Made by a program: the position numbers and the translations under genes | Shown: piece after piece, positions 1 through 64,000 of the stretch | How positions within the stretch are numbered: the first letter of the stretch is position 1 | Layout: each line of letters starts with the position of its first letter | The notes under the pieces: model-generated | What the model was told of the DNA's origin: nothing | Database searches by the model: none | What the model saw: only the letters and a program-made list of their open reading frames with translations | DNA from: an uncultured Gammaproteobacteria bacterium | Lineage (GTDB): Bacteria; Patescibacteriota; Microgenomatia; Daviesbacterales; UBA10151 | Assembly (NCBI GenBank): GCA_964504985.1 | Contig: CAZDFU010000003.1 | Coordinates: 822 to 64,821 of the forward strand | Length of the DNA stretch: 64,000 nt | Reading direction: 5' to 3'

Positions 1-1313
1 CTCCATACAAAGTCAGGGCTACAGTCCTTGGGATTGGGGTGGCTGTCATGGTTAAAAAATGTGGGATCTTGGCTTTGGAGCGCAAAAGTGAACGCTGCTT
101 GACTCCAAACCTTTGCTGCTCATCAATGATCACAAGCCCTGCATTTTTAGTATCTAATTTAGAAGAAAGTAAGGCATGGGTACCTACTATGATATTAGGG
201 GAAAGGGCCAAGCGTGAAGGGTGAAGGTTTTTTACTTTACCCTTTCCGGTTCCCCCTTTCCCCTTAGTAAACTTCCTGCTTCCGGTATATATAGCAACAT
301 GAATTCCAAATTTTGATAAAAGGTTTGTTAAAGTATTGTAATGTTGAAAAGCCAATATTTCTGTTGGGGCCATATAGATTGTTCTAAATCCATTTAGATT
401 GGTAAGGTAGGCTATTATAGCTGCCACCACTGTTTTGCCTGAGCCCACTTCTCCCTGAACCAACCTGTTCATGGGCTGTCCTTTTTTAAGGTCTTTTATA
501 ATTTCCCCAATAACCTTAAGTTGAGCTTTGGTTAATTTAAATGGTAAAGATTTAATAAATTTATCCAAAATTTGTGCGTCAACCTTAAAGGTTGCAACTG
601 AAATTTTTTTCTGCCATTTTACCCTGGCAGCTTGAGTTGCTAAAGTTACATAAAAAAGCTCATCAAAGCCTAACCTTTCCCTAGCTTTTTCTGCCTCAGC
701 CCAGTTATTTGGTAAGTGGATTTTGCTTAGTGCTTCAGGCAAAGACAACATTTTACCTTTGATAACTTCTGGTAAAGGGTCTTCAATTTGATTAATAACC
801 TTAGGAAGCAAGTCATTTATTTTTGTCAAAAGCCATTTAGAAGTAAGCCCTGCTGTTTCAGGATAAACAGCCACCAATTTTCCAGTGTGCAAAGACACCT
901 GCAAAGACACCAGGGGTGTTTTTTCCCATTTGGGCATGATAATAGAAAGTTTATTTTTATATTTGGTTAATTTTCCTGAGATCTGCAGCCTATCCCCTAC
1001 CTGGATTTGTTTACTCAGCCAGCTTTGGTTAAACCAGGTTAATTCAACTGGAGAGGTGCCATCATTAAAAATAGCTTTGGTTAAAATTTTTCTGGATCTT
1101 GTATAGATATTTTTAATAGACCAGATTTCTCCTTTTAAGGTAACCACCTGTCCAATCTGGGCATCTTTAATAGAGGTTTTTTGAGAAAAATCATCATAGC
1201 GGAAAGGAAAATGGTAAATTAAATCCTTTACAGTTAAAAGGTTAAGCCTTTCTAATTTATAAGATAAAGATGGACCAATTCCAGCAAGGCTTTTTAAAGG
1301 GGTATTTAAATCC
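1..1313 (-). CDS. recG: ATP-dependent DNA helicase RecG (partial; C-terminus runs off window start)
   Basis: Minus-strand translation starts MDLNTPLKSLAGIGP...HFPFRYDD (RecG wedge N-terminus). Walker A GEVGSGKT, motif II IIDEQQRFGV, MTATPIPRT. No stop before window edge. Confidence 0.8.
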
Positions 1314-1347
1314 ATGAGGGAATTATATTACTAAGTGGAAAACAAAA

Positions 1348-3123
1348 CTATCTTTTAAAAAGAGTCTGTTTCACAATTTGTCTGGTTGATTGCCAATAAT
1401 CTTTAACTAAATCAGAAGCATAAGGATTTCCTTTAGTTGGTATTAACATCCAATCAGGAAGTTTTCCCTGCTGGGCTTCTTTAATAACTGTTGGGTTATC
1501 CCTTTGAATATCTGGATTATCTTTTATATTGTGAACTCTGATAACTCCTCCATCCCCAAAAAAAGGGTCATGAAATACATGCATTTGATTTTTATTTATT
1601 TCTGGAGTATGAGATTCAACTTTTCCAGCTGCCAGTGATTTGCCAAAGGCACCAGCTAATCCTCCTAAAAACTGCCAACTTCTGCTTAATAAATTAGTAT
1701 CAAAATCAGTTTGTATATTTTTGGAATCTATCTCTCCTTTTATAAAGTTTAAGACCTTGATCATAAATAAAGGATCTTTTTTAGCTTTTTCTCTGATTTT
1801 TTGACTTAAAGTCTCCAGAACCTCATTTTTTCTGTAACTTCTTTCATCCTCTTTGCCTCCTGGATTTTTATCTTCTGCCAATATATATCTCATAAGATCT
1901 GAGGTATTTATATCTCTGGTTCCTTTAGGAATATATTCTTCCCCATATTCAATACCATCTAACCTAAAGCTTGCAGTATCATGATCTTTAGGAATGGTTA
2001 AACTTAATTTACCATCAACAAGCTGATCAATTGCATTTTTTAATACAACATCCTTCATGACAATCTGGAAATCAGAAGACAAACCAGTTATTCTTTCGCA
2101 AATATTTCCCATTAGATCAAAGCCACCCTTTTTATAAATACTTCTGACCCTTTGTGTTTCCATTAAGTCATCTGGGAAACGTCTTTCCAGCTCAGGGACT
2201 CTAATATCACGGCTTAAATGAATTACACCTATTTCACCAGTGTTCATATCGTAAGATAATATTGTAGGTGCCCCGCTATATTGTTCGTATGTATCGCCGT
2301 GTTCTTCACTATAACCGAAGATAACCAAATTTATTCTATTTTCATTTAGCTCTTTATCAACACGGTGATAATATTCAGGGTCCTCTTTTTCCTTCTGTGC
2401 GCGTTTTCTCCTAGCTTCTTCCACAAAGGGCTTAATAATTTCTATAAAAAGGTTTAATTTCTCAGGAGATGGAGTATTTTCAGGGTTTGGGAGGTTGATT
2501 GGAGTGCGGGTAACTGTTGGGGTTTTTGTATCAATACGTTCTTGAGGTAAGGTATCTCTGAGGATTTTTGCTCCAACAGTTGCTGCTGTTCCCATTGCTG
2601 CAACTTTTAAAAATTTTCTTCTGCTTAAATTTCCAGTTTTCCTGTCAAATTTTAATTTCTCAAGTTCCTGTTCAAGTAGTCTTAAAGCAGCATATTTTCC
2701 AAATAGAAGCTGCATTTTATCTACTAAATCCAAACGTAGATTAGGATCTCTAAGAATAGCTGTGTGCATTCTGTCAGCTGCCCACCCTTTTTCAGGAATT
2801 CTTCCTCCTACAGCTATAACCTGAGCTCTTCTGATAATTTCATAAGCAATTTTAGCTTCCCTCTTTGGTACCAGAGCTTGAGTTGCATCCCATAACCTGT
2901 CAGGGTCAACACTATTTTTTCCTGAGGCTTCTGTTATAAAATTGCGTTCTCTTTCTATTTCCCCGGGAGGTTGGTTAATTTTATCAACGACAGTTTTTAA
3001 TTTATTTCCCAATGTATTTGCTAAATAAAGGCTTTCTTTTCTGTCTAAACCTTTTAAAACTTCTAAATTTCCAACAAATGCTCTTTCAACAGGTGAAACA
3101 GGTGGAGCTAATCCTTCAGTCAT
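1348..3123 (-). CDS. Membrane protein: conserved N-terminal cytoplasmic domain, internal RRKFLK+hydrophobic segment, LCP (LytR-CpsA-Psr)-like extracytoplasmic domain
   Basis: N-terminal ~170 aa paralogous to N-terminus of downstream PP2C ORF. SRRKFLKVAAMGTAATVGA TM/Tat-like segment. RINLVIFGYSEEHGD...GVIHLSRDIRV...GGFDLMGNICERITGLSSDFQIVMKDVVLKNAIDQLVDG resembles LCP family core. Confidence 0.55.
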   Translation of the reverse strand: MTEGLAPPVSPVERAFVGNLEVLKGLDRKESLYLANTLGNKLKTVVDKINQPPGEIERERNFITEASGKNSVDPDRLWDATQALVPKREAKIAYEIIRRAQVIAVGGRIPEKGWAADRMHTAILRDPNLRLDLVDKMQLLFGKYAALRLLEQELEKLKFDRKTGNLSRRKFLKVAAMGTAATVGAKILRDTLPQERIDTKTPTVTRTPINLPNPENTPSPEKLNLFIEIIKPFVEEARRKRAQKEKEDPEYYHRVDKELNENRINLVIFGYSEEHGDTYEQYSGAPTILSYDMNTGEIGVIHLSRDIRVPELERRFPDDLMETQRVRSIYKKGGFDLMGNICERITGLSSDFQIVMKDVVLKNAIDQLVDGKLSLTIPKDHDTASFRLDGIEYGEEYIPKGTRDINTSDLMRYILAEDKNPGGKEDERSYRKNEVLETLSQKIREKAKKDPLFMIKVLNFIKGEIDSKNIQTDFDTNLLSRSWQFLGGLAGAFGKSLAAGKVESHTPEINKNQMHVFHDPFFGDGGVIRVHNIKDNPDIQRDNPTVIKEAQQGKLPDWMLIPTKGNPYASDLVKDYWQSTRQIVKQTLFKR

Positions 3124-5465
3124 ATTGATTGATCTGGTATGATTTCTTCAAGCAGGTTGTTGGAAAGATTTTTGCCATAGTTAATTTTGAGTCCTGCTTT
3201 TTGGGCTAAGTCTTCAAGATAATCTTTTTTATGCTGTTCTATCAGGTTGTTTAGTTTAAGATAAGTAATTGTTGTTTTGATTCCATTTTTAAAAGCCTGA
3301 ATTATTTCCTCTTGAGTTGACTGAGGATTTCGTAAAATACTGATATATTCTATTGCTGCATTATAATATTCATTTAGAGCTTTATCTTGGAGAGGAATAA
3401 AAGAACGATCTGCATCGGCTTCTTTTATAATTCTATCAATGGTAGAAGATTCATCCTCATTACTGCTTTGACCTTCCTGAATGCCCTTCATATAATTTGA
3501 AAGGCTTTCCTGTAAATCCTGTGGGGCAGAGGCAAACATTCTTTTTAACAGTGCTATTTGCTGATCTGAGGGTGGTTTTTCGGCTGAGTAGTTCCATCTT
3601 TCAAATGGGAACCTGAAAGAGTCCAAATTATTACTATGCTTATTTTCTATGACAAAAGTGACAATACTTTCATCTTCCGCTAAATTAAGAACCTGGCTTA
3701 ATTCTGCTTCAAGATCTATTTTTTCATTCTCCCGGTTCTCTTGTTCAGTAACCGTTTCCTCTTTTGGTGTTACTGCTACTAATTGACGGAGTCTTAATAC
3801 AATGTCACTTACCCTTGCTCTTACATTTTCAGGTTCTTCTATCAATTCATCTGCTGGAAGAGCGGTATTAGATCCTTCAACAATGTAGTAGATTCTTCCA
3901 TCCCCAGAAGTACCTGCAATGCCTGTTACTTGAACAGGAATATCTGAACCAGCGTTTTTCCAAATCATTCGTCTGGGTACAAATTCTGTAGCTGGATTGG
4001 TAGTTTCAGGTTCTGTAGGGACAGGATATGTTAGAGGTTCAATTGTAGTTTCTTCTGGTTTTGCCAGTCCAACTAAATCTCTCTCATCTGGGATTGTTTC
4101 TTCAATTGAAGCTGGCTCCCCAGGTGTTGGTTGGTTTGGGGCGGGTTCAATTTTTACCTTTTTCCCTTTTACCAATTCCTCAATTTTAGCAACTGCAAGG
4201 CCAATATCATCTGTCCCGCCTGCATTTTGGGCTTTCTTAATGAGCTCTCTAACAGCATCCTCAGGATTTTTGCTTTTAGATAAAATTTTGGCAATTGTAT
4301 TATCCGGCAATGGTCCCCAAAGGCCGTCTGTACAAAGAAGGATCTGGTCTCCTTTTTCAAGCCTGTAAGGACCGTGTACTTTATCACTTCTGACGTCCCG
4401 TAAATCAGGTTCAACACCAATGGCCTCAGTAATAAAATTTTGTGCAGCCCTGGGATCTGTCCTTTCTCTTTCAGAGTGATCCGTTGTTAACCTGTTTAAC
4501 GCGCCTTTTCTTAAGAGGTATACTCTGCTATCTCCCGCGTGGGCTATATATAACTCATGCCCTTGAATTATGGCAACAACAAGTGTAGTGCCCATTCTTT
4601 CTGATTGCTCTGGTTTGTATACTGCCTTATTAGCTTTATTTAGAGCATTTACTAAGAATTCAGGGGGAGATACCATGTCTTCTTGTGCAAATTTGTAAAG
4701 TACTTGTTCAATTGCTGTATTGCTGGCTATCTCTCCTGATCTAAGTCCTCCCACACCATCAGCTGCTGCAAGTATAGTCCCTTTGGCTAAGTTTCTTATT
4801 TTTTCCTCTGTAAACGGGGCAGCCTCAGGAGTATCTGGGTGCACATAACCAACACTATCCTGGTTTATAGAGCGTTCTGTACCTCTAACTTTACTTGCAA
4901 ATAGGTCTATTTTTGCAAAGGGTTCTAGTTCTACCATCCCCTCTTCTTCCGGGGTTGTGACCTCATCCATTATTTTTAAAAGCAAAGGTAAGGCAGCATG
5001 TTGACCAAACAGTAGCTGCCTTTGATTTAATAAGTCTAAACGGTAATTTTCTGGATCAGAGATTAGAGTTTGATGAATTTTTTCAGCATTCCATTCCTCA
5101 CCTTCAGGAATCTTGCCTCCTACTGCCATTACCTGAGCTTTTCTTACAGTCTGATAAGCTATTTCAGCTTGATTTTTAGGATACAATGTATGAGTTATTA
5201 CCCAAAGCTCATCTGGATCATTTATATCTACAATGTCAGTAATCTCTGGCTTTCTTTTCCTTCCCAACCCCAGAAAACCTTTTTTATTCCGTGAATCTAT
5301 TTTATTTCTAACATAATCATATTCTCTTTTGTCCTCCTCTGGGGTTTTATAAGAAGCATCGCCTGCTTGTTTTAATTCTTCAGCCAGCATGTTTGATATT
5401 CTGGTAATTTGATCTGGAGTTTGGACAGTTAAGCTTTCCGGGATTTGAGACGGTATTTCTCGCAT
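3120..5465 (-). CDS. PP2C-family (PPM/SpoIIE-like) Ser/Thr phosphatase with N-terminal shared domain and long C-terminal uncharacterised domain
   Basis: LAAADGVGG, MGTTLVVAII..LYIAHAGDSRVYL, LLCTDGLWG are PPM motifs. N-terminal block ELWVITHTLYPKNQAEIAYQTVRKAQVMAVGGKIPE matches RLWDATQALVPKREAKIAYEIIRRAQVIAVGGRIPE of upstream ORF. 4-nt overlap with upstream gene. Confidence 0.7.
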   Translation of the reverse strand: MREIPSQIPESLTVQTPDQITRISNMLAEELKQAGDASYKTPEEDKREYDYVRNKIDSRNKKGFLGLGRKRKPEITDIVDINDPDELWVITHTLYPKNQAEIAYQTVRKAQVMAVGGKIPEGEEWNAEKIHQTLISDPENYRLDLLNQRQLLFGQHAALPLLLKIMDEVTTPEEEGMVELEPFAKIDLFASKVRGTERSINQDSVGYVHPDTPEAAPFTEEKIRNLAKGTILAAADGVGGLRSGEIASNTAIEQVLYKFAQEDMVSPPEFLVNALNKANKAVYKPEQSERMGTTLVVAIIQGHELYIAHAGDSRVYLLRKGALNRLTTDHSERERTDPRAAQNFITEAIGVEPDLRDVRSDKVHGPYRLEKGDQILLCTDGLWGPLPDNTIAKILSKSKNPEDAVRELIKKAQNAGGTDDIGLAVAKIEELVKGKKVKIEPAPNQPTPGEPASIEETIPDERDLVGLAKPEETTIEPLTYPVPTEPETTNPATEFVPRRMIWKNAGSDIPVQVTGIAGTSGDGRIYYIVEGSNTALPADELIEEPENVRARVSDIVLRLRQLVAVTPKEETVTEQENRENEKIDLEAELSQVLNLAEDESIVTFVIENKHSNNLDSFRFPFERWNYSAEKPPSDQQIALLKRMFASAPQDLQESLSNYMKGIQEGQSSNEDESSTIDRIIKEADADRSFIPLQDKALNEYYNAAIEYISILRNPQSTQEEIIQAFKNGIKTTITYLKLNNLIEQHKKDYLEDLAQKAGLKINYGKNLSNNLLEEIIPDQSI

Positions 5466-5474
5466 AGTTTTCCT

Positions 5475-5801
5475 TTAGTTTAATTTTTGTGGATTTTGTT
5501 TTAAGTCTGTAACAACCTTTTGCAGCTCCTGTTCCAGCTGTTCTGCTAGAAATGGAATTTGGGAGGCATATTCTTCTATTTTTTCCTTCATTTGGGGGCT
5601 GTCAGCAGAAAGATCTTTTAAAGAAGAAAGCTGTTCTTCATTTAAATTATCAACAATAACATCAATAATTACCCCATCCAAATATGTTCTAATCTTTTCA
5701 GATAAAGGTATTCTTTGATCTTCTGGGAGACTGGTAAAACCTGGTGAAGCAAGCACTTCTTTAACTAAATTATCTAAATATTGGTTAATCTTTTGATCCA
5801 T
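5475..5801 (-). CDS. Hypothetical small acidic coiled-coil protein (108 aa)
   Basis: ORF in operon position between 521-aa and PP2C genes; no recognised motif. Confidence 0.4.
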   Translation of the reverse strand: MDQKINQYLDNLVKEVLASPGFTSLPEDQRIPLSEKIRTYLDGVIIDVIVDNLNEEQLSSLKDLSADSPQMKEKIEEYASQIPFLAEQLEQELQKVVTDLKQNPQKLN

Positions 5802-5802
5802 T

Positions 5803-7368
5803 TTATTTTTGTGCTATTTTTGTTATCACATCTTTTACTAAACCAAACTTCAAAGGTTCTCCTGGGGGTAACATTCTTGCATCTACTCCTTGCATTAAGC
5901 CCCATTCTGGAACTTTAAATCCTTGTCTTTCAGCTAATGCAAAGGATACCTTAAAAACGTTCTGATTAGTAGGTTCTACCCCAATAGATTCTAAATATTT
6001 AGCAGTTGTATCCCAGATATTTGACTCCTTTTCTAATAGTACTTCATCAGGTGCAGAAGCTATATTTTCTGGAATCTGAAGTTGGGATTCAGGAGCAGGA
6101 GGTTGTTGTAGTGTTCCATCTGGAGGTTGTGCTGGTGTTTCTCCAGATATACCTGTAGCAGGGGTTTGTGGTTGGGCAGGAGAAGGAGTTTCAAGTGCAG
6201 CTGTATCTGGAGAAGATTCTATAACTTGCCCAGTTTGGGGTACCTGGGTGGCAGGCGCTGGACTTGGTTCTACTCCAGGTACACTAGCAGGTGTTTCTGA
6301 AGGAATAGGAGCGGAGGCTGGTGCTGGAGGAGGAGCATAAGCAGGTTCAGGCATTTTAGCTGGTGCAGGAGATGAGGCTGGCTGTGGAGCAACAGCTTGA
6401 GCAGCTTCAGGTGAAGCTGTAGGGGCAGCAGTTGCTGTGGAGGATTCTCCAAAACTTTGCTGTACTTGGTTAACCTGCTCAGGGACTTGTGGCAACCTGA
6501 TCTCAGGTGCCTTAATTTCTGGTAATTCAACTTTAGGCATGTTGATTTGAGGTAGTTGAACTTCGACACTTTTAATTGTTTGTCCAGGAATAGATTTAAC
6601 ATTTTCCCAGACGCTTTTTGCTGTAGTTGCTCCGGAAGAAGCAGTTTCCCGGACTGCCCCAACAACTGCTTTACTGGCTGCTGCCACTTGTTCTTGTATC
6701 CACTCATTTTCTAAGGCTAAACTAATAACAGTATTGGCAGCCACACCACCTACTGCTCCCATAGCAGCTCCTTTTAAGCCTGCCATGGCAATTGCTCTGC
6801 CGTCTTTAATCTTTAATTTATGTTTTAATTCTCCAACAAGATTAGCCTGATAAGTGGTTTCATTATAATTTCTGCGCTGGCGCATGTACTCTTTTGCTAC
6901 TCCAGAGATTCCACCTCCAGCAGCACCCAAAATTGCCATTTCTACCACCCCAACACCAGTCATGCTGGTGGCAATTTTTAAACCTGTTTTAAATGTTCCA
7001 GCTGCTACTGCTCCAACAGCTGCATCTGCTAACATATCTGATAATTTCTGGCCGAATACTCTTTTCTCACCCAAATTTTGAACTGTTTTTTTGGTGATAA
7101 CAGCCATTTCTGCAATATTGGGTTTTCTTGCAGAAAACTTTTCTGAAAGATTGGAAAAAGCATTTCTTATTGGGATTGAGCTTAAGAATTCATTAACTTT
7201 TGATGCTGCCTCACCTATTTTTTTTCTTGGGCTTTCTGGGGCGTTACCTCTTTGGTTCCAGGGGATTCTATTAGGATTTGGTCCTCTTGCAGGGCCCGAA
7301 TCTGTGTTAGCTTCCCGTTGGGGCATTCCCCATGAATTTCCTTCAGGCATATGAGTTAATTTTCTCAA
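5803..7368 (-). CDS. Hypothetical protein with Gly/Ala-rich hydrophobic core and Pro/Ala/Ser-rich low-complexity region
   Basis: 521-aa ORF. Disordered N-terminus, AAVGAVAAGTFKTGL...AILGAAGGGISG hydrophobic segments, PAPASAPIPSETPASVPGVEPSPAPAT low complexity. Stop overlaps start of next gene. Confidence 0.5.
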   Translation of the reverse strand: MRKLTHMPEGNSWGMPQREANTDSGPARGPNPNRIPWNQRGNAPESPRKKIGEAASKVNEFLSSIPIRNAFSNLSEKFSARKPNIAEMAVITKKTVQNLGEKRVFGQKLSDMLADAAVGAVAAGTFKTGLKIATSMTGVGVVEMAILGAAGGGISGVAKEYMRQRRNYNETTYQANLVGELKHKLKIKDGRAIAMAGLKGAAMGAVGGVAANTVISLALENEWIQEQVAAASKAVVGAVRETASSGATTAKSVWENVKSIPGQTIKSVEVQLPQINMPKVELPEIKAPEIRLPQVPEQVNQVQQSFGESSTATAAPTASPEAAQAVAPQPASSPAPAKMPEPAYAPPPAPASAPIPSETPASVPGVEPSPAPATQVPQTGQVIESSPDTAALETPSPAQPQTPATGISGETPAQPPDGTLQQPPAPESQLQIPENIASAPDEVLLEKESNIWDTTAKYLESIGVEPTNQNVFKVSFALAERQGFKVPEWGLMQGVDARMLPPGEPLKFGLVKDVITKIAQK

Positions 7369-7502
7369 AGATCAAAGAGTAAGTCAAATTTTTAAACAGA
7401 TAAAAGAAGAGGCAGGAAAGAGAAGATCAAAATGGATATTCCTGCAATTATAGATAAAATGATCCAGACTATTTTAAATTTTTTGTTATACATATAAATT
7501 TT

Positions 7503-8624
7503 CTAGGTGTGAGTTGTTAGTTTCTCTATTTCCTCCAAAGCTGCCTTTCTTTTTGGGTCTTCAAAATAGCTTCTAACTGGTTCAAGTTTTTCAATTATCC
7601 ATTCTGCCACAGCTTTTTTTAAATCCTGAGGGTGAAGCTTTTTTTCAGCATAATCTTTTTCCAGCTCCTCATATGAGGAATAGCTTAAATTTCCACCCCA
7701 TCTTTCATCTCTGTTAACTTCTAAAGTAGTTTTTGAATAAAATATTAAATACCTTGTCCAGTTTAAAATTGGATTTCCTTCAATAATCCCTTCTGGAGCA
7801 TAAGCATCATTTATTTTTTTCCTTATTTCCTCTTCTGTGTCATGGATAGATATACCACTGCCAGGTTTAGATTTGCTCATTTTATTTTTCATAGCTGCTT
7901 CATCAGCTTCCCCGCCGCTGTCTGCTGGTCCTGATAAACTAAGCAAAATTGGGTGATGTATGGCTACAGGTTTTATTTGATTGCCTTTAATATCTTTTAA
8001 GGGGTTTGTTTTAACCTGCATGGCAGCGTCTTTGGCAATCACATGTACCTTTCTTTGGTCAATTCCTGCATGAGCTATATTTGCTCCAAGTAAAAATATA
8101 TCTGCTGCCTGCATAATAGGATAAAACAGTTTATCTGTAGGCATTGAGTCGTCTGATTGATCTCTGCCCATGATGGTGATAGACCTTTTGGTTCTTGCCA
8201 GGGTAGTGGTTTTTCCTATTTCCAAAAGAGTCAGCCAAAAATCAGGGTTTTTTGCATATGTTTCTGAAGTCAGTTTAAAGATTAGTTTTTCAGGATCCCC
8301 TCCTATTAAGGTAAATAAAGCCTTGATAGCTTCTTCAAAATAATCTTTGGCTATTTTTTTAATAATCTCTAAATCGCCTCCTAATTTATCATTAATGGCT
8401 GAATGCAGATCTGCCAGCCAAATTAAAGTTTCTGCCCCGGCATCTTGCAGATCTTTAACCTTTAAAAGAGTAAATAAGTAGCCTAAATGCAGTTTTCCTG
8501 AAATCTCAAAACCAATATAATGTTTTAAGGGAGTATCTGAATTAATAAGTTCTTTTAATTCGTCTTCAGTTAAAACTTCCTCCAGGTTCCTGGTGATTAA
8601 ATTAAATTTTTCCTCATTGTTCAT
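7503..8624 (-). CDS. tyrS: Tyrosyl-tRNA synthetase, archaeal/eukaryal type
   Basis: HYIGFEISGKLHLGY (HIGH-like), KMSKSKPGSGI (KMSKS). C-terminal KLHPQDLKKAVAEWIIEKLEPVR closely matches M. jannaschii TyrRS ELHPMDLKNAVAEELIKILEPIR. Confidence 0.85.
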   Translation of the reverse strand: MNNEEKFNLITRNLEEVLTEDELKELINSDTPLKHYIGFEISGKLHLGYLFTLLKVKDLQDAGAETLIWLADLHSAINDKLGGDLEIIKKIAKDYFEEAIKALFTLIGGDPEKLIFKLTSETYAKNPDFWLTLLEIGKTTTLARTKRSITIMGRDQSDDSMPTDKLFYPIMQAADIFLLGANIAHAGIDQRKVHVIAKDAAMQVKTNPLKDIKGNQIKPVAIHHPILLSLSGPADSGGEADEAAMKNKMSKSKPGSGISIHDTEEEIRKKINDAYAPEGIIEGNPILNWTRYLIFYSKTTLEVNRDERWGGNLSYSSYEELEKDYAEKKLHPQDLKKAVAEWIIEKLEPVRSYFEDPKRKAALEEIEKLTTHT

Positions 8625-8649
8625 ATGGTAATATTAACACAGCTTAGGT

Positions 8650-10224
8650 ATGTCTAAAAATATTACTAAATTAACTTCTGCATTGGTGGCAGCTTATGAT
8701 CAGGTTTACTCATCTTCTGATGACAGGACTATCTCTGTGAACCCTTTGATAGCAGAACTTGCTACCTGGTATGAAAAGTTCCGTACATCTATGGATTACA
8801 GGGAGGATGAAGTAATCTTAAGAGCTGCAATTGAGAGGATTTTAAGAAGACGTTTGCTTTTAAGGGGAGGAGGCGGCGAAGCGGTTGCTGCTCCCTTAAT
8901 CCGGGAATTGATTTGGGCCCGCTATTTTCCTGATGCTTTTGTCCCCCAGTCCGCTGTTGAGAAAGTTACTGATATTATCAATCTTTACCTTAATCTTGAG
9001 AAAAAAATTAATGAGCATCACAGGATCAACCATGGCCAGGTTTATGATTGGATTGTTCATCTTCTTTCTTCTGAGATTGAGGATATTTTAAAGCCTGGTA
9101 ATGAAAAAGATTTGATGGCCCATTACATCTATCAGATTTTTAAAGACAGGATTACCATAAGTGATGATTCAGAAGAAACAAAAGATATTCAGGTGTTTAT
9201 TGCTGTGAGGCGTTCTTATGCTAATGATGATTTGGCACTTTTGCGGTTTAGATTGTTCAGGCAATATTTTGGCAAAGTTACTTCAGAGAATGTAGACACA
9301 ATTGCCAAGCTCTTTCTTGAGGCAAAACATAAATTTGAAATGCATTTTAAATATCCTGCCAAAGATAAGATCTATAACTACATAAAAAAAGAAATGATCC
9401 CCTTTTTGATTTTGGATGATGTTTTCCAAAAAAACCGCGGTAAAGTTGGCCAGCTTGTTTTGGATGAAGACCATCTGGGTACAGAAGTATTGGCAGCTTG
9501 TAATACCCGGTATAAGACTATATCTGGTAAGGTACGAAGGGCAATTGTCAGAAGTGTTATTTTTATCTTTATGACTAAGGCTGTTTTTGCTTTATTTGTG
9601 GAAGGAGCGTTTGAAAGGTTTTTATATGGCAAGATTATTTGGTCATCAATTGTTTTAAATACTTTAACTCCTCCGGCTTTGATGATTTTGGTGGGATCTT
9701 TAATTCAAACTCCCAATAGAGAAAACTCCTTTAGGATTCTTAAAAAAATAAATACTGTTTTGTATGATGAGAATCCTTCTCTTGATGCTCCTTTAATTGT
9801 GAGGAAAAAACCCAGTAAAACTGATCCTTTGCTTTGGAGTTTATTTATTATACTTTGGTTAACTACTTTTGCCTTAAGTTTTGGGGGGATAATTTTTATA
9901 TTAAATAAGTTTAAGATTAATCCCCTGTCCCAGGTGGTTTTTGTGTTCTTTCTGGCAATTGTTTCCTTTGTTTCATTTAGGATTAACAGAACAGCCCATA
10001 TGTATATATTAAAGGTAAGAAAAGATAATTTAGGTTCATTATTTTTTGACTTTTTCTTTATGCCTTTTATACAAGTAGGAAGAAAATTAACTCAAGCAGT
10101 TTCACAAATAAATATTATTCTTTTTATTTTTGATTTTATAATTGAGACTCCCTTTAAGGGTATAGCTGCTTTTTTTGAACAATGGTTACTCTTTTTAAGA
10201 ACCCAAAGAGAAAAGTTAGATTAG
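8650..10224 (+). CDS. Hypothetical polytopic membrane protein (524 aa)
   Basis: Soluble N-terminal half followed by multiple hydrophobic helices (FIFMTKAVFALFV, LWSLFIILWLTTFALSFGGIIFIL, VVFVFFLAIVSFVSF). Confidence 0.5.
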   Translation: MSKNITKLTSALVAAYDQVYSSSDDRTISVNPLIAELATWYEKFRTSMDYREDEVILRAAIERILRRRLLLRGGGGEAVAAPLIRELIWARYFPDAFVPQSAVEKVTDIINLYLNLEKKINEHHRINHGQVYDWIVHLLSSEIEDILKPGNEKDLMAHYIYQIFKDRITISDDSEETKDIQVFIAVRRSYANDDLALLRFRLFRQYFGKVTSENVDTIAKLFLEAKHKFEMHFKYPAKDKIYNYIKKEMIPFLILDDVFQKNRGKVGQLVLDEDHLGTEVLAACNTRYKTISGKVRRAIVRSVIFIFMTKAVFALFVEGAFERFLYGKIIWSSIVLNTLTPPALMILVGSLIQTPNRENSFRILKKINTVLYDENPSLDAPLIVRKKPSKTDPLLWSLFIILWLTTFALSFGGIIFILNKFKINPLSQVVFVFFLAIVSFVSFRINRTAHMYILKVRKDNLGSLFFDFFFMPFIQVGRKLTQAVSQINIILFIFDFIIETPFKGIAAFFEQWLLFLRTQREKLD

Positions 10225-10274
10225 CCTCTTTTAAGTTGATTTTTTAACCCACTTATTATATACTATAGGTTTAT

Positions 10275-11027
10275 ATGAGTGCAGAAAAACAACCTTTTAG
10301 AATTAATGGTGATGAAATTTCTGGTTTAACAGAATTAGATAAAGGCATCTTAGGATCTATTTTAGAAGCAAAAAAAGCAGGAAAAATAGTTACCAGAGCA
10401 GAGCTAGCACCTCAGTTTTATAACCCAAGAGACCCCGGTCCTGTGATAATGGGAAATTTTAATGGAGCCCTGCAAAGGCTGAGAGAAAGATTAAACGGTG
10501 TTTCTTCTCCGTGGAGTATTGTTTCTCAAAGAGGAGGAATTTTGGATTTAGCCAGAGCCCCAAAAGAAATACCAGACCAATTAAAACCTACGCCTCCAGA
10601 GTTTGCAGTAACCAGATATATCACAGAATGGTTGGGAAGCAGGTCTGGTAGGCTATATTATGACCGGATTCATGCTGATGATGATATCAAGATAGCTTTT
10701 CAATTTGTAGATGAAAGAATTGTACCCCGGGAAAATGGTTTGCCTGGATTTAAGGTTTATTATTTAACCAGAAAAGAATTAAGTGATGCTTATGAGGGTG
10801 GGTTTAAGAAATTGAAACAAGTTTCCTCGGATGAGCATATGAGAAGAGCGTGGGATGAAAAAACAACAGAGTTGTGGAATAACATCCAAAGGCTTAAGAG
10901 CTTGCTGAAAACAGAGACCGATGAAAAGTTTTTAGGAGAGATCAAGAGGCGGATTAGAAAAGCAGAATCAGATTATATATCAAGACATGAATGGCGCACT
11001 AACGGACAACCTTATATTATCTTTTAA
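10275..11027 (+). CDS. Hypothetical protein (250 aa)
   Basis: Clean ORF; no recognised motif. Confidence 0.45.
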   Translation: MSAEKQPFRINGDEISGLTELDKGILGSILEAKKAGKIVTRAELAPQFYNPRDPGPVIMGNFNGALQRLRERLNGVSSPWSIVSQRGGILDLARAPKEIPDQLKPTPPEFAVTRYITEWLGSRSGRLYYDRIHADDDIKIAFQFVDERIVPRENGLPGFKVYYLTRKELSDAYEGGFKKLKQVSSDEHMRRAWDEKTTELWNNIQRLKSLLKTETDEKFLGEIKRRIRKAESDYISRHEWRTNGQPYIIF

Positions 11028-11058
11028 AAACATTTTAAAAAGAATCCAAAGAGAAAAG

Positions 11059-12123
11059 TTAGATTGATTCCTGAATAGGCCTGAGAGGGAGTTCAAGGAA
11101 AAAGGTTGACCCATGCCCTATCTTGCTTTTGACCCATAATTTTCCTTTATGATGACGGATTATCTGCTGGCAGATAAACAGTCCAAGCCCCAATCCCTCT
11201 GATTTGCTTCTTACAACATCATGGGCTCTATAAAATCTGCTGAATATTTGTTTTTGGTCTTTTTTGGCTATCCCCAATCCAAAATCTCTAACACTTAAAC
11301 TTACTTTTCCTTTTGTTTCTTTTAATTTGACTATTATTTTTTTCTTTTGGGGGGAATATTTTATAGCATTTGTTAAAAGATTGGTGATAATTTGTCCAAT
11401 TCTATAGCGGTCTCCATAAAGCATCTGTTTTGATAGCCCCTTAAATTCTATAGTTCTATTTTTAGCAATGATTCTTTGATGAGCAATCACCTCTGTAGCC
11501 AGATCAGTCATGTTAAAGAATGAGTCTGAATAAGTGAATTTACCTATCTCTATGCTGGCTATATCCAGCAAATCATTAATAAGTTCCAGCATTTTATTTG
11601 TAGCTTCAGCAATAGAATGCCCGTATGAGGTAGTTTTGTCATTACCTTTTGCCTTTTCTACTATTAAATTAGAAAAACCAATCACTGCGGCCAAAGGGTT
11701 TTTTAGTTCGTGAGCCATAAAAGCTATAAACTCATCTTTCTGCTCTTCCATTTCAAATCTGGCTTCCAAAGCAATGCTGATGATAACCCCTTCCACAATA
11801 AATATTGCTGTCAGCACCAAATCCCCAACAAATGGGGATGTAGAAATATCATATTTAAGAAAGATAAAATAAGTTAATGTTGCTGATAAAAGGGTAGCAA
11901 AAATCCCAGGTCTTAATCCTCCATACCAGGAGGAAACAGCCACAATGAATGAAACCATTAAAAAAGCTGTATTATGACCCAAAACATCATGGAAATAATT
12001 TTTAAGAAAAAAAACAATTGTGATCAGTAAGACAGGTAGGCCATAGCGTTTAATCCTGTTTCTTTTTTGGAAATGGGTAAGATGAACCAGTAATACTTTT
12101 ATTTTAACCCATAATTCTTCCAT
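11059..12123 (-). CDS. Sensor histidine kinase (membrane-anchored, HisKA + HATPase_c)
   Basis: N-terminal TM helices. H-box FMAHELKNPLAAV, N-box LLTNAIKYS, G-boxes DFGLGI and GLGLGLFICQQII. No adjacent response regulator. Confidence 0.8.
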   Translation of the reverse strand: MEELWVKIKVLLVHLTHFQKRNRIKRYGLPVLLITIVFFLKNYFHDVLGHNTAFLMVSFIVAVSSWYGGLRPGIFATLLSATLTYFIFLKYDISTSPFVGDLVLTAIFIVEGVIISIALEARFEMEEQKDEFIAFMAHELKNPLAAVIGFSNLIVEKAKGNDKTTSYGHSIAEATNKMLELINDLLDIASIEIGKFTYSDSFFNMTDLATEVIAHQRIIAKNRTIEFKGLSKQMLYGDRYRIGQIITNLLTNAIKYSPQKKKIIVKLKETKGKVSLSVRDFGLGIAKKDQKQIFSRFYRAHDVVRSKSEGLGLGLFICQQIIRHHKGKLWVKSKIGHGSTFFLELPLRPIQESI

Positions 12124-12200
12124 AAAATCATAGCTGCCGGATTAGTACATACATTTTTTAGTATAAACCTATTAAAATAATATTGCAGTGATAAATATAT

Positions 12201-12302
12201 ACAAAGTGGTAAGTATTCACCTTTTCCCAGTACTTTGTCATTCCGAGCCTGACGAGGAATCTCAGGATTAACCCAGAGATCCTTCACTACGTTCAGGATG
12301 AC
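12201..12302. promoter_or_regulatory. Composite palindromic element in the atp operon upstream region
   Basis: acaaagt(12201)/actttgt(12233) inverted pair. 27-nt imperfect inverted arms gtcattccgagcctgacgaggaatctc (12237-12263) / gagatccttcactacgttcaggatgac (12276-12302). Confidence 0.4.
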
Positions 12303-12381
12303 AATTTACTGGGAAACTCTGAATAGATACACAAAGTGCAGTTGACCAACGCTTTCCTTCTCTTGTAAAATACAAATAAAC

Positions 12382-13325
<944 letters not shown>

Positions 13326-13400
13326 TTCATAGTTATTAGTTGGTAGTTCGGAGTAATTTTAAATACTACGGACTATGAACTACGAACTCAAAACTAATCA
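13326..13400 (+). promoter_or_regulatory. Intercistronic stem-loop between atpE and atpF
   Basis: agttcatagt ... actatgaact inverted repeats with nested tagttcg/cgaact. Confidence 0.35.
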
Positions 13401-13895
13401 ATGGAAATTTTGAATCAATTTGGAGTACAACCTATACTTTTGGCTGCGCAAGTGGTCAATTTTTTGATACTCCTTTTTATTTTAAAGAGGTTTTTGTATA
13501 AACCAATTTTAAATGTTTTAGCAGAAAGAAAAAAAAGGATTGAGGACAGTCTAAAAAATGCCGGGGATATAGAGCTTAAACTTGAGCAGACAAATGAAAA
13601 GATAGATCAGATGCTTATTAAAGCCTCTGAGGAGGGACAAAAGATTTTAGATGAATCACAAAAAAGCGCTTTGCAGTTAAAAGATGAGATTTTGCAAAAA
13701 GCAGCCCAGGAAGCCCAAACAGTTATCAAAAAAGCTGAAGAGTCTGTTAGACTGGAAAGAGAAAAAATGATGAGTGAAGCTAAAGAGGAGGTTATGAATT
13801 TGGTGGTGGAAGTTTTTAGAAGATTAACAGGTAAAGTATTAAGCAAAGAAGACCAGAGAAAAATCATAGAAAAGGGAGTGAGGAATCTTACTTGA
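13401..13895 (+). CDS. atpF: F0F1 ATP synthase subunit b
   Basis: N-terminal TM helix then long charged coiled coil; operon position. Confidence 0.75.
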   Translation: MEILNQFGVQPILLAAQVVNFLILLFILKRFLYKPILNVLAERKKRIEDSLKNAGDIELKLEQTNEKIDQMLIKASEEGQKILDESQKSALQLKDEILQKAAQEAQTVIKKAEESVRLEREKMMSEAKEEVMNLVVEVFRRLTGKVLSKEDQRKIIEKGVRNLT

Positions 13896-14305
13896 AACAA
13901 TCAAAATTATTGCAAAAAACTATAACTAAGCTGGTTGAGGTTTCTTTTAAAGAAGGAAAACTTTTAGAGGCTCAGGTTACTAAATCCATCAAACTTCTAA
14001 AAGTCCTTCCAAAATATGAGGCTATCTGGGCTCTGACAGAATATTTAAAACAGTTAAAAAGAAAAGAAAGACAGCATACTATGTATATTGAAACAGTTAT
14101 GCCTCTTTCAGAACAGCAAATTAAAAAAGCCAAAAGAATTATTGAGAAAAAAGTGAAAATTACTAAAGTTAAGATTTCAGTTAACCCGGAGATTTTGGGA
14201 GGGTTTAAGTTAAAAGTGGGAGATGATATCTGGGATGAGAGCCTTTTGGGAAAACTTAATCAGGTAAAAGATGCGCTAGCTGGAAAAATTTCGGTAAGAA
14301 GTTAA
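13892..14305 (+). CDS. atpH: F0F1 ATP synthase subunit delta (short form)
   Basis: Operon position between b and alpha; overlapping start; OSCP-like C-terminus. Confidence 0.6.
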   Translation: MKQSKLLQKTITKLVEVSFKEGKLLEAQVTKSIKLLKVLPKYEAIWALTEYLKQLKRKERQHTMYIETVMPLSEQQIKKAKRIIEKKVKITKVKISVNPEILGGFKLKVGDDIWDESLLGKLNQVKDALAGKISVRS

Positions 14306-14314
14306 ATAAAAAAT

Positions 14315-15871
14315 ATGAGTGATCTTATAAACCAAATTGAGTCTGAAATAAAAGACCTTAAACTAAAAGCCCAAAAGCAAAATATAGGGACTGTGGTGGA
14401 AATTGGAGATGGTGTTTGCAGGATTGAGGGGTTGTCTGATGTAAAGTCCTCTGAGCTTTTGGATTTTGGCCCTTCGACTCCCTCTGGTCGCTCAGGACAA
14501 GTTGCCACAGAACATATTTATGGGTTGGCTTTAAATTTGGAACAATATAATGTTGGGGCTGTTATTTTTGGAGACTTTACTGCTATTAAAGAAGGCCATG
14601 AGGTTAAAACAACGGGCAGGATTTTAGAAGTGAATGCGGGAGAGGCTTTGGTTGGCAGAGTGGTTGATGCTTTAGGAAATCCGGTAGATGGTAAAGGCCC
14701 GATAAAGACAAAAACTGCTTACCCTGTGGAAAAAATAGCTCCAGGGGTTATCACCAGACAATCGGTTAATACACCATTACAAACAGGAATTAAGGCAATT
14801 GATTCTTTGATCCCTATTGGAAGAGGTCAGAGGGAGTTAATTATTGGAGACAGAAATACTGGTAAAACCACCATTGCCATAGATACCATCATTAACCAGA
14901 AAGATGTTATTTGTATTTATGTAGCAATCGGCCAAAAAACCTCCAAAGTTGCTCAGCTTGTGGCTAAACTGGAAGAATTAGGGGCTATGGATCATACAGT
15001 TGTGGTTTCTGCTTCAGCTGCTGATTCTGCTACCATGCAGTATCTTGCTCCCTATTCTGGTTGTGCTATAGGTGAGTATTTTATGGACCAGGGTAAAGAT
15101 GCTTTGATTATTTATGATGATTTATCTAAACATGCCTGGGCTTACAGACAGGTATCTTTGCTTTTAAGAAGGCCTTCCGGGAGAGAGGCTTATCCTGGGG
15201 ATGTTTTTTATCTTCACTCAAGGCTTTTGGAAAGGGCAGCCAGATTAAATAAAGAGTTTGGCGGAGGGTCTTTGACTGCTTTGCCTATTATAGAAACTCA
15301 GGCAAATGATGTATCAGCCTATATTCCAACCAATGTTATTTCTATAACTGATGGTCAGATATATTTGGAACCAGACCTGTTTTTTGCAGGGATAAGGCCT
15401 GCTCTTAATGTGGGGATTTCTGTTTCCAGGGTTGGGGGTGCTGCACAAACTAAGGCTATGAAGTCTGTAGCCGGAAGGTTAAAGTTAGATTTAGCCCAAT
15501 TTAGGGAACTACAGGCTTTTGCTCAATTTTCTTCTGATTTAGACCCTCAAACAAAACTTCAAATTGAAAGAGGTAGAAGGATTACAGAAATTCTAAAACA
15601 ACTTCCCTACTCCCCTGTCCCTTTAGAACAGCAGGTTGTTGTTTTATGGGCAGTAACTAATGGGTATTTAGATGAAGTGGAAGTTGGGAAAGTTAAAGAA
15701 TTTGAGGAAAAATATATAGCTCAGTTGAAAATAAGAGCTAAAAAACTTCTTTCAGACCTGGCAACAGAGAAGATTTTAGATGAAAAGCTAATTAAAGAAC
15801 TGGAGAAAGTAACTAAAGAATTTGTCAGTACATTTTTGAAAGGAGTAAAGAGAGCAACTGGTAACAAGTAA
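14315..15871 (+). CDS. atpA: F0F1 ATP synthase subunit alpha
   Basis: [19 protein letters not shown]-loop; alpha-subunit-wide similarity. Confidence 0.95.
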
Positions 15872-15921
15872 CTAGGAACCCTTTTAAAAGATCAGGGTTA
15901 CTTGTGCCTTGTTGCAAAACT

Positions 15922-18176
<2,255 letters not shown>

Positions 18177-18267
18177 ATATAATAGCTGAAGACAAAAAAG
18201 ACCAAGATTTTACTTTAAGCCTATTCCGATATTTTTCCAAGCCTTCTACCTGATTTTAATTTCTACT

Positions 18268-18349
18268 AAAATTTAATGTGGTTTTGTTGGCTTAAGGATT
18301 AAGTCAAATACCCTAGGTGTCAAGCTAGTCCACCTCCCAGGTGGGATTC
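18268..18349 (+). repeat. Short palindromic repeat family 1, copy A (tgtggttttg...ccctaggtgtcaagctagtccacctcccaggtgggatt)
   Basis: Shares an 80-bp similarity block with 19821-19910 and core with 33931-33998 and 47701-47768. Contains hairpin CCACCT-CCC-AGGTGG. Confidence 0.7.
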
Positions 18350-18352
18350 TTG

Positions 18353-19885
18353 TTACAGGCTGTTTAATTTGGTGGCCAGGGAATCTTGTTCTTCATTTAG
18401 CTTTTCATCCTGCTTAACCATTTGATTTTCTGCCTCAGTTAACCACACATTTGCCTCAAGTTTAGAAATAACAGCGGAGGCTATATTTATTCTTTGGGAA
18501 ATAATTTCGTTCATCCTATCAATATCTCTTTTATTTTTACTGTAAAAATCTGGATATTCTTTTAAATTTGCCCAATTAGGTTGAATACTTTTTAAGTCAC
18601 TTAATAATTTTTTCCAGGGGTTGATAGTTTCCTGGTCATAATTTGGTGGGACATAGCCTGCTAAATGTCCAACTACTATTTGGGCTGGGCAGCCATTCAG
18701 CTGCCCCTCAACTTCTGCAATACCTATATCCTGAAAATCCTGGTTTAATAGGAATTTTTTTGAGTCTGGGAATGAGAATTGATTTTCTATTAATTCCTCT
18801 GCTTCATAATAGCCTAAAGCAGATGTTTCCCCATAAGTAATATTGGAATACCCTGCATCTGAGAGGGCTTTTTTCATGGTATAACCACTTCTGGTGGCCT
18901 CAAAAGAGAGGTCATTATATTTAAGGCTTATTTTGCCTCTGCTGGCAGCTGATGTTTCAAGTCTGGTCTGATATCTTAAGGGACCGGCACCTGCTTCTCT
19001 TCTTTTTTGGTTTAATAATTCTAAATAACGGTTTTTATCCAGCTTAATTTTTGAGATTTCTTCAAGATCTTTGTCAGTTTTTCTCCAATTTTTATCTAGT
19101 GTGTCTTTTTGTTTTTTCAAAGGGATAACATGGTCTATATCTTTAAACTCTATCAGACCCAGTGTGTGCCTTGAATCCCCGCTTCCCTTTCTATTGTCCC
19201 CCATAACAAATAATTTTCCAGCAGGAACTGTCAGGCTTTTGCAGTCAGCTAAAAACTCTCCCCCAAAAGTAGACCTGGCTTTAAAAATATATGGTTCTTT
19301 TTGAGGCTTACCATTTAAAAGTAATACCCCGTCTTTTATTTCTAATGTATCTGCAGGCAGTGCAATAACTCTTTTAACAAAACCTCTTGGTTTATCCCCG
19401 TCTTTGGTAGTTATTTCTGCTGTTTTAAAATTATAAAAAGAGACTATATCCCCTCTTTCTATTTCATAAGAAAATAATTTATATCCAAATAAATTAAGAC
19501 CAGAAGGATACCTCATCATTCCAGTAGTGCCTACTATTTCCTTTGATTGTTCCTCTGGGGTTTTGCCTTCACCTTTGGGAAAAGTGGGATACATTGACCC
19601 AGTTCCTGACAGTGGGATATAATCTTCCACCAGGTTTAATTTGTCCAATACTAAAAAAGCAGTTAATTTATATGAACTAATCCAAACAGGTACCAAAATC
19701 AAGAGGGTTATTAGGGCAAGAAAGGGCAGAAGAAATCTTTTTACAATTAAATATCCAATTGTTACAAAACTAAAATATTTTTTCATGAACTTACTAATAA
19801 TATAATAATTTATTGTGGTTTTGATGGGTTTTGCTATCCTTAGTCCTAGGGATACAGAAATTTCCCTAGGTGTCAACCTGGGCAC
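18353..19885 (-). CDS. Signal peptidase I fused to C-terminal CAP/SCP (YkwD-like) domain
   Basis: N-terminal TM. SGSMYPTF (box B Ser), KRVIALPADTL (box D Lys), GDNRKGSGDSR (box E). C-terminal half LLNQKRREAGAGPL...YGETSALGYYEAEELIENQFSFPDSKKFLLNQDFQDIGIAEVEG resembles CAP/PR-1 domain. Confidence 0.6.
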   Translation of the reverse strand: MPRLTPREISVSLGLRIAKPIKTTINYYIISKFMKKYFSFVTIGYLIVKRFLLPFLALITLLILVPVWISSYKLTAFLVLDKLNLVEDYIPLSGTGSMYPTFPKGEGKTPEEQSKEIVGTTGMMRYPSGLNLFGYKLFSYEIERGDIVSFYNFKTAEITTKDGDKPRGFVKRVIALPADTLEIKDGVLLLNGKPQKEPYIFKARSTFGGEFLADCKSLTVPAGKLFVMGDNRKGSGDSRHTLGLIEFKDIDHVIPLKKQKDTLDKNWRKTDKDLEEISKIKLDKNRYLELLNQKRREAGAGPLRYQTRLETSAASRGKISLKYNDLSFEATRSGYTMKKALSDAGYSNITYGETSALGYYEAEELIENQFSFPDSKKFLLNQDFQDIGIAEVEGQLNGCPAQIVVGHLAGYVPPNYDQETINPWKKLLSDLKSIQPNWANLKEYPDFYSKNKRDIDRMNEIISQRINIASAVISKLEANVWLTEAENQMVKQDEKLNEEQDSLATKLNSL

Positions 19886-19910
19886 CTCCCAGGTGGGATT
19901 TACCGTTTAA
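19821..19910 (+). repeat. Short palindromic repeat family 1, copy B
   Basis: tgtggttttgatgg...gaaatttccctaggtgtcaacctgggcacctcccaggtgggattt. Overlaps the last codons of the 176-aa ORF. Confidence 0.7.
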
Positions 19911-20430
19911 GGTCTGCAGGGGCTCTTAGGTATGGATTGTTTTCCAGATGACTGGAATTATTTGCAGAATTTTGAACCTGGGGAGGGTTTTCTTTAAAAA
20001 CCCCTATCCCCTCTATTACACCAAGGGTTTGTTGGTTTCCTGGCTGGGTAGTTAAATCCTGGGAAATTGTGGCTACTTCTTTGTTGGTAGAACTTACTGA
20101 AGGCAATTGTTTTATTAAGGAGATGGTTTCTTCCCTGTTTTGCCAGGCAAGTAATTTACTTTCATCTTCAGCTACTTCTCCCATTTTTTCTTCAAGGTTT
20201 GTTAAAGGAACATCTATTTCTCCTCTTTCCACAATATCCCCTAAAATATCTCCTGCATTGGCAATATGTTCAAAAGGCAGGCCTGCTAAAGCATAAGCCT
20301 TGATGGTATTAACATATTGGGTATAATTTTGTTGTTGGGAAGTTATTTTAAATGATTTCGCCCTGGTTAAAGGATGGGATGATTGTGAACTCAAAAGATC
20401 ATTCTTTGGGGCAGTTAAATTATTATGCAT
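19900..20430 (-). CDS. Hypothetical protein (176 aa); C-terminal residues encoded by repeat copy B
   Basis: ORF; no motif; final ~4 codons lie within the repeat. Confidence 0.4.
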   Translation of the reverse strand: MHNNLTAPKNDLLSSQSSHPLTRAKSFKITSQQQNYTQYVNTIKAYALAGLPFEHIANAGDILGDIVERGEIDVPLTNLEEKMGEVAEDESKLLAWQNREETISLIKQLPSVSSTNKEVATISQDLTTQPGNQQTLGVIEGIGVFKENPPQVQNSANNSSHLENNPYLRAPADLKR

Positions 20431-20488
20431 AGAAATGGATTCTACCAGATCTACTCAAGTATTTACTATTGGAGTATAATCTCACAAT

Positions 20489-21976
20489 ATGCAGATCCCA
20501 CAGACTCATATCAATATTAAAGTTAGAGATCTTTTTAAAAAGATCTATCAGGGCAGGAAAATTAATTTAGCTGCTTCTAAAAGTTCTTTAGAAATGCAGC
20601 TTAATTTATATTTGGACCATTTAAGCAGCCACACATTTGTAAAAATATCCCAAAGAGACAGAAAAAGGATCTGGGAAACAATTGAAAGAAACAACCATGT
20701 TGCCAAAACTTTATCTTCCCCTTTATATAGAAAAATTGTTAAAAGCAAAAGGGAGCTTTCCAAAGAAGTATCTATTGGGTTTGTTTTTTGTATTGATGGC
20801 AGGATTCCTGCCATTTTTTTAGGAGGAAGGTTTGCCAGGCATTTTGAGATTCCTGCTGGAGAAATATCAATCATTAGAAGAAAATCAGATGGCAGAATAA
20901 TTCCAGACTCTTCTGATTTAAATGAGGCTTTAAGAAAAACAGCCACCTCAAATGATGATTTATTGGAGATTGTGTTTGCTCATACTTCTTTATCAAACCC
21001 CCATCATGGTTGCGGGGCTATGATTGCCAAGATGAGGGCAGGTTTGCTTGATCCAAAACTTTCTTTAGAGGAGGCAAATTTAAAAATAATAAGAGATAGG
21101 ACTATTCCGGCAATTTCTAATATTTATAATGAGTTTAGAATTCAACAAGGGAATGAACCCTTGAAAATGGTGGGAATTTCCGCGCTTTTTGACACAGATA
21201 CTTTTGGCATAATTTTAAACTATGATTTAAGAAAGGCCAATAATTCCTTATCTACAACAGACCTTACAAATAAGTATGCTTCAGAGTTGGATGAGTACTT
21301 CATCAAAAACAATTTAGTATTTGGATCATTTAAAGAAAAATTCTCTGATTTAAAATTTTTAATCCCCCTTTCCCAGAATACATTAAAAATAGTTGAGGCT
21401 TTGCTTAATAAAAAAATAGCACCAAAACTTTTAGATGAGATTGGAGAATATATAAATAAGTTTTATTCTGATCTGACAGAAGATCAAAAACAGGCATTAA
21501 TTTTTGTATTGCTAAGAAACATTGCTTTTCAATATTTAACAGGGCTGGCTAAATTTAAGAAAAAAAGTGCTGATCATCCTTTTTTGGAACATGGAGAATC
21601 TTTTTTAGCTGTGGCTATGAGAGGAACGACCATTGGTAAATTTGATCCTCAAAATCAGGGATTTGCCTCCTCCCCTTCTGATCCTAAGCAGGCAATTTCT
21701 AATATTAATACCATGCTTTCTATTATGGGTGATTCCTCAAAACTTAAGCCCTATATTTTATTTGTCTGTAACAGTGTTAACAGCAGGGACTTAAGGGAAA
21801 ATAACCAGGTTATACAAAGGATAATTGGTTCAAATGCAGGCTTACTTAGGGATATTATTGAAGATAAGAAATTGGGTGAGATGATAGAAAAAGGTGAGAT
21901 GATACCAGTGCCTGTTTTAATTGAGGAAGATTCAAGGGAAGTTTTAAAAATAGTTGACCATTCAGGATATATTTAA
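20489..21976 (+). CDS. Beta-class carbonic anhydrase-like domain protein with long C-terminal extension (495 aa)
   Basis: FCIDGRIP (C-x-D-x-R) and NPHHGCGAM (H-x-x-C-G) ~60 aa apart, the two zinc-ligand signatures of beta-CA. Confidence 0.45.
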   Translation: MQIPQTHINIKVRDLFKKIYQGRKINLAASKSSLEMQLNLYLDHLSSHTFVKISQRDRKRIWETIERNNHVAKTLSSPLYRKIVKSKRELSKEVSIGFVFCIDGRIPAIFLGGRFARHFEIPAGEISIIRRKSDGRIIPDSSDLNEALRKTATSNDDLLEIVFAHTSLSNPHHGCGAMIAKMRAGLLDPKLSLEEANLKIIRDRTIPAISNIYNEFRIQQGNEPLKMVGISALFDTDTFGIILNYDLRKANNSLSTTDLTNKYASELDEYFIKNNLVFGSFKEKFSDLKFLIPLSQNTLKIVEALLNKKIAPKLLDEIGEYINKFYSDLTEDQKQALIFVLLRNIAFQYLTGLAKFKKKSADHPFLEHGESFLAVAMRGTTIGKFDPQNQGFASSPSDPKQAISNINTMLSIMGDSSKLKPYILFVCNSVNSRDLRENNQVIQRIIGSNAGLLRDIIEDKKLGEMIEKGEMIPVPVLIEEDSREVLKIVDHSGYI

Positions 21977-22043
21977 TTGACTAGGCTGGTATAATGTAAA
22001 TTAAGAATGCGACCCCCTAAAAAGGGTCGGTTTTTTAAAAGAT

Positions 22044-23132
22044 ATGAGTGAGCAGATAAAAGAGCCAATAAATCCTCAGCATTTACTTGAGGATAACTAT
22101 TCTGATAAAGCAGGAGAAAACATAGAAAAAATTCTTCAATTAAGAAAGGAAGGTCAACTTATACTTTTAATGGGTTGTTCAGATGCCAGGCTTATTTTGC
22201 CTGATGATGTTTACCAGATTAGAACCATCTCAGCCACAGGGCCAAGAAGCCCTTGGGAAAAACCTTTAAATTACGGAAGAACAGCTGGGGTAATAATTAT
22301 GGATCATTTATATTGCGGGGGTTTACTGGCAAAGGCTCAGCTTCCTGAAAACATTTTAGATGATGATACAGCTTTAGGATTTGTTAAAGATCACGTGTGG
22401 ACTGACGATCCGATTGTTCAGTCTATTCTGACTGGTTCATGGACAGCATCACGTACTCAAAAACCAGTTTTATCTGCTGTTCAGAATCCATATGATGGTT
22501 CGGTTTATATCCAAGGAGCTTTCAATAATGGTGAGCAAACCGAGCATAAAACTATTCCTACATATAAACTAATGCAAAGATATATTAAAGAAAAATTATA
22601 CGGTGATGAAATTCCTCAATTAAGGCCTGATTTAGTCCTCTCAATTTTTTCTAATATTTTGGGCCGGTTACCAGAAAAAGTTAAATTAATAGCTGAAAGT
22701 GTAGGAGATTTAACAACTTATCAAGGTACACAAGACCCGGAAGTGGTTGCTGTGACGTCTAACTTAAAAGCACTTTCAGCAAGATTCCCTGCTCTTTTTG
22801 GTCTTTCAAATACTGTTTTTCAGGTTAGCTTAAGAAGACAATCACTAGATATTGAAGGAGAATTAGAAACAAATGATGTAAGGGAGGTTTTCAGGCAAAT
22901 ACATTATCCTCTTTCCCATTGTATTGAAAATAATAAATCTGAAGGTAGATTACCATTTAAAAGTACAAGGGTTTTATATTTAGAAACTGGAGATATGAAA
23001 GATTCTCTTAGGCTGGCCCATCGTGTTAAAAGAAGGCGTGAAGTACAGGAGTGGTTAGATCTGCCAGGCAGAGTCATAATAGCAGCACAAGCTGTAAGAG
23101 GAAGAATCCAGCAAATTGAACTGGTTGTATAG
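22044..23132 (+). CDS. Beta-class carbonic anhydrase-like domain protein, second paralog (362 aa)
   Basis: GCSDARLILP (C-x-D-x-R) and IMDHLYCGG (H-x-x-C-G) ~45 aa apart. Confidence 0.45.
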   Translation: MSEQIKEPINPQHLLEDNYSDKAGENIEKILQLRKEGQLILLMGCSDARLILPDDVYQIRTISATGPRSPWEKPLNYGRTAGVIIMDHLYCGGLLAKAQLPENILDDDTALGFVKDHVWTDDPIVQSILTGSWTASRTQKPVLSAVQNPYDGSVYIQGAFNNGEQTEHKTIPTYKLMQRYIKEKLYGDEIPQLRPDLVLSIFSNILGRLPEKVKLIAESVGDLTTYQGTQDPEVVAVTSNLKALSARFPALFGLSNTVFQVSLRRQSLDIEGELETNDVREVFRQIHYPLSHCIENNKSEGRLPFKSTRVLYLETGDMKDSLRLAHRVKRRREVQEWLDLPGRVIIAAQAVRGRIQQIELVV

Positions 23133-23165
23133 AATCATTAAAACTTGCTATAATTTCTTCAACAA

Positions 23166-23576
23166 ATGTCACAGCTTCATTTAAAAATTGTAACTCCAGA
23201 GAAATTGCTAGTTGATGAAGAGGTTTCCCAGGTTAATGTTTCAACTGTTAGCGGGATGATTGGAATTTTACCGAATCATGCTAATTTAATGGCTAAACTT
23301 GCTCCCGGGGAGTTAACTATTAAAAAAGGTGGAAAAGTTGAGACTTTGGCAATAGGTTCAGGTTTTTTACAAGTTTCTGATAATACTTTATCTATCATGA
23401 CAGATTTAGCAACCCCTGAATCAGACATTGATGAAAAAGCTGTTGAGGAGGCTAAAAAAAGAGCAGAAGCTGCTTTGGAAGAAAAACTCTCTGATGAAGA
23501 ATATGCAGAAACCCTGGCTAATTTGGAAAAATCCTTAGCCCAGCTTAGGGTTAAAAGAAGGCATAAGGTAAGATAA
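23166..23576 (+). CDS. atpC: F0F1 ATP synthase subunit epsilon
   Basis: MSQLHLKIVTPEKLLVDEEVSQVNVSTVSGMIGILPNHANLMAKLAPGEL...AQLRV matches epsilon beta-sandwich + helical hairpin. Separated from atpD by ~5 kb. Confidence 0.85.
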   Translation: MSQLHLKIVTPEKLLVDEEVSQVNVSTVSGMIGILPNHANLMAKLAPGELTIKKGGKVETLAIGSGFLQVSDNTLSIMTDLATPESDIDEKAVEEAKKRAEAALEEKLSDEEYAETLANLEKSLAQLRVKRRHKVR

Positions 23577-23669
23577 GCAGCAGCCTGTCTCCCCGCTTTT
23601 ATGATTGTGAGTTTGCAGCTATGCTTAAATAATTGGTAATTAAAACTCTAACGTTATACAATTAATTAC

Positions 23670-24602
23670 ATGGCTAGTTTAGAAAGCCCTGATCTTTCAA
23701 TTATTATCCTAAATTATAATGTTAAGGAGCTATTATTAAAATGTTTGGAGTCTATTTTTAAAGACCCTAATTCTAAAAACTGGCAGGTTATTGTGGTGGA
23801 TAATGCTTCAGAGGATGGTTCTGCAGAAGCTGTTAAGAAAAAATATCTGAATTCCCAAATCCAAGTTGAAGTTGTGGAAAGCAAGGAAAATCTGGGCTTT
23901 GCAGGAGGTAATAATTTAGGAGTAAAATATGCCAAAGCTCAGGCTGTTTTATTTTTAAATCCAGATACTTTGGTTGTGGGAGATGCTGTCTCTAAATCTT
24001 TGGAGTTTTTGTTATCTAACCCAGATATAGGAGCCCTAACTTGCAGAGTGGAGCTGCCTGATGGGAAACTAGATTACTCCTGTCACAGAGGTTTCCCTAC
24101 TCCCTGGAATTCTTTTGCTTATTTTAGTGGTCTTTCTAGAGTTTTTCCCCGTTTCCGGCTGTTTTCAGGATACACTGCCTCTTATCAAAATATTAAAACC
24201 ATACATGAGATAGATTGTTTAACTGGAGCATATCTTATGGTTAGAAAAATTGCCGGTGATCAAATAAATTGGTGGGATGAAGATTATTTTTGGAATGGTG
24301 AAGATATTGAATTTTGTTACTCTTTAAAAGAAAAAGGTTGGAAAATATTTTTTTATCCAGAGGCAAAAATTATTCATTATAAAGGTTCATCCTCTGGTCT
24401 CTGGTCTTCTAAAGCAGTTTCTGTTGAGAAAGAGAAAATGTTTACCAGCGCTTCTCATGCAGCTTCAGCCATGAGGATTTTTTATATGAAGCATTACTTT
24501 AAAAAATACCCGGTAGTTTTAAGGGAATTTATTTTATGGGGAATTAAATCTTTGGAACACTTCAGAAAGTTTAAAATCAGAGTGGGGTTAAGGTATAAGT
24601 GA
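23670..24602 (+). CDS. Family 2 glycosyltransferase
   Basis: IIILNYNVKELLLKCLESI...VVDNASEDGS; DxD region; GT-A fold. Confidence 0.8.
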   Translation: MASLESPDLSIIILNYNVKELLLKCLESIFKDPNSKNWQVIVVDNASEDGSAEAVKKKYLNSQIQVEVVESKENLGFAGGNNLGVKYAKAQAVLFLNPDTLVVGDAVSKSLEFLLSNPDIGALTCRVELPDGKLDYSCHRGFPTPWNSFAYFSGLSRVFPRFRLFSGYTASYQNIKTIHEIDCLTGAYLMVRKIAGDQINWWDEDYFWNGEDIEFCYSLKEKGWKIFFYPEAKIIHYKGSSSGLWSSKAVSVEKEKMFTSASHAASAMRIFYMKHYFKKYPVVLREFILWGIKSLEHFRKFKIRVGLRYK

Positions 24603-24603
24603 C

Positions 24604-25491
24604 ATGGATTTATCAATAATAATACTAAGCTATAATACAAAAGATATTACCGGTCAATGTTTACTGAAGTTAAAGAGTGCTGTAGACAGTTTACAAAAGA
24701 AAACAGGCAATAATGCAGAGGTCATTGTTTTGGATAATGCTTCATCAGACGGATCTGTTGAAATGATTAAAACCAATTACCCCTGGGTTCAGCTAATTGA
24801 ATCAAAAGAAAATACAGGGTTTTCCAGGGGCAATAATTTAGCATTTAAAAAAACCAGATACCCCAATATTTTATTTTTAAACTCTGATGTTTATGTTGGC
24901 GAGGATACATTAATTAAAAGTTTGGAATATTTTAAAAATCATGGTTGTAATGTCTTGGGAGTTAGGCTTGTTTTTGAAAATGGAAAATTCCAACCCTCGG
25001 CCGGAAATTTACCAACACCAATTAATACTATTTTTTGGATATTAGGATTTGGACAACTGTTTAACCCATTTCATCCTAAAAGTGAGAATTTTTTTTCCCA
25101 GGAAAGAGAAGTAGGTTGGATTATGGGAGCATTTTTTATGATTAAAAGAGAAACTTTTATCAGTGCTGGTGGATTTGATGAGAATATTTTTATGTATATG
25201 GATGAGATTGATCTTTGCAAAAGGGTTTCAGATCTGGGTTTTAAGATCTGCTATGCCCCAGTTACTGAGGCAGTCCATCTGCACAGGGCCAGCAGCAAGG
25301 ATAATCCTGAGAAAGCCTTTACATTGGAGCTTAAGGGTATGAAGGTTTATCTTAAAAAATATCATGGATCCTGGTATCAGGTAATTAAATTATTTTTGAT
25401 CCTTGGGTTGGTTTTAAGAGTGATTGCTTTTTCCTTGTTTGGAAGAACAGCTAGAGCTAGGGCTTATATTGAAGGACTAAAAGAAGTATGA
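24604..25491 (+). CDS. Family 2 glycosyltransferase
   Basis: SIIILSYNTKD...VLDNASSDGS; overlapping start with upstream GT. Confidence 0.8.
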   Translation: MDLSIIILSYNTKDITGQCLLKLKSAVDSLQKKTGNNAEVIVLDNASSDGSVEMIKTNYPWVQLIESKENTGFSRGNNLAFKKTRYPNILFLNSDVYVGEDTLIKSLEYFKNHGCNVLGVRLVFENGKFQPSAGNLPTPINTIFWILGFGQLFNPFHPKSENFFSQEREVGWIMGAFFMIKRETFISAGGFDENIFMYMDEIDLCKRVSDLGFKICYAPVTEAVHLHRASSKDNPEKAFTLELKGMKVYLKKYHGSWYQVIKLFLILGLVLRVIAFSLFGRTARARAYIEGLKEV

Positions 25492-27269
25492 AAATTGCAA
25501 TTATTACACTTAATTACAATGGTAAAGAAGATACTTTGGAGTTACTAAATTCTTTAAAAAAACTAAGATCTAAAATCTATGATCTTAAAACTATAGTAGT
25601 GGATAATGCTTCAGAAGATGGAAGCGTGGGCGCTATTCACAAGGCTTTCCCTGAAGTAGATATTCTCCAGACAGGAGAAAATTTAGGCTTTGGACAGGGA
25701 TATAATAAAGGTTTTGAATATGCCAAAATCTGGGGGCCTGACTATTACTTGCTGATAAACAATGACTCAAAAATAGAAGACCCTAAACTTTTAGATAAGT
25801 TGCTGCAGGTATTTAAAAAAGATCCAAAAATTGGGATGGTTGCTCCTAAGATTTTATTTGAAAAGGGGTTTGAGTTTCATAAAGACAGGTACTCAAGTGA
25901 TGATTTAGGAAAAGTTATATGGTATGGGGGTGGTTTTATGGATTGGAATAATATACGCTCAGTTCACAGGGGCATAGATGAAGTTGATAGGGGTCAGTAT
26001 TCAGAAGTGGAAGAAGTGGGTTTTATCAGTGGTGCCTGTTTTTTAATTAAAAAAGAAGTTTTAGAAAAAGTTGGTGGATTCAGTGGAGATTATTTTCTAT
26101 ATTTTGAGGATGCCCAATTTTGTAAAAAAGTTTTAGAAGCAGGATATAAGTTATATTACTGCGGGCAAACTGTAATCAACCATAAAGTATCCCGTTCCAC
26201 AGGCATTGGTTCCAGCTTAACTGATTATTACCATACCAGGAATAGGCTTATTTTTGGCATGAAATATGGAAGGTTTAGGGCAAAGTTTGCCCTGGTTAGA
26301 GAAGCTATCAAGTTGTTGCTTATTGGCAGGCCTGCCCAAAGAAAAGGATTACTGGATTTTTATCTGGGAATAAGAGGAAAAGGAGAAGAGTCCCCAGGTG
26401 TCCCAACCGTGTATCCGTTAAAACTGTCCATTGGAATTGTTAATTATAAAACAGCCCAATTAACAAAAAAACTACTGGAAAGTATCTTTAAAAAAGATTC
26501 AGGATTTGATTCCAAAACAATGGAAGTTATAGTTTTGGACAATGGGTCAGAAGATAATTGTAAAGAAGCTATAAAAGAATTTTTGCCCAGGATAAAATAT
26601 CTGGAAAATAAAGAAAATGAAGGGTTTAGCAGAGGTTATAATAAAACCATAAACTTCTCTTTGGGTAAACATTATTTAATGTTTAACTCTGATATTGAAG
26701 TATTACCAGGCAGCTTATCTGAAATCCTTAAGGCAGCAGAGCATTTTGAGGGAAAGGCAGTTTTATCTGGGAAACTATTTTTTCCAGATAAAACAGATCA
26801 GGATTCTGTCTATCACTTGCCTACCCTTTCTGGCGCTTTTGATGAATATTTCTTAGGTAAGAATGGATCTTATTTTATGTACCTGCCTCGCCATAAGGCG
26901 GGTCAGCCAAAGTCTGAAGAATATACAAAAGTAGAAGGAGCAGTAATGGCTTGTTTTTTGATACCAAAATATATTTTAAATAAAGTAGGGCTTTTGGATG
27001 AGCAGACTTTTATTTATTTTGAGGATATAGAATATTGCAGGCGTTTAAAAAAGTTTGGATTCCCTGTTTATTTTGTACCTTCTGCCCATTTTATTCATCA
27101 CCATGGTGCTTCATCTAAAACTATAGGAGTTGATAAATCCCAGGCTCTTTTACAAAAAGCAGCCAGGCATTACCATGGAGGTTTTTATTATTTTCTCCTC
27201 TCCTGGGTATTGAGGTTAGGCCAGAAATTTGGCAGGGTTCAAACCCCTGTATCAAGGTGGACTAAATAA
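25488..27269 (+). CDS. Tandem double family 2 glycosyltransferase (two GT-A domains, 593 aa)
   Basis: N-terminal IAIITLNYNGKEDT...VVDNASEDGS and second LSIGIVNYKTAQ...VLDNGSEDN with downstream DxD-like motifs. Confidence 0.75.
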   Translation: MKIAIITLNYNGKEDTLELLNSLKKLRSKIYDLKTIVVDNASEDGSVGAIHKAFPEVDILQTGENLGFGQGYNKGFEYAKIWGPDYYLLINNDSKIEDPKLLDKLLQVFKKDPKIGMVAPKILFEKGFEFHKDRYSSDDLGKVIWYGGGFMDWNNIRSVHRGIDEVDRGQYSEVEEVGFISGACFLIKKEVLEKVGGFSGDYFLYFEDAQFCKKVLEAGYKLYYCGQTVINHKVSRSTGIGSSLTDYYHTRNRLIFGMKYGRFRAKFALVREAIKLLLIGRPAQRKGLLDFYLGIRGKGEESPGVPTVYPLKLSIGIVNYKTAQLTKKLLESIFKKDSGFDSKTMEVIVLDNGSEDNCKEAIKEFLPRIKYLENKENEGFSRGYNKTINFSLGKHYLMFNSDIEVLPGSLSEILKAAEHFEGKAVLSGKLFFPDKTDQDSVYHLPTLSGAFDEYFLGKNGSYFMYLPRHKAGQPKSEEYTKVEGAVMACFLIPKYILNKVGLLDEQTFIYFEDIEYCRRLKKFGFPVYFVPSAHFIHHHGASSKTIGVDKSQALLQKAARHYHGGFYYFLLSWVLRLGQKFGRVQTPVSRWTK

Positions 27270-27281
27270 GAAAATACTTTT

Positions 27282-27530
27282 ATGATAGAAAGAGAAACGC
27301 CAGTAGAAACAAGAGAACCAACTTTAAGCGCAGAAGTTTATTCACCGTCAAAGTTTACAAGGGCTTTAATGGCAGGGTTAATTACTTTTGTTGTGGCTGA
27401 TATTATTCTTTCATCTGCTTTACCAGCTTTTAGTTTCTCAACTGAATCTGCTAATAGGATTGCCATAATTGCTGCCTTAATCCCAGCTGCAGCTGCTTAT
27501 TATTTTGTTAATAGGAAAAAGGATAAATAA
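27282..27530 (+). CDS. Small membrane protein (82 aa)
   Basis: Two hydrophobic segments; follows GT cluster. Confidence 0.4.
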   Translation: MIERETPVETREPTLSAEVYSPSKFTRALMAGLITFVVADIILSSALPAFSFSTESANRIAIIAALIPAAAAYYFVNRKKDK

Positions 27531-27573
27531 AAGCCTCTTGACTAGTTTTATTTTAAATGCCAATAATTAATTA

Positions 27574-27822
27574 ATGTCCAAACAAAAAGGTGCAATTGTA
27601 CCTTTAGTTTTAATTATAATCATTATTATCCTGGCTGTTTTAGCTTTTATATTTATATCACAAAATAAGTTCAATCAAACTAATGAGTCAAAATCTCCCC
27701 AAACAGCTGCCGGTTCAAGTTATCTTAAAGAACAATATCAGAACCCTTTTGAAGAAAAAAGCCAATATGAAAATCCATTCTCAGAAGATTCTTACCAGAA
27801 TCCTTTTGATAACCTTAAATGA
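27574..27822 (+). CDS. Small single-TM protein with Q-Y-x-NPF tripeptide repeats (82 aa)
   Basis: N-terminal TM then QYQNPFEEKSQYENPFSEDSYQNPF; stop overlaps next start. Confidence 0.45.
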   Translation: MSKQKGAIVPLVLIIIIIILAVLAFIFISQNKFNQTNESKSPQTAAGSSYLKEQYQNPFEEKSQYENPFSEDSYQNPFDNLK

Positions 27823-29012
27823 TTAAAATATTTAAAATTACCAGGACTGGGGTTGTGGCTTTTTTGGCAGCCTTAATTTTGAGTTTTATCTTTGTTTCTT
27901 TAACTTATGCACATGAAGGTGAAGACCATGAAGAAGAAAACCCTGAACAGGCGGCTAAAAAATATAATCTAACTTTTCCTATAACAGAACTTGGGGGATG
28001 TCAAAATTATGCAGCCTGCAGGTCTTATTGTGAGTCTGAGGCTAATAGGGATCAGTGTACTTCCTATGCCAAGAAAAAGGGATTCTACCAGGAGAGAAGA
28101 AAAGAAGAAGGAATAATTAATGAAGCTAAATCCCAGTTAGGTTGTGATTCAGAATCCTCCTGCAGGGCTGTTTGTGAGAAAGAAGAAAATATTGAAAAGT
28201 GTTCTGCATTTGCCCAAAAGCATAATTTAGGGGGGCCCAGAGGAAAGCCGGGTGATAGGAATATATTACAAAAAGCCAAAGAAATTTTGGGATGTGATTC
28301 AGAGCAGTCTTGCAGGTCAGTTTGTGAGAATCCTGCCAACCAGGACAAATGTTCTACTTTTGCTGCTCAAACTGGTTTAGGTGGAGGGGTTAGAAGGGTT
28401 GGGCCTGGAGGGTGTAATTCTGAAGAAAGCTGCAGGAGTTTTTGTGAGAAAAATATTGATGAATGCAGAAAGTTTGGAGGAGGGCCCCCTGAGGGGTATG
28501 ATAGTGGCAGAAAAGGTCCTGGCGGGTGTAATTCTGAGGAGTCTTGTAATGCTTATTGTCAGTCTAATCCAGAAGAGTGTGCAAAATTAGGAGGAGGTAC
28601 TGGAAATTTTGGAGGAGGAAGAAGGGGTCCTGGAGGGTGTGATAGTGAGGAATCTTGTAGAAGATATTGTGAGGCAAATCCTAAAGAATGTGGTATTGGT
28701 GAAAGAGGTGTTAGAGATCAAAGAGAGGGTTTTGAAAGAGAAGGAAGAAGGGATTTTAGACCTGAGAATAATCAGAGACCAACAGAAAATTATCAAAGAG
28801 AAGAATTTAGGTCTTCCCAGGAGTACCAAAGACCAGTTGAGGATCAGTACCAGCAGCCTCAAACATATGAACTCCCCAGACAAGACACTCAGCCTGCTGA
28901 ATCTTTTCAAAGGGAATCATCATCAGATACTTTCACTAATACAACCCAAGAAGTTAGAGGGGCTTCAACAGGAAGAAATCTATTCCAACAAATCTTAGAT
29001 TTCTTGTTTTAG
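27819..29012 (+). CDS. Secreted/anchored protein with six tandem ~45-aa four-cysteine repeats and Q/E/R-rich tail
   Basis: N-terminal hydrophobic segment. Repeats G-C-[DN]-S-E-x-S-C-R-x-x-C-E-x(5,6)-C-x-x-[FY] occurring six times. Confidence 0.6.
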   Translation: MIKIFKITRTGVVAFLAALILSFIFVSLTYAHEGEDHEEENPEQAAKKYNLTFPITELGGCQNYAACRSYCESEANRDQCTSYAKKKGFYQERRKEEGIINEAKSQLGCDSESSCRAVCEKEENIEKCSAFAQKHNLGGPRGKPGDRNILQKAKEILGCDSEQSCRSVCENPANQDKCSTFAAQTGLGGGVRRVGPGGCNSEESCRSFCEKNIDECRKFGGGPPEGYDSGRKGPGGCNSEESCNAYCQSNPEECAKLGGGTGNFGGGRRGPGGCDSEESCRRYCEANPKECGIGERGVRDQREGFEREGRRDFRPENNQRPTENYQREEFRSSQEYQRPVEDQYQQPQTYELPRQDTQPAESFQRESSSDTFTNTTQEVRGASTGRNLFQQILDFLF

Positions 29013-29167
29013 AATTCTTGTAATGATTCTAAATAGAAACAGTACTTGAGGGTCTGGAGGGAAGATAGATAGCGTTCCTTTCGGGAAACTAACAGCGCAA
29101 GCGCGGTACTAATCCTTCATCGTCGATAATTGTAAAGATTGTCTGGATAAATCCAGCCAACCTTAAA

Positions 29168-29210
29168 AAGTCCACCTGATAGACGTTAGTCTAACCTTAA
29201 TTCCTAATTT
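29168..29210 (+). repeat. Direct repeat flanking mazEF cassette (left copy)
   Basis: aagtccacctgatagacgttagtctaaccttaattcctaattt; ~35/43 identical to 29929-29973. Confidence 0.6.
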
Positions 29211-29247
29211 TCTTTTGAAGAGCTGGTGATATATAAACAACAGTCCT

Positions 29248-29622
29248 TTAGGTAAACAATTTACGAACATCCTCTAAAATCTTACTCTTAATTGTTGGAG
29301 TTAATTGACCAACGGCATCTTTAATAATAGTCGCATCTGCTGTAAATAATTTATCTGGTCGTACAAAACTTACGACTGGTAAACTACCCTTAGAAAAATC
29401 TTCAGATTTAATACTGATAGCTATTTTGCTTGTATAAGGTTTTGAGGTAATTTGGCATAAAATAAGAAAATCTTGATGCTTCGCATTAAAATTATCAAAC
29501 TCAACATTTGCTAAAACCAATGCTGGACGAACTTTCCGGCCTTTTAAATTGGAGAATGGAAATGTAACTAAAACAACACTTCCTACTCGCAGAGAAGTTC
29601 TGTTTACTGTAAGCTTGCCCAT
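29248..29622 (-). CDS. mazF: MazF/PemK-family endoribonuclease toxin
   Basis: SH3-like toxin fold cues: VVLVTFPF, KVRPALVLAN, QDFLILCQITS. Overlaps upstream antitoxin gene. Confidence 0.7.
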   Translation of the reverse strand: MGKLTVNRTSLRVGSVVLVTFPFSNLKGRKVRPALVLANVEFDNFNAKHQDFLILCQITSKPYTSKIAISIKSEDFSKGSLPVVSFVRPDKLFTADATIIKDAVGQLTPTIKSKILEDVRKLFT

Positions 29623-29843
29623 GCTGTATCCTCTTCAGGTCTATCCCAATCAACCGCAAGAGTTTTTTCAGATAGCGATAATGTAGTTGTTGCAGAGGTA
29701 CTCTTTACAGGTGCTGGAACAATTCTTATTTCACCCTTTTTTACCTGTAATTCAACCTGTTCCCCAAGGCCACTTTCTTCAAGCGCGGGTTTAGGTATAC
29801 GTATTCCACGAGAATTTCCTATTTCAATAATTGTTGTTATCAT
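29604..29843 (-). CDS. mazE: MazE/AbrB-family antitoxin
   Basis: SpoVT/AbrB swapped-hairpin motif IIEIGNSRGIRIPKPAL; 19-nt overlap with toxin. Confidence 0.65.
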   Translation of the reverse strand: MITTIIEIGNSRGIRIPKPALEESGLGEQVELQVKKGEIRIVPAPVKSTSATTTLSLSEKTLAVDWDRPEEDTAWASLQ

Positions 29844-29928
29844 ACTTCGATTTCACTCAGTATGACCCTGAGTATTTGTCGAATGGGTCATAGTAATTAC
29901 ATTGTACCTACGCAGAATAATGTTGTCA

Positions 29929-29973
29929 AGTCCATCTGGTAGACATTAGTCGGACTATTATCCCTAATTTATT
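29929..29973 (+). repeat. Direct repeat flanking mazEF cassette (right copy, in mazE promoter region)
   Basis: aagtccatctggtagacattagtcggactattatccctaattt. Confidence 0.6.
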
Positions 29974-30097
29974 ATTTGACGAGTTTGCATTATATCGGTC
30001 GCTTCCTAGTTCTTCTTGATCCTTTCTTTTAATTGCTCAGAAGTTAACTTCTTAAATGTTTGGATAGCAATATTGGCTAGCTTATTTTAGTGTCTAT

Positions 30098-32326
30098 CTA
30101 AGCCCTTAACTTTATACCGGCTTCAATCATTGTTTGAATAAATACTTGCGTTCCTTCTTCAGTTAGTACTTCTATGGGGCCTCTGGGAGATTCAAATCTA
30201 TCGGCGAAATATTCAGGATGGTTCTCTTTAAATGATATGATCACTTTTCTGGCTTTATCCACAACTAGTGGTTGAGTGCCTTTAAATAAACGCTTTAAAT
30301 TTTTATGATTTAATCGTAAACCAACGTCAGGTTTATCTGTTGATTTTTTCGGCTCATTATTTTTAATTCTAACCCCCATATCTACCATAGCTTGGATAAA
30401 TCTTTCCCTACCCTCAGCTGTGATAACCTCAACTTCAATTCCGCCGTTACTTCTTCTGCTTAAGTATTCAGGATGTTGATCATGAAGCTGATTTTTTACC
30501 TGATCTACAAATTGGAGTATCCTATTATGGTGGCCTTTAAATATTAGCATTAATCCTCTCTGTGATAAGACTAAATCTGTATCCTGCACTACTTCTAGTT
30601 GATGATCCCTTAATTTTACTCCGGCTTCGAGCATTGCTTTTATAAAAACAGCTCTACCTTCAGTTGTCACAACATCGACCTCTCGAAAATGTTTATTTAT
30701 CCTTTTTGTAAAATACTCTGGATGCTCATCCTCTAATTGTTTTTTGACCCGAGAATATAGTTGAAACAATCTTCTATAATCACCAACAAAGATAACGTTG
30801 TCTGGACTTTGTGGAGACAATACTATTTCACCATCTTTAACATCAAATAAACCTTTCCTTTCTAACTCTCTTATGGGCTTTACATCAGCTTGGGTTTTGA
30901 AGTTGGTAATAGCTGGTAGATTTTTAAGTCCTTCGATGTCAGTTTCTGGACCTAAATACAATAATCCATTTTCCAGTTGTCTTACATTTCCTTTCATCCA
31001 CATTGCCATGTTATATGACCAAGAATATTGGCTGGTTTGATACAAACAGTCAACTATAACTCCAAATAGTTTTCCATTAGTTCTTCTGGCTAGTCTTCCT
31101 GTATATTGGGTATATCTTAGTTCGGAATCTGTTGGTGAAGCCCATACTAGAACTTCGGTGAATGGAGCATCAAATCCCTCTGATGCTACATAGGGTGAAA
31201 TTAATACTTGTATTGCTTTTTCGTCAGCCTCTGGTAGTTTATATCTCTCAATTGAATCTATAGCTGGAATTTGTTCAGTATGTATAGCTTTAGCGACTGG
31301 TTTATTTATAGCAACTCCAACTTTGATGCCCCTATCATATAAAAGTTGAGCTAATTCCTCTGCTTCCCATACATAATTACAAGCTATAACTGTTTTATAA
31401 TTCTTTCCAGAAGGATCTTTAATGATATTGGATACTCGATCAGCTATAAATGGTCTTAATTCAGGGCTCTTTTTAAGTAATTGCTCCAGTTTTTTATAAT
31501 CTATTCTCCCGAGTGCTGTTACTGGAATTTCATCAACAAGATCTTGGGTGTTAATTTGAAGTCCTAAGAGAGGAGGTAAAAATCTTTCTTCTTGAGCTTC
31601 AGGTAAAGGTAAAGATTCAATAACAATAAATCCATATTGCTCAGGCCTTTTCATGCTACCCGAGTGACGATAAGGAGTAGCGGTAAAACCAACTAATCTA
31701 TTGAACTGATTGATAGATTCTAATCTAGGTTCTGTTCCAACATTATGGGCTTCGTCAATAACTACCAAATCATAATCTTCGGGATTTAGAGTTCCTTTGT
31801 TTAATGCTGACTGAACAGTTTGTATCGTTGCGATTTGTACATTGACATCATCACTTTTACCATATTTACCAATAGTATAGAGAAAGGAGTGAGATTCTTC
31901 TAGAAGTCTCTCCTCCTCTTCGGTATTAGTTGTTTCATCAGTTAGACTTTGGTCTTGTTCTGATTCAATATAACTAGGTTCTTTCTCATTTTGTGGAGGT
32001 TGTTGATAACCAGATAATGAATCATGAGCCTGATCTACTAATACAAGCTTTGTCCCCGCTACAACTAAAACTTTAGAATCAGGCTTTCTTCTTATTTGTT
32101 GCTCTATAACCAAATGAGTAATTCTCCCTTTACCAATACCGGTTGCCATAGCAATCATAGGAAAATGATCTTCAGGGTTCTTGTTATCTAAATAATCCCT
32201 CAATTTTGAGGCTGCTCTTTCTTGTAGGAAATTTAACCTTTGTTGCTGATCAGGTGTAAGTAATCCATCTCGGTTAATTTCTCCTGTTGAGCCATAAATA
32301 ATACGTTCTGCTCCATTATCTACCAT
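30098..32326 (-). CDS. Superfamily 2 DEAH-box helicase with three tandem ~85-aa C-terminal repeats
   Basis: Motif I AMATGIGKGRITH, motif II VVIDEAHNVG, motif III GFTATPYR, motif VI QYTGRLARR. C-terminus carries three repeats of HPEYF-x-R-x(6)-EV-x-T-x-EGR-x-x-FI-x-AM-x(3)-G-x-KLR. Confidence 0.75.
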   Translation of the reverse strand: MVDNGAERIIYGSTGEINRDGLLTPDQQQRLNFLQERAASKLRDYLDNKNPEDHFPMIAMATGIGKGRITHLVIEQQIRRKPDSKVLVVAGTKLVLVDQAHDSLSGYQQPPQNEKEPSYIESEQDQSLTDETTNTEEEERLLEESHSFLYTIGKYGKSDDVNVQIATIQTVQSALNKGTLNPEDYDLVVIDEAHNVGTEPRLESINQFNRLVGFTATPYRHSGSMKRPEQYGFIVIESLPLPEAQEERFLPPLLGLQINTQDLVDEIPVTALGRIDYKKLEQLLKKSPELRPFIADRVSNIIKDPSGKNYKTVIACNYVWEAEELAQLLYDRGIKVGVAINKPVAKAIHTEQIPAIDSIERYKLPEADEKAIQVLISPYVASEGFDAPFTEVLVWASPTDSELRYTQYTGRLARRTNGKLFGVIVDCLYQTSQYSWSYNMAMWMKGNVRQLENGLLYLGPETDIEGLKNLPAITNFKTQADVKPIRELERKGLFDVKDGEIVLSPQSPDNVIFVGDYRRLFQLYSRVKKQLEDEHPEYFTKRINKHFREVDVVTTEGRAVFIKAMLEAGVKLRDHQLEVVQDTDLVLSQRGLMLIFKGHHNRILQFVDQVKNQLHDQHPEYLSRRSNGGIEVEVITAEGRERFIQAMVDMGVRIKNNEPKKSTDKPDVGLRLNHKNLKRLFKGTQPLVVDKARKVIISFKENHPEYFADRFESPRGPIEVLTEEGTQVFIQTMIEAGIKLRA

Positions 32327-32463
32327 AATTAAACGTATTATACCAAAATTGGGAGAATTTATAAACCTATAGTGTAATTGTCCTCTTAGTGGACACTGTT
32401 CGAACCATTATTCTTAACTTAAGTTTTAGTGAGGCTGAAGTATACAGACATTTACAGTTTTAA

Positions 32464-33300
32464 TTAAGATTCCATTTTAACTTCAAGCGGAAATTCATAA
32501 CCCCTTTTTGTTTTAACAAGAACTTTATAAACATTAGTACCTCCAACTGGTCTAAAACGATTCTGTTCTGGACTAGTTCTAGGTTCGATGTCAGAGAATA
32601 ATACTGAAATATCCCTAATATCTTCTGCTTCTATTTTTAATAGCTCATTTGGCTTCAGATTAGTATTAAGGGGATCGTCAAAAACAAAGTAAGTACTTCT
32701 CCAGGTTTCATTACCAGTATTTCCCTCCATTATTGCTCCGATATAATCTGATTTTGAACTGTTGGAGTTATCAATATGCAGGAATACCCGAAAGCTGAAA
32801 AACATATATCTTCCAGCAGAGTAGTTTTGCCAGCTAGTTGTATCTACTTTTAAGGTGACATCAATTGAAGGTTTTGGTTTCTTTTTTTCTGCCCACAATT
32901 TCTCCGAGGATTGCAGATTCCCTAACTCACCATGTTTAAGACACTCCTCAAGTAGAGTATTCATGCAATGGTTGGGTGGTAAATCCCCAATGTAATCTCT
33001 TTTGTTCGAAATTTGGGTATGAAGTGATGAATCCCCCTCATTCCGGAATTCTTGAAGTTTCTTAATGTTTGCTCTTTTAGAATTGTCCCAAGGGTATTGT
33101 GATACAACTTCAGTAAAGGTATTGAATCCCAAAAGAGGCGGTATGGTATCAATAATAGCTCGGAGTAAAGGAGCAGCAACGTATATAGCTTTACTATTCT
33201 TATTTAGGCCTTTTAACTGTTGAATTAATTTCGAATATTCAAAAGGACCCACCTTCTCTTTGAATTTTTGAATAATTCTTAAATCTACATAGCTACTCAT
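32464..33300 (-). CDS. Hypothetical protein (278 aa) immediately upstream of helicase; candidate HamA-like partner
   Basis: Clean ORF co-oriented with helicase and 138-nt gap. No motif recognised by eye. Confidence 0.4.
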   Translation of the reverse strand: MSSYVDLRIIQKFKEKVGPFEYSKLIQQLKGLNKNSKAIYVAAPLLRAIIDTIPPLLGFNTFTEVVSQYPWDNSKRANIKKLQEFRNEGDSSLHTQISNKRDYIGDLPPNHCMNTLLEECLKHGELGNLQSSEKLWAEKKKPKPSIDVTLKVDTTSWQNYSAGRYMFFSFRVFLHIDNSNSSKSDYIGAIMEGNTGNETWRSTYFVFDDPLNTNLKPNELLKIEAEDIRDISVLFSDIEPRTSPEQNRFRPVGGTNVYKVLVKTKRGYEFPLEVKMES

Positions 33301-33589
33301 GCGCTTATTTTACCATTAAGCTGGTTTAGAGAGTGATGTTTTATTAATGCTCTTATCAATTTTAGCAATAAATACCTTTTCTGCAGAGTCACCATTTAAA
33401 CTGGTAACTTTAATTTTAACTTTGCTTCTAGAGCTTTAGATAGGTAGGAAAACGGCACTGTAGAAGAAAAAAGAATAATATTACATGCGATTGGTTTAAG
33501 GCTTATTTTAAAAGATAAAAAACTAGAAATAACACCGAGGTCAATGTTCAAAGAGATACAAATTGCAACTGCTTTAGCTTCAAAAGGTT

Positions 33590-34010
33590 CGATTATTGAG
33601 GCATCTGTCCGGAGGGAAGGATTCCCTTCGACTACGCTCAGGGTAAACTGCTCATCCCTCTGATAATATTCGTCTCGTACGCTCGCATTGAGCGAGCTTG
33701 CGAGCCGAAATGTCCGGAGGGAAGGATTCGCACCTTCGCAGGGAAAACCCGGTAGATTTACAGTCTACTGCAATTGACTACTCTGCCACCTCCGGTATGC
33801 CTTATTATATCTTAGGCAAATTGATTGGACAACTTTTAAAATATACTTCTGCGGACTGTAAGTCCTTGAAGATCCCGGTTGTAACCGGGGATCCGCGATA
33901 AACTTTGTTCATCGGGACTGTAATTAAATTAAAATTTCCCTAGGTGCCTGCTCGCCTCGCTCGACGCGAGTCGAAGCGGGCCTAATCCACCCCCCAGGTG
34001 AACAAAGATA
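33590..34010. ncRNA. Candidate structured non-coding RNA region (unassigned family)
   Basis: ~870-bp gene-free interval. Locally GC-rich in an AT-rich genome. Direct repeat of tgtccggagggaaggattc at 33605 and 33709. Perfect hairpin gctcgc-attga-gcgagc. Contains repeat family 1 variant at its 3' end. Confidence 0.35.
33931..33998 (+). repeat. Short palindromic repeat family 1, copy C (variant with 34-nt GC-rich insertion)
   Basis: aaatttccctaggtg...ccaccccccaggtg. Confidence 0.5.
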
Positions 34011-34174
34011 GCCCTATATACTCCTGATGTTTGGGTATCTTCAAGGCGCCAAACAGCTGTTGATTTAGTTAGGAATCCTTCCATGAAAGTTTTTAAAACT
34101 GTAGCCTCAAAAATCCCCAATAGAGCACTGCAGGCAATCGCTTGAACATTAAAAAACTGTTATAATCCCTTAAT

Positions 34175-36730
34175 ATGACCCATGGTTCATGGAAAGCAAG
34201 AAGAGAGCACCAGAGGCTTTGGAGATTTAAATTTCTTTCCAATCTTTCTACTTTCATGCTGGTTCTTGTGATAGGCTTTCTCCTGCTTCTTTTTGGTACT
34301 GTAGTATTCTTTGCAACTCAAATCCCCTCCCCCCAGGATTTAACTAACAGGTCTGTTGCCTCCTCCACCAAAATTTATGACAGGTCAGGTGAACTTTTAT
34401 ATGATATTTATGCAGACCAAAACAGAACCCCTATAAAACTTTCAGATATTCCAGACCATGTTAAAAAAGCCACCATCTCAATTGAAGATAAAGATTTTTA
34501 TAAACATTCAGGCTTTTCTATTGCAGGCATAGCGAGGTCTTTGTTTGAGCTGGTAGTTCACCGCCGGGTGGAAGGCGGGTCTACCCTGACTCAACAATTG
34601 ATTAAGAATGCCCTGCTTTCAGGGGAAAGGACATTAACCCGGAAATTAAAAGAGTTTATTCTGGCTATCCAGGTTGAAAGAGCCTATTCCAAAGACCAGA
34701 TTTTGGAGATGTATTTGAATGAAATCCCTTATGGTGGCACAGCCTATGGTATAGAAGCAGCATCTAACCTATATTTTGGGAAATCAGCCAAAGATCTTGA
34801 TTTAGCAGAAGCAGCTCTTTTAGCAGGTTTACCACAGCGTCCTTCTGTTTATTCTCCTTATGGAACAAGGCCTGAGTTATCCAGATCCAGGCAAAAAGAA
34901 GTTTTAAGAAGAATGGTTGAAGATGACTATATTACAGAGGCCCAGGCTAAGCAGGCTCAGCAACAGCAGTTAACTTACCGTACCAGCCAGACTGAAAAAG
35001 GTTTTAAAGCTCCTCATTTTGTTTTGTATGTGAAAGAAAAGCTGATAGAACAATTTGGAGATAAGATGGTGGAACAAGGAGGCTTAAGAGTTACTACTAC
35101 CCTGGATTATAAATTGCAACAGGCAGCAGAAGAGATAGTTAAAAAAGAAGTTGAGAATTTAGCCTCTGCCAAAGTTGGTAATGGTGCAGCCGTTGTTATG
35201 AACACTAAAACAGGGGAGATTTTATCTATGATAGGCAGCAAAGACTATTTTGGAGCTTCTCTGCCCGAAGGGTGTACTGAGGGAGATTCCTGTATTTTTG
35301 AGCCAAATGTTAATGTGGCAATCCGCGAAAGACAACCTGGTTCTGCTACCAAGCCTATCAATTATGCCAAGGCTTTGGAAAAGGGTTATACAGCAAGCTA
35401 TGTTTATATGGATGTTAAAACAGAATTTCCAGGCGGTGATAGGCCAAGTTATATACCGGTAAACTATGATGTGCAATTTCATGGACCAGTTCAGATGCGT
35501 TTTGCCCTGGCTAATTCCTATAATATCCCTGCTGTTAAAAACTTAGCTTTAGTTGGGGTAAAAGATGTTTTGGAATTAGGTTACAGGATGGGAGTAACTA
35601 CCTGGGAACCTTCTGAGGAGAATGTTAATTCAGTTGGATTAAGCCTGACTTTGGGAGGAAGAGAGGTCAGGCTTCTGGATTTAACAACTGCTTTTGGGGT
35701 TATGGCCAATAAAGGACGCCAAATTGACCCTATTTCTATTTTGAAAGTTACTGATTCAAAGGGTAAGAATTTGTTTGAATATCACCAGTCTGAGGGACGG
35801 AGGATCCTGGATGAAGGAATTACCTTTATTATTTCTGATATCCTTTCAGATAATGGAGCAAGAACTGCTGCTTTTGGTTCTAACTCTGTTTTAAATATCC
35901 CCGGAAAAGTAGTGGCAGTGAAAACAGGTACAACAGATGAGAAAAGGGATAATTGGACAGTGGGATTTACCCCTTCTGTGGTGGTAGGGGTTTGGGTGGG
36001 AAATAATGATAATTCTGTAATGAGCCCTGCTGTTTCCTCAGGGGTAACAGGCGCTTCCCCTATCTGGAATAAGATTATGAGGGAGGTTTTGAAAGATAAA
36101 CCCAATGAGTCATTTGAGAAACCTTCTAATGTGAATCAAATGGAAATAGATGGTTTAATGGGTGGCAAGCCACATGGAGGATCTCCAGCTAGAAAAGAAT
36201 ATTATATTTCAGGCACAGAACCAAAGGGTGAAGCTCCTGCTTATCAGAGAGGTAAAGTTTGTAAAAATAATCCTCATAGATTAGCAAATGATGGTGAGGA
36301 TGCTGATGAGAAAGATGTGATAGTCCTAAAAGAAAATGATCCAACAGGGGCTAATAAATGGCAAAAAGGTATTGATGATTGGGTTTTAACTGCAGCTGAT
36401 GGCAGGTTAGTTGGGGCTTCCAAAGGTTGTTCTGGAGTTCCTGGGTTCACAGCTGGAAGTGGAGGGGTTATTGAAATTGTTAATATCCCCAATGGGGCTA
36501 ATGTGCCTAGAGTGTTTGATGTTTTAGCCAAAGCCAATTCCCCTGCAGGAGTAAAAAAGGTTGTCTGGCAAATAGATGGAAGCAATAAATCTACTCAAAC
36601 TTCTGAGCCATTTGCCCTGCATGTAGAATTTCCTGAAGGAGACAAGGGCTCCCATACTATTTCAGTTACTTTAGAAGATAACAATGGAGCCTCACATTCC
36701 ACCACAATAGGTGTTTCTCTCAACCTCTAG
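34175..36730 (+). CDS. Bifunctional class A penicillin-binding protein (glycosyltransferase GT51 + transpeptidase) with C-terminal extension
   Basis: N-terminal TM. GT51 motifs ISIEDKDFYKHSGF, GGSTLTQQL, RKLKEF. TPase SATKP (SxxK), SYN, KTGTT. C-terminal ~200 aa extra domain. Confidence 0.9.
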   Translation: MTHGSWKARREHQRLWRFKFLSNLSTFMLVLVIGFLLLLFGTVVFFATQIPSPQDLTNRSVASSTKIYDRSGELLYDIYADQNRTPIKLSDIPDHVKKATISIEDKDFYKHSGFSIAGIARSLFELVVHRRVEGGSTLTQQLIKNALLSGERTLTRKLKEFILAIQVERAYSKDQILEMYLNEIPYGGTAYGIEAASNLYFGKSAKDLDLAEAALLAGLPQRPSVYSPYGTRPELSRSRQKEVLRRMVEDDYITEAQAKQAQQQQLTYRTSQTEKGFKAPHFVLYVKEKLIEQFGDKMVEQGGLRVTTTLDYKLQQAAEEIVKKEVENLASAKVGNGAAVVMNTKTGEILSMIGSKDYFGASLPEGCTEGDSCIFEPNVNVAIRERQPGSATKPINYAKALEKGYTASYVYMDVKTEFPGGDRPSYIPVNYDVQFHGPVQMRFALANSYNIPAVKNLALVGVKDVLELGYRMGVTTWEPSEENVNSVGLSLTLGGREVRLLDLTTAFGVMANKGRQIDPISILKVTDSKGKNLFEYHQSEGRRILDEGITFIISDILSDNGARTAAFGSNSVLNIPGKVVAVKTGTTDEKRDNWTVGFTPSVVVGVWVGNNDNSVMSPAVSSGVTGASPIWNKIMREVLKDKPNESFEKPSNVNQMEIDGLMGGKPHGGSPARKEYYISGTEPKGEAPAYQRGKVCKNNPHRLANDGEDADEKDVIVLKENDPTGANKWQKGIDDWVLTAADGRLVGASKGCSGVPGFTAGSGGVIEIVNIPNGANVPRVFDVLAKANSPAGVKKVVWQIDGSNKSTQTSEPFALHVEFPEGDKGSHTISVTLEDNNGASHSTTIGVSLNL

Positions 36731-36804
36731 ATTTGTAAAATATCTCATAGTATGTTATAATTACCTCTAAGCGGACCCTAATTTAGGGCCTGTATTTTTT
36801 TACT

Positions 36805-37458
36805 ATGATATATCAAACAGTAGCTAAAATTTCTACAGTTGCTTTATTTACTTTAACTCAGTTTAACACCCTTCCTGCCACACCAGAACAGGTATTATCT
36901 TCTCATGAGATATCTTTGGAGAACAGGTATCCTGTAAAATCAGTCAGTGATATTTTCCGTGATAATATCTTGCTGAATTTAGCTTATATGGATGGTAAGG
37001 TTAAAGGGAAAAAAGATATTAACTGGGACGAGATTAAAAAGCCTTTCACTTATCAATTTAGGCTGGAGCCTAATAAAACCTTTGCCTTTCATGAAGATGT
37101 TTCAGATGAGTATAAAGATAAAGTAACTAAAACCACACAGGCTCATTTTAATGCTGAAGAAGGATTTAAAACAGATGGGTATTTATTTGGTGATGGAGTA
37201 TGCCACTTAGCCTCCTTAATATATTGGACAGCCAAAGATGCCAATTTGGATATTAAAGCTCCAACAAACCATGATTTTATGGCTATCCCTGAAATTTCTA
37301 AAGAAAATGGAGTATCTATTTATAGCAACCCCTACTCCAATGGTTCAAATACCCAGCAGAATTTATATGTTACTAATAATAAAACTAAAGTTATTACCTT
37401 TAAATTTGAATATAATGGGGAAAAATTAAAAGCTTCTGTTATAGAAGAAAAGCAATAA
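36805..37458 (+). CDS. VanW-like domain protein (217 aa)
   Basis: N-terminal hydrophobic; GDGVCHLASLIYWTAKDANLDI resembles VanW core GGGVCQVSTTLYNA. Confidence 0.45.
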   Translation: MIYQTVAKISTVALFTLTQFNTLPATPEQVLSSHEISLENRYPVKSVSDIFRDNILLNLAYMDGKVKGKKDINWDEIKKPFTYQFRLEPNKTFAFHEDVSDEYKDKVTKTTQAHFNAEEGFKTDGYLFGDGVCHLASLIYWTAKDANLDIKAPTNHDFMAIPEISKENGVSIYSNPYSNGSNTQQNLYVTNNKTKVITFKFEYNGEKLKASVIEEKQ

Positions 37459-39123
37459 TTAGGTTTCCAAATCAACTTCCATTACTGCCGCCCTTTTTTC
37501 TATCCCTAATTTATTTAAAATTCTTAAATGAACTTCAGCCAAGTGCCCAATTTGTTTTCCATTTTTTTCTAACCTTAAAATCCTTTTAGGGTGAAAAAGT
37601 TCAGTTTGAACCATGCCTCCACCCCCGAGGTGTAAGCTCAAAGTTTTAGCAATATTGGCCAGTTCCTCTATTGGGTTGTCTGTATTATTCATTAAAGCAA
37701 TAGACAAATGATATTTTTCTATTGGTTGTTCCTGCTTTTTTGAGTAAGTTTTCCCTATTTCAAATATCCCAATATCTTTATATCCTTGTCTTATATTTTT
37801 TCCAACTATTTCTACCAGATTAGGCCAAAGATTATCTCTTAAATATTCCGTTTCCTTAGAAATAGGATTAGATATTTTAATTAAGTCCTTTTTATCCTTT
37901 GTTAAACTGGTTAAAATATCAGTAGAATAATATGCATATGTTTGAACCTCAGTCAGCCCTGCCTCATATAGAGCCTGTTTAAGGTTCTGTATAAGCCTAA
38001 AAAAGGGGTTTTGGCGGTGGTCTGGTATATTCACCTCAGCAGGATGTTTGGAGGGGATTTTTTCATATCCATACATTCTGGCTACTTCTTCAATTACATC
38101 TTCCTCGATGTTTATATCCAATCTCCACAGCGGTACTGTAACTTCCCAATTGAGGTTCCCGCTTGACGGGTGGGAAACCATTTTAAAGCCTAAGGATTCT
38201 AAAGAGGATTTTACAATTTGCTCAGGTATTTCTATCCCAATTAAGGAATTAACTTTTTCTTGATTTAAAACAATAGTTTTAGGTTTGTCTTCAAGATTAC
38301 CTGTTAAAGTAAGAGCTGTTAATTTTCCGCCCAGACTTTCATACATCTTTATTGCAGCAGAAAGCGATTGGAGCAAATTTGTTTTTGTTAAGCCATGCTG
38401 GAATCTTTTGGATGCTTCTGAATAAAGTCCCAGCCTTTGGCTGGTTTTTCTTAAGGATATTGGGTCAAAAATAGCTGCTTCCAAAAAAATAGAGGTGGTA
38501 GTCTCTGAAACTTCACTCATTTTTCCTCCCATCACTCCGGCAATTCCAATCGGACCTTTTTCATCTGTAATTAATAAATCGTTTTCAGAAAGCTCCCTGA
38601 TTTTATTATCCAGTGTGGTAATCTTTTCCCCATCTCTAGCAACCCTTACTACTACAGCCCCTTGTACTTTTTCAGCATCAAAAGCATGCATAGGCTGTCC
38701 AAATTCCAGCATACATAAATTAGTTATATCTGCCACATTACTGATAGATCTTATTCCGCAAGACTGAAGTTTTTCATTCCATTCAGAAGGAGAAGGGTTA
38801 ACTTTTAGTTTTTCTATTTTTGCCAGGCAGTATACCGGTGCTAAAGCAGCATCTTCTACTTCAACTGCCACTTCTGAAAGGGTGGGAATTTGCCACTTTT
38901 CCATTGTAAAGTTGACAGGAGAATTTGTAACGGCTGAAATTTCTTTTGCTGCTCCTCTCATAGATAAAAGATCAGCCCGGTTGTAGCCTTTCATATCCAG
39001 TTCAAAATAATCTCTAGAAACTTCTTTTAAGCCAATAGTGCGGAGGGGTAAAAGCCTGATAAGTTCCTCAACAGAAACCTTTAAATCCACCAATTCTTTT
39101 AACCAGTTAATACTTATTTTCAT
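37459..39123 (-). CDS. pheT: Phenylalanyl-tRNA synthetase beta subunit (short form)
   Basis: 554 aa. B3/4 and B5 domain similarity, catalytic-like core; translationally coupled to pheS (overlap). Confidence 0.8.
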   Translation of the reverse strand: MKISINWLKELVDLKVSVEELIRLLPLRTIGLKEVSRDYFELDMKGYNRADLLSMRGAAKEISAVTNSPVNFTMEKWQIPTLSEVAVEVEDAALAPVYCLAKIEKLKVNPSPSEWNEKLQSCGIRSISNVADITNLCMLEFGQPMHAFDAEKVQGAVVVRVARDGEKITTLDNKIRELSENDLLITDEKGPIGIAGVMGGKMSEVSETTTSIFLEAAIFDPISLRKTSQRLGLYSEASKRFQHGLTKTNLLQSLSAAIKMYESLGGKLTALTLTGNLEDKPKTIVLNQEKVNSLIGIEIPEQIVKSSLESLGFKMVSHPSSGNLNWEVTVPLWRLDINIEEDVIEEVARMYGYEKIPSKHPAEVNIPDHRQNPFFRLIQNLKQALYEAGLTEVQTYAYYSTDILTSLTKDKKDLIKISNPISKETEYLRDNLWPNLVEIVGKNIRQGYKDIGIFEIGKTYSKKQEQPIEKYHLSIALMNNTDNPIEELANIAKTLSLHLGGGGMVQTELFHPKRILRLEKNGKQIGHLAEVHLRILNKLGIEKRAAVMEVDLET

Positions 39124-40166
39124 ATTTTTTGCAGGAACCTTAAGTCCCCACTTTTAAACGCACGGATATCTTCTACTCCATATTTGAGCATAGCCATTCT
39201 TTCAGGCCCGGCTCCCCAGGCAATACCAGAATAAACATTGGGATCAATTCCACCATTTTTTAATACAGCAGGGTGAATCATGCCAGCTCCAGCCAGTTCC
39301 AGCCATCCCATTCCTCCACAAACCTTACAGCCCTTACCTTTACAAAAGATGCAAAGCCCATCAACCCCTGCTCCTGGTTCTACAAAAGGGTAATATTTTG
39401 GCCTAAGCCTGGCTTTAATATCCTTACCCAGAATTCCTTGGAAAAAGTACTCAGACAAATATTGTAAATTAGCCATACTGACCCCTTTATCTATATATAT
39501 AATTTCAAACTGATCAAGGGTATGTTCATGCCTGGCATCAACAGCCTCATACCTGAAGCAGCGGTCAATGATCATCATCCTGATTGGAGGTTTAAACTCC
39601 TTCATAATTCTTATCTGAGCATTTGAGGTATGAGTTCTAAGAAGAAGTTCCCCGGGGGTAGATTTAAGGTTGGAAGTATCTATATAAAGTGTATCCCAAA
39701 GGTCTCTGGCAGGGTGGCCTTTGGGAATGTTCAACAGCTCAAAATTATATTCTTCACTGTCTATATGAGGGGCATCATACAAACTAAAACCTAATTTAGC
39801 AAACAACTTAACAATTTCATTTTCCAGCTTGGTAACAGGGTGCAGGTGGCCTTCTCTTTTTTTAGCCTGCAACCTCGAAGGTTGCAGCACAAATGTTTCA
39901 TTTTCCAGCTTTTTATAGCTTTCTTCCCTCAGATCCAGGCGCCCTTTTTCTATGGCTTGTTCCAGCTCTGCTTTGGTTTTATTAAAAAGCGGACCGATTT
40001 TTTTCTTTTCATCAGAGGAGAGTTTGAAAAACTGTTTTGGTAAAAGTGTTATTTCACCTTTTTTTCCAAAAAGCTCCAGAAAAATTTTATCAAGGTCTTT
40101 TAAAGATTTGGCTTGACGGATTTTTTCCAGGACCCCTTTTCCTATTTGCGAAATTTTATCTTCCAT
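39120..40166 (-). CDS. pheS: Phenylalanyl-tRNA synthetase alpha subunit
   Basis: Class II motifs: GHPARDLWDT (motif 1 region), FRYEAVDARHEHTLDQFE (motif 2), GWLELAGAGMIHP (motif 3). Confidence 0.85.
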   Translation of the reverse strand: MEDKISQIGKGVLEKIRQAKSLKDLDKIFLELFGKKGEITLLPKQFFKLSSDEKKKIGPLFNKTKAELEQAIEKGRLDLREESYKKLENETFVLQPSRLQAKKREGHLHPVTKLENEIVKLFAKLGFSLYDAPHIDSEEYNFELLNIPKGHPARDLWDTLYIDTSNLKSTPGELLLRTHTSNAQIRIMKEFKPPIRMMIIDRCFRYEAVDARHEHTLDQFEIIYIDKGVSMANLQYLSEYFFQGILGKDIKARLRPKYYPFVEPGAGVDGLCIFCKGKGCKVCGGMGWLELAGAGMIHPAVLKNGGIDPNVYSGIAWGAGPERMAMLKYGVEDIRAFKSGDLRFLQKI

Positions 40167-40261
40167 ATTGCTTGATTCTAATATATACTTCCGTGGTTTG
40201 TAAGTCCAGGTTTTCTGCTAGTGATTACAATTTTAAAGGAGTTGGGCAAGCCTAAAGAGTA

Positions 40262-40498
40262 TTATTGTATATCTTTAGACTCAATAATAAGCGGTAATCC
40301 TTTTTCTTCAGCCATTTGTCTGGCAGTTTGTAGGAATTCTCCAATTGTTTGTACTTTTTCTGGCCGGGATAAATTCTTAGGGTCTGGTACTATTTCTGTC
40401 CGTATGATTTGATCTACAGTTAAGTTAGCAAAGGGTGGGTTATTGGGGTCTGCGATAACTCTTAAGATGTTAATTATCTTTGATTCTATGTGAGACAT
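40262..40498 (-). CDS. Hypothetical small protein (78 aa)
   Basis: ORF between rplT and pheS in same orientation. Confidence 0.4.
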   Translation of the reverse strand: MSHIESKIINILRVIADPNNPPFANLTVDQIIRTEIVPDPKNLSRPEKVQTIGEFLQTARQMAEEKGLPLIIESKDIQ

Positions 40499-40502
40499 AG
40501 AT

Positions 40503-40850
40503 TTATGTTTTAACCTGGCTAATTATTTGTTTGAAGTCTTCGCTATGATTTACTGCTAGTTCTGCCAGGATCTTGCGATCCAGTTTTATGTTATGAGTCT
40601 TTAGTCCAGAGATAAATTTGGAATAGCTTAAACCTTCTGCCCTTACTGCATTACCTAGTTGAATAATCCAAAGCCTTCTCATATCCCTTTTTCTATTTTT
40701 TCTGCCTGCAAAAGCATATTCTCCAGCATGAAGCAAAGCTGATTTTGCTTCTTTGACCAGCTTGCCTCTGCCACCTCTGAAGCCTTTGGTTAATTTATGT
40801 AATTTTTTATGTCTTCTGTGACTTGTTAGGCCCCTTTTAACTCTTGCCAT
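40503..40850 (-). CDS. rplT: 50S ribosomal protein L20
   Basis: MARVKRGLTSHRRHKKLHKLTKGFRG... Confidence 0.9.
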   Translation of the reverse strand: MARVKRGLTSHRRHKKLHKLTKGFRGGRGKLVKEAKSALLHAGEYAFAGRKNRKRDMRRLWIIQLGNAVRAEGLSYSKFISGLKTHNIKLDRKILAELAVNHSEDFKQIISQVKT

Positions 40851-41001
40851 TGTAATATCCTCCTTTTTTGAAGAAGCTAATTATTTTCCCAAAATATCCT
40901 GATCTGTTAAATCCAGAATAGTTTCTGGGAATAGAATTGCCTTTTTTTGAATTTCCATTTTGCCTAAAATTTCTAGTTTCTCTGCCCATTTTTATAGATC
41001 C

Positions 41002-41199
41002 TTACGCAGGGATTACCTTTCTAAATCTTTTAGCTTCACCTTTAAAGTATTCCACAGTCTTCCTGTGGTTTTTTAAAGCACCCTTACTTTTATTCCTTTT
41101 TAAGTGACCTGCACCTAATTGATGCCTTCTTAAAATTTTACCCTTTGAGGTAATTTTTACTCTTTTTAATATTGATTTATTAGTTTTCTGTTTTGGCAT
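41002..41199 (-). CDS. rpmI: 50S ribosomal protein L35
   Basis: MPKQKTNKSILKRVKITSKGKILRRH. ORF-track upstream extension (to 41232) rejected; ATG at 41199 overlaps infC end. Confidence 0.85.
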   Translation of the reverse strand: MPKQKTNKSILKRVKITSKGKILRRHQLGAGHLKRNKSKGALKNHRKTVEYFKGEAKRFRKVIPA

Positions 41200-41722
41200 C
41201 TTCTTTATTTCCTCCCTTACTTCTTCCAACAATCATTGATAATTTTCTTCCCTCCATTTTAGGGTCCCTGTCTATTGCTACTTTATCCCCCAGTAATGCT
41301 AAGGCCTCCTGTAAAACTTTATAGCCTAATTCCTGGTGAGCCATTTCCCTGCCTTTAAACTTCACTGTCAGCTTGACCTTATACCCTTTTTTTAAAAACT
41401 CTTCTGTCCTAGTTAATCTAACCTTTAAGTCATGCTCATCTATCCTGGGAGAAAGCCATAGTTCTTTAAGCGCTCCTTCTCCGCTGCCTTTTTTAGACCC
41501 TCTTTCTTTTTTATTTTCATCGTATCTGAACTTTTGGAAATTGGCAATTTTGGCAACTGGTGGATTTGCATTTGAGGCAATTTCTATCAAATCCATCTCC
41601 ATCTGTTTTGCTTTTTCCAGGGCATCTACCCTGCTTAAAACTCCCAATTGTTCTCCTTTAGAGTCTATAACTCTTAAATTTGGAGCCTGGATATGTTCGT
41701 TAATACGGTAAAATTTGGCCAA
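41180..41722 (-). CDS. infC: Translation initiation factor IF-3
   Basis: INEHIQAPNLRVIDSKGEQLGV...LIEIASNANPPVAKI...KVKLTVKFKGREMAHQELG. Confidence 0.9.
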   Translation of the reverse strand: MAKFYRINEHIQAPNLRVIDSKGEQLGVLSRVDALEKAKQMEMDLIEIASNANPPVAKIANFQKFRYDENKKERGSKKGSGEGALKELWLSPRIDEHDLKVRLTRTEEFLKKGYKVKLTVKFKGREMAHQELGYKVLQEALALLGDKVAIDRDPKMEGRKLSMIVGRSKGGNKEDAKTEN

Positions 41723-41825
41723 GTATAAACAAAAACCCCTCCTTAGGTTTCAAAAAATTTTAACACAACTTTGATTTAGATTCAATGGTTGGACTAATAA
41801 CTGTTTAGTATTTCCTGCTAAACTG

Positions 41826-43610
41826 TCATTTTTTTTGTTCAATCTCCTGATTAATTTTCTCTAAGAATTCTAAAACCGGCATTGCTCCTAAATCTTTCCC
41901 GTCTCTTGTCCTGACAGCTGCTTGTTTTCCTTCTTTCTCCCTGTCTCCTGCAATTAACATATAAGGGATTTTTTGCATTTGAGCATCTCTTATTTTAGAT
42001 TGCATTTTTTCAGCCCTTGAGTCTATCTCAACTCTGATATTTGAATCTTTAAGTTGTTCGAGTACATTTTGTGCATATTCAATGTGACGGTCTGCAATGG
42101 GTATAATTTTTACCTGAACTGGTGCAAGCCATGTTGGAAAAGCTCCACCTGTATGTTCAATATAAACAGACAAAAATCTTTCAATAGACCCCAGCAGAGC
42201 AAAATGAATCATAACAGGAGTTTGTTCAATGCCTTTTTCATCAACATACTTTAAACCAAATCTTTTAGGTTGGACAAAATCCAATTGTGGAGTGGCCAAC
42301 TGCCATTCCCTGCCTAAGGCATCTGTTACCATAAAATCAATTTTAGGCCCATAAAATGCAGCCTCACCCTCTGCTGCAAAATAATCCAATTCATTTTCTT
42401 TAGCTACCTCCAAAAGGATCTGTTGAGCCCTGTCCCAATTCTCAGCTTCCCCTAAGTATTTTTCTGAGTTGTTAGGGTCTTTAAAAGAAAGCCTGGCTTT
42501 AAACCTCATTCCTAAAGCACCATAAAATTCTTTCACCACATCAATTAAGAGTTGATAAATTTCTTTAACTTGACCAATTGTGCAAAAAGTGTGACTGTCA
42601 TCCTGAGTTGCTGATCTGACTCTTGAGAGTCCGATTAATTCTCCTGCTTTTTCATCCCTATAAATGGTTGTTGTTTCCATATATTTAATTGGTAAATCTT
42701 TATAGCTTTTTTGAGATGAAGCATAAATTTGTTGGTGGTGTGGGCAGTTCATAGGTTTTAAAACCATCTGATCTTCTGTTTCCTGACTCTTAACCAAAAA
42801 TAATTCATCTCCAAATTTATCCCAGTGGCCGGAGGTTTTATAAAGATCTGTTTTAGCAATATGAGGAGTCCAAACTTTTTGAAAGCCCCTTTTAAGCCTT
42901 AACTCCTGTGAGAAGTTATTTAATAATTCTCTGAGTAAAGTTCCTTTTGGAGTAAATAATGGTAAACCCTTACCAACTAAATCTGAAAAAGTAAAAAGGT
43001 CTAATTCCCTCCCTAATTTTCTATGGTCTCTTTTTTTGGCTTCTTCCTGCATTTTAAGGTACTCATCTAATTCTTGTTGATTTGGAAAAGATGTCCCATA
43101 AATTCTGGTAAGCATTTTAGCCTTAGCGCGGTCAGCGTCTGAGGTTAGGCTCTGCTTATTTTTCTCCGAACCTCTCCAATATGCTCCAGCAATATGGGTT
43201 AATTTAAACGCACTGATATCTTTAGAAGGATTTTCACTATGCCCTCCACGGCAGAGATCTTCAAATCCGCCTGATTTATATAAAGTAATAGGTTCACTCT
43301 TTTTTATGATTTCCCCAATAAGCTCTAATTTATAAGGGTTATTTTTATAGATTTCTTTGGCTTCATCTGCAGAAACTTCCCTTTTTTCAAATTTAATCCA
43401 GGAGGGCAAAAGTTTTTTCATGACTTCTTCAATTTTTGGCAAATCCTCTTCAGAAATAGTTTGGTCACCAAAATCAAAATCATAGTAGAAACCATTCTCA
43501 ATAGCAGGTCCAATTGTGGGTTTGGCATCTGGCCAAAGTTGTTTCACAGCTGCTGCAAGTAAATGAGCACAAGAGTGCCTTATGTTATTTAACATGTCTT
43601 TATTTTCCAT
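41826..43610 (-). CDS. thrS: Threonyl-tRNA synthetase (lacks N-terminal TGS extension)
   Basis: HSCAHLLAAAVKQLWPDAKPTIGPAIENGFYYDFD (second additional domain zinc motif), class II core, C-terminal anticodon-binding domain. Confidence 0.9.
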   Translation of the reverse strand: MENKDMLNNIRHSCAHLLAAAVKQLWPDAKPTIGPAIENGFYYDFDFGDQTISEEDLPKIEEVMKKLLPSWIKFEKREVSADEAKEIYKNNPYKLELIGEIIKKSEPITLYKSGGFEDLCRGGHSENPSKDISAFKLTHIAGAYWRGSEKNKQSLTSDADRAKAKMLTRIYGTSFPNQQELDEYLKMQEEAKKRDHRKLGRELDLFTFSDLVGKGLPLFTPKGTLLRELLNNFSQELRLKRGFQKVWTPHIAKTDLYKTSGHWDKFGDELFLVKSQETEDQMVLKPMNCPHHQQIYASSQKSYKDLPIKYMETTTIYRDEKAGELIGLSRVRSATQDDSHTFCTIGQVKEIYQLLIDVVKEFYGALGMRFKARLSFKDPNNSEKYLGEAENWDRAQQILLEVAKENELDYFAAEGEAAFYGPKIDFMVTDALGREWQLATPQLDFVQPKRFGLKYVDEKGIEQTPVMIHFALLGSIERFLSVYIEHTGGAFPTWLAPVQVKIIPIADRHIEYAQNVLEQLKDSNIRVEIDSRAEKMQSKIRDAQMQKIPYMLIAGDREKEGKQAAVRTRDGKDLGAMPVLEFLEKINQEIEQKK

Positions 43611-43652
43611 GGCTTCAATATAACAGAAATACCCTTATTTTGAATAGTCTCA

Positions 43653-43862
43653 TTAAGGCTTAGGTTCCTGTTTTTCAAATACTTCTAGCTTTCCCACATG
43701 GAATGCGGGAGCCTTAAGTTGTTGTGGCGCATCAATTCTATCAGGCAATTCCCGCCTGACAAATTCAGGACTTATTGGATGCCCAAGCTCGCGTGCTCTG
43801 TTGCTCATATCAGAACCAATATATATAAGTCTTTCTGTCATTTTTACCTCCTTTCTTTGCAT
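43653..43862 (-). CDS. Hypothetical small protein (69 aa); C-terminus encoded by repeat family 2 copy
   Basis: ORF; last 14 codons lie in repeat 43686-43719. Confidence 0.3.
   Translation of the reverse strand: MQRKEVKMTERLIYIGSDMSNRARELGHPISPEFVRRELPDRIDAPQQLKAPAFHVGKLEVFEKQEPKP
43686..43719 (+). repeat. Short palindromic repeat family 2, copy A (tagctttcccacatggaatgcgggagccttaagt)
   Basis: Near-identical to 44243-44276; hairpin cccacat-gga-atgtggg. Confidence 0.7.
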
Positions 43863-43983
43863 TAAAAAAGCCTCCTTCCGGAGGCTTGTCTTTGTTTAGT
43901 GTCTGACCTAAACTTACACTACAAAACCTCCCCTATTAAAAGTGGTAATTGTAGTACAACAATTTTGAGAAAAATTAATCATT

Positions 43984-44193
43984 TTATTTAAACTGCTCAA
44001 AAAAAGTATTTAATCCTGTAAATGCTCCTATGAGATTTAAGAAATATATTATAACACCAACTACAACAGATGCTCCCAAAGCTGACCCCACTCCCCAGGC
44101 TATTCCTCCTAAAAAATTCCCAATAATAATATCCTTTTTCTTAATTTCCATATTAGCTGTTAGGTGTCTTTTGATTTCCTTAGTAGCCTTCAC
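43984..44193 (-). CDS. Small hydrophobic membrane protein (69 aa)
   Basis: IIIGNFLGGIAWGVGSALGASVVVGVIIYFLNLIGAF; bracketed by family 2 repeats. Confidence 0.45.
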   Translation of the reverse strand: MKATKEIKRHLTANMEIKKKDIIIGNFLGGIAWGVGSALGASVVVGVIIYFLNLIGAFTGLNTFFEQFK

Positions 44194-44242
44194 TGGATAT
44201 ATATTAAGTGGTAAAGAAGAGATTGTAAAGGTGATTAGTATT

Positions 44243-44276
44243 TAGCTTTCCCACATGGAATGTGGGAGCCTCAAGT
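44243..44276 (+). repeat. Short palindromic repeat family 2, copy B
   Basis: tagctttcccacatggaatgtgggagcctcaagt; abuts tRNA-Val. Confidence 0.7.
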
Positions 44277-44284
44277 AAGGTGGT

Positions 44285-44357
44285 GTGGGCAGTAAGGGAC
44301 TTGAACCCCTGACATCGTTCACGTCAAGAACGCGCTCTACCAGCTGAGCTAACTGCC
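44285..44357 (-). tRNA. tRNA-Val (anticodon GAC)
   Basis: Minus-strand GGGCAGTTAGCTCAGCTGGTAGAGCGCGTTCTTGACGTGAACGATGTCAGGGGTTCAAGTCCCTTACTGCCCA; cloverleaf with 7-bp acceptor, TTGACGT anticodon loop. Confidence 0.9.
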
Positions 44358-44441
44358 CTAAAATTTCAATGAATCACAATGCAATTTCAAACTATGATGA
44401 TCCGAAGGTTATTTTATGTTATGACTATAATTTATTCAAGT

Positions 44442-45095
44442 TTAACCTGTGGCTTTAGTAAAGTGACCAAAATCTTCCGCGCCTTTAAGTAATTCATTCT
44501 CACCCATCATGCCCCCTGGTTGTTTTCCTGTAACTTGAGCTATTTGATTTTGTCTTTTTTCCTTTAACTGCTGCTCAGAAAGTTTTGAATTTGCCTGTTC
44601 AAAATATGTTTGTACATCAACCCTTAAAGCACCATTTTCATTCACAGTTCCTTCATAGCTGAGGTTAGAGATACCCCCAATTGTTTTATTAACATTCTCT
44701 ATCATTTGAGCCCTCATCTTTTTTTGTTCCTCCTCTGATCTAACCTGGGTTTGTTGTTGAGCTATTTCCTTTTGTTTTGCCACCCTTTTTTGATTATTCT
44801 GGACCTCCTCTTTTTCTTTGGGGTTGTTAAACTTTATTTCTGTTTGGCCTCCGATTTGGGTTTTTGAGGTTTCTTTAGAAGTTCCTGCAATATCTACAAA
44901 TAACTCACCTATAGCATTACCTGCATCAGCCAGAAAACTTCCTCCATTTTTTACTAATTGAACAGGATCAGGAGTAAAACTGGATAAATCAGGAAATAGG
45001 CTTGAAGAATTACTATCTGAATTTGCTTCAGACTCAAAACGTCTTTCATCATATTCCCAGGGTGCAGTTTGAGGCACAAGTGAGTTGTTATTCAT
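44442..45095 (-). CDS. Hypothetical coiled-coil protein (217 aa)
   Basis: ORF; Q/K/E-rich central region. Confidence 0.4.
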   Translation of the reverse strand: MNNNSLVPQTAPWEYDERRFESEANSDSNSSSLFPDLSSFTPDPVQLVKNGGSFLADAGNAIGELFVDIAGTSKETSKTQIGGQTEIKFNNPKEKEEVQNNQKRVAKQKEIAQQQTQVRSEEEQKKMRAQMIENVNKTIGGISNLSYEGTVNENGALRVDVQTYFEQANSKLSEQQLKEKRQNQIAQVTGKQPGGMMGENELLKGAEDFGHFTKATG

Positions 45096-45335
45096 ATTAT
45101 TGGAATTTTACTACTTCCGCCTTAGAAGTCAAATCAAAATATTGTAAGAAATTAATTAGTGCTGAGAGGATAAAGTCCTGATTGAACCTGTCCTCTGTAT
45201 CAATAGCCTCAATTATACAACTTTCCTTCCTAATCTGCAAGAAACGCAGCTGTTGCCCGCACAATAAAACACTATTTGTATATAGATCTAGTGTAGTGTA
45301 TTGACAAGTTTAGTTGTTTATAGTAAAGTTTAGAT

Positions 45336-45596
45336 ATGTTTAGTAATGTCAAGAAAGTGTATACTCCAGAACAAGTAGCAGAAATGCTGCAGCTTAATAA
45401 AGCTACCATTTATGATCTTATTTCCCGGGGCGAGATAATTGCCAAAAGAATCGGTAAGGTCTATAGAATACCTGCCAGTTCTATTTCTTTTGTCTTTACT
45501 GGTTTAGATGCAGACCTTTTGGAAGCCCAAAAAGAAGACCTAAAGAAGCTTTCTGAAATAGAAACGGAAATTTCCAAAGCTAGAGCAAAACTGTAA
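45336..45596 (+). CDS. Excisionase/MerR-like HTH_17 DNA-binding protein (putative antitoxin)
   Basis: YTPEQVAEMLQLNKATIYDLISRGEIIAKRIGKVYRI; stop overlaps PIN gene start (TAATG). Confidence 0.6.
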   Translation: MFSNVKKVYTPEQVAEMLQLNKATIYDLISRGEIIAKRIGKVYRIPASSISFVFTGLDADLLEAQKEDLKKLSEIETEISKARAKL

Positions 45597-46021
45597 TGGC
45601 TCTTAAGGTTTTTATTGACTCTGATGTGGTTATATCATCACTTATTTCTTCTGAGGGAGCAGCATACCTTCTAATTAATAATGTTTTAGACTTAGAACTC
45701 TATATTTCCAACCTATCTTTAAAAGAACTAGAAGTAGTGGCAGAAAGATTAAAGTTAGAGAAAAATCTGCTTACAGAATTGGTAAGCAAAAGGTTCCAAA
45801 AGGTAGATTTAAAAGACTCTAATGAAAAAATAAAACACTTATTTGATGATTATGTCCTGGATATAGATGATGCCCATATAGCTGCTGGAGCAAAGGAGGG
45901 CAAGGTTAGATTTTTAATATCATATAATCTCAGGCATTACAAATTAGATAAAATCAAAAAAGATTTTGGTATTATTGTACTTACTCCTGCTCAGTTCCTG
46001 CAATACTTACGGAGCCTTTAA
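45596..46021 (+). CDS. PIN-domain protein (VapC-like putative toxin)
   Basis: VFIDSDVVIS (first acidic residue), DIDDAHIAAGA, PIN size 141 aa. Confidence 0.55.
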   Translation: MALKVFIDSDVVISSLISSEGAAYLLINNVLDLELYISNLSLKELEVVAERLKLEKNLLTELVSKRFQKVDLKDSNEKIKHLFDDYVLDIDDAHIAAGAKEGKVRFLISYNLRHYKLDKIKKDFGIIVLTPAQFLQYLRSL

Positions 46022-46074
46022 AACATAGAGTCCTATAGTTGATAACTACAATCTTCTTTGTTAGGATTATTGTC

Positions 46075-46938
46075 ATGAATGAGGCTCTAGCACCATATAT
46101 AGCTAAACATATTGACTTTCCCAGCTCAGAAAAATCTGGTGGAGCACAGCGATATCTAACTCTAGCGAAAAGGATTTCAACTCCTAAGGGAACAGCTACA
46201 GAGTTAGTATTTCATTATACTAGAATTTTGGATGATGCTGTGGATGAATCGTCGGAAGTGTTGCCAATAAAAAAAGCCTTAAAAGAGGAGAGAGATGGTT
46301 TAAAGGCCGGACCTTTTACAGTATTACAACAAGAATTACTTGCTCCTGGGATTGAAATTTACCCTTGGTATATACAAGATCAGATTAGGCTTGAAATGCG
46401 AAAAGTAATTACAGGACTATTAATGGATTTGGAACTTAGATATGTTAGCACCGCTCCTGAAGAATCAGATTTAAAATATAGAAATTTAATGGATTTTTGG
46501 GCAGCGTTTAATATCTTAAATCTAGGTTGGTCAGGCAAAAAATTAACTGCTAAACGTAAAGCAGTGGAGTTAGTTAATGCCTGGGCAACTCATGACAATA
46601 CTTTAGATTTAGCAGAGGATTTAAATGGCGGGTTAATACTCGTGAATAAGGGTAACTGTGAAAGGTTTGGACTAGAATTTATGGATGGAGAACTTGTAAA
46701 CCCTCAAGGATTGAGAATGTACTCGCAATACCAGAAAACCAAACTTGCCACAGTTTTCAGAGAAAATAGAAGTGCTGTTTTTGGAATTGGTCTACCTGTT
46801 TGGAGTGCAGCCCTGATGTTCCTATATTTTGGAAGACGGCCAAAGGTAAAAGCCATTGATTCATTTACAGGGGAAGGGATAGTTTTTAGAGCGCCATTAG
46901 ATTCTATCCATAGGATTACTGATAAGCACAAGAGTTGA
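46075..46938 (+). CDS. Hypothetical protein
   Basis: ORF; ATG at 46075 preferred over upstream TTG at 46039. LDDAVDE resembles an Asp-rich DDxxD-type motif but fold unassigned. Confidence 0.4.
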   Translation: MNEALAPYIAKHIDFPSSEKSGGAQRYLTLAKRISTPKGTATELVFHYTRILDDAVDESSEVLPIKKALKEERDGLKAGPFTVLQQELLAPGIEIYPWYIQDQIRLEMRKVITGLLMDLELRYVSTAPEESDLKYRNLMDFWAAFNILNLGWSGKKLTAKRKAVELVNAWATHDNTLDLAEDLNGGLILVNKGNCERFGLEFMDGELVNPQGLRMYSQYQKTKLATVFRENRSAVFGIGLPVWSAALMFLYFGRRPKVKAIDSFTGEGIVFRAPLDSIHRITDKHKS

Positions 46939-47025
46939 ACCTAAAATTAGCCTTAAACACTGTGTTCTTCTAGCCGTTGTCCCTCTCCCCGTCCACCCAC
47001 TTGTGGTGAGATGGGACGGGATAGG

Positions 47026-47108
47026 TGCGGACGAGAGGAGTTGAACCTCCACGCCCTTGCGGGCAATAGGTCCTAAACCTATCGTGTATGCCGTTTCACC
47101 ACGTCCGC
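47026..47108 (-). tRNA. tRNA-Leu (anticodon TAG), class II long variable arm
   Basis: Minus-strand GCGGACGTGGTGAAACGGCATACACGATAGGTTTAGGACCTATTGCCCGCAAGGGCGTGGAGGTTCAACTCCTCTCGTCCGCA. Confidence 0.85.
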
Positions 47109-47130
47109 ATATGGGACTTATTTTAACAGA

Positions 47131-47889
47131 TCAGCCAAATTTTTTAATTGTGTTGTTGTGGGTTTTGTTTTCCAACTCATCATCAAGCGGGGCAAGATTA
47201 ATTTCTTTTCCATATTTTACCTCTAAAGCTTTTTTCAAAAGCCAGTCAGCTAACTTTGGATTTTTAGGTAAAAGTGAACCATGCATATAAGCCCCAATGG
47301 CATTTTTATAAATACAACCTTCTGTTTGATCTTCACCATTATTACCAAAGCCTTTAGACACCAGTCCTAAAGGAGTTGCCCCCTTTTTAAGAAAAGTTTT
47401 ACCTGAATGATTTTCAAAACCAACTAACTTGCCAAACATTGTATCAATAACAATATTCCCAATCATTCTTTGATCAGAAGCTAAGGTATAGGCTGGGAAA
47501 AGTCCAACTCCTTTAAGTCTGGGGCCTTTATGAGGTTGATAATATTCTCCCAATAGTTGATAGCCTCCACAAATAGAAAGCAGAGGTATCCCCCTTTCTA
47601 CTTCTTTTTTAATAAACTTTCCTTTACCAGAAGTTATTAAATCTTTAGCTACCAGCTCTTGTTGTTGATCCTGCCCTCCCCCAAAAAAATATAGGTCTGC
47701 TTTTTGTCCACCTGGGAGGTGTCTACCTAGTCCACCTGGGAGGTGGACTGCGTTGGTACCTAGGGAAATATTAATAATTTTTACTTTAATTCCCCTCCAC
47801 TGGGCACGTTTTTTTAAGGTAATAATATTGCCTGTGTCTCCATAAATATTCATCAAATCACCATATAAATAACCCACAACAATTTTCAA
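47131..47889 (-). CDS. gatD: Lipid II isoglutaminyl synthase glutaminase subunit GatD (CobQ-like GATase); carries an in-frame repeat-element insertion
   Basis: Collinear with S. aureus GatD (IYGDTGNIITLKKRAQWRGIKV..., ICGGYQLLG catalytic Cys, GFENHSG). 13 extra residues HLPGGLGRHLPGG encoded by repeat family 1 copy. Confidence 0.8.
   Translation of the reverse strand: MKIVVGYLYGDLMNIYGDTGNIITLKKRAQWRGIKVKIINISLGTNAVHLPGGLGRHLPGGQKADLYFFGGGQDQQQELVAKDLITSGKGKFIKKEVERGIPLLSICGGYQLLGEYYQPHKGPRLKGVGLFPAYTLASDQRMIGNIVIDTMFGKLVGFENHSGKTFLKKGATPLGLVSKGFGNNGEDQTEGCIYKNAIGAYMHGSLLPKNPKLADWLLKKALEVKYGKEINLAPLDDELENKTHNNTIKKFG
47701..47768 (-). repeat. Short palindromic repeat family 1, copy D (inverted orientation, inside gatD CDS, hairpin arm duplicated)
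   Basis: Minus-strand reads aatatttccctaggtaccaacgcagtccacctcccaggtggactaggtagacacctcccaggtggac. Confidence 0.7.
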
Positions 47890-47893
47890 TTTA

Positions 47894-49207
47894 TTACTCC
47901 TCCTCCCAATAATTTTTTTTAATGTCTGATTTTACCAGTATTCTTTGTAGATCAAGCATGGCTGTATAAGTAGGCAGGATAAATAGCTGCCCTTTTAAGC
48001 CCTTTTGAGCCTCTTTAAGAGCCTTTTTCAGGTTCTCTTCTACCTTTATCTGGTTAATATTAAATCCTGCATATTTGAGCCTGACAGCCATATCATATGC
48101 CCTGGTGCCGGAACAAACAATTTTCAATTCTCCTCTACCGCGGGTTTTCTGATCTTTCACAGAATAGTCTGCGTCTATTTTTAATTTTTCAAACTCCCCA
48201 TCCCAGATCCAGGATACATCTGTTCCATCTGCCAAATTATCATTTAGGGCGAAAAGCAACCTGTCTGCTGGTTTAATCTGCGGGGCAATTGTTTCAAAAA
48301 CCTGGGTAGCACCTGCTGGGTTTTTGATTAGGAAAATATACCCGAAAGGTAATTTTTCTACCCTGCCAAAAGCTGGCTGGTAATTTAAAAGAGAAGAAAT
48401 AATTTTGGCTGCAGAAATGTTTAGGTTAGAGGCACATGCTATGGCAGCTGTAGCATCATATATATGGTAAATACCTGGAATGGGTAGGTTAACAGATAAT
48501 AGTTTATTATTAGTAGGCAGTAGAAAAGAGCTTCCTAAAAGTCCTTTTGTTTTGACTTTTTTTGCTTCAAAATCAGGTTTATACCTTCTTTTTTTCCCTA
48601 TACCCTCCCCTGCTATTTTAGAACCCTCTACCCCAAAAGTTTTAACACGTCCTTTAAAGGCCTCTTTTAGTTTTAAAGTATTGGCATCATCACCATTTAC
48701 CAAAATTATTGTTTCAGGAGAAAGTTTTTTTAATGTCTCACACCACCTTTTAACAATAGTATCTACCTCCCCATACCTGTCCAACTGGTCTCTGAAAATA
48801 TTTAAAAATACCACCATAGCAGGATTCAGTTTAGGAGCAACAGAGTTAAAAGCAGCCTCATCCAACTCCCATATCCCCAGATCATAGTTAAAATTCCCAT
48901 TTGAAATGCGGGAGGCTGAAATTAGGGTTGAGGCTATGCCTCTTTCCAAATTTGAGCCTGTATGGTTTCTGATTACCTTAAGGTTTGATGTTTTGGCAAT
49001 ATGGGCCAGCATTCTGGCTGTGGTGGTTTTACCATTTGTACCAGTGATAATAATATTTTTAGGGATATTAAGACTAAGTTTTTGAACAAGAGAAGGGTCT
49101 ATTTTAAGAGCATATAAACCAGGGGCTGCAGAGCCGCCACTCAACTTTAATTTTCTAACAAAAGAACGGATTAGTTTACCGGCTAAAACTGCAGTGAATG
49201 TTCTCAT
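47894..49207 (-). CDS. murT: Lipid II isoglutaminyl synthase MurT (Mur ligase family + DUF1727)
   Basis: ITGTNGKTTT P-loop, Mur ligase middle domain, adjacent to gatD with 4-nt gap. Confidence 0.8.
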   Translation of the reverse strand: MRTFTAVLAGKLIRSFVRKLKLSGGSAAPGLYALKIDPSLVQKLSLNIPKNIIITGTNGKTTTARMLAHIAKTSNLKVIRNHTGSNLERGIASTLISASRISNGNFNYDLGIWELDEAAFNSVAPKLNPAMVVFLNIFRDQLDRYGEVDTIVKRWCETLKKLSPETIILVNGDDANTLKLKEAFKGRVKTFGVEGSKIAGEGIGKKRRYKPDFEAKKVKTKGLLGSSFLLPTNNKLLSVNLPIPGIYHIYDATAAIACASNLNISAAKIISSLLNYQPAFGRVEKLPFGYIFLIKNPAGATQVFETIAPQIKPADRLLFALNDNLADGTDVSWIWDGEFEKLKIDADYSVKDQKTRGRGELKIVCSGTRAYDMAVRLKYAGFNINQIKVEENLKKALKEAQKGLKGQLFILPTYTAMLDLQRILVKSDIKKNYWEEE

Positions 49208-49223
49208 CTTCTCAATCCAGAGG

Positions 49224-49838
49224 TTATCTTAACACAGGGGTTCCAGAAACAGCAGCAATTTTAGGGCTCTCTTGGGAACTTAGTAAATTATTTTGGTCTG
49301 CCTCATATTGAGCTGCAAAGGTATTCAGATCATTCATAAAGAAAGTTACATTAGCCCCCCACCTGGGTGAGGCAGCATAAACCCTGTTTATTGCATAAGG
49401 ATCTGTTAACCCCTTATTTAAGTACCCCTCCCTTAATCCTTTGGCAAGGGTAAAGATCCCATCCCTCCAGGAACTAAAATAAATAGCCTGAGTGCCATAT
49501 ACTCCCCATCCCCAGGCATTATAGCCTCCAGGTATCTGTTTACCAAAAGTAGATTCAACACCAGCAATAGAGGGGATTAGCTTCCAGTCCAAGTCATACA
49601 TTCTGGCAGCATCCACAAAATCCTGGGCATGATATTGCAAGGGTGAATCAAAGCGTGCCAGATATTTAGCTAAAATCTCAGCTTCTTTATTAAGTTTGCC
49701 TGCTGATATTTCTACGCCAGGATTGTTGGTTGGCAGATCAAGTTTAACTATTGTTTCTTCTGCTCCTGCTTTATGAAAAGTTGTAGGTGAGGAAAGGGCA
49801 AGAAAGAGAAAAGCTAAAATTGTTAGTTTTTTGCTCAT
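49224..49838 (-). CDS. Secreted peptidoglycan hydrolase, glucosaminidase (FlgJ C-terminal-like) family
   Basis: Signal peptide. LIPSIAGVESTFGKQIPGGYNAWGWG...GLTDPYAINRVYAASPRWGANV resembles mannosyl-glycoprotein endo-beta-N-acetylglucosaminidase domain. Confidence 0.5.
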   Translation of the reverse strand: MSKKLTILAFLFLALSSPTTFHKAGAEETIVKLDLPTNNPGVEISAGKLNKEAEILAKYLARFDSPLQYHAQDFVDAARMYDLDWKLIPSIAGVESTFGKQIPGGYNAWGWGVYGTQAIYFSSWRDGIFTLAKGLREGYLNKGLTDPYAINRVYAASPRWGANVTFFMNDLNTFAAQYEADQNNLLSSQESPKIAAVSGTPVLR

Positions 49839-49950
49839 TAAAAAATCCTGATTCAGCTTTAGGGCAGATATCAGGATTAAGGGGGTATTTTAGCAGATTT
49901 AACTTAAGAAGTCAAACATTATAGGGTAATATCTGGGCAAAATGAGTGGT

Positions 49951-50970
49951 TTAGGGGAGTTTTAAGATCACTTCTGCTAACTTTCTGCTGTTATGTCTGA
50001 ATAGATGCTCCCTGATATGATATATAGCCAGGTGTTCCTTAATTATTTTTGTATGCGGGGCAACTTTCTGGCATTCTTCCAGATCAATTTCCACAGGCTG
50101 CTGTTTATCTTTTTTATAAACTTTTAAAACTTCTTTATCCAAGCCATTGCTGTTTGCCAGCACATAATTTATATGTTTACCTTCCCCTAAATAATAAATA
50201 AAGGCTTTAAGGTAATCTGAGGCTTTAAAGTTATCTGTTTCCCCCATTTTAGTCATCAGATTTAAAACTAAATATACTTTTGCCTTAGATTGTTCTATAG
50301 CTTCTTTAATACCGCTGACTAAAAGGTGTGGCAGGACTGAGGTATATAAGTCTCCTGCTGAGAAAATAACTTTATCTGCTTCAAGTATGGCAGAAATTGC
50401 TTCTGGATTTGGGTCAGCAGCAGTTTCAAAATAAATCCTTGAGATTTTTTGTTTAGGGTTATAATCCTTTTTTTGGGCTCTTAAATCTATATTAGATTCA
50501 CCATTAAGCTCTTTGCCTCCCTCAAGTTTGGCCATCAAATTTAATTCAGAAATACTGACAGGATAAACTCTAGCTTTTATTCTAAAAAGCAGCCTTTCAG
50601 CTTCAACAGCCCTGTCAGGGCCTTTATAAATATGCTCCAGTCTTGCTGCTATCAAATTCCCTAAAGCATGTCCTTTTAGAGGACTTCTCATATTATCCAT
50701 CCTGTCATCAAAAAGTTTTTGGGCAACCTGACGCTGTTTGGGGTCCCCCATCAGGGCCAATAGGCACTGCCTGATATCCCCAGGGGGTAAAACACCAAGC
50801 TCTGTTCTTAATCTGCCAGAAGATCCTCCAGAGTCCCAGGTTCCTACAACAGCAGTAATAAGTTCTGGTTTGTTTAGTTCAACCAAACCTCTAAGAAGTG
50901 AAAAGTGGCCAGTTCCTCCACCCAGGGTGACAATTTTTTGGGCAAAAGGATGCTTTGTATTTGCTGCCAT
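49951..50970 (-). CDS. yvcK: Gluconeogenesis factor / YvcK-CofD family (UPF0052)
   Basis: KIVTLGGGTGHFSLLRGL...TAVVGTWDSGGSSGRLR. Start set at ATG 50970 (MAANTK) because the longer ORF would overlap a tRNA. Confidence 0.8.
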   Translation of the reverse strand: MAANTKHPFAQKIVTLGGGTGHFSLLRGLVELNKPELITAVVGTWDSGGSSGRLRTELGVLPPGDIRQCLLALMGDPKQRQVAQKLFDDRMDNMRSPLKGHALGNLIAARLEHIYKGPDRAVEAERLLFRIKARVYPVSISELNLMAKLEGGKELNGESNIDLRAQKKDYNPKQKISRIYFETAADPNPEAISAILEADKVIFSAGDLYTSVLPHLLVSGIKEAIEQSKAKVYLVLNLMTKMGETDNFKASDYLKAFIYYLGEGKHINYVLANSNGLDKEVLKVYKKDKQQPVEIDLEECQKVAPHTKIIKEHLAIYHIREHLFRHNSRKLAEVILKLP

Positions 50971-51019
50971 TTGAAGAATTATATCACTTTTTCTGCTAAA
51001 ATATGCTTGGGTCAAAAAT

Positions 51020-51103
51020 GCCCCGATGCTGGAACTGGTAGACAGGCTGGCCTCAGAAGCTAGTGCCAGAAATGGCGTGGGAGTTCGAATCTCCCTTGGG
51101 GCA
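51020..51103 (+). tRNA. tRNA-Leu (anticodon CAG), class II
   Basis: GCCCCGATGCTGGAACTGGTAGACAGGCTGGCCTCAGAAGCTAGTGCCAGAAATGGCGTGGGAGTTCGAATCTCCCTTGGGGCA. Confidence 0.85.
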
Positions 51104-51212
51104 CCCAATTTTAACTAATCAACCTCAGAACTATCCTTAAATTAAATGTAAGTAGGCTTACAAACTTTTTGTAACTTATCTGACAGAAGGTATCAGCCAA
51201 AAAAGGTATCCT

Positions 51213-52880
51213 TTGTGGATGAATAATTATAGGATAGAACAGATTCCTGTCATGGGTAAAGAAGATAAAATTACCTACCTATATTTAGTCCTTGGGGGGA
51301 TGGTTATTACTTCCATTTTTGCAGTCTGGTGGTTTATGCCTTCTCATCTTCCCCATAATTTTAGCGGTGTTTTTCATCTGGTAGATATTATGCTTTTTGT
51401 GATGCTGAGTTTTATTGTCTGGCATCAGATAATTATGGAAGTTTTAGCCTGGTATATCTCTTTAAATATGAAAACTCCCAAACCTACCTTTGCCCCTCCA
51501 GGTTTTAAAGTGGCTTTAATGACTGCTTTTGTGCCTGGAAAAGAATCTTATGAAATACTGACAAAAAGTTTAAGAGCTATGAAAGAGGTAGATTACCCTC
51601 ATGACACCTGGCTTTTGGATGAGGGCAATGATCCCCAAGCCAAACTTATATGTAATTTATTAGGAGTAAAACATTTCTCCAGGTTTGGTATAGAAAAATA
51701 TAACCAACCAGAAGGAAGATTTAAAGCTAAAACCAAAGGTGGAAATTATAATGCCTGGTTTGATATTTATGCCAAACATTATGATATTGTAGCCCAGCAT
51801 GATGTAGATTTTGTGCCTATTAAAGGGTTTTTAACTAAAACTTTAGGATATTTTAAGGATCCTCAGGTGGCTTTTGTAGGATCTCCGCAAATTTATGGTA
51901 ACCAGGAGCAGTCCTGGATTGTAAGAGGCGCAGCTGAACAGGCTTTTAGTTTTTATGGTCCTATTCAAAAAGGCTTATTTGGAGCTGATATGCAGCTTTT
52001 TATTGGTGCCAACCATATTGTTAGGGTTAAAGCACATGATGATATTGGTGGCTACTCCGGGCATATTGTAGAAGATCATTTAACAGGTATGAAGATGTAT
52101 GTTAGAAGGTGGAAAAGTGTTTATGTACCTGAAATACTGGCTGTAGGAGAAGGGCCTGCTAGTTGGGGAGCTTACTTTAGTCAACAAATGAGATGGGCTT
52201 ATGGTTTAATTGATATTTTACTAAGGCATAGCCCTAAGTATTTACCTTTGATGAGGTTTAAACATGCTTTTAATTACTTCATGCTTCAGCAGCACTATTT
52301 TCATGGATTGGCTCAGGGTATTGGTGTAGTACTGATCCTTCTATACTTTTTCTGGGGTATTCAGGCAACTTCAATGGAATTAACAGAGCTGATTTTGTTA
52401 TATATGCCTGTGCTGATTATCCAGATTTTTGTGTTTTATTTTCTGCAGAAATTTTATATATACCCATCTAATGAGGCAGGTTGGTTAGGTAAAAGTAAAT
52501 TGTTAAATTTGGCAGTGTGGCCAATATACCTGGTGGCGTTTCTATCTGTTATTATGAAAAAACCCTTAACTTATAAAGTTACACCAAAAGGCAGCATAGA
52601 AAAAGAAATGCCCTCATTTAAACCTTTTATACCTCATTTTATCTTGGGGACTTTGACTTCTGTGGGTATCGCTGTATCCTTTTTTACCCATTATCAGGCA
52701 CCTCAGATATTCTTTTTTGCTTTCCTAAATTCTGCAGCTATGTACTTTTTTGTTGCAATGGTATTAATACAAAGGCTGCAGGCAATGTATCAGGATAATA
52801 TTTATGCTTTTCTTAAGGGTTTGAAGGAAAGTTGGGGGGTCAGAACACATGCGGATGGTGTTGCTGCTGTTTGGAGATAG
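51213..52880 (+). CDS. Membrane-embedded processive family 2 glycosyltransferase (cellulose-synthase-like)
   Basis: TM helices flanking GT-A domain; DEGND (DxD), QQMRWAYG (QxxRW). Confidence 0.75.
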   Translation: MWMNNYRIEQIPVMGKEDKITYLYLVLGGMVITSIFAVWWFMPSHLPHNFSGVFHLVDIMLFVMLSFIVWHQIIMEVLAWYISLNMKTPKPTFAPPGFKVALMTAFVPGKESYEILTKSLRAMKEVDYPHDTWLLDEGNDPQAKLICNLLGVKHFSRFGIEKYNQPEGRFKAKTKGGNYNAWFDIYAKHYDIVAQHDVDFVPIKGFLTKTLGYFKDPQVAFVGSPQIYGNQEQSWIVRGAAEQAFSFYGPIQKGLFGADMQLFIGANHIVRVKAHDDIGGYSGHIVEDHLTGMKMYVRRWKSVYVPEILAVGEGPASWGAYFSQQMRWAYGLIDILLRHSPKYLPLMRFKHAFNYFMLQQHYFHGLAQGIGVVLILLYFFWGIQATSMELTELILLYMPVLIIQIFVFYFLQKFYIYPSNEAGWLGKSKLLNLAVWPIYLVAFLSVIMKKPLTYKVTPKGSIEKEMPSFKPFIPHFILGTLTSVGIAVSFFTHYQAPQIFFFAFLNSAAMYFFVAMVLIQRLQAMYQDNIYAFLKGLKESWGVRTHADGVAAVWR

Positions 52881-53526
52881 CTGCTTCCTGCTCTAATTTT
52901 TCCAAATTACTGATCACTAAAAACGGGCGTTTGCTGTAAATAATCTTCCCTTTTTCAAACTCTTTTATTATCAAACTGGTAGTTTCCCGGGTTAACCCAG
53001 CCAGGGTGGCAATAATTTGGTGGGTCAAAGGCAAATCAATAACTATTTCACCATTCTCCTGCTTTTTGCCAAAGCGTTTGGCAGCAATTACCAATACTAT
53101 GGCTACTTTGTTATATGAATTGCCAAACATCAAAGACTCCATTACCCCCAGGAGTCCATCTAAACCAATCAGGATTCTTCTGGTTAATTCAAATAGTACT
53201 TCTGGCTCCTGGCGGACAAACTCCACTAAGGCTTCTTTGGGGGCCTTTAAAAGTTCAATTTTTGTCAGGGCTTCAAAATAATAAGTATTTTGGGTTTCTC
53301 CAATAGCCCACATCATGGAAAAATAAGAACCTGGTTTAAAAATATTTAAAGTTAATTCCTGGCCTGTTGCAGAAACAGTATAAAGTCTGGCATAGCCTTC
53401 TTTAAGGTAAAAGACTCCGGGAGGGATATCATCAGCGCGGACAATAATCTCCTTTTTGTTGTAGATCCGTTTGGTATCAAACTTGTTAAAGAAATGCTCG
53501 ATTTTCTCACCAAAGGAATTTTGCAC
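52840..53526 (-). CDS. Crp/Fnr-family transcriptional regulator
   Basis: cNMP-binding-like N-terminus; C-terminal HTH LPLTHQIIATLAGLTRETTSLIIKEFEKGKII. Confidence 0.75.
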   Translation of the reverse strand: MQNSFGEKIEHFFNKFDTKRIYNKKEIIVRADDIPPGVFYLKEGYARLYTVSATGQELTLNIFKPGSYFSMMWAIGETQNTYYFEALTKIELLKAPKEALVEFVRQEPEVLFELTRRILIGLDGLLGVMESLMFGNSYNKVAIVLVIAAKRFGKKQENGEIVIDLPLTHQIIATLAGLTRETTSLIIKEFEKGKIIYSKRPFLVISNLEKLEQEAAISKQQQHHPHVF

Positions 53527-53654
53527 ATGTTAATTTTACCACAAAACAAAAAGTCCTGTTACGCACTATTTGTAATGATTCTTACAGTTTTTCTGCAATA
53601 TATCTGACAGAAGTTTTAGCCCGAAAGGGATATTCTAAACATGTTCTGAAAAAT

Positions 53655-56600
53655 ATGTACAAAGGAAAAATGAAAAAAATATTTCAAAAACTAATATACA
53701 TTTTTGCTGCAGCCTTAATTGTTTTTTACCAGGTTGCGCCTATTGGTTTCTCCCTCAGTACAGTTTTGGCAAAAGATGGCGAGGAAGAAGTTGCTTCTGA
53801 AAATAAAACTGATAACTCAGGTTCCAGTTCAAATGGAGATTCTCAGCCTGAAAGTAATTCATCCGGATCAGGTTCATCTGGGTCTGGTTCATCTGGCAGT
53901 TCTGGGTCTGGCAGCGGATCTTCCGAACCCGCTCCCCAACCTGCAACAACAGAACCTGTACCTGTTGCCACTAATAATGAAGCCGTTCAACAGGAAACTG
54001 CACCAGTAAATATTGTTCAAGAGCAAACCGCACCAGTTAATGCTGTGGAAGTACCGGAAATAATTGCTCCTGTGGTACCTGTAACAAATGAGGTTGAGGA
54101 TGTGAAAAACGGCGGGGTTATTAAAGATGCACCTGGTGATACAGTGAGGCCAACAGATCCAGTGGTAACAACAGAGGCTCAAGCAGGAGCTCTGGCCCCA
54201 GAGACTGCACCGCAAGATCCCATCCCTGCCCAGGCAGACACTTTAGTTGAACCTGTAGAACCCGCCGTAGAAACAGTTACTTCTGCAGTAAACACCATAA
54301 CCGGGCCAGTAGAAACAAGCATTAATACAACATCTGTGAGCAGCCCAACAAGCATTGCTGGTGTAGTTGATCAGGTAAATGGTTTTCCGTCTGCTTATCA
54401 AGACAAATTAGGCATAGCTGTTATCCCCTGCCTTGATGGATCAGACCCTAATTGTGTCTTGCCAGGAGCAGGTGAAGAAGAAGGGTTTGATCCTTCCCAA
54501 CCAACTGCTTTAGGTACTAACTTTCCATCAGAATTTTTCTACTGGATTGCAGAATCTGAACCATTAACTACTCCAAATGGAGGTAAAACTTTTATCAGGA
54601 CAGCTTTAGAAGGAGCCTTCCTGAATGAAGAACCAATCTCAACAGATCAGATGGTCTTTGGCAGAATCAGAGTAACAGGCACAGGTTTAGAACCAAACTC
54701 TACCTACATTGTCACCCATCCTTATGGAATTGATACTTACAAAACAAATGATGTAGGTATTATTGCAAGAGGAGAAGGAACAGAAGATATTGGTTGTGAG
54801 GTCAAGCCTTGTGACTTTACTAAAGCATTAGATAGCAGAATCTTTGATGGGTTCCTACAAATGTCTGAAGGTGCACCAGTTGGTTATCTCGGTGATGCAG
54901 CAACAGCAGCAGAAGTAACAGGAAGTCCTTTAGGCCAAAATTCTTATAGAATTGAAGGCCCAGGTTTACCATTAGGAGGTTTGTTTACCAACCTTTTCAC
55001 TGTAGCAGGTAAATTACTTTCTGGCCTTATTACCCCAATTTCTGTGGAAATCCCAGCTAACCAGCCAGCTCCTGTTAATGAGCAAAATGGAGCGGCGGGT
55101 CCAATTGATGATTCAAATGGGTTTCCTGCATCTTACCAGGATCTTTTGGGTACAACTGTTATCCCCTGCCTTGATGGATCAGACCCTAATTGTGTCTTGC
55201 CAGGAGCAGGTGAAGAAGAAGGGTTTGATCCTTCCCAACCAACTGCTTTAGGTACTAACTTTCCATCAGAATTTTTCTACTGGATTGCAGAATCTGAACC
55301 ATTAACTACTCCAAATGGAGGTAAAACTTTTATCAGGACAGCTTTAGAAGGAGCCTTCCTGAATGAAGAACCAATCTCAACAGATCAGATGGTCTTTGGC
55401 AGAATCAGAGTAACAGGCACAGGTTTAGAACCAAACTCTACCTACATTGTCACCCATCCTTATGGAATTGATACTTACAAAACAAATGATGTAGGTATTA
55501 TTGCAAGAGGAGAAGGAACAGAAGATATTGGTTGTGAGGTCAAGCCTTGTGACTTTACTAAAGCATTAGATAGCAGAATCTTCCAGAGTTTACTGGAATG
55601 GGATGTCCCTCTGCTTAATGGTTATCTGGGTGATGCTATAACTCCACACACTGTTATGGGAAGCCCAACAGGAAACAACTTCTTCAGAATAGAAGGACCA
55701 GGATTGCCTATTGGGGGACTATTAACTAACCTCTTTACAGTAGCAGGAAAATTAGCAGGAGCTATAGGAGGGGTAGTTGATAATATTTTACCAACAGAAG
55801 AGCCTGTTATAGAGGAAGGAACAACTGCTGAGGAAGATATGGTAGAGCCAATTATGGATACAGACCCAGCAGATGAACTTATAGCAGAGGATCTACTTGT
55901 TGGAGGACCTACCGCTGAGGAGGGAACAGGAGAAGACCCAATTAATGAGGCTGAAGATACTCCTGATGCAGAAATTGAAACTCCTGTGGCAACTGAGGAT
56001 ACAGTTAATGAACCCGTGGGGGAGGTAGTAGTTTCCCCTGCTAATGAAGATGAGCAAGAAACAAATGAAGAAGAGCAAGAATCAGAAGAAACAGAAGAAC
56101 CAGAAGCACCAGTTACTGTTATTCCTGGAAATGAAGATGAGGTAGAAGATAATAATGGGACTAATACTGAGGAAGAGGTTATTCAAGAAGAGATTATTCA
56201 AACAGTAGAAACTATCCTTGCAGATCCACTTGACCAGCTTCTTAACACAAACAGCCAGGAAGAAGCATCAGAGCAAGTAACTGCTTTTCTTCAACCAGCT
56301 ATTGTTGAGGCAATAAATAACCAAGCAAACACAACTGAAGATAATACTGTTTTAGCAAGTAATAATTCCTCAGCTGCACAAACAAACAACACCACATCTG
56401 AGTCTGCTGCCAGCTCAAATAATAATTCCAGCTCAGTATCAAATAATACTAGCAGTCAATCATCAAGCTCAGATAATAACCAATCATCTGGTTCAACTAA
56501 CCAGTCATCTGGCGGGATTGAGGCAGGACAAAAAACTAGTGCAGAGGAGGCAAAAACTGGAGAAGAAAATAAAACTCAGGTATTGTCAGTACAAATTTCC

Positions 56601-56789
56601 CAAACCGCAGAAGATAACTCATCTGAGATTTTTGAACAAGCTGAACAGCCTGAGCAACCAGAACAATCAGATTCAAGTGAAGTAACCTCAGAAGAAAAAG
56701 AAGCAGGGAAAAATCCTATAGGCATAGTTTTAGCTCTAACCGGCTTAGCTATCGCAGGAGGGTTTTTCTCCAGACGCTTTATTGTCTAA
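53655..56789 (+). CDS. Large secreted/surface protein (1044 aa) with S/G-rich and acidic low-complexity regions, internally duplicated 142-aa module, C-terminal hydrophobic anchor
   Basis: N-terminal signal/TM. SGSGSSGSGSSG linker. Two identical copies of VIPCLDGSDPNCVLPGAGEEEGFDPSQ...CEVKPCDFTKALDSRIF. C-terminal LALTGLAIAGGFFSRRFIV. Confidence 0.7.
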   Translation: MYKGKMKKIFQKLIYIFAAALIVFYQVAPIGFSLSTVLAKDGEEEVASENKTDNSGSSSNGDSQPESNSSGSGSSGSGSSGSSGSGSGSSEPAPQPATTEPVPVATNNEAVQQETAPVNIVQEQTAPVNAVEVPEIIAPVVPVTNEVEDVKNGGVIKDAPGDTVRPTDPVVTTEAQAGALAPETAPQDPIPAQADTLVEPVEPAVETVTSAVNTITGPVETSINTTSVSSPTSIAGVVDQVNGFPSAYQDKLGIAVIPCLDGSDPNCVLPGAGEEEGFDPSQPTALGTNFPSEFFYWIAESEPLTTPNGGKTFIRTALEGAFLNEEPISTDQMVFGRIRVTGTGLEPNSTYIVTHPYGIDTYKTNDVGIIARGEGTEDIGCEVKPCDFTKALDSRIFDGFLQMSEGAPVGYLGDAATAAEVTGSPLGQNSYRIEGPGLPLGGLFTNLFTVAGKLLSGLITPISVEIPANQPAPVNEQNGAAGPIDDSNGFPASYQDLLGTTVIPCLDGSDPNCVLPGAGEEEGFDPSQPTALGTNFPSEFFYWIAESEPLTTPNGGKTFIRTALEGAFLNEEPISTDQMVFGRIRVTGTGLEPNSTYIVTHPYGIDTYKTNDVGIIARGEGTEDIGCEVKPCDFTKALDSRIFQSLLEWDVPLLNGYLGDAITPHTVMGSPTGNNFFRIEGPGLPIGGLLTNLFTVAGKLAGAIGGVVDNILPTEEPVIEEGTTAEEDMVEPIMDTDPADELIAEDLLVGGPTAEEGTGEDPINEAEDTPDAEIETPVATEDTVNEPVGEVVVSPANEDEQETNEEEQESEETEEPEAPVTVIPGNEDEVEDNNGTNTEEEVIQEEIIQTVETILADPLDQLLNTNSQEEASEQVTAFLQPAIVEAINNQANTTEDNTVLASNNSSAAQTNNTTSESAASSNNNSSSVSNNTSSQSSSSDNNQSSGSTNQSSGGIEAGQKTSAEEAKTGEENKTQVLSVQISQTAEDNSSEIFEQAEQPEQPEQSDSSEVTSEEKEAGKNPIGIVLALTGLAIAGGFFSRRFIV
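54418..55582 (+). repeat. Perfect 427-bp direct tandem duplication (units 54418-54844 and 55156-55582, period 738 bp) within the surface-protein gene
   Basis: Line-by-line identical DNA between the two units. Confidence 0.85.
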
Positions 56790-56815
56790 GCAATAAGAAA
56801 GTAGATTGGTCTTTA

Positions 56816-56848
56816 AAAACTCCTCCCGGGAAACGGGGGAGTTTTTTT
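56816..56848 (+). terminator. Rho-independent terminator after surface-protein gene
   Basis: aaaaactcctcccgg-gaaa-cgggggag followed by ttttttt. Confidence 0.75.
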
Positions 56849-56942
56849 GGTTAAATATTAGTTTTTCCCAATGGTAATCTGCTGGGAATTTTGAATAGTT
56901 ATGTTTTGTGAGGTTTAAAATTAAGAAGCCTTTAGGTATAAT

Positions 56943-57026
56943 TAACAAATCAGCCGGGATGCTGGAATCGGTAGACAGGCTACCTTGAGGTGGTAGTGCC
57001 CGCAAGGGCGTGGAGGTTCAAGTCCT
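56943..57026 (+). tRNA. tRNA-Leu (anticodon GAG), class II
   Basis: GCCGGGATGCTGGAATCGGTAGACAGGCTACCTTGAGGTGGTAGTGCCCGCAAGGGCGTGGAGGTTCAAGTCCTCTTCCCGGCA. Confidence 0.85.
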
Positions 57027-58544
57027 CTTCCCGGCACACGAGCCGACCAAGTCGGTTTCAAATTGACGAATAGATTGATATATCGGGCTAATGTGGGTGT
57101 TGTCTAAGCTCTTATAGTCCCAAACCAGTCCGGAAGGGCTTATTGAACACATAAGCACACGAATCTGGCTAAGAGTAGACATTTGATAAGTTTGAGGAAG
57201 ATTTGCAAACTTCTCTTTCATAAACTTCACAATTGATTCAAGGTTATATTTTGCGAGGAGTGCATCATCTTTGGTAACTTGAACAGCAGCAATTTGATCT
57301 TCAATTAGCTTATTCTGTTCTTTGAAGATTTCATCCGAAAATACCCCACTTAAATTCTTCTGAATAAGTGCTTGGCGCATTTCATAGAGTCTTTTTAGCT
57401 CACTATCTGCTTGCTCTTTTCTTTTTTGGAGTTGGGATACTCTTTGATAATAAATTCGTCTTAAAAGAGCTATAAAAGCATCCAGTGCTTGTTTGGTAGG
57501 AGTAATAGTGGATAAGAATTGTAAAGCAGCATTATTGAGCTTGTAAGCCTGTATTGAAGGCATTTTACAGCCATGCTGACATCGGTAATAAGCATATCTA
57601 GCTTTTTTTCCTTTACTCCATCCGCCAGTTAAGGGTTGTTTACATATTCCACATATAACCAGCCTTCGTAGAGGGAATTCAGTATTGTCTTTATTTCTTC
57701 TTGCCACAGGAACATGGAGATTGGTATTTCTGCCGTCTATTACCGCTTGTACGCGATAAAACATCTCTTCAGTAACCATCGCCACATGTTGTCCTCTAAC
57801 TTCCTCCGGATACCGTGTAGAAGTTAGTATGCCGATATAATATTTGTTTCTAAACATCACACTCAGAGCTTGTTTCCTGATTATGTTTTCCTTGCCTTTA
57901 TATCTTTGGGTTACACCCCATTCATTCATCAACTCTGCCATTTCCTGAAGAGTTTTGGTACCAGTTGCCATTAATTTCCAAGCCTCAACAACTTTATCCC
58001 AAGTTTTTGTATCTTTGACTATATAGCCACTTTCACTTTTATAGCCAAGTGGTGGTGTGCCACTGGTAAGTCCAGCTAAAAACCTAGCTCTTAGTCCATT
58101 TTTAGTACGTTCGCTTCTGATATCATTATCCATCTGAGCAAAACTGGCAAGCATAGTTTCTACAAACTTTTCTGTGGCACTGTTTCCAGTAGGTTCAGAA
58201 GTAGATAAAAGTGCTATCTGGTATTCAGTAAGCTTTTTCTTAATTGCCAAAAAGTCTCCAACCTGACGTGAAAGTCTATCTAATCGGTAAACAATCAACG
58301 CATCAATATTTTTCTTATTTCTCCTGCAAAACTCCATCATCTCAATAAGTACAGGTCTGCCAGTGATATTTTTGGCTGATCGGCCTTCTTCTTTGAAGAC
58401 TTGGATAATCTCAAGCCCTTTACGTTCTGCTTCTTGAGCACAGATTCTCTCCTGAGTTTCCAAAGAGAAGTTATCTACTTGTTCTTCTGTTGAAACTCGA
58501 AGATAAACAATTGCTTTTCTAGATTCTGATTTAATTAATGCCAT
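57018..58544 (-). CDS. Large serine recombinase (phage-type serine integrase)
   Basis: N-terminal resolvase domain AIVYLRVSTEEQ (catalytic Ser). Recombinase domain. Zinc ribbon CGICKQPL...YYRCQHGC. Coiled-coil C-terminus. Confidence 0.8.
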   Translation of the reverse strand: MALIKSESRKAIVYLRVSTEEQVDNFSLETQERICAQEAERKGLEIIQVFKEEGRSAKNITGRPVLIEMMEFCRRNKKNIDALIVYRLDRLSRQVGDFLAIKKKLTEYQIALLSTSEPTGNSATEKFVETMLASFAQMDNDIRSERTKNGLRARFLAGLTSGTPPLGYKSESGYIVKDTKTWDKVVEAWKLMATGTKTLQEMAELMNEWGVTQRYKGKENIIRKQALSVMFRNKYYIGILTSTRYPEEVRGQHVAMVTEEMFYRVQAVIDGRNTNLHVPVARRNKDNTEFPLRRLVICGICKQPLTGGWSKGKKARYAYYRCQHGCKMPSIQAYKLNNAALQFLSTITPTKQALDAFIALLRRIYYQRVSQLQKRKEQADSELKRLYEMRQALIQKNLSGVFSDEIFKEQNKLIEDQIAAVQVTKDDALLAKYNLESIVKFMKEKFANLPQTYQMSTLSQIRVLMCSISPSGLVWDYKSLDNTHISPIYQSIRQFETDLVGSCAGKRT

Positions 58545-58546
58545 AT

Positions 58547-58882
58547 TTATCCTTCATGCAAAACTTCTTTTAATGTCATGCCACCAAATACATCTCTTTC
58601 AAACTCATCAAGCCAGTTATTAGCTAAAAATTGAAACTCTGCGACTACACATTCAATTTGCTCATCAGATAATGTGTTAGCAGTTTCACCAAGTATTCTT
58701 CTGGTTTTGAGAATACTTGCTTCTTCTGTTTGGGTTGGAAGAATAGAGTTAAGAGCACTTTCTAGCGAGGCAAGAGGATTAGTATTAATAGGCTCTGGAG
58801 AGACAATATTAGAATTAACTGTAGGAGTAGTTTGAAATCTAGTTTCGAGTGTAGGATAAAGTGGTAATCGTTGTGGTTCCAT
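58547..58882 (-). CDS. Hypothetical protein (111 aa) upstream of integrase
   Basis: ORF 3 nt upstream of integrase start; possible recombination directionality factor (speculative). Confidence 0.35.
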   Translation of the reverse strand: MEPQRLPLYPTLETRFQTTPTVNSNIVSPEPINTNPLASLESALNSILPTQTEEASILKTRRILGETANTLSDEQIECVVAEFQFLANNWLDEFERDVFGGMTLKEVLHEG

Positions 58883-59407
58883 AGTGTGTTCAATAGGTCT
58901 TCTTGAGTACAGTATATATCTCGATCGAGATAGTTGTCAAGAGGCAATTTAAGTAGAAAAAAGTCCCTACGCGTGGGGACAAAATGTGTAAACGCGTTTA
59001 TACATTTTTAAGGCTATTTTGAGCCTAATTCTTCAAAAAACACAGACTCTTTATACTTATATAAATATAAGGGGGTGTAATATAATCTAAAACAAAGATG
59101 TATAACCCTAACCTCTACCCAAGTTCCAATCCTCTGCTCAACCTATTAACTATTAACCTATCTAACATGAAAACATTACCACCAATTACTAAAACCCAAA
59201 AACAAATAATCTTATTTCTCTATAAATTCCGCTTTTCTACAGTAACCCCACTACAAAAACTTTCAAAGATTTCTCGCTTTTTTTTAACTACTCAAGATGC
59301 TATTAAATTTAGTAACGGGAAAACAAATCAATTGTCTTAATACACATTATGCCTATTCATAATTCAAATCATATCTCAGTGCTTAGAATCTTTGATATAC
59401 TTCTAGC

Positions 59408-59894
59408 ATGAGTAATATTGAAATAACAACTCTTTCATCTGAAAATTGGGAAGAATACAAAAATCTTAGGTTAACGGCTCTTAAAGAAAATCCAGAGGCT
59501 TTCGGTTTATTGTATGAAGAAGCTAAAGAATACTCTAAAGATAAATGGTTAGACCCTCTTGTAGAAGCAGAAAATGAGGAAAAATAAATGGATACTTTTT
59601 GCAAAGTTAAATGGAAAACTAGTTGGAATGATTAGTGGAAGTGTAATAGATGGAGATACTGTTAAATTAGGTGAGGTATTTGTTGCTACGGAGGCAAGAG
59701 GTATGGCTCTCGGAAAGAAACTTCTGGAAACTTTAATCAGTAAAATCACTAAATACCCTGAATTAAAAAAAGCTAAAGCAAAAGTGTTTACAACTCAAAA
59801 AGCAGCGTTAATCTATATGAAAGCTTTGGTTTTGAAACATCGGAGACAATTACAGAACACTGGCCAGATGGAAGAACTCATGAAACGTTTATAA
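59408..59894 (+). pseudogene. GNAT-family N-acetyltransferase interrupted by frameshift in an A-run
   Basis: Frame A 59408-59587 (MSNIEITTLSSENWEEY...EAENEEK*) and frame B 59574-59894 (…LFAKLNGKLVGMISGSV…VATEARGMALGKKLLE…) join at gaggaaaaataaa. Confidence 0.55.
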
Positions 59895-60037
59895 TGTATA
59901 AATCTTTACAATAGAGAGGAAAATCAAATATTTGGCAGAAGATAGAGTAATTTTAAAAATTAGCAATTACTTAAACCTTTTCTATTTATGGTAAATTTTG
60001 CCCATGACTCATTCTGCTTATCTTCCCTTCTAAGTAA

Positions 60038-62122
60038 TTAGATTTTTTTATAATATTCTTCAACTCTTTTTGCTATTTCAGTTAAAGGTAAGCCATTCTC
60101 TTTCCCATGTGTTTCTAATTCAGGATCAGTTGGTTCAAATATCCATGATTGAAAGCCTATCATGCCGGGATTATTTTGCGTGTTTTGGCCTTTATCGTCA
60201 ATAATCGGTACATCAAAAAGTTTTTTGAAAATGGGAGCAATTCGTTTACCTGAGGCGATATCAAAAGGTTCAAAATCATCATCATTAAATTCCCTCTCAT
60301 GTTCCAAACTATAATCTACAAAATCAGCTACAACTTGCGCAATAATATCTTCTTTTTGCTTATAATCATGTTCACCTCCTGCGATAAGGTAATTTTGCTG
60401 TGCCATTAAAACAATGTCATCCTGCCATAAACCAAAATCAGTTAGATATTTCTGTATGCGATCTCTTGCAGTTGCATCTGTACAGATAACAACAGTACCT
60501 ACTTTACGTAACCTATCTAGAAGCTCTTTCGCTTCAGGATTTGGAACTTTCGGCCCATCGTTGTTTATAAGAACATTATTTAGATCAACCACAATAGGTT
60601 TAGGAATTGTGCGTAATAACTCTAAGGCTTTTTTATCCCAAGCAAAGCCCCTCTTTTCAAAATAACCATTCAATTCAGCGATAGTACCTTTCAAGTTCTC
60701 CTGCTCTGAAGCTTCTTGTTGAGATTCAGCAGGTTTCTCTAAATAAGCCCTAGCAAGTAGCCCGTCTGATACGACACGGAGCGCAGTATCCTTACCGCCC
60801 TCTGTTACTGCCTTCCGTATTCGATCGATATCAGATTCTCTAAAAGAGGCCATGCCAATATGCTGATTTATGATTTCGTATAATTCTGGTCTCGCATTCC
60901 ATAGCATGTCCGCGTGTGCAGAATTAGGCATGATAGCTGAATGAGTAAGTTGAACATCGGACCCCTCTATAAAAGCACCTAAAAAATTTTCTGGAGGATG
61001 AGCATCCTTGGTCAGTACCCCAAGGTATATACCAACTGTTCTTTCGGGGGTTTGTGGAACAAGAGTGATTGGTTCTCTTCTATAAAGGGCGTTTTGGTGT
61101 CCATAAGATGTCTTATGCCAGGTCTGGAAAGTTTCATCATGTTTTGTAAAAAAACGAACTTTCCTTGTAGCATCAAAAACACCGTTAACGATGGCCGATT
61201 GAGCGAGTAGTTCTGGAGCAGTGTTTGTCTCCCGCTCTTCTTGATCTATAGTTGTTGGTATTTTACTCGATATTTGTTTCGGTGAAGGACGTACCTGTAC
61301 TAGATTATAGAAGCTAGGAATGTTCGGGTCAAAGATCAGCTCTAATTGAACACCAAAATCAATCCCTGTTTTTTTAATAGCAGCAAATAAATCAACAACA
61401 AAGGGATTTGCTGCCAAGTCGTTATATCCGAGAAGAGATTTATGAAAGCTTCTGGTGGGAATAATTGGTTCGCCAGTTTCTGCATCCCAAGCTCCTACAC
61501 CAGCTTCCGCATCCTCTGTAGCGGATGTAAACGCTCTCCCGCGCTCATTGCCAGAAGCTACTCTGGCAACCACCTTTCCTTCTAATGAACTATAACCGAT
61601 GTCTATTACTAAGCCTATCCCTTTAAGTGCATTCTGCACAACAAATGGTATTTCTGGTAATTCGCTACGTTTTTGCGCATCTTCAAACTTTCTTCGTGTG
61701 TCGTAATCAGTTAAGTTAAAGCTTCTAAATGTACCACTTTGACCATCAAGCCAATCTTCAGTAAGAGAAGAGCTGCGAAACATTGCGTTAGGATGAGCGG
61801 CAGGATGGACAGATTTAACATCTTTGACTATAGACCACCCGGGCACATCAAGCCCTACACCTGACGAAGATCGTCGAAAATTTTCACTAATCATCTTGCA
61901 AACTACTAACCCAAAAGCTTTCCCCCCTCCGTTGCGTAACGTATTTTCAAGACCTTCTTTAGTGTGTGGATATCGGGCAAGTCGAGTAGTAAAAGCATCG
62001 AGGTTTGCTTGCGTATACTGCCATCTATCCAAAGCAAACTCTGGCTTTTCTGAGTTTTCTGATTCGTGCCTGACAGCGTATTGCTCTGGTGTGGTTGCTG
62101 GTTGTGGTTCATTCATACTCAA
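60038..62122 (-). CDS. PEP-utilising-enzyme N-terminal (PPDK/PEP-synthase ATP-grasp)-like domain fused to C-terminal HAD-like domain (694 aa)
   Basis: GGGKAFGL, VPGWSIV, MFRSSSLTEDWLDGQSGTFRSFNL (cf. RSSATAEDLP..SFAGQ..T). C-terminal IVVDLNNVLI...VVICTDA...K(x)nDFVD HAD-like arrangement with degenerate motif I. Confidence 0.5.
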   Translation of the reverse strand: MSMNEPQPATTPEQYAVRHESENSEKPEFALDRWQYTQANLDAFTTRLARYPHTKEGLENTLRNGGGKAFGLVVCKMISENFRRSSSGVGLDVPGWSIVKDVKSVHPAAHPNAMFRSSSLTEDWLDGQSGTFRSFNLTDYDTRRKFEDAQKRSELPEIPFVVQNALKGIGLVIDIGYSSLEGKVVARVASGNERGRAFTSATEDAEAGVGAWDAETGEPIIPTRSFHKSLLGYNDLAANPFVVDLFAAIKKTGIDFGVQLELIFDPNIPSFYNLVQVRPSPKQISSKIPTTIDQEERETNTAPELLAQSAIVNGVFDATRKVRFFTKHDETFQTWHKTSYGHQNALYRREPITLVPQTPERTVGIYLGVLTKDAHPPENFLGAFIEGSDVQLTHSAIMPNSAHADMLWNARPELYEIINQHIGMASFRESDIDRIRKAVTEGGKDTALRVVSDGLLARAYLEKPAESQQEASEQENLKGTIAELNGYFEKRGFAWDKKALELLRTIPKPIVVDLNNVLINNDGPKVPNPEAKELLDRLRKVGTVVICTDATARDRIQKYLTDFGLWQDDIVLMAQQNYLIAGGEHDYKQKEDIIAQVVADFVDYSLEHEREFNDDDFEPFDIASGKRIAPIFKKLFDVPIIDDKGQNTQNNPGMIGFQSWIFEPTDPELETHGKENGLPLTEIAKRVEEYYKKI

Positions 62123-62304
62123 TACACCTTTAATGATTATACAACACAGTTATAGGTTCTGCAGGAGTAGAGCTTCGGTTTTTTCAAGATATACGCAGTC
62201 CTTGCTATTCCTGATAATAAAAATGATGTTTATAGTATTCCCTCACAACTTCATATATAATTCACATAGAAACTCAACAGGTGAAGTTTAGAGAAGAAAG
62301 GTCC

Positions 62305-62550
62305 TTAGTTTTTGGATCTGTTATTTAAGACTTCTGTGGCTACTTTTTGCATTTCAGTTACCAAAGATTCAATATATTCTTGGTTATTTATCTTTTCTGG
62401 TGTATATTTTGCAACATTTTCTTTAACAATTTCCGTAGTTTTGATGCGATCTGAAACTACTGCATGTAAAGTCTCGCTGTTTAACGATTCACATAATTCT
62501 TTGCAGAATTGATAGTTCGGGTTTGATTGCAAATCATCTGGTACACTCAT
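62305..62550 (-). CDS. Hypothetical small protein (81 aa), divergent from XRE regulator
   Basis: ORF; Cro-like position. Confidence 0.35.
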   Translation of the reverse strand: MSVPDDLQSNPNYQFCKELCESLNSETLHAVVSDRIKTTEIVKENVAKYTPEKINNQEYIESLVTEMQKVATEVLNNRSKN

Positions 62551-62575
62551 GAGGCAATTCTAGCAAAGTCAGACT

Positions 62576-62806
62576 GTGAGCGCAAACTATCTCGATAAGA
62601 TGTATAATATAGATGTTATGGGTTTCAAAGAAGATAACGCTAAGAAATTTAAAAAAGCTCGGGAGGATCAGAGTCTTACTCAAGCTCAAGTTGCTAAAAG
62701 GGCAAAAATAAGCACCAATTACTACGCACGAATTGAGAGAGCTGATCCTGAAGCCAGAGGGAATGTTTTAGATAGAATTGCGAAGGCTCTAGGGGTAAAG
62801 CTATAA
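62576..62806 (+). CDS. XRE-family helix-turn-helix transcriptional regulator
   Basis: LTQAQVAKRAKISTNYYARIERA (Cro/C1 HTH). Confidence 0.7.
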   Translation: MSANYLDKMYNIDVMGFKEDNAKKFKKAREDQSLTQAQVAKRAKISTNYYARIERADPEARGNVLDRIAKALGVKL

Positions 62807-63013
62807 AACTTTCTTTCATCTGAATTTTTTAATATAATACGATTTGGAATAACGAATGCCCTCGGGTGAGTAGTTTTCGCTTTCTGTCTCCTCTTGCTCT
62901 GGGTAAGCAAGCATGATTTTATAAATCCAAGGCAGAAAGTGTTCAAAAGAAAGTCGCTCAGGGGCACTTAAATTCTATGGACGGTTAGCTCAGGAAGAGC
63001 GCTTCGCTCTGAT

Positions 63014-63086
63014 GGAGTCGTAGCTCAGTTGGTAGAGCGTCTGATTTACATTCAGAAGGTCACAGGTTCGAGACCTGTCGGCTCCA
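63014..63086 (+). tRNA. tRNA-Val (anticodon TAC)
   Basis: GGAGTCGTAGCTCAGTTGGTAGAGCGTCTGATTTACATTCAGAAGGTCACAGGTTCGAGACCTGTCGGCTCCA. Confidence 0.85.
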
Positions 63087-63171
63087 CATTCGAAGATGGC
63101 GGGGGTTCAAATCCCTCAGTACCCACTTGATTCCAGTGGCACTGCCCTGTGATATACTAAATCTTACTTTT

Positions 63172-64000
63172 ATGTGCGGGATATTTGGTTATGTTGGCCC
63201 TAAAAATGCTCCTGAAATTATTTTGGAAGGATTAAAAAGGCTTGAATATAGAGGTTATGATTCCTGGGGAATTGCTGTTACTGCAGATGTTATCAGCGTT
63301 AATAAGCAAATAGGAGCTATAGGTGACCTTGATAAATTAGCCTCTTTGCCCCCTTCTTCTGCAGGAATTGGCCATACCCGTTGGGCCACCCATGGTGCAA
63401 TAACCCAACCTAATGCTCACCCTCATTCCTCTACTGATAAAAGTTTTGTCCTGGCCCAAAATGGGATAGTTGAAAATTACCAGAAATTAAAAAAAGAACT
63501 TATTAAAAAAGGTTATAAATTTGAGAGTGAGACAGACACAGAAGTAATTGTCAGACTTATTGAAGACAAACGGGGTTCAAAAGATGATTTACAAGAGGCT
63601 GTCAGAGAGGCTTTTTTAGAACTGGAGGGCAGAAATACCATTATTGTTTTAACTAAAGACGGACAAATTATCTCTTGCAGGAATGGTTCCCCTTTGGTAA
63701 TTGGTAACAATAAAGAAGAAATGTTTTTTTCCTCAGATACCCTTTCCTTTGCTCCATACTCAAATTCAGTACTGGTTGTGGAAAATGGGCAAATGGTTTG
63801 TTGGAATGGAAAGCTGGAGGTAAGGGATATAAAAACAAATAAATCCTTGCCTGTTCATTTTGAGAAGATCAATTTTAAAAGCAGTAAAGTTGATAAAGAA
63901 GGCTATGATCACTTTATGTTAAAAGAAATTTCTGAAAGTCCTTATGTTATAAATCAGGTTATAAACCAGGTTGAAGATATAATTTCCTTAGCCAAAGTTA
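63172..64000 (+). CDS. glmS: Glutamine--fructose-6-phosphate aminotransferase (partial, runs off window end)
   Basis: MCGIFGYVG (N-terminal nucleophile Cys2), RLEYRGYDSWGIAV, GIGHTRWATHG. Confidence 0.9.
   Translation, partial: MCGIFGYVGPKNAPEIILEGLKRLEYRGYDSWGIAVTADVISVNKQIGAIGDLDKLASLPPSSAGIGHTRWATHGAITQPNAHPHSSTDKSFVLAQNGIVENYQKLKKELIKKGYKFESETDTEVIVRLIEDKRGSKDDLQEAVREAFLELEGRNTIIVLTKDGQIISCRNGSPLVIGNNKEEMFFSSDTLSFAPYSNSVLVVENGQMVCWNGKLEVRDIKTNKSLPVHFEKINFKSSKVDKEGYDHFMLKEISESPYVINQVINQVEDIISLAKV

What the first reader, a model, noticed from the sequence alone, without database searches (positions are those of the whole stretch)
1348..7368. Operon pairing a PP2C phosphatase and an LCP-like membrane protein that share a paralogous N-terminal domain
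Four co-directional, tightly packed genes (521 aa Pro/Ala-rich; 108 aa; 781 aa; 591 aa).

The last two begin with a ~120-aa homologous domain (D-x-L-W...P-K-x-x-A-x-I-A-Y...R-x-A-Q-V-x-A-V-G-G-x-I-P-E). It is followed in one by a PP2C phosphatase and in the other by a TM segment with a twin-arginine-like RRKFLK motif plus an extracytoplasmic LCP-like domain.

The shared cytoplasmic module linked to cell-wall polymer attachment (LCP) and Ser/Thr dephosphorylation suggests a novel envelope-signalling unit.
Basis: partly seen in the sequence, partly recalled or inferred. Interest (0 to 1): 0.55.

Follow-up and report, generated by a model that had tools for sequence, protein, structure and literature searches.

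The report
Shared docking domain links wall enzymes, phosphatase
An uncultivated, small-genome bacterium carries a conserved four-gene operon in which a protein phosphatase and a cell-wall polymer ligase begin with the same, previously undescribed 165-residue helical domain; this domain probably plugs interchangeable envelope enzymes into one complex.

Summary
Four tightly packed minus-strand genes (7368..1348) encode:
- a ~515-aa Pro/Ala-rich membrane protein;
- a 108-aa helical protein;
- a 781-aa Stp1-type PP2C phosphatase;
- a 591-aa protein with a twin-arginine-like anchor and a divergent but genuine LCP ectodomain (Foldseek: top 33 PDB hits all LCP; hhalign 99.9% to canonical LCP domains).

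The last two share an N-terminal module: BLASTP 45% identity over 104 aa, E=3e-25; about 165 aa by profile. The module folds confidently as all-alpha (pLDDT 86). It has no relative in Pfam, NCBIfam, PDB or BFVD.

The module is rare: 22 cluster representatives among 1.84 billion proteins. In relatives it heads PP2C, pseudo-PP2C and, through the same RR-anchor, LCP, GH5 and Amidase_3 enzymes. These genes lie beside the 5xx-aa and 108-aa gene pair in every locus whose contig is long enough to show the neighbours. Where both flanks are held, the site is tyrS–recG. The PP2C–LCP pairing is frequent but not obligate; the invariant core is 5xx + 108 + at least one module-bearing gene.

Best reading (inferred): the module is a cytoplasmic docking or regulatory domain of a lineage-specific envelope complex in Microgenomates-like bacteria. 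"Signalling unit" is only partly supported, because no kinase or substrate was identified.

It is a new domain family and cassette built from known enzyme kinds. Interest is moderate.

The parts
5803..7368 (-). 'p5xx': 521-aa ORF from TTG 7368 (the probable true start is ATG 7350, giving 515 aa). It has a basic N-terminal region, two or three Gly/Ala-rich weakly hydrophobic helices around a conserved EYxRQRRxYNE loop, a long Pro/Ala/Thr-rich spacer, and a conserved C-terminal domain of about 80 aa. It is an invariant cassette partner.
   Evidence: ORF. No Pfam, NCBIfam, PADLOC or PHROG hit. Kyte-Doolittle peaks of 1.64 and 1.59 at residues 201 and 139. Homologues lie next to the 108-aa gene in L002, L010, L011/L012, L015, L016, L017, L020 and L021.
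5475..5801 (-). 'p108': 108-aa helical protein with no hydrophobic segment. It is the most conserved cassette component (mean column identity 71% over 10 homologues) and an invariant partner.
   Evidence: Only 6 cluster hits among 5.8 billion clusters in the word-indexed search. No family match.
3120..5465 (-). 781-aa cytoplasmic phosphatase gene: N-module, then a Stp1-type PP2C domain, then a Pro-rich linker and a helical C-terminal region of about 300 aa with unknown function.
   Evidence: No TM peak. The C-terminal region is shared with the L016 PP2C (E 2.8e-20).
4944..5450 (-). N-module copy 1 (PP2C protein, residues ~6-174): all-alpha, a helical hairpin (H17-38, H42-62) plus a 5-helix core (86-170).
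   Evidence: Profile match E 1e-55. AF2 pLDDT 86, pTM 0.83. No PDB or BFVD fold match.
4179..4886 (-). PP2C catalytic domain (residues ~194-429) with the metal-binding motifs RxxNQD, DGVGG, GDSR, TDG and GGTDD intact.
   Evidence: Pfam PP2C 57.8 bits. NCBIfam Stp1/IreP 159 bits, below its equivalog cut-off of 230. PDB 2pk0 and 1txo alignments.
1348..3123 (-). 591-aa membrane protein gene: N-module, then a twin-arginine-like signal anchor, then a divergent LCP ectodomain. Its ATG overlaps the PP2C stop codon (ATGA).
2638..3120 (-). N-module copy 2 (LCP protein, residues ~2-162).
   Evidence: BLASTP against copy 1: 45% identity over 104 aa, E=3e-25. Profile E 2e-42.
2560..2631 (-). Twin-arginine-like motif SRRKFLK followed by an Ala/Gly-rich, weakly hydrophobic stretch (residues ~165-188). 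Presumed signal anchor (N-in, C-out).
   Evidence: Sub-threshold TAT_signal hits. Kyte-Doolittle 1.07. The same RRxFLK-type motif occurs at the same place in most homologues, and the L020 GH5 protein gives a TAT_signal hit.
1351..2478 (-). Divergent LCP (LytR-CpsA-Psr) ectodomain, about 376 aa, with a family-specific C-terminal extension. It retains the SRD and R-x-x-R-K-N motifs. The canonical N-terminal G-x-D...R-x-D-S motif is replaced by an invariant GY(G/S)EEH.
7392..7493 (-). 33-aa single-TM ORF between tyrS and the cassette (MYNKKFKIVWIILSIIAGISILIFSFLPLLLSV). It is conserved at the same place in five related loci. Whether it belongs to the cassette or to tyrS is undecided.

Best explanation
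This is a real, lineage-restricted operon of a low-GC, Gram-positive-type, Microgenomates-like (CPR/Patescibacteria) bacterium.

Shown:
- The operon encodes a weakly hydrophobic membrane protein with a Pro-rich spacer (p5xx), a very conserved small helical protein (p108), an apparently active Stp1-type PP2C phosphatase, and a type-II membrane protein with a divergent LCP glycopolymer-ligase ectodomain.
- The phosphatase and the LCP protein start with the same ~165-aa all-alpha module, which is a new domain family.
- In relatives the module is the constant head of interchangeable bodies: PP2C, pseudo-PP2C, an unknown cytoplasmic region and, behind a twin-arginine-like anchor, LCP, GH5 and Amidase_3 wall enzymes.
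- Module-bearing genes lie next to the p5xx and p108 genes wherever the contig is long enough to show the neighbours. Where both flanks are held, they lie at one chromosomal site between tyrS and recG.

Inferred mechanism:
- The module stays in the cytoplasm and acts as a docking or regulatory domain.
- It recruits whichever enzyme carries it to a common platform made by p108, the membrane protein p5xx, or both.
- The extracellular enzyme (here LCP, which attaches a lipid-linked glycopolymer to peptidoglycan) is thereby positioned or gated from inside.
- The PP2C is brought to the same platform, where it removes Ser/Thr phosphates from a complex component phosphorylated by a kinase encoded elsewhere.
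For: Module homology and rarity:
- establish the homology between the two copies.
- The exhaustive HMMER search found 22 representatives among 1.84 billion (21 without the spurious repeat-protein hit P0034). The module always starts within about the first 90 residues.
- The fold prediction is confident, yet nothing matches in PDB, BFVD, Pfam or NCBIfam.

Architectures:
- Canonical LCP: P0023 at 99 bits, P0027 at 91, P0036 at 75.
- Combinations: LCP + Amidase_3, GH5 + Amidase_3, PP2C_2.
- A fused module-pseudoPP2C-TM-LCP protein, P0029.

Context:
- p5xx and/or p108 lie adjacent to the module genes in the window, L002, L010, L011/L012, L014, L015, L016, L018 and L020.
- Both tyrS/33-aa ORF and recG flank the cassette in the window, L002, L010, L015, L016 and L020.
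- p108 is the most conserved part (71% mean column identity), compared with 35% for the module and 39% for p5xx.
- Module sequences cluster mostly by partner class. PP2C heads group together and enzyme heads group together, even when the ectoenzyme differs: the GH5 head of L014 is closest to the LCP head of L018 at 49%. This indicates an old duplication kept under selection and body-swapping on a constant head.

Enzymes:
- The PP2C catalytic motifs are intact.
- The LCP fold and homology are established.

Precedents from the literature:
- B. subtilis LCP enzymes were discovered as MreB interaction partners.
- cpsA (an LCP gene) shares an operon with the CpsBCD phosphoregulatory system (PMC7831098).
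Against:
- One module-bearing LCP gene (L001/L005) sits away from p5xx/p108, next to an IS1595 transposase. The same genome does carry a cassette on another contig (L011).
- L017 has p535 + p109 but no module gene in 6.3 kb. Its neighbour is an Amidase_3 with a different, unrelated N-terminal domain. The platform is therefore not specific to this module.
- No Hanks kinase was found in the window, so the phospho-control step has no identified writer or substrate.
- The anchor segment is only weakly hydrophobic (Kyte-Doolittle 1.07), so the topology is predicted and not secure.
- The conserved Thr41 (81%) that could have been a phospho-site lies at the N-cap of helix 2 in the model. That is a purely structural explanation for its conservation.
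Confidence: 0.5

Rival explanations
1. Direct phospho-signalling pair. The two module copies heterodimerise, so the PP2C is tethered to the cytoplasmic head of the LCP (or GH5/amidase) protein. It dephosphorylates that head or a neighbour, switching the extracellular enzyme on or off. p5xx and p108 are accessory.
For: - PP2C and a TM enzyme, both with the module, are adjacent in the window, L002, L014 and L018.
- P0029 is a Rosetta-stone fusion of module, pseudo-PP2C, TM and LCP.
- In L002 the two heads are each other's closest relatives at 42%.
- The PP2C looks catalytically competent.
Against: - Complete tyrS-recG cassettes exist with only PP2C (L016), only LCP (L015), or a module protein without PP2C (L020).
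- The PP2C-like part of the fusion has lost its catalytic motifs.
- The window's LCP head lacks the conserved Thr, having Pro52 instead.
- No kinase was found.
Confidence: 0.2
2. Export-control reading. The module is an unusually long n-region of a Tat signal or anchor. It is bound by a dedicated cytoplasmic chaperone (p108, by analogy with TorD/DmsD/NapD-type signal-binding proteins) that holds the folded wall enzymes until export. The PP2C copy competes for or regulates that chaperone.
For: - A consensus-like S/T-R-R-x-F-L-K motif with an Ala/Gly-rich, weakly hydrophobic h-region follows the module in most TM-bearing members and in LCP-like homologues with other N-termini.
- p108 is small, helical, cytoplasmic and always adjacent.
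Against: - The module also heads proteins with no RR motif or TM: PP2C, the L020 748-aa protein, P0025 and P0033.
- Some TM members have KK or QR instead of RR: P0023, P0036 and P0027.
- TAT_signal scores are below the curated cut-offs.
- No tatA or tatC was seen in the 30 window ORFs of at least 150 aa, between 7.5 and 49.8 kb, that were scanned with Pfam. Six ORFs beyond 49.9 kb were not scanned.
Confidence: 0.12
3. Polymorphic surface-effector reading. The module is a trafficking domain, in the way LXG or other N-terminal domains serve polymorphic toxins, and p108 is its small helical partner. The module delivers interchangeable wall-active domains (amidase, GH5, LCP) for interaction with, or attack on, a host or competitor cell, in keeping with an episymbiotic CPR lifestyle.
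For: - A constant N-terminal head carries swapped C-terminal enzymatic bodies, including peptidoglycan amidase and GH5.
- A conserved ~100-aa helical neighbour is always present.
- There is a weak T7SS_signal hit (E 0.013) to the p5xx C-terminus.
Against: - An internal signal anchor lies between head and body, which argues for a resident membrane protein.
- PP2C and LCP are not toxin-like.
- No immunity-gene pattern was seen.
- There is one cassette at a fixed housekeeping site (tyrS-recG).
- No LXG or WXG match was found, and p108 has no Trp.
- PADLOC and PHROGs are silent except for the PP2C domain.
Confidence: 0.06
4. No functional coupling. The shared head is just the residue of a tandem 5'-end duplication or gene fusion, and the operon groups unrelated functions.
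For: The paralogues are adjacent, which is what a tandem duplication produces. The function of the module is unknown.
Against: - The two copies have diverged to 36-45% identity yet keep the same invariant positions (D85, L87, A100, Y104, G154) and near-invariant ones (W88 93%, R108 85%, Q111 74%, N147 96%, Q150 93%) across 27 sequences.
- Head lineages are maintained across at least 10 loci with different bodies.
- Gene order and chromosomal site are conserved.
Confidence: 0.05

Closest known systems
LCP (LytR-CpsA-Psr) glycopolymer ligases, e.g. S. aureus LcpA/MsrR, B. subtilis TagT/U/V, S. pneumoniae Cps2A
   Same: - Same fold: Foldseek E down to 3.5e-10, with all top 33 PDB hits being LCP.
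- Profile homology to canonical LCP domains: hhalign 99.9%.
- Same N-in TM anchor plus extracytoplasmic catalytic domain layout (PMC7831098).
- The Arg-Asp (P/S-R-D) and R-x-x-R motifs are retained.
   Different: - The cytoplasmic part is a folded ~165-aa domain instead of a short tail.
- The anchor looks like a twin-arginine signal.
- The window protein misses the Pfam cut-off (22.6 against 24.6 bits) and the TIGR00350 cut-off (16 against 62).
- The N-terminal G-x-D / R-x-D-S motif is replaced by an invariant GY(G/S)EEH.
- There is a ~130-aa family-specific C-terminal extension.
Bacterial Stp1/PstP/PhpP-type PP2C (PPM) phosphatases and N-terminally regulated PP2Cs such as RsbU
   Same: PP2C fold and metal-binding motifs are shared, and the best matches are Stp1 (2pk0) and PstP (1txo, 2cm1). 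From my own knowledge, not tested here: the principle that an N-terminal helical domain of a PP2C docks a partner that controls it, as in RsbU-RsbT.
   Different: - It is below the NCBIfam Stp1 equivalog cut-off (159 against 230 bits).
- The N-terminal module has no fold match in a PDB-wide search, which would include any deposited RsbU N-domain structure.
- There is a ~350-aa C-terminal extension.
- No adjacent Hanks kinase and no STAS or anti-sigma partner was found.
cpsABCD-type capsule loci (LCP gene cpsA in one operon with the CpsB phosphatase / CpsCD kinase phosphoregulatory system)
   Same: An LCP ligase gene is co-transcribed with a protein phosphatase that tunes late steps of glycopolymer assembly and attachment (PMC7831098).
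   Different: From my own knowledge, CpsB is a PHP-type phosphotyrosine phosphatase paired with a BY-kinase. Here the phosphatase is a Ser/Thr PP2C, no kinase is present, and the two proteins share a domain, which has no counterpart in cps loci.
MreB-associated LCP enzymes of B. subtilis, and StkP/PhpP-controlled division-site proteins such as MapZ (functional analogy only)
   Same: The idea is that wall-polymer ligases are positioned from the cytoplasmic side by a scaffold. LCPs were found as MreB partners (PMC7831098). From my own knowledge, MapZ is a bitopic protein with a cytoplasmic head, a spacer and a wall-facing C-terminal domain, and it is a PP2C/kinase substrate. p5xx has a comparable layout.
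   Different: There is no sequence or fold relationship to MreB, MapZ, RodZ or GpsB, and none was detected for p5xx or p108. The analogy is untested.

Membership tests
LCP (LytR-CpsA-Psr) family | LCP alpha/beta fold with a hydrophobic lipid tunnel | tested here: met
   The AF2 model of residues 216-591 (pLDDT 91, pTM 0.89) was searched against PDB with Foldseek. Ranks 1-33 are all LCP enzymes, with E from 3.5e-10 to 8e-06, probability 1.00, and TM (target-normalised) up to 0.70. The next hit is at E 0.26. The tunnel itself was not inspected.
LCP (LytR-CpsA-Psr) family | Sequence match to the curated family model at its cut-off (Pfam PF03816, TIGR00350) | tested here: not met
   The window protein scores 22.6 bits against the gathering score of 24.6, and 16.4 against 62.3 for TIGR00350. 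Homology is nevertheless established by profile methods: hhalign against Pfam-positive LCP domains gives probability 99.9%, E 4.6e-34, and the family profile hits only LCP chains in PDB. Ten of its 18 homologues carry a precomputed PF03816 hit.
LCP (LytR-CpsA-Psr) family | Conserved Arg/Asp residues that bind the pyrophosphate and Mg2+ (e.g. TagT R118 and R219; A. oris R128, R149 and R266; PMC7831098) | tested here: inconclusive
   The S-R-D motif (aligned to the P/M-R-D of LcpA and canonical domains) and the D-E-R-S-Y-R-K-N motif (aligned to R-x-x-R-Q-Q) are invariant in the family. The N-terminal G-x-D and R-x-D-S positions are replaced by GY(G/S)EEH and G-A-P-T, and the R-S-R motif by A-E-D. 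Activity cannot be judged from this.
LCP (LytR-CpsA-Psr) family | N-terminal membrane anchor with an extracytoplasmic catalytic domain | tested here: inconclusive
   There is a single candidate segment at residues 165-188. It follows RRKFLK and is only weakly hydrophobic (Kyte-Doolittle 1.07). The same layout is seen in all homologues. No dedicated topology predictor was available.
PP2C / PPM Ser/Thr phosphatases | Match to the curated PP2C models at their cut-offs | tested here: met
   PF00481 57.8 bits (cut-off 20.3), PF13672 41.5 (24) and PF07228 33.3 (25). Thirty PDB PP2C chains match at E<=0.01.
PP2C / PPM Ser/Thr phosphatases | Metal-coordinating Asp motifs (RxxxxD, DGxGG, GDSR, (T/S)DG, DN/DD) | tested here: met
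   RSINQD, ADGVGG, GDSR, TDG and GGTDD align with the corresponding motifs of Stp1 (2pk0) and PstP (1txo).
Stp1/IreP equivalog (NCBIfam NF033484) | Score at or above the equivalog cut-off | tested here: not met
   159.1 bits against 230. It is the same domain type but not an orthologue-level match, and there are extra N- and C-terminal regions.
Twin-arginine (Tat) signal peptides / signal anchors | S/T-R-R-x-F-L-K motif followed by a moderately hydrophobic h-region | tested here: met
   The motif reads L-S-R-R-K-F-L-K-VAAMGTAATVGAKIL. Comparable motifs occur in most TM-bearing family members.
Twin-arginine (Tat) signal peptides / signal anchors | Curated model cut-off and N-terminal position | tested here: not met
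   PF10518 17.7 against 22.7, and TIGR01409 16.0 against 16.7. The motif lies at residue ~166, behind a folded domain, not at the N-terminus.
Twin-arginine (Tat) signal peptides / signal anchors | TatA/TatC present in the genome | not testable with these tools
   Only 64 kb of the genome is held. No Tat component appeared among the 30 ORFs of at least 150 aa between 7.5 and 49.8 kb that were scanned with Pfam.
LXG/WXG-type polymorphic effector systems | LXG or WXG100 domain match, secretion-system genes, immunity genes | tested here: not met
   No LXG or WXG100 hit in the 23 module sequences or in p108 at E<=1. p108 has no Trp. The neighbouring genes are tyrS and recG.

The most novel reading that the evidence does not exclude
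The module is the cytoplasmic half of a new inside-out control system for extracellular wall enzymes. A PP2C-governed phosphorylation state of the p5xx/p108 platform, or of the module itself, is transmitted through the single Tat-type anchor to switch LCP ligases, amidases and GH5 hydrolases on and off at defined sites. This would give an ultra-small CPR cell a plug-and-play way to coordinate wall-polymer attachment and wall cleavage. It would also include Tat-dependent insertion of proteins that carry a large folded domain N-terminal of the RR motif.
Probability: 0.15. Interest if true: 0.75.

Novelty: new variant of a known kind. Interest (0 to 1): 0.5.

Why it matters
LCP ligases and wall hydrolases must be controlled in space and time. 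How that control is exerted from the cytoplasm is poorly understood even in model Gram-positives, and it is unknown in the candidate phyla radiation.

This locus offers a compact, genetically linked set of parts:
- a new ~165-aa domain shared by a phosphatase and by several classes of wall enzyme;
- two invariant unknown partner proteins.

Together they make a specific, testable hypothesis about such control. The locus also adds an uncharacterised domain family, a divergent LCP subfamily with a changed active-site motif, and a possible case of a Tat-type anchor behind a large folded N-terminal domain.

Two limits apply. The family is very narrow (21 genuine cluster representatives in 1.84 billion proteins). 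The organisms are uncultivated, so any test must be heterologous.

Tried and rejected
1. The word-indexed search with the two-sequence module alignment found nothing, not even the query itself. The exhaustive HMMER search was needed.
The LCP ectodomain and p108 alignments were used instead.
3. A phospho-Thr site at the conserved 'KTPEQD' was rejected as evidence. The Thr is the N-cap of helix 2 in the model, and it is Pro in the window's own LCP copy.
4. The LysM-like look of the p5xx C-terminal domain was not supported by Pfam, even at E<=10.
5. A relationship of the module to the second ('type B') cytoplasmic N-domain of LCP-like and amidase homologues was rejected: hhalign probability 1.7%.
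6. A defence-system or phage origin was rejected. PADLOC and PHROGs hit only the PP2C domain, and BFVD gives no fold match.
7. No structured RNA lies in the region downstream of the LCP gene. The apparent 'gap' at 1..1347 is the 5' part of recG running off the window.
8. P0034, a 1069-aa repeat protein in the module hit list, matches only profile positions 10-39 in ten repeats and is a spurious low-complexity hit.
9. The exact-sequence look-up of the window's own LCP protein for its source record failed, so the organism is inferred only from named relatives: Ca. Daviesbacteria and Levybacteria.

Full report
**1. What is in the sequence**

Region 1348-7368 holds four co-directional ORFs on the minus strand:

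| Coordinates | Product | Note |
|---|---|---|
| 7368..5803 | 521 aa from a TTG | Homologues begin MPEG/MPEP, so ATG 7350 (515 aa) is the likelier start |
| 5801..5475 | 108 aa | |
| 5465..3120 | 781 aa | |
| 3123..1348 | 591 aa | |

- The gaps between the genes are 1 nt, 9 nt (with an AAGGA ribosome-binding site) and an ATGA start/stop overlap. This is an operon layout.
- Upstream on the same strand lies tyrS (8624..7503), followed by a 33-aa single-TM ORF (7493..7392).
- Downstream, the apparent gap at 1..1347 is the 5' part of recG, which runs off the window.
- GC content is about 36%.
- The wider window carries an F-ATPase operon, a GT2 glycosyltransferase cluster, a class A PBP, MurT/GatD and aminoacyl-tRNA synthetases. 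That is a housekeeping chromosome of a peptidoglycan-bearing bacterium.

**2. The shared N-terminal domain is real**

- BLASTP between the two proteins gives 45% identity over 104 aa, E=3e-25.
- A profile built from 23 family members matches residues ~6-174 of the PP2C protein (E 1e-55) and ~2-162 of the LCP protein (E 2e-42). It matches nothing else in the six-frame translation of the window.

**3. The two enzyme bodies**

*The 781-aa protein* has a bona fide PP2C domain at residues 194-429.
- Pfam PP2C scores 57.8 bits against a cut-off of 20.3.
- NCBIfam Stp1/IreP scores 159 bits, below its equivalog cut-off of 230.
- Stp1 and PstP structures match at E 4e-21 to 1e-18.
- The RxxNQD, DGxGG, GDSR, TDG and GGxDD motifs are intact.
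- It has no hydrophobic segment and carries a ~350-aa C-terminal region of unknown function.

*The 591-aa protein* has an SRRKFLK motif followed by an Ala/Gly-rich, weakly hydrophobic stretch at residues 165-188.
- The Kyte-Doolittle score is 1.07.
- The TAT_signal hits are sub-threshold.

Its ~376-aa C-terminal region narrowly misses the Pfam LCP cut-off (22.6 against 24.6 bits). It is nevertheless an LCP domain, on three lines of evidence:
- The family profile hits only LCP chains in PDB, 7 of 7.
- The AF2 model (pLDDT 91, pTM 0.89) has LCP enzymes as its top 33 Foldseek hits (LcpA, TagV, TagT, TagU, Cps2A, MsrR, BrpA). The best is E 3.5e-10, and the next non-LCP hit is at E 0.26.
- hhalign against Pfam-positive LCP domains gives 99.9% probability, E 4.6e-34.

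The domain is divergent.
- The SRD and R-x-x-R motifs are invariant.
- The canonical N-terminal G-x-D / R-x-D-S motif is replaced by GY(G/S)EEH.
- This ectodomain subfamily occurs in Ca. Daviesbacteria, Ca. Levybacteria, unnamed MAGs and some Chloroflexota. That is the basis for calling the source organism Microgenomates-like; this placement is an inference.

**4. What the module is**

- An exhaustive HMMER search of 1.84 billion cluster representatives found 22 hits at E<=0.001. One of them (P0034) is a spurious repeat protein. In the genuine hits the module always starts near the N-terminus.
- It has no match in Pfam, NCBIfam or PDB sequences.
- AF2 with the 23-sequence alignment gives a confident all-alpha model (pLDDT 86, pTM 0.83). 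The model has a helical hairpin (17-38, 42-62), a low-confidence linker and a five-helix core (86-170).
- Foldseek finds no relative in PDB (best E 1.2, TM at most 0.23) or in BFVD.
- Over 27 sequences, D85, L87, A100, Y104 and G154 are invariant. W88 (93%), R108 (85%), A110 (96%), Q111 (74%), H131 (85%), N147 (96%) and Q150 (93%) are highly conserved. This polar set is a plausible binding surface.
- Thr41 of the 'KTPEQD' motif (81%) sits at a helix N-cap and is Pro in the window's LCP copy. I do not count it as a phospho-site.

**5. Co-occurrence**

The module heads the following bodies:
- PP2C phosphatases (P0020, P0021, P0028, P0037-39, P0022).
- A pseudo-PP2C fused to TM-LCP in one protein (P0029). 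Its catalytic motifs are lost: GDSR has become TSTK and TDG has become SRE.
- Canonical LCP (P0023 at 99 bits, P0027, P0036), LCP + Amidase_3, and GH5 with or without Amidase_3.
- Several cytoplasmic regions of unknown type.

Most TM-bearing members repeat the RR-type motif directly after the module.

Gene neighbourhoods are the most informative result. In every locus where the contig is long enough, module genes lie next to homologues of the 5xx-aa gene, the 108-aa gene, or both. This holds for the window, L002, L010, L011/L012, L014, L015, L016, L018 and L020.

Six loci show both flanks and lie at the same site, tyrS - 33-aa ORF - cassette - recG. Their module content differs:

| Locus | Module-bearing genes |
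|---|---|
| Window, L002 | PP2C + LCP |
| L010 | SpoIIE-like + pseudoPP2C-LCP fusion |
| L016 | PP2C only |
| L015 | LCP only, with two module copies |
| L020 | GH5 + a 748-aa module protein without PP2C |

- The invariant core is therefore p5xx + p108 + at least one module gene, not PP2C + LCP.
- p108 is the most conserved component (71% mean column identity), compared with 35% for the module and 39% for p5xx.
- Module sequences group mainly by partner class, PP2C heads separately from enzyme heads. The GH5 head of L014 is closest to the LCP head of L018 at 49%. This indicates an old duplication and later swapping of ectoenzyme bodies on a constant head plus anchor.

**6. Mechanism**

Shown:
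- homology of the two heads;
- the folds and identities of the PP2C and LCP bodies;
- the architectures of the family;
- conserved synteny.

Inferred:
- The module is cytoplasmic. It precedes the only anchor-like segment and also occurs on soluble PP2C.
- It serves as a docking or regulatory domain that brings its carrier to a platform formed by p108 and/or p5xx.
- p5xx has a basic N-terminus, two or three Gly/Ala-rich helices around a positively charged loop, a Pro/Thr/Ala spacer and a conserved C-terminal domain. That layout resembles bitopic wall-facing organisers.
- In this window the outcome would be positioned or gated attachment of a lipid-linked glycopolymer to peptidoglycan by the LCP domain, with the PP2C erasing Ser/Thr phosphorylation on a complex member.
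- I put this at about 0.5.

Rivals, each detailed in its own section: a direct module-module phospho-switch (0.2), a Tat export-control head with p108 as chaperone (0.12), a polymorphic surface-effector system (0.06), and a meaningless duplication relic (0.05).

Weak points:
- No interaction was tested.
- No kinase or Tat gene was seen in the window.
- One module-LCP gene lies apart from the platform genes, next to an IS element.
- L017 pairs the platform genes with an amidase that carries an unrelated N-domain.

**7. Comparison with known systems**

- The bodies belong to known families: LCP by fold and profile, and PP2C by all tests (see the membership table).
- The nearest functional precedents come from the review PMC7831098. 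One is the cpsABCD loci, which place an LCP gene with a phosphoregulatory system. The other is the MreB-associated LCP enzymes of B. subtilis.
- From general knowledge, PP2Cs controlled through N-terminal docking domains (RsbU) are also relevant.
- None of these has a domain shared between the phosphatase and the wall enzyme, the p5xx/p108 partners, or an RR-type anchor behind a folded domain.
- Literature searches for LCP with PP2C, or for LCP in Patescibacteria, returned nothing relevant.

**8. Verdict**

It is a lineage-restricted envelope cassette with a new shared domain family.
- It is built from known enzyme kinds, so I class it as a new variant of a known kind.
- Interest is 0.5. It would catch the attention of a cell-envelope or CPR specialist and yields concrete experiments. 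The mechanism is still inferred and the family is very narrow.

Noticed in passing
window 7392-7493 (-); L015 3292-3393; L020 6436-6543; also L002 277-387, L010 873-989, L016 32-148: A 33-35-aa single-TM ORF (MYNKKFKIVWIILSIIAGISILIFSFLPLLLSV) is conserved immediately after tyrS and before the cassette in six loci. It is small enough to be missed by gene callers, and its function is unknown.
   Followed up: partly
L017 698-2119 (-); P0009, P0010, P0013, P0016 N-termini: A second cytoplasmic N-terminal domain ('type B', with an ...LRLxxLLGxD... motif) is unrelated to the module (hhalign probability 1.7%). It heads other LCP-like proteins and an Amidase_3, again before an RR-type anchor. The L017 amidase sits next to the p535 + p109 pair. 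The platform genes may therefore serve more than one kind of head.
   Followed up: partly
L010 5458-8235 (P0029): A single 925-aa protein fuses the module, a PP2C-like domain that has lost its catalytic motifs (a pseudo-phosphatase), an RR anchor and an LCP-like ectodomain. The gene before it (836 aa) has the module plus a weak SpoIIE/PP2C_2 match.
   Followed up: yes
L019 472-786 and 752-1153: Two tandem p108 paralogues lie on a short metagenome contig.
   Followed up: no
window 7359-7387 (-): A promoter-like site (TTGACT, 17 nt spacer, TG-extended GAAAAT) ends only 9 nt upstream of the probable ATG start (7350) of the first cassette gene. This would imply a leaderless or near-leaderless transcript. 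It is a consensus match only.
   Followed up: no
window 8650-10224 (+) and 10275-11027 (+): A 524-aa multi-pass membrane protein and a 250-aa protein have no Pfam match. They lie divergent from tyrS and next to a DUF4118-HisKA-HATPase histidine kinase (11059-12123, minus strand). No response regulator was noted beside the kinase.
   Followed up: no
window 47131-49207 (-), 34175-36730 (+), 23670-27269 (+): The window carries a MurT/GatD pair (lipid II amidation), a class A PBP with a C-terminal Big_7 domain, and three adjacent GT2 glycosyltransferases. These are consistent with a Gram-positive-type wall and with a glycopolymer that an LCP enzyme could attach.
   Followed up: no
L001/L005 and L011 (GCA_964551255.1); L003: MAGs titled 'uncultured Gammaproteobacteria bacterium isolate binchicken_...' carry this cassette, an LCP-like subfamily otherwise seen in Daviesbacteria and Levybacteria, and many PIN/PhdYeFM and HicAB toxin-antitoxin pairs. 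The organism name in the record looks like a placeholder or a mislabel.
   Followed up: no
window 51019-51107 and 56953-57037: ARAGORN calls tRNA-Leu(cag) and tRNA-Leu(gag) here. The first overlaps the end of mechanical ORF 49951-51108. The second was not reported by Rfam at gathering score and overlaps the end of ORF 57018-58544. The ORF ends there are probably artefacts.
   Followed up: no

Follow-up and report, generated by a model that had tools for sequence, protein, structure and literature searches.

Divergent beta-carbonic-anhydrase-like genes beside a detached atpC gene in Candidatus Daviesbacteria

A beta-carbonic-anhydrase-like protein paired with an ion-translocating membrane machine is a feature of the DAB system (DabA + DabB) and of cyanobacterial CUP/NDH-1, while acid-secreting animal cells pair a carbonic anhydrase (CA) with the V-ATPase. 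In cyanobacteria and chloroplasts the atp operon is split (atp1/atp2), and the genes for the beta and epsilon subunits are kept together as atpBE. Among beta-CAs, HnCsoSCA, a CA of the alpha-carboxysome (CsoSCA), binds zinc through C173, H242 and C253, with spacings of 69 and 11, and its domain limits have been described (PMC12646314). Pulsford et al. (2024) reported 'non-cso' orphan homologues of CsoSCA, which are encoded away from carboxysome operons, fall short of the carboxysomal proteins in length, and carry one zinc site per pseudo-dimer; they are members of the Pfam CsoSCA family and are reported beside permease genes and genes for NAD or [Fe-Ni] hydrogenases (PMC11086599). In the cyanobacterial CsoSCA, the degenerate lobe serves as an allosteric ligand site (PMC11086599).

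The window, i.e. the whole 64,000-nt stretch of DNA analysed here, carries a complete F1Fo subunit set (a, c, b, delta, alpha, gamma, beta and epsilon), encoded on the plus strand. The genes atpB (12382-13098), atpE (13122-13325), atpF (13401-13895), atpH (13892-14305), atpA (14315-15871), atpG (15904-16779) and atpD (16806-18176) form a contiguous block (12382-18176), directly preceded by a promoter-like TTGACC-18-TAAAAT at 12342-12371. Pfam matches in this block were OSCP, ATP-synt (gamma) and ATP-synt_ab; subunits a, c and b were assigned by ORF order, by homology to loci with Pfam ATP-synt_A/C/B matches, and by tblastn. The atpC gene (23166-23576) encodes a complete F1 epsilon subunit with both domains (ATP-synt_DE_N, E 4e-25; ATP-synt_DE, E 6.4e-9; TIGR01216, 112.6 bits against a cut-off of 67.25). 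According to the ORF list, it is separated from atpD by 4,989 nt (18177-23165), which confirms the earlier note, where a contiguous atpBEFHAGD with atpC about 5 kb downstream had been described. The gap contains two genes on the minus strand and, on the plus strand, two ORFs, here named ORF3 and ORF4. As the two opposite-strand genes split atpD from atpC, a single atpBEFHAGDC transcription unit appears not to exist. In this respect the locus resembles atp1/atp2, with F-ATPase genes apparently distributed over more than one transcription unit; unlike there, only the epsilon gene is detached; it lies within a few kb of atpD and has CA-like genes as partners.

ORF3 (20489-21976, plus strand) encodes a protein of 495 aa, whose motifs and predicted structure are those of a CsoSCA-like beta-CA-fold protein. 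Its AlphaFold model (pLDDT 90.5, pTM 0.90) starts with a helical region, followed by a catalytic lobe and then by a degenerate lobe at the C-terminus, a layout shared with CsoSCA. The catalytic lobe contains C101, D103, R105, H165 and C175, which are invariant among 59 family sequences, down to 25% identity. C101, H165 and C175 correspond to the zinc ligands, although the His-Cys spacing is 10 instead of 3, and D103/R105 to the Asp-Arg dyad of the CxDxR motif, which CsoSCA also has. The spacing of the ligands (Cys-64-His-10-Cys) is thus close to that of HnCsoSCA (69 and 11). No second CxDxR/HxxC set was found among the invariant columns of the family, and the model together with these columns points to the three-domain architecture of CsoSCA, with one zinc site per pseudo-dimer in both. 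In a Foldseek search of the PDB the CsoSCA structures (Pfam PF08936/PF20686) ranked above other beta-CAs and were the best full-length matches: 8THM (E 5.6e-10), 2FGY (8.1e-9) and 9G4T (1.4e-8), each aligned over 533-556 columns with a probability of 1.00, with TM-scores of just ~0.5 and rmsd of 8.6-9.5 A.

Unlike CsoSCA, ORF3 escapes the Pfam CsoSCA models and had no match in the rest of Pfam or in NCBIfam; a profile of its family, searched against PDB sequences, also gave no match. Only one of the 59 family members matches Pfam CsoSCA_cat (E 5e-4), and none of the 20 divergent members tested does so. Within a set of 1.84 billion proteins, the family accounts for 171 representative clusters. 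The genomic context also differs: the window neighbours of ORF3 and ORF4 are atp genes, the peptidase gene described below and glycosyltransferase genes, while cso genes, including those for shell proteins and Rubisco, are absent from the vicinity here and in relatives, and the organism, in contrast to the hosts of CsoSCA, is a non-autotrophic Patescibacterium. ORF3 is similar to the 'non-cso' orphans in having a CsoSCA fold outside carboxysome operons and a predicted single zinc site, whereas its family falls outside the CsoSCA Pfam family and is tied to atpD/atpC. In all relatives looked up that have an ORF3 homologue of at least 49% identity, this homologue lies in the atpD-atpC gap; homologues at 35-37% identity lie away from atp genes. 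Distant homologues adjoin nucleotide/tRNA-modification genes (dCTP deaminase, thymidylate synthase, DHFR, QueA, TGT) and, at locus L098, two Na+/H+ antiporter genes.

ORF4 (22044-23132, plus strand; 362 aa) encodes a two-lobed protein, assigned to the beta-CA fold by its motifs and predicted structure. Among 18 family sequences the invariant residues are C45, S46, D47, R49, H88, C91, G92 and G93, which form the motifs C45-S-D-x-R and H88-x-x-C91-G-G. These supply the beta-CA zinc ligands (C45, H88, C91) and dyad (D47/R49), so the sequence invariants define one intact zinc site, in the first lobe only. CxDxR and HxxCG are placed as in the canonical beta-CAs (E. coli CynT2/Can, H. influenzae HICA). 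The model (pLDDT 84.5, pTM 0.85) best matched the Porphyridium purpureum tandem beta-CA 1DDZ (Foldseek against the PDB, E 1.4e-7), which also has two beta-CA lobes per chain, followed by many canonical beta-CAs. ORF4 differs from all of these in its zinc ligands, confined to the first lobe, in its identity of only ~12-19%, and in the lack of a Pfam Pro_CA match. The family profile weakly matches beta-CA sequences (7 of the 8 top matches, E 0.02-1), and one homologue is labelled 'Carbonic anhydrase' in UniRef; ORF4 itself matched nothing in Pfam or NCBIfam. Its homologues are found directly upstream of atpC at L009-L013, L047, L059 and L064, and the one at L100 faces a module resembling complex I/Mrp, which includes homologues of NuoB, NuoL and NuoH. 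A hydrogenase/complex-I-like neighbourhood, reminiscent of the 'non-cso' orphans, was thus seen for this ORF4 homologue and not for ORF3.

The earlier note had described two beta-CA-like genes at this place. HMM profile searches failed to recover this assignment, with neither protein matching Pfam PF00484 (Pro_CA) at E <= 0.1, while the invariant motifs and structure searches uphold it. In both models the catalytic residues occupy beta-CA positions (the first Cys closes a strand; His...Cys stands where a strand gives way to a helix), and the best Foldseek matches, with probabilities of 0.95-1.00, are beta-CAs of the same alpha/beta fold, with moderate TM-scores (0.25-0.5). No sequence similarity was detectable between ORF3 and ORF4. 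The two proteins therefore look like very divergent members of the beta-class CA superfamily, and both are probably zinc-dependent. As the beta-CA fold also houses COS and CS2 hydrolases, CO2 is only a candidate substrate.

The association of CA-like genes with atpC is not restricted to this window. The atpD/atpC split was found in all 28 close-relative loci holding both genes, with a gap of 377-12,906 nt, and in 23 of these 28 the gap contains a CA-like gene. Such a gene lies upstream of atpC in 41 of 47 close loci, and within 200 nt of it in 35; in the other 6 no recognisable CA-like gene was found upstream of atpC. Four CA-like families, between which no sequence similarity was detectable, share this neighbourhood: ORF3, ORF4, Pro_CA_2 (PF20393; small putative CAs of ~120 aa with CxDxR and HxxCG motifs) and CDCA (PF18484, zeta-class cadmium CA repeat; ~230 aa). 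The latter two, set apart since they match separate Pfam models (E 1e-16 to 7e-20 and 2.6e-22, respectively), occupy the same slot beside atpC in relatives and are both absent from this window. Further out among the Patescibacteria, atpD and atpC adjoin each other, and a Pro_CA_2 gene is often located after atpC (in Parcubacteria-type genomes, with both on one strand); Magasanikbacteria and Kerfeldbacteria are examples of the linkage with an unsplit operon. The remaining genes of the gaps in relatives are variable (glyoxalase, Fic/MazE toxin-antitoxin, AHSA1, MOSC, FolC/TatD, glycosyltransferases), and no Rubisco or carboxylase gene occurs in any gap examined. All split loci come from one clade, and the recurrence is partly due to common ancestry. 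The link between CA-like and atp genes, suggested by the earlier note from a single locus, is therefore a clade-wide one. Its picture of a contiguous operon that received a 5-kb insertion of accessory genes is not supported, as the split is the normal state and only the contents vary; an arrangement universal in relatives and with conserved gene content, which it had also envisaged, is found as regards the split and not as regards the genes.

The minus-strand genes illustrate this variability. The 510-aa ORF at 18353-19885 encodes a membrane-anchored signal peptidase I (S26), with matches to Peptidase_S26 (Pfam, E 2.5e-23) and TIGR02227 (E 2.7e-24). The earlier note had interpreted it as a signal-peptidase-I/CAP fusion; the peptidase part is well founded, while the matches of the C-terminal CAP/YkwD-like region are weak and do not reach the thresholds (Pfam CAP, E 0.049; TIGR02909, E 4.5e-6 and 26.6 bits against a cut-off of 171). 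No homologue of this gene was found in any related atpD-atpC gap, so it is unique to this window. ORF176 (19900-20430, minus strand; 176 aa) had no family match in Pfam or NCBIfam and no functional annotation; it has a conserved C-terminal motif, ENNPYL.AP., and at 11 of the 47 close loci a homologue lies within the same gap. A genome-specific repeat of ~38 nt, CCCTAGGTGTCAA...CACCTCCCAGGTGGGATT, lies 3' of the peptidase gene (18311-18350), and a second copy lies between the ORF176 stop and the peptidase start (19864-19900). Its core, CACCTCCCAGGTGG, has four exact copies in the window versus 0.19 expected, and the repeat is absent from all 96 loci checked; the copy at 18311-18350 folds no better than shuffled sequence. 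As the listed GTG start of the peptidase gene falls within the repeat, the true start is probably the internal Met at ~19786. The repeat copies sit 3' of each minus-strand gene, so that only the peptidase gene, and not both genes as previously stated, is flanked on both sides; the ORF176/ORF3 junction lacks one.

Several promoter-like elements were found in the rest of the gap. A perfect TATAAT (20475-20480, plus strand) is placed 8 nt before the ORF3 ATG and is a candidate leaderless-type promoter; an alternative candidate is TTGATG-16-TATAAT at 20300-20327. A -10-like box within 15 nt of the start is present in 6 of 9 ORF3-family genes, versus 11% at random positions. ORF4 is preceded by an extended -10-like box, TGGTATAAT (21987-21995, plus strand), with analogous boxes at L047, L099 and L100, and then by a G+C-rich hairpin (CGACCC/GGGTCG + U6; 22010-22036, plus strand; folding z -2.55) that ends 7 nt before its ATG. 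This leader architecture recurs in 7/7 ORF4-family loci, including four with a divergent upstream gene. The hairpin is terminator-like and may be an attenuator or a 5' stabiliser. Finally, the extended -10 box TGCTATAAT (23146-23154, plus strand), 11 nt before the atpC ATG, is a candidate atpC promoter: -10-like boxes occur within 15 nt of the atpC start in 52 of 55 close loci, whereas random positions have them in 11% of cases and the internal atp genes in 1/20 to 6/24. This points to a separate leaderless-type promoter for atpC. The ORF3-atpC and ORF4-atpC spacers measure 4-48 nt in most loci, and those between head-to-head Pro_CA_2 and atpC genes 12-81 nt, with -10-like boxes in both directions in 14/16. 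Co-transcription of both CA-like genes with atpC, presumed in the earlier note, is doubtful given the hairpin and U-run between ORF3 and ORF4 and the separate atpC box, and the adjacency does not require it.

Based on the gene anatomy, motifs, fold and conserved linkage described above, we suggest that ORF3 and ORF4 are divergent beta-CAs that occupy a clade-wide slot beside atpC and buffer the protons of the ATPase, an explanation to which we give somewhat better than even chances. ORF3 would have the three-part CsoSCA architecture and ORF4 would be a two-lobed pseudo-dimer with one active site. In Candidatus Daviesbacteria, atpC would have become uncoupled from atpBEFHAGD, with its own leaderless-type promoter, and would almost always be flanked by one to three CA-like genes drawn from interchangeable families (ORF3, ORF4, Pro_CA_2 and CDCA-like), while the peptidase, ORF176, glyoxalase, toxin-antitoxin and other genes would represent variable filler. 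A cytoplasmic CA would accelerate CO2 + H2O <-> HCO3- + H+, and in an ultra-small, weakly buffered cell the CO2/bicarbonate buffer could rapidly replace or absorb the protons moved by the F-type ATPase, CA expression being coordinated with that of the hydrolysis-regulating epsilon subunit. The promoter independence of atpC we infer from its -10 box, and functional coupling through a proton/bicarbonate buffer may be proposed. The theme is shared with DAB and CUP/NDH-1, as CA-like genes lie beside the F-ATPase here, Na+/H+ antiporters at L098 and a NuoL-like gene at L100. The difference is that the partner is an F-type ATPase; no DabA (PF10070) or DabB (PF00361) match was found in the window region, and a PF00361 neighbour only at L100.

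It might also be proposed that both proteins are true CAs of carbon metabolism, supplying carboxylations and nucleotide synthesis with bicarbonate, or nucleotide salvage by form II/III RuBisCO with CO2, and that the adjacency reflects only a borrowed, strong constitutive neighbourhood with no direct tie to the ATPase. This is unlikely, though not far-fetched, as CsoSCA, the nearest structural relative of ORF3, partners Rubisco, the distant ORF3 homologues lie beside nucleotide/tRNA-modification genes rather than atp genes, and the atpC box means that adjacency does not imply a shared transcript. On the other hand, the gaps examined lack Rubisco and carboxylase genes, and four dissimilar families converge on atpC in varied orientations and in different classes of Patescibacteria, with compact bidirectional promoter regions common to Pro_CA_2 and atpC. 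The antiporters and the complex-I-like module found beside family members also indicate proton handling rather than carbon fixation.

We consider it improbable that the beta-CA fold and metal site were kept for another role, such as COS/CS2 hydrolysis, bicarbonate/CO2 sensing, or the tuning of ATP hydrolysis versus synthesis by putative F1/epsilon-binding accessory subunits. Bicarbonate and other oxyanions stimulate F1 ATP hydrolysis, and the adjacency is specific to the hydrolysis regulator atpC and to no other atp gene; the extreme divergence of ORF3 and ORF4 from all profiled CAs and the extra degenerate lobe in each point the same way. However, all aligned members of both families retain every catalytic residue (Cys, the Asp-Arg dyad, His and Cys), and such a set would be superfluous for a pure regulator. 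A lack of any functional link, with the atpD-atpC junction being a permissive insertion or recombination hot spot and the CA-like genes ancestral passengers, would suit the highly variable contents (including the peptidase and the genome-specific repeat), the wide spread of gap lengths and the single clade of split loci, yet is very unlikely, since the CA-like genes are the sole constant of these gaps, are nearest to atpC, come from four mutually dissimilar families and are linked to atpC in unsplit operons as well. That scenario comes near the 'insertion' picture of the earlier note.

The buffering of ATPase protons by CAs could be part of a more intimate relation. Although this is rather speculative and not likely in our view, Patescibacteria might possess a dedicated CA/F-ATPase partnership, in which CA-like proteins from a number of interchangeable families act directly on the ATPase, by docking to F1/epsilon or through local bicarbonate/proton levels, and so steer ATP hydrolysis versus synthesis; the detached, separately promoted atpC and the ORF4 leader would then constitute a switch, e.g. 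for CO2, bicarbonate or pH.

Our analysis defines two CA-like families that present profile libraries miss, one of which, the ORF3 family, carries the CsoSCA fold beyond carboxysomes and into non-autotrophs, and it reveals a candidate cis-regulatory leader ahead of a CA gene (ORF4). Most Patescibacteria have no respiratory chain. The adjacency of atpC and CA-like genes suggests that in Candidatus Daviesbacteria CO2/bicarbonate/proton chemistry is tied to the ATPase in a previously unreported way, and the clade-wide pairing points to CO2/bicarbonate buffering or proton supply in the energy and pH economy of these cells, a hypothesis which is testable.

The ORF map and profile scans bore out the earlier note's description of a divided ATP synthase operon: atpBEFHAGD form an unbroken block (12382-18176), while a complete atpC (23166-23576; ATP-synt_DE_N, E 4e-25; TIGR01216, 112.6 bits) lies 4,989 nt further downstream. 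The gap holds four genes, two on the minus strand and two on the plus strand, namely ORF3 (495 aa, 20489-21976) and ORF4 (362 aa, 22044-23132), and within the window its G+C content carries no mark of foreign DNA. The atpH gene (delta subunit, 13892-14305) is short (137 aa, with 129-136 aa in relatives), aligns with the OSCP profile over positions 46-172 only, and starts with a TTG overlapping the end of atpF. Just downstream of atpC, three paralogous family-2 glycosyltransferase genes stand in tandem (23670-27269; repeat families D2 and D4), an arrangement that is syntenic in three related loci (L001, L005 and L012), and further on there are tandem Cys-rich coding repeats with periods of ~111-150 nt (28137-28690; families D3 and D6).

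The earlier note attributed this arrangement to accessory genes inserted locally. We examined it by synteny in an unbiased census, using AtpC as the anchor in 80 metagenome loci and in the related loci already fetched, and defined as close those loci whose AtpC is at least 60% identical to that of the window (66 unique loci). Both atpD and atpC are held by 28 of these, and all 28 are split, by 377-12,906 nt. The split is therefore clade-wide, and a local insertion has to be rejected, as the same split with other contents is found in the relatives, including the contexts of ORF3 and ORF4 homologues. Examples are atpD-[glyoxalase, 123 aa]-ORF3-atpC, atpD-ORF3-324 aa-CDCA-[465 aa]-atpC and atpD-[Fic, MazE, AHSA1, Pro_CA_2]-ORF4-atpC, where CDCA and Pro_CA_2 (PF20393) are further carbonic anhydrase (CA)-like families, assigned by Pfam above gathering scores. 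One locus (L008) carries two ORF3-family copies (8386-9876 and 13969-15480) within a 12.9-kb gap.

Such variable contents fit a rival reading in which the CA-like genes are neutral passengers at a hot spot for insertions. In the same census, 23 of the 28 split loci had one or more CA-like genes between atpD and atpC. Forty-seven loci extend 700 nt or more upstream of atpC; a CA-like gene occurs upstream of atpC in 41 of these, and in 35 it lies no more than 200 nt away. Pro_CA_2 alone is the commonest content (20 loci), followed by ORF3 alone (6), ORF4 with Pro_CA_2 (4), CDCA with Pro_CA_2 (3), CDCA alone (3), ORF3 with ORF4 (2, the window and L047), CDCA with ORF3 (2) and ORF3 with Pro_CA_2 (1); no CA-like gene was seen in 6. 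Four CA-like families with no detectable mutual sequence similarity recur beside atpC. Two additional ORFs adjoining atpC, with the CA-like motifs CIDER...HPECG (L035, 9186-9956) and ACSDGQR...HMPCG (L094, 3273-3926), match no family and may stand for a fifth type of CA-like protein and for a degenerate one, judging by these motifs.

In more distant loci, with AtpC identities of 38-47%, atpD adjoins atpC (spacing -1 to 243 nt), and in 6 of 14 the next gene after atpC is Pro_CA_2; Magasanikbacteria and Kerfeldbacteria genomes have the order atpGDC-small ORF-~220 aa-Pro_CA_2.

Of the minus-strand genes, the one at 18353-19885 encodes a signal peptidase I (Peptidase_S26, E 2.5e-23) and is present in this window only among the related gaps. 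Its CAP/YkwD-like tail, the second part of the proposed signal-peptidase-I/CAP fusion, was sub-threshold in the profile scans. The other gene, ORF176 (19900-20430), gave no match in Pfam and NCBIfam scans; it turns up between atpD and atpC in 11 of the 47 close relatives, has a conserved C-terminal ENNPYL.AP motif and may itself be a genuine part of the locus. A ~38-nt repeat has the core CACCTCCCAGGTGG, of which the window contains four exact copies where 0.19 would be expected. The earlier note had both minus-strand genes bordered by it; a copy does lie 3' of each (18311-18350 for the peptidase gene, 19864-19900 for ORF176), but these two gap copies flank only the peptidase gene. The other two form a tandem pair at 47708-47765 with the reverse orientation. 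The repeat was absent from the 96 related loci compared, folds no better than shuffled sequence and has no transposase nearby. It is short and genome-specific, and these features neither support nor exclude a mobile-cassette reading for the peptidase gene.

The earlier note had called the two plus-strand genes beta-CA-like. Pfam and NCBIfam scans returned zero matches for either protein, so the assignment fails at the level of sequence profiles; it is supported by invariant motifs and by predicted structure, which are the reason for placing both proteins in the beta-CA superfamily as divergent members. They are not recent paralogues, since BLASTP and hhalign found no relationship between them.

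The ORF3 family was found only in Daviesbacteria and other Patescibacteria (87 matches in a word-index search) and forms 171 representative clusters among 1.84 billion proteins in an exhaustive search; a genome scan with a narrower family alignment gave 4 loci. Its members share invariant C101-I-D103-G-R105, H165 and C175 down to 25% identity. The AlphaFold model is confident (pLDDT 90.5, pTM 0.90), and its top five matches in the PDB are all CsoSCA, the alpha-carboxysomal carbonic anhydrase, over the full length (8thm chains A-C, 2fgy and 9g4t; E 5.6e-10 to 1.4e-8, probability 1.00), followed by the tandem beta-CA of Porphyridium purpureum (1ddz) and by canonical beta-CAs. The ligand spacing in ORF3 is Cys-64-His-10-Cys; the zinc ligands of HnCsoSCA are C173/H242/C253 (PMC12646314). 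At the sequence level, the family profile matched nothing among PDB sequences, one of 59 alignment members reached Pfam CsoSCA_cat below threshold (E 5e-4), and none of 20 divergent family members matched when scanned for such a bridge.

The ORF4 family comprises 19 matches, one of which is named 'Carbonic anhydrase' by UniRef, with invariant C45-S-D47-x-R49 and H88-x-x-C91-G-G. Its profile weakly matches beta-CA sequences (7 of the 8 top matches), and the ORF4 model (pLDDT 84.5) finds 1ddz first (E 1.4e-7 over 436 columns), with many canonical beta-CAs after it. The zinc ligands are kept in the first lobe only. We consider ORF3 and ORF4 to be divergent members of the beta-CA superfamily, putative enzymes whose active sites appear intact. 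Alternatively, the beta-CA fold might act on a different substrate, or serve in sensing or in regulating F1 or epsilon.

Consensus boxes point to atpC as a separate, leaderless-type transcription unit, because 52 of 55 close loci have a -10-like box no more than 15 nt from its start (commonest distance 6-9 nt), compared with 11% of random positions and with 10/15 for atpB, 1/20 for atpA, 6/24 for atpG and 5/25 for atpD. In the window this box is TGCTATAAT, 11 nt before the ATG, and the search upstream of 20489 found a perfect consensus TATAAT 8 nt before the ATG of ORF3. Where Pro_CA_2 (minus) and atpC (plus) stand head to head, the spacer is 12-81 nt (commonest 24-25 nt), and 14 of 16 such spacers have -10-like boxes in both directions, as if one short, two-way promoter served a pair of leaderless genes (L018 2965-2989; also L014, L017, L021, L022, L046, L050, L054, L057 and others). 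A near-palindromic TATTATATAATA-type element supplies both boxes.

ORF3 and ORF4 are separated by a G+C-rich hairpin followed by a U-run (22010-22036, z -2.55). It is not solely the terminator of ORF3, as it also stands before ORF4 genes that have a divergent gene upstream (4 of 7 loci). All seven leaders (window 21987-22043; L047 1318-1366; L012 9700-9749; L009 9950-10003; L059 8325-8375; L099 4950-5003; L100 4948-5003) have the order -10-like box, G+C-rich hairpin, U-run and, 7-20 nt on, the ATG, so the hairpin belongs to the ORF4 leader whatever the upstream gene. Since a promoter cannot fit after it, the ORF4 mRNA must contain the hairpin. The stem is often CGACC/GGTCG, and compensatory differences occur among the stems; the MAFFT alignment of the leaders is not in structural register. 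The leader matches nothing in Rfam (a scan of the window at the gathering threshold returned tRNAs only) and is a candidate attenuator or 5' stabiliser.

A further rival explanation is that the CA serves carbon metabolism, unconnected to the ATPase. Two ORF3 relatives at ~37% identity adjoin TGT and fmt, away from atp genes. A distant ORF3 homologue adjoins NhaA-type and Na_H_Exchanger antiporter genes (L098, 2785-7476), and an ORF4 homologue (48% identity) stands in divergent orientation to a NuoB/NuoL/NuoH-like, complex-I/Mrp-like proton-translocating module (L100, 1-6068); both neighbourhoods resemble the pairings of DAB/CUP. Pulsford et al. (2024; PMC11086599) described CsoSCA homologues of a 'non-cso' type that have hydrogenase and permease genes nearby; these, in contrast, are members of the CsoSCA Pfam family and are not reported to be linked to atp genes. 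The literature searched showed no link of CA genes to the atp operon in Patescibacteria, and nothing relevant on CsoSCA in CPR bacteria, PF20393 or CA in Daviesbacteria.

Two divergent beta-CA-fold genes adjoin atpC; they add new subfamilies to the beta-CAs, and their conserved genomic partnership is likewise new. We suggest that the CA-like proteins encoded beside atpC would be active CAs, expressed in coordination with the epsilon subunit, and that they might buffer protons rapidly through CO2/bicarbonate, or supply them, for an ATPase that works in a tiny cell with little buffering.

What the first reader, a model, noticed from the sequence alone, without database searches (positions are those of the whole stretch)
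18268..19910. Repeat family 1 (ccctaggtg...cacctcccaggtggg) as ~80-bp direct repeats bracketing a single gene; four copies in window
Copies lie at 18268-18349, 19821-19910, 33931-33998 (with a 34-nt GC-rich insertion) and 47701-47768 (inverted, intragenic).

The core contains AGGTG...CACCT...AGGTG. The CACCT can pair with either flanking AGGTG, giving alternative hairpins.

Two copies directly bracket the SPase-CAP gene, and one contributes the last codons of the 176-aa ORF. A related motif (agtccacctg) also appears in the mazEF-flanking repeats.
Basis: seen in the sequence. Interest (0 to 1): 0.55.

Follow-up and report, generated by a model that had tools for sequence, protein, structure and literature searches.

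The report
REP repeats of a Microgenomates transposase
The four repeats are copies of a short hairpin-forming DNA element that, in related ultra-small (CPR) bacteria, always flanks a domesticated tyrosine transposase gene (a REP/RAYT system), and that sits both between genes and, in frame, inside genes.

Summary
The window has exactly four copies of a ~35-nt unit, CCCTAGGTG - 11-12-nt loop - CCACCT CCC AGGTGG. They are c1 at 18311-18344 (+), c2 at 19864-19896 (+), c3 at 33938-34001 (+, with a GC-rich hairpin nested in the loop) and c4 at 47732-47765 (-). c4 lies in frame inside gatD and carries a 24-nt tandem duplication.

The family is dispersed, not local. The same unit occurs at non-homologous sites in 41 loci from Daviesbacteria, Levybacteria, Gottesmanbacteria, Chisholmbacteria and other Patescibacteria.

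Six of those loci place it directly beside a ~222-aa Y1/HUH gene (Pfam Y1_Tnp). The predicted fold of that protein best matches E. coli REP-associated tyrosine transposase (PDB 4ER8). Four further loci, fetched by homology to that protein alone, all carry the unit about 25 nt upstream and 0-22 nt downstream of the gene, in inverted orientation.

The repeats are therefore REP-type elements of a REPtron-like system. The window holds orphan copies and no RAYT gene.

In-frame copies occur in at least eight other genes with recognisable families. Orthologous gatD sites are filled, decayed or empty.

This is a new member of a known kind, in an unreported lineage. The alternative-hairpin RNA switch and the mazEF link are not supported.

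The parts
18306..18349 (+). REP copy c1 (core 18311-18344: CCCTAGGTG TCAAGCTAGT CCACCT CCC AGGTGG). It lies between the convergent atpD (end 18176) and signal-peptidase (stop 18353) genes.
   Evidence: Sequence. Covariance-model hit of 56.4 bits, E=3e-15. The 3' hairpin plus T-rich tail is flagged terminator-like on the + strand. The ssDNA fold gives two hairpins.
19859..19901 (+). REP copy c2 (core 19864-19896). It lies between the start of the signal-peptidase gene (ATG at 19786, - strand) and the stop of the 176-aa ORF (19900-19902).
   Evidence: Sequence. Model hit of 40 bits, E=2e-10. ORF positions.
33933..34006 (+). REP copy c3: box 1 at 33938-33946 and a degenerate 3' hairpin CCACCCCCCAGGTGA at 33987-34001. 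A ~31-nt GC-rich hairpin is nested in the loop. The copy lies between tRNA-Tyr (-, 33712-33795) and the PBP1 gene (+, 34175).
   Evidence: Sequence. Model hits on the two halves. The fold shows the nested hairpin, -14.8 kcal/mol, z=-3.2. The insert is unique in all DNA held.
47727..47770 (-). REP copy c4 (core 47732-47765), in frame and in sense inside gatD. It encodes SLGTNAVHLPGG.
   Evidence: Sequence. Model hit of 46.9 bits, E=2e-12. Translation. Orthologues are filled or empty at the same site.
47698..47731 (-). In-frame 24-nt tandem duplication of the 3' half of c4. It adds a second CACCTCCCAGGTGG at 47708-47721 and encodes LGRHLPGG.
   Evidence: The same kind of tail duplication occurs in about 10 of 79 copies elsewhere, and independently in gatD of L059.
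18270..18290 (+). 21-nt block AATTTAATGTGGTTTTGTTGG shared only with c2's upstream flank. It is not part of the family unit.
19807..19827 (+). Second copy of the 21-nt block (AATTTATTGTGGTTTTGATGG), upstream of c2.
47131..47889 (-). gatD (lipid II isoglutaminyl synthase glutaminase subunit, GATase_3), the host gene of c4. It is 252 aa here against 240 aa in orthologues without an insert.
18353..19786 (-). Signal peptidase I (S26) gene bracketed by c1 and c2.
   Evidence: Relatives at 45-52% identity have neither the flanking repeats nor the same neighbours.

Best explanation
The four repeats are REP-type elements: short, non-autonomous, hairpin-forming DNA repeats. They belong to a REP/RAYT (REPtron-like) system that is widespread in Microgenomates, a group of CPR/Patescibacteria.

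**Anatomy of the unit.** Each unit has a 5' box CCCTAGGTG and a variable 11-12-nt loop segment that can pair with the box and tolerates nested insertions. It ends in a 3' hairpin, CCACCT-NNN-AGGTGG.

**The partner gene.** In related genomes a single ~222-aa HUH/Y1 gene (HUH motif NHFH, tyrosine motif YIHLNP, RAYT-like fold) is flanked by two such units.

**Likely mechanism (inferred from the IS200/IS605 and E. coli TnpA-REP paradigm, not shown here).**
1. The enzyme recognises the folded single-stranded hairpin during replication.
2. It nicks and rejoins the DNA.
3. At a low rate this seeds new copies.
4. Copies survive where they do no harm: between genes, especially at 3' ends and between convergent genes, and in frame in tolerant protein loops.

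**The window.** It carries orphan copies only, with no RAYT gene in these 64 kb.

**Possible secondary uses.** c1 may serve as the terminator hairpin after the atp operon. The unit upstream of each RAYT gene supplies a TTGACA -35 box.
For: **Dispersed, not homologous by position**
- An exact-pattern scan of one genome per species found 41 loci with unrelated flanks, in Daviesbacteria, Levybacteria, Gottesmanbacteria, Chisholmbacteria and other Patescibacteria.
- A looser scan found 79 copies in 496 kb of held DNA.

**Association with the transposase**
- In L014, L041, L036 and L002 two copies bracket a ~222-aa ORF. L007 and L019 show the same gene next to a copy at a contig end.
- All of these proteins hit Pfam Y1_Tnp above its cutoff. 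Their only NCBIfam hit is 'REP-associated tyrosine transposase', at 45-47 bits against a cutoff of 80.
- HUH and Y..NP are invariant in 26 homologues.
- The AlphaFold model has pLDDT 84.6. Its best PDB match is 4ER8, RAYT bound to a REP hairpin, with E=4e-6 and target-normalised TM 0.70. IS608 and ISDra2 TnpA follow at E of about 1e-3.

**Independent test**
- Four loci chosen only by protein homology (L046-L049) all have a copy 22-25 nt upstream in reverse orientation. All four also have a copy overlapping the stop codon or up to 22 nt downstream, in forward orientation.
- Overall, 8 of 8 upstream sites and 10 of 10 downstream sites are occupied.

**Behaviour typical of REPs**
- Most copies are intergenic, many of them between convergent genes.
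- Variants are genome-specific. L046 and L047 use CCACCCCCC. L042 uses CCCACCCTCCAGGTGGG at two separate loci.
- The gatD site is filled in the window, L042, L045 and L059, and empty in L044.
- In-frame copies lie inside Wzy_C, NifU_N, glycosyltransferase, RibD_C and NTP-transferase genes and pheT.

**Structure**
- The 3' hairpin is paired in 96% of cells, and its closing pair covaries: CG, UA, AU and GC all occur.
- L045 shows a three-way compensatory change: GGGTG / CACCC / GGGTG.
Against: - No RAYT gene lies in the window, and the rest of this genome could not be read. The association is therefore shown in relatives only.
- The canonical REP hallmark, an unpaired 5' GT[AG]G at the foot of one hairpin, is not clearly present. 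A GTGG exists, but inside the 3' stem.
- Window copies are singletons, not the inverted doublets (REPINs) seen in Pseudomonas and E. coli.
- Copy number looks modest: about 1 per 16 kb here, and at most 5 exact-pattern hits in any one genome.
- The unit is nearly identical across class-level divergence, whereas classical REPs tend to be species-specific. That could mean host-level selection rather than transposase specificity.
- Cleavage and mobility are wholly inferred.
Confidence: 0.85

Rival explanations
1. Host-selected structural signal. The units exist mainly as bidirectional transcription terminators or mRNA-stabilising hairpins, and the transposase association is secondary.
For: - c1 sits between convergent genes, and its 3' hairpin plus T-rich tail is called terminator-like.
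- Many copies elsewhere lie between convergent genes, or 19-22 nt after tRNA genes in sense orientation (L021, L029).
- The flanks are A-rich upstream and often GATTT downstream.
- The sequence is conserved across a whole class.
Against: - A terminator needs structure, not a fixed 22-nt sequence. Ordinary terminators are not sequence families.
- Sense copies sit inside intact essential genes (gatD, NifU-like, RibD_C, glycosyltransferase), where termination would be lethal.
- Folding energies are modest, -6 to -8.5 kcal/mol, with z-scores from 0 to -3.5.
- This reading does not explain the fixed placement on both sides of a Y1 gene.
Confidence: 0.08
2. RNA switch. The unit is a cis-regulatory RNA in which CACCT pairs alternately with the upstream or downstream AGGTG. 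These boxes also mimic the Shine-Dalgarno and anti-Shine-Dalgarno sequences.
For: - Both pairings are possible in 95-96% of copies.
- CACCTCC equals the 3' end of 16S rRNA, and GGAGGTG on the other strand is a strong SD. This rests on sequence reading and general knowledge.
Against: - There is no consistent gene class, distance or orientation. Between co-directional genes roughly 7 copies are sense and 13 antisense.
- Copies lie inside genes on both strands.
- The box 1 / box 2 helix shows no covariation at all.
- No Rfam family matches, even at E up to 10.
Confidence: 0.02
3. Local event. c1 and c2 are the ends of a mobile or recombined cassette that carries the signal-peptidase gene, or simply a local duplication.
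For: - c1 and c2 are direct repeats.
- They share an extra 21-nt block found nowhere else.
- The signal-peptidase gene has different neighbours in relatives.
Against: - The unit itself is a dispersed family.
- The relatives compared are only 45-52% identical, so lost synteny says little.
- No recombinase is nearby.
- The likeliest reading is a ~90-nt segment containing a REP that was duplicated once. That is compatible with the main explanation.
Confidence: 0.05

Closest known systems
REP / RAYT systems (REPtrons) of Proteobacteria: E. coli TnpA-REP (PDB 4ER8) and Pseudomonas REPINs
   Same: - The repeat is short and palindromic, multi-copy and mostly extragenic.
- A Y1/HUH gene is flanked by its own repeats.
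- The protein fold best matches 4ER8.
- Repeat variants are genome-specific.
- Two divergent Y1 genes in one locus each have their own flanking repeat (L048).
- The Y1 gene sits at a conserved locus next to uvrB in three Daviesbacteria loci, which suggests vertical inheritance.
   Different: - No clear unpaired 5' GTAG tag.
- The unit has three boxes (AGGTG / CACCT / AGGTG) with two possible hairpins.
- Copies are mostly singletons rather than inverted doublets.
- Copy number is low.
- The unit is almost identical across several candidate phyla or orders.
- Host genomes are about 1 Mb, whereas RAYT carriers are reported to have larger-than-average genomes (PMC6006769).
TIRYT / TIRtron: subclass 2.1 of Quentin et al. 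2018 (PMC6006769), equal to Group 1 RAYTs of Bertels et al. 2017 (PMC5581495)
   Same: - The protein signature, NHFH with YIHLNP, fits the NH[YF]H / Y[IV]HLNP signature listed for subclass 2.1.
- Length is about 220-240 aa, with a helical C-terminal extension.
- The gene is flanked by an inverted pair of repeats.
- Flanking-repeat abundance is only moderate.
   Different: - Those studies found no REP-like hairpins next to subclass 2.1 genes.
- The reported terminal inverted repeats share GGGGWSAS, which is absent here.
- Subclass membership was read from motifs only, not tested by phylogeny.
Rickettsia palindromic elements (RPE) and intragenic REPs (Di Nocera et al. 2013, PMC3733652)
   Same: Palindromic repeats are inserted in frame in functional protein genes, adding 12-20 residues in loops. 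The same element also occurs between genes.
   Different: - RPE-1 is 100-150 bp.
- CGTC-type repeats have no known transposase.
- Here the element is about 35 nt and has a cognate Y1 enzyme.

Membership tests
REP/RAYT (REPtron) | Short (20-40 nt) imperfect palindromic repeat unit | tested here: met
   The core is 34-35 nt. The 3' hairpin CCACCT-NNN-AGGTGG is paired in 96% of cells. The 5' box pairs with the loop in about half of cells.
REP/RAYT (REPtron) | Many copies at non-homologous, mostly extragenic sites | tested here: met
   There are 4 copies in the window, 41 loci in other species and 79 copies in 496 kb of held DNA. About 85% are outside ORFs.
REP/RAYT (REPtron) | Copies flank a RAYT (Y1/HUH) gene | tested here: met
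   Ten loci in relatives, four of them chosen by protein alone. The upstream site is occupied in 8 of 8 and the downstream site in 10 of 10. This is not seen in the window itself, which has no RAYT.
REP/RAYT (REPtron) | The enzyme has an HUH motif, a catalytic Tyr (Y..NP) and a RAYT fold | tested here: met
   NHFH and YIHLNP are invariant. Pfam Y1_Tnp is above its cutoff. The best fold match is 4ER8, E=4e-6. NCBIfam REP_Tyr_transpos is the only hit but falls below its cutoff.
REP/RAYT (REPtron) | Unpaired 5' GT[AG]G tetranucleotide at the foot of the hairpin | tested here: inconclusive
   On the reverse strand a GTGG lies just 5' of the loop/box-1 hairpin. It is also part of the 3' stem, and no GTAG is present.
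REP/RAYT (REPtron) | Repeats organised as inverted doublets (REPINs) | tested here: not met
   Window copies and most others are singletons. Inverted pairs are seen only around the RAYT gene.
REP/RAYT (REPtron) | RAYT is single-copy and vertically inherited | tested here: inconclusive
   The gene is syntenic next to uvrB in L046, L047 and L049. Copy number per genome cannot be read from fragments.
REP/RAYT (REPtron) | The enzyme binds and cleaves the repeat as single-stranded DNA | not testable with these tools
   This needs biochemistry.
TIRYT / RAYT subclass 2.1 | Motif signature NH[YF]H and Y[IV]HLNP; flanking inverted repeats with GGGGWSAS | tested here: inconclusive
   The protein motifs fit (against Table 1 of PMC6006769). 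GGGGWSAS is absent from the repeat. No phylogeny was run.
Rickettsia palindromic elements | In-frame insertion in protein genes; 100-150-bp element; no transposase | tested here: not met
   In-frame insertion is met. Size and the lack of a cognate enzyme are not.
Intrinsic terminator | GC-rich hairpin followed by a T run, downstream of a gene in sense orientation | tested here: inconclusive
   c1 passes the scan. c2, c3 and c4 do not fit the context.
Known RNA families (Rfam) | Match to a curated covariance model | tested here: not met
   Only tRNAs reach gathering score. Nothing relevant appears at E up to 10.

The most novel reading that the evidence does not exclude
This may be the first cognate hairpin repeat found for the largest and least understood RAYT group (Group 1, subclass 2.1, 'TIRYT'), for which earlier surveys found no REPs. 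It is kept, nearly sequence-identical, across a whole class of about 1-Mb CPR genomes. In that reading it is a long-lived, vertically inherited repeat-and-enzyme partnership that the host uses: a REP-borne promoter for the enzyme, terminators, and tolerated protein-loop inserts. Its three-box unit and recurrent tail duplications would point to a cleavage and rejoining geometry different from E. coli TnpA-REP.
Probability: 0.3. Interest if true: 0.6.

Novelty: new member of a known kind. Interest (0 to 1): 0.42.

Why it matters
- **Lineage.** It extends REP/RAYT systems to the Candidate Phyla Radiation. I found no report of them there: three full-text searches combining CPR, Patescibacteria or Microgenomates with palindromic-element or RAYT terms returned nothing relevant. 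These genomes are far smaller than those where such systems were thought to concentrate.
- **Annotation.** It gives an immediate rule for Microgenomates genomes. The ~222-aa 'transposase' or 'hypothetical' genes are RAYT-like. Odd 12-20-residue inserts such as SLGVKLxHLPGG or SLGV..SPPRW in otherwise conserved proteins are REP-encoded.
- **Biochemistry.** If the enzyme does belong to RAYT Group 1, the unit is a concrete DNA substrate for testing a group whose target has been unknown.
- **Scale.** For the window itself the finding is ordinary selfish or domesticated repeat DNA, not a new regulatory RNA.

Tried and rejected
- **Rfam.** Gathering thresholds on the whole window and E up to 10 around c1 gave only tRNAs and noise.
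- **Window's own contig.** Looking it up by exact protein found nothing on record, so the rest of the genome, and its RAYT if any, could not be read.
- **PDB by sequence.** A single RAYT sequence gave no hit. The 7-sequence profile gave only weak ISDra2 hits at E=0.02. The fold search was needed.
- **Signal-peptidase relatives from metagenomes.** They are too distant (45-52% identity), with no repeats and no shared neighbours, so the cassette idea stays open.
- **Covariation on 60 copies.** This was nearly uninformative, because copies were found by a sequence pattern and the boxes are close to invariant.
- **Viral contigs.** There were no matches, so no sign of phage carriage.
- **Ideas considered and dropped.**
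  - DNA uptake sequence: the density is about 10-fold too low, and it does not explain the Y1 association.
  - Transcription-factor operator: the spacer tolerates 30-40-nt insertions.
  - attC, dif and CRISPR remnants: the architecture does not fit.
- **c3 GC-rich insert and the 21-nt c1/c2 block.** Both are unique in all DNA held.
Full report
**1. The observation**

The shared unit is CCCTAGGTG, then an 11-12-nt variable segment, then CCACCT CCC AGGTGG. The upstream flank is A/T-rich and the downstream flank is often GATTT.

The 14-mer core, allowing up to 2 mismatches, occurs 6 times against 0.19 expected. None of 100 shuffles reaches that count.

I built a covariance model from 60 copies taken from other genomes and ran it over the whole window with filters off. 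It recovers c1 (56 bits), c4 (47 bits) and c2 (40 bits). c3 comes back as two halves, and the duplicated 3' half of c4 also scores. Nothing else does. 'Four copies in window' is therefore exact.

The family unit is about 35-45 nt. The ~80-nt similarity applies only to c1 and c2. Those two share an extra 21-nt block that occurs nowhere else in the window or in any related locus.

**2. Context in the window**

- **c1** lies between the convergent atpD and signal-peptidase genes.
- **c2** lies between the signal-peptidase start (the likely ATG at 19786) and the stop of a 176-aa ORF that has no family hit. The REP core ends 3 nt short of that TAA.
- **c3** lies between a tRNA-Tyr gene and the PBP1 gene. 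Its loop holds a nested GC-rich hairpin.
- **c4** is in sense and in frame inside gatD.

The window comes from a Daviesbacteria-like Microgenomates genome, judged by its nearest gatD homologues.

**3. A dispersed family**

I scanned one genome per species with the pattern CCCTAGGTN{6,36}CACCTCCCAGGTGG. This gave 41 loci, against a few expected by chance. They are almost all from Daviesbacteria, Levybacteria, Gottesmanbacteria, Chisholmbacteria and 'Patescibacteria group' assemblies.

Some third-party assemblies are titled 'Gammaproteobacteria'. These have 35-45% GC, and four of them (L007, L016, L019, L036) show 57-82% protein identity to Daviesbacteria loci. Those titles look wrong.

The flanks of the 41 loci are unrelated to one another.

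**4. The decisive association**

Several loci had two copies 600-1000 nt apart, so I translated what lay between them.

- In L014, L041, L036 and L002 the bracketed ORFs are homologous ~222-aa proteins. L007 and L019 have the same gene next to a copy at a contig end.
- The four complete, bracketed proteins hit Pfam Y1_Tnp (the IS200-like transposase family) above its cutoff. For the two checked against NCBIfam (L014, L002), the only hit is 'REP-associated tyrosine transposase', below that model's cutoff.
- The HUH motif (NHFH) and the tyrosine motif (YIHLNP) are invariant across 26 homologues.
- An AlphaFold model (pLDDT 84.6, pTM 0.83) has as its best PDB match 4ER8, 'REP associated tyrosine transposase bound to a REP hairpin'. 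That match has E=4e-6 and target-normalised TM 0.70. It is followed by IS608, ISDra2 and IS200 transposases.

As an independent test I took four homologues found by protein search alone and fetched their contigs. All four genes have a copy 22-25 nt upstream in reverse orientation. All four have a second copy overlapping the stop codon or up to 22 nt downstream, in forward orientation.

Over all ten loci the upstream position is occupied in 8 of 8 readable cases, always with the loop type TCAATAG. The downstream position is occupied in 10 of 10, forward in 8 and reverse in 2.

This is the REPtron architecture described for REP/RAYT systems (PMC6006769, PMC3733652, PMC5581495).

**5. Other REP-like behaviour**

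- **Location.** Most copies are intergenic, many between convergent genes or just after tRNA genes. Orientation relative to transcription is mixed.
- **Genome-specific variants.** L046 and L047 use CCACCCCCCAGGTGG. L042 uses CCCACCCTCCAGGTGGG both in gatD and in pheT.
- **A second pair.** In L048 a second, divergent Y1 gene is flanked by its own different hairpin repeat.
- **In-frame copies.** They lie inside genes for Wzy_C, NifU_N, a GT4 glycosyltransferase, RibD_C, an NTP-transferase and pheT. The Pfam domains span the inserts. Intragenic REPs and RPEs are known precedents (PMC3733652).
- **The gatD site across orthologues.**
  - It is empty in L044.
  - It is near-canonical, with a 15-nt tail duplication, in L059.
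  - It is decayed in L042.
  - In L045 it is changed at all three boxes in a compensatory way (GGGTG / CACCC / GGGTG).
  - In L043 it is occupied by a different hairpin.

**6. Structure**

Single-strand folding gives a 3' hairpin in all eight copies folded and, in three of them, a weaker 5' hairpin between box 1 and the loop. Energies are modest.

On 60 copies the 3' hairpin is paired in 96% of cells. Its closing pair covaries. The box 1 / box 2 helix is equally complementary but never varies. The 5' hairpin is paired in 53% of cells.

The unit is thus conserved as sequence. That fits recognition by a protein better than a purely structural RNA role. Which hairpin the enzyme reads, and whether the GTGG on the reverse strand is the counterpart of the canonical GT[AG]G tag, remain unresolved.

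**7. Mechanism**

*Shown here:* family membership, the association with the Y1 gene, the hairpin potential, the pattern of locations, and polymorphism at an orthologous site.

*Inferred from the IS200/IS605 and TnpA-REP paradigm:* the enzyme binds the folded single strand, nicks and rejoins it, and thereby spreads copies at a low rate. Copies persist where they are harmless.

*Possible secondary uses:*
- c1's hairpin with its T-rich tail is terminator-like after atpD.
- In the five REPtrons inspected for it (L014, L046-L049), the upstream unit provides TTGACA, then 17 nt, then an A/T-rich hexamer, then 6-9 nt, then the RAYT ATG.

**8. Comparison with what is known, and novelty**

The system works like, and meets most defining features of, REP/RAYT. 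It departs in these ways:
- it has no clear GTAG tag;
- its unit has three boxes;
- its copies are singletons rather than REPIN doublets;
- its copy number is low;
- its sequence is conserved at class level;
- its host genomes are very small.

The protein motifs fit subclass 2.1 (Group 1, 'TIRYT'). Earlier surveys found no REP-like hairpins for that group. I did not test this placement by phylogeny.

Full-text searches found no paper that links RAYT or palindromic elements with CPR, Patescibacteria or Microgenomates.

I file it as a new member of a known kind and score interest at 0.42. It is useful for annotation and for RAYT biology. It is not a new regulatory RNA and not a gene cassette.

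Noticed in passing
window 43686-43719, 44243-44276, 48889-48922; L043 10142; L048 14312-14338 and 15049-15075: There is a second hairpin repeat family, TAGCTTT-CCCACAT-GGA-ATGYGGG-AGCC. Two good direct copies lie 557 nt apart, one of them next to tRNA-Val. A degenerate third copy lies inside the murT ORF. The same stem forms the gatD insert of L043. In L048 a second Y1_Tnp gene is flanked on both sides by TAGCTTTACACCTTTAAGGTGTG, which shares the prefix. This is probably a second REP/RAYT pair.
   Followed up: partly
window 47698-47731; L021, L022, L026, L028, L039, L040, L041, L046, L049; L059 449-478: About 10 of 79 copies are followed at once by a tandem duplication (triplication in L028) of [CAGGTGG plus the next 4-16 nt]. 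Two independent in-frame cases occur in gatD: 24 nt in the window and 15 nt in L059. The cause is unknown. It could be hairpin-stimulated slippage or a trace of nicking and rejoining.
   Followed up: partly
L014 2943-3002; L046 134-190; L047 9943-10000; L048 9941-10000; L049 9943-10000: The unit upstream of each RAYT gene, read on the gene's strand, contains TTGACA, then 17 nt, then an A/T-rich hexamer, then 6-9 nt, then the ATG. This looks like a promoter carried by the repeat, giving a nearly leaderless mRNA.
   Followed up: no
L046, L047, L049: The RAYT-like gene sits next to uvrB, with uvrA, uvrC or lexA nearby, in three Daviesbacteria loci. The conserved position is among DNA-repair genes.
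   Followed up: no
window 33947-33985; L010 2746-2776; L012 2614-2639 and 4593-4613; L032 161-181: The loop of the unit accepts nested inserts. c3 holds a unique 31-nt GC-rich hairpin. Several Chisholmbacteria copies hold a shared insert, TCCCTCCAAAGGCGGGCAGGC, at the same position.
   Followed up: partly
L003-L009, L011, L013, L016, L017, L019, L022, L023, L028, L036: Third-party assemblies titled 'uncultured Gammaproteobacteria' or 'Pseudomonadales' have 35-45% GC. Four of them (L007, L016, L019, L036) show 57-82% protein identity to Daviesbacteria loci. The titles appear to be wrong.
   Followed up: partly
gatD homologues P0022, P0058, P0088, P0100, P0112, P0115 (alignment A2): gatD orthologues carry further lineage-specific inserts at other loop positions. 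Examples are GNPSTSLRTGS, PARNASASVAGG and a 20-residue insert in P0088. The Ser/Arg/Ala-rich composition suggests other translated repeat elements.
   Followed up: no
window 23785-26584 and 28137-28690: There are four tandem paralogous glycosyltransferase-like genes spaced about 900 nt apart. There is also a gene with 110-150-nt internal repeats that encode Cys-rich modules. Both are unrelated to the finding.
   Followed up: no
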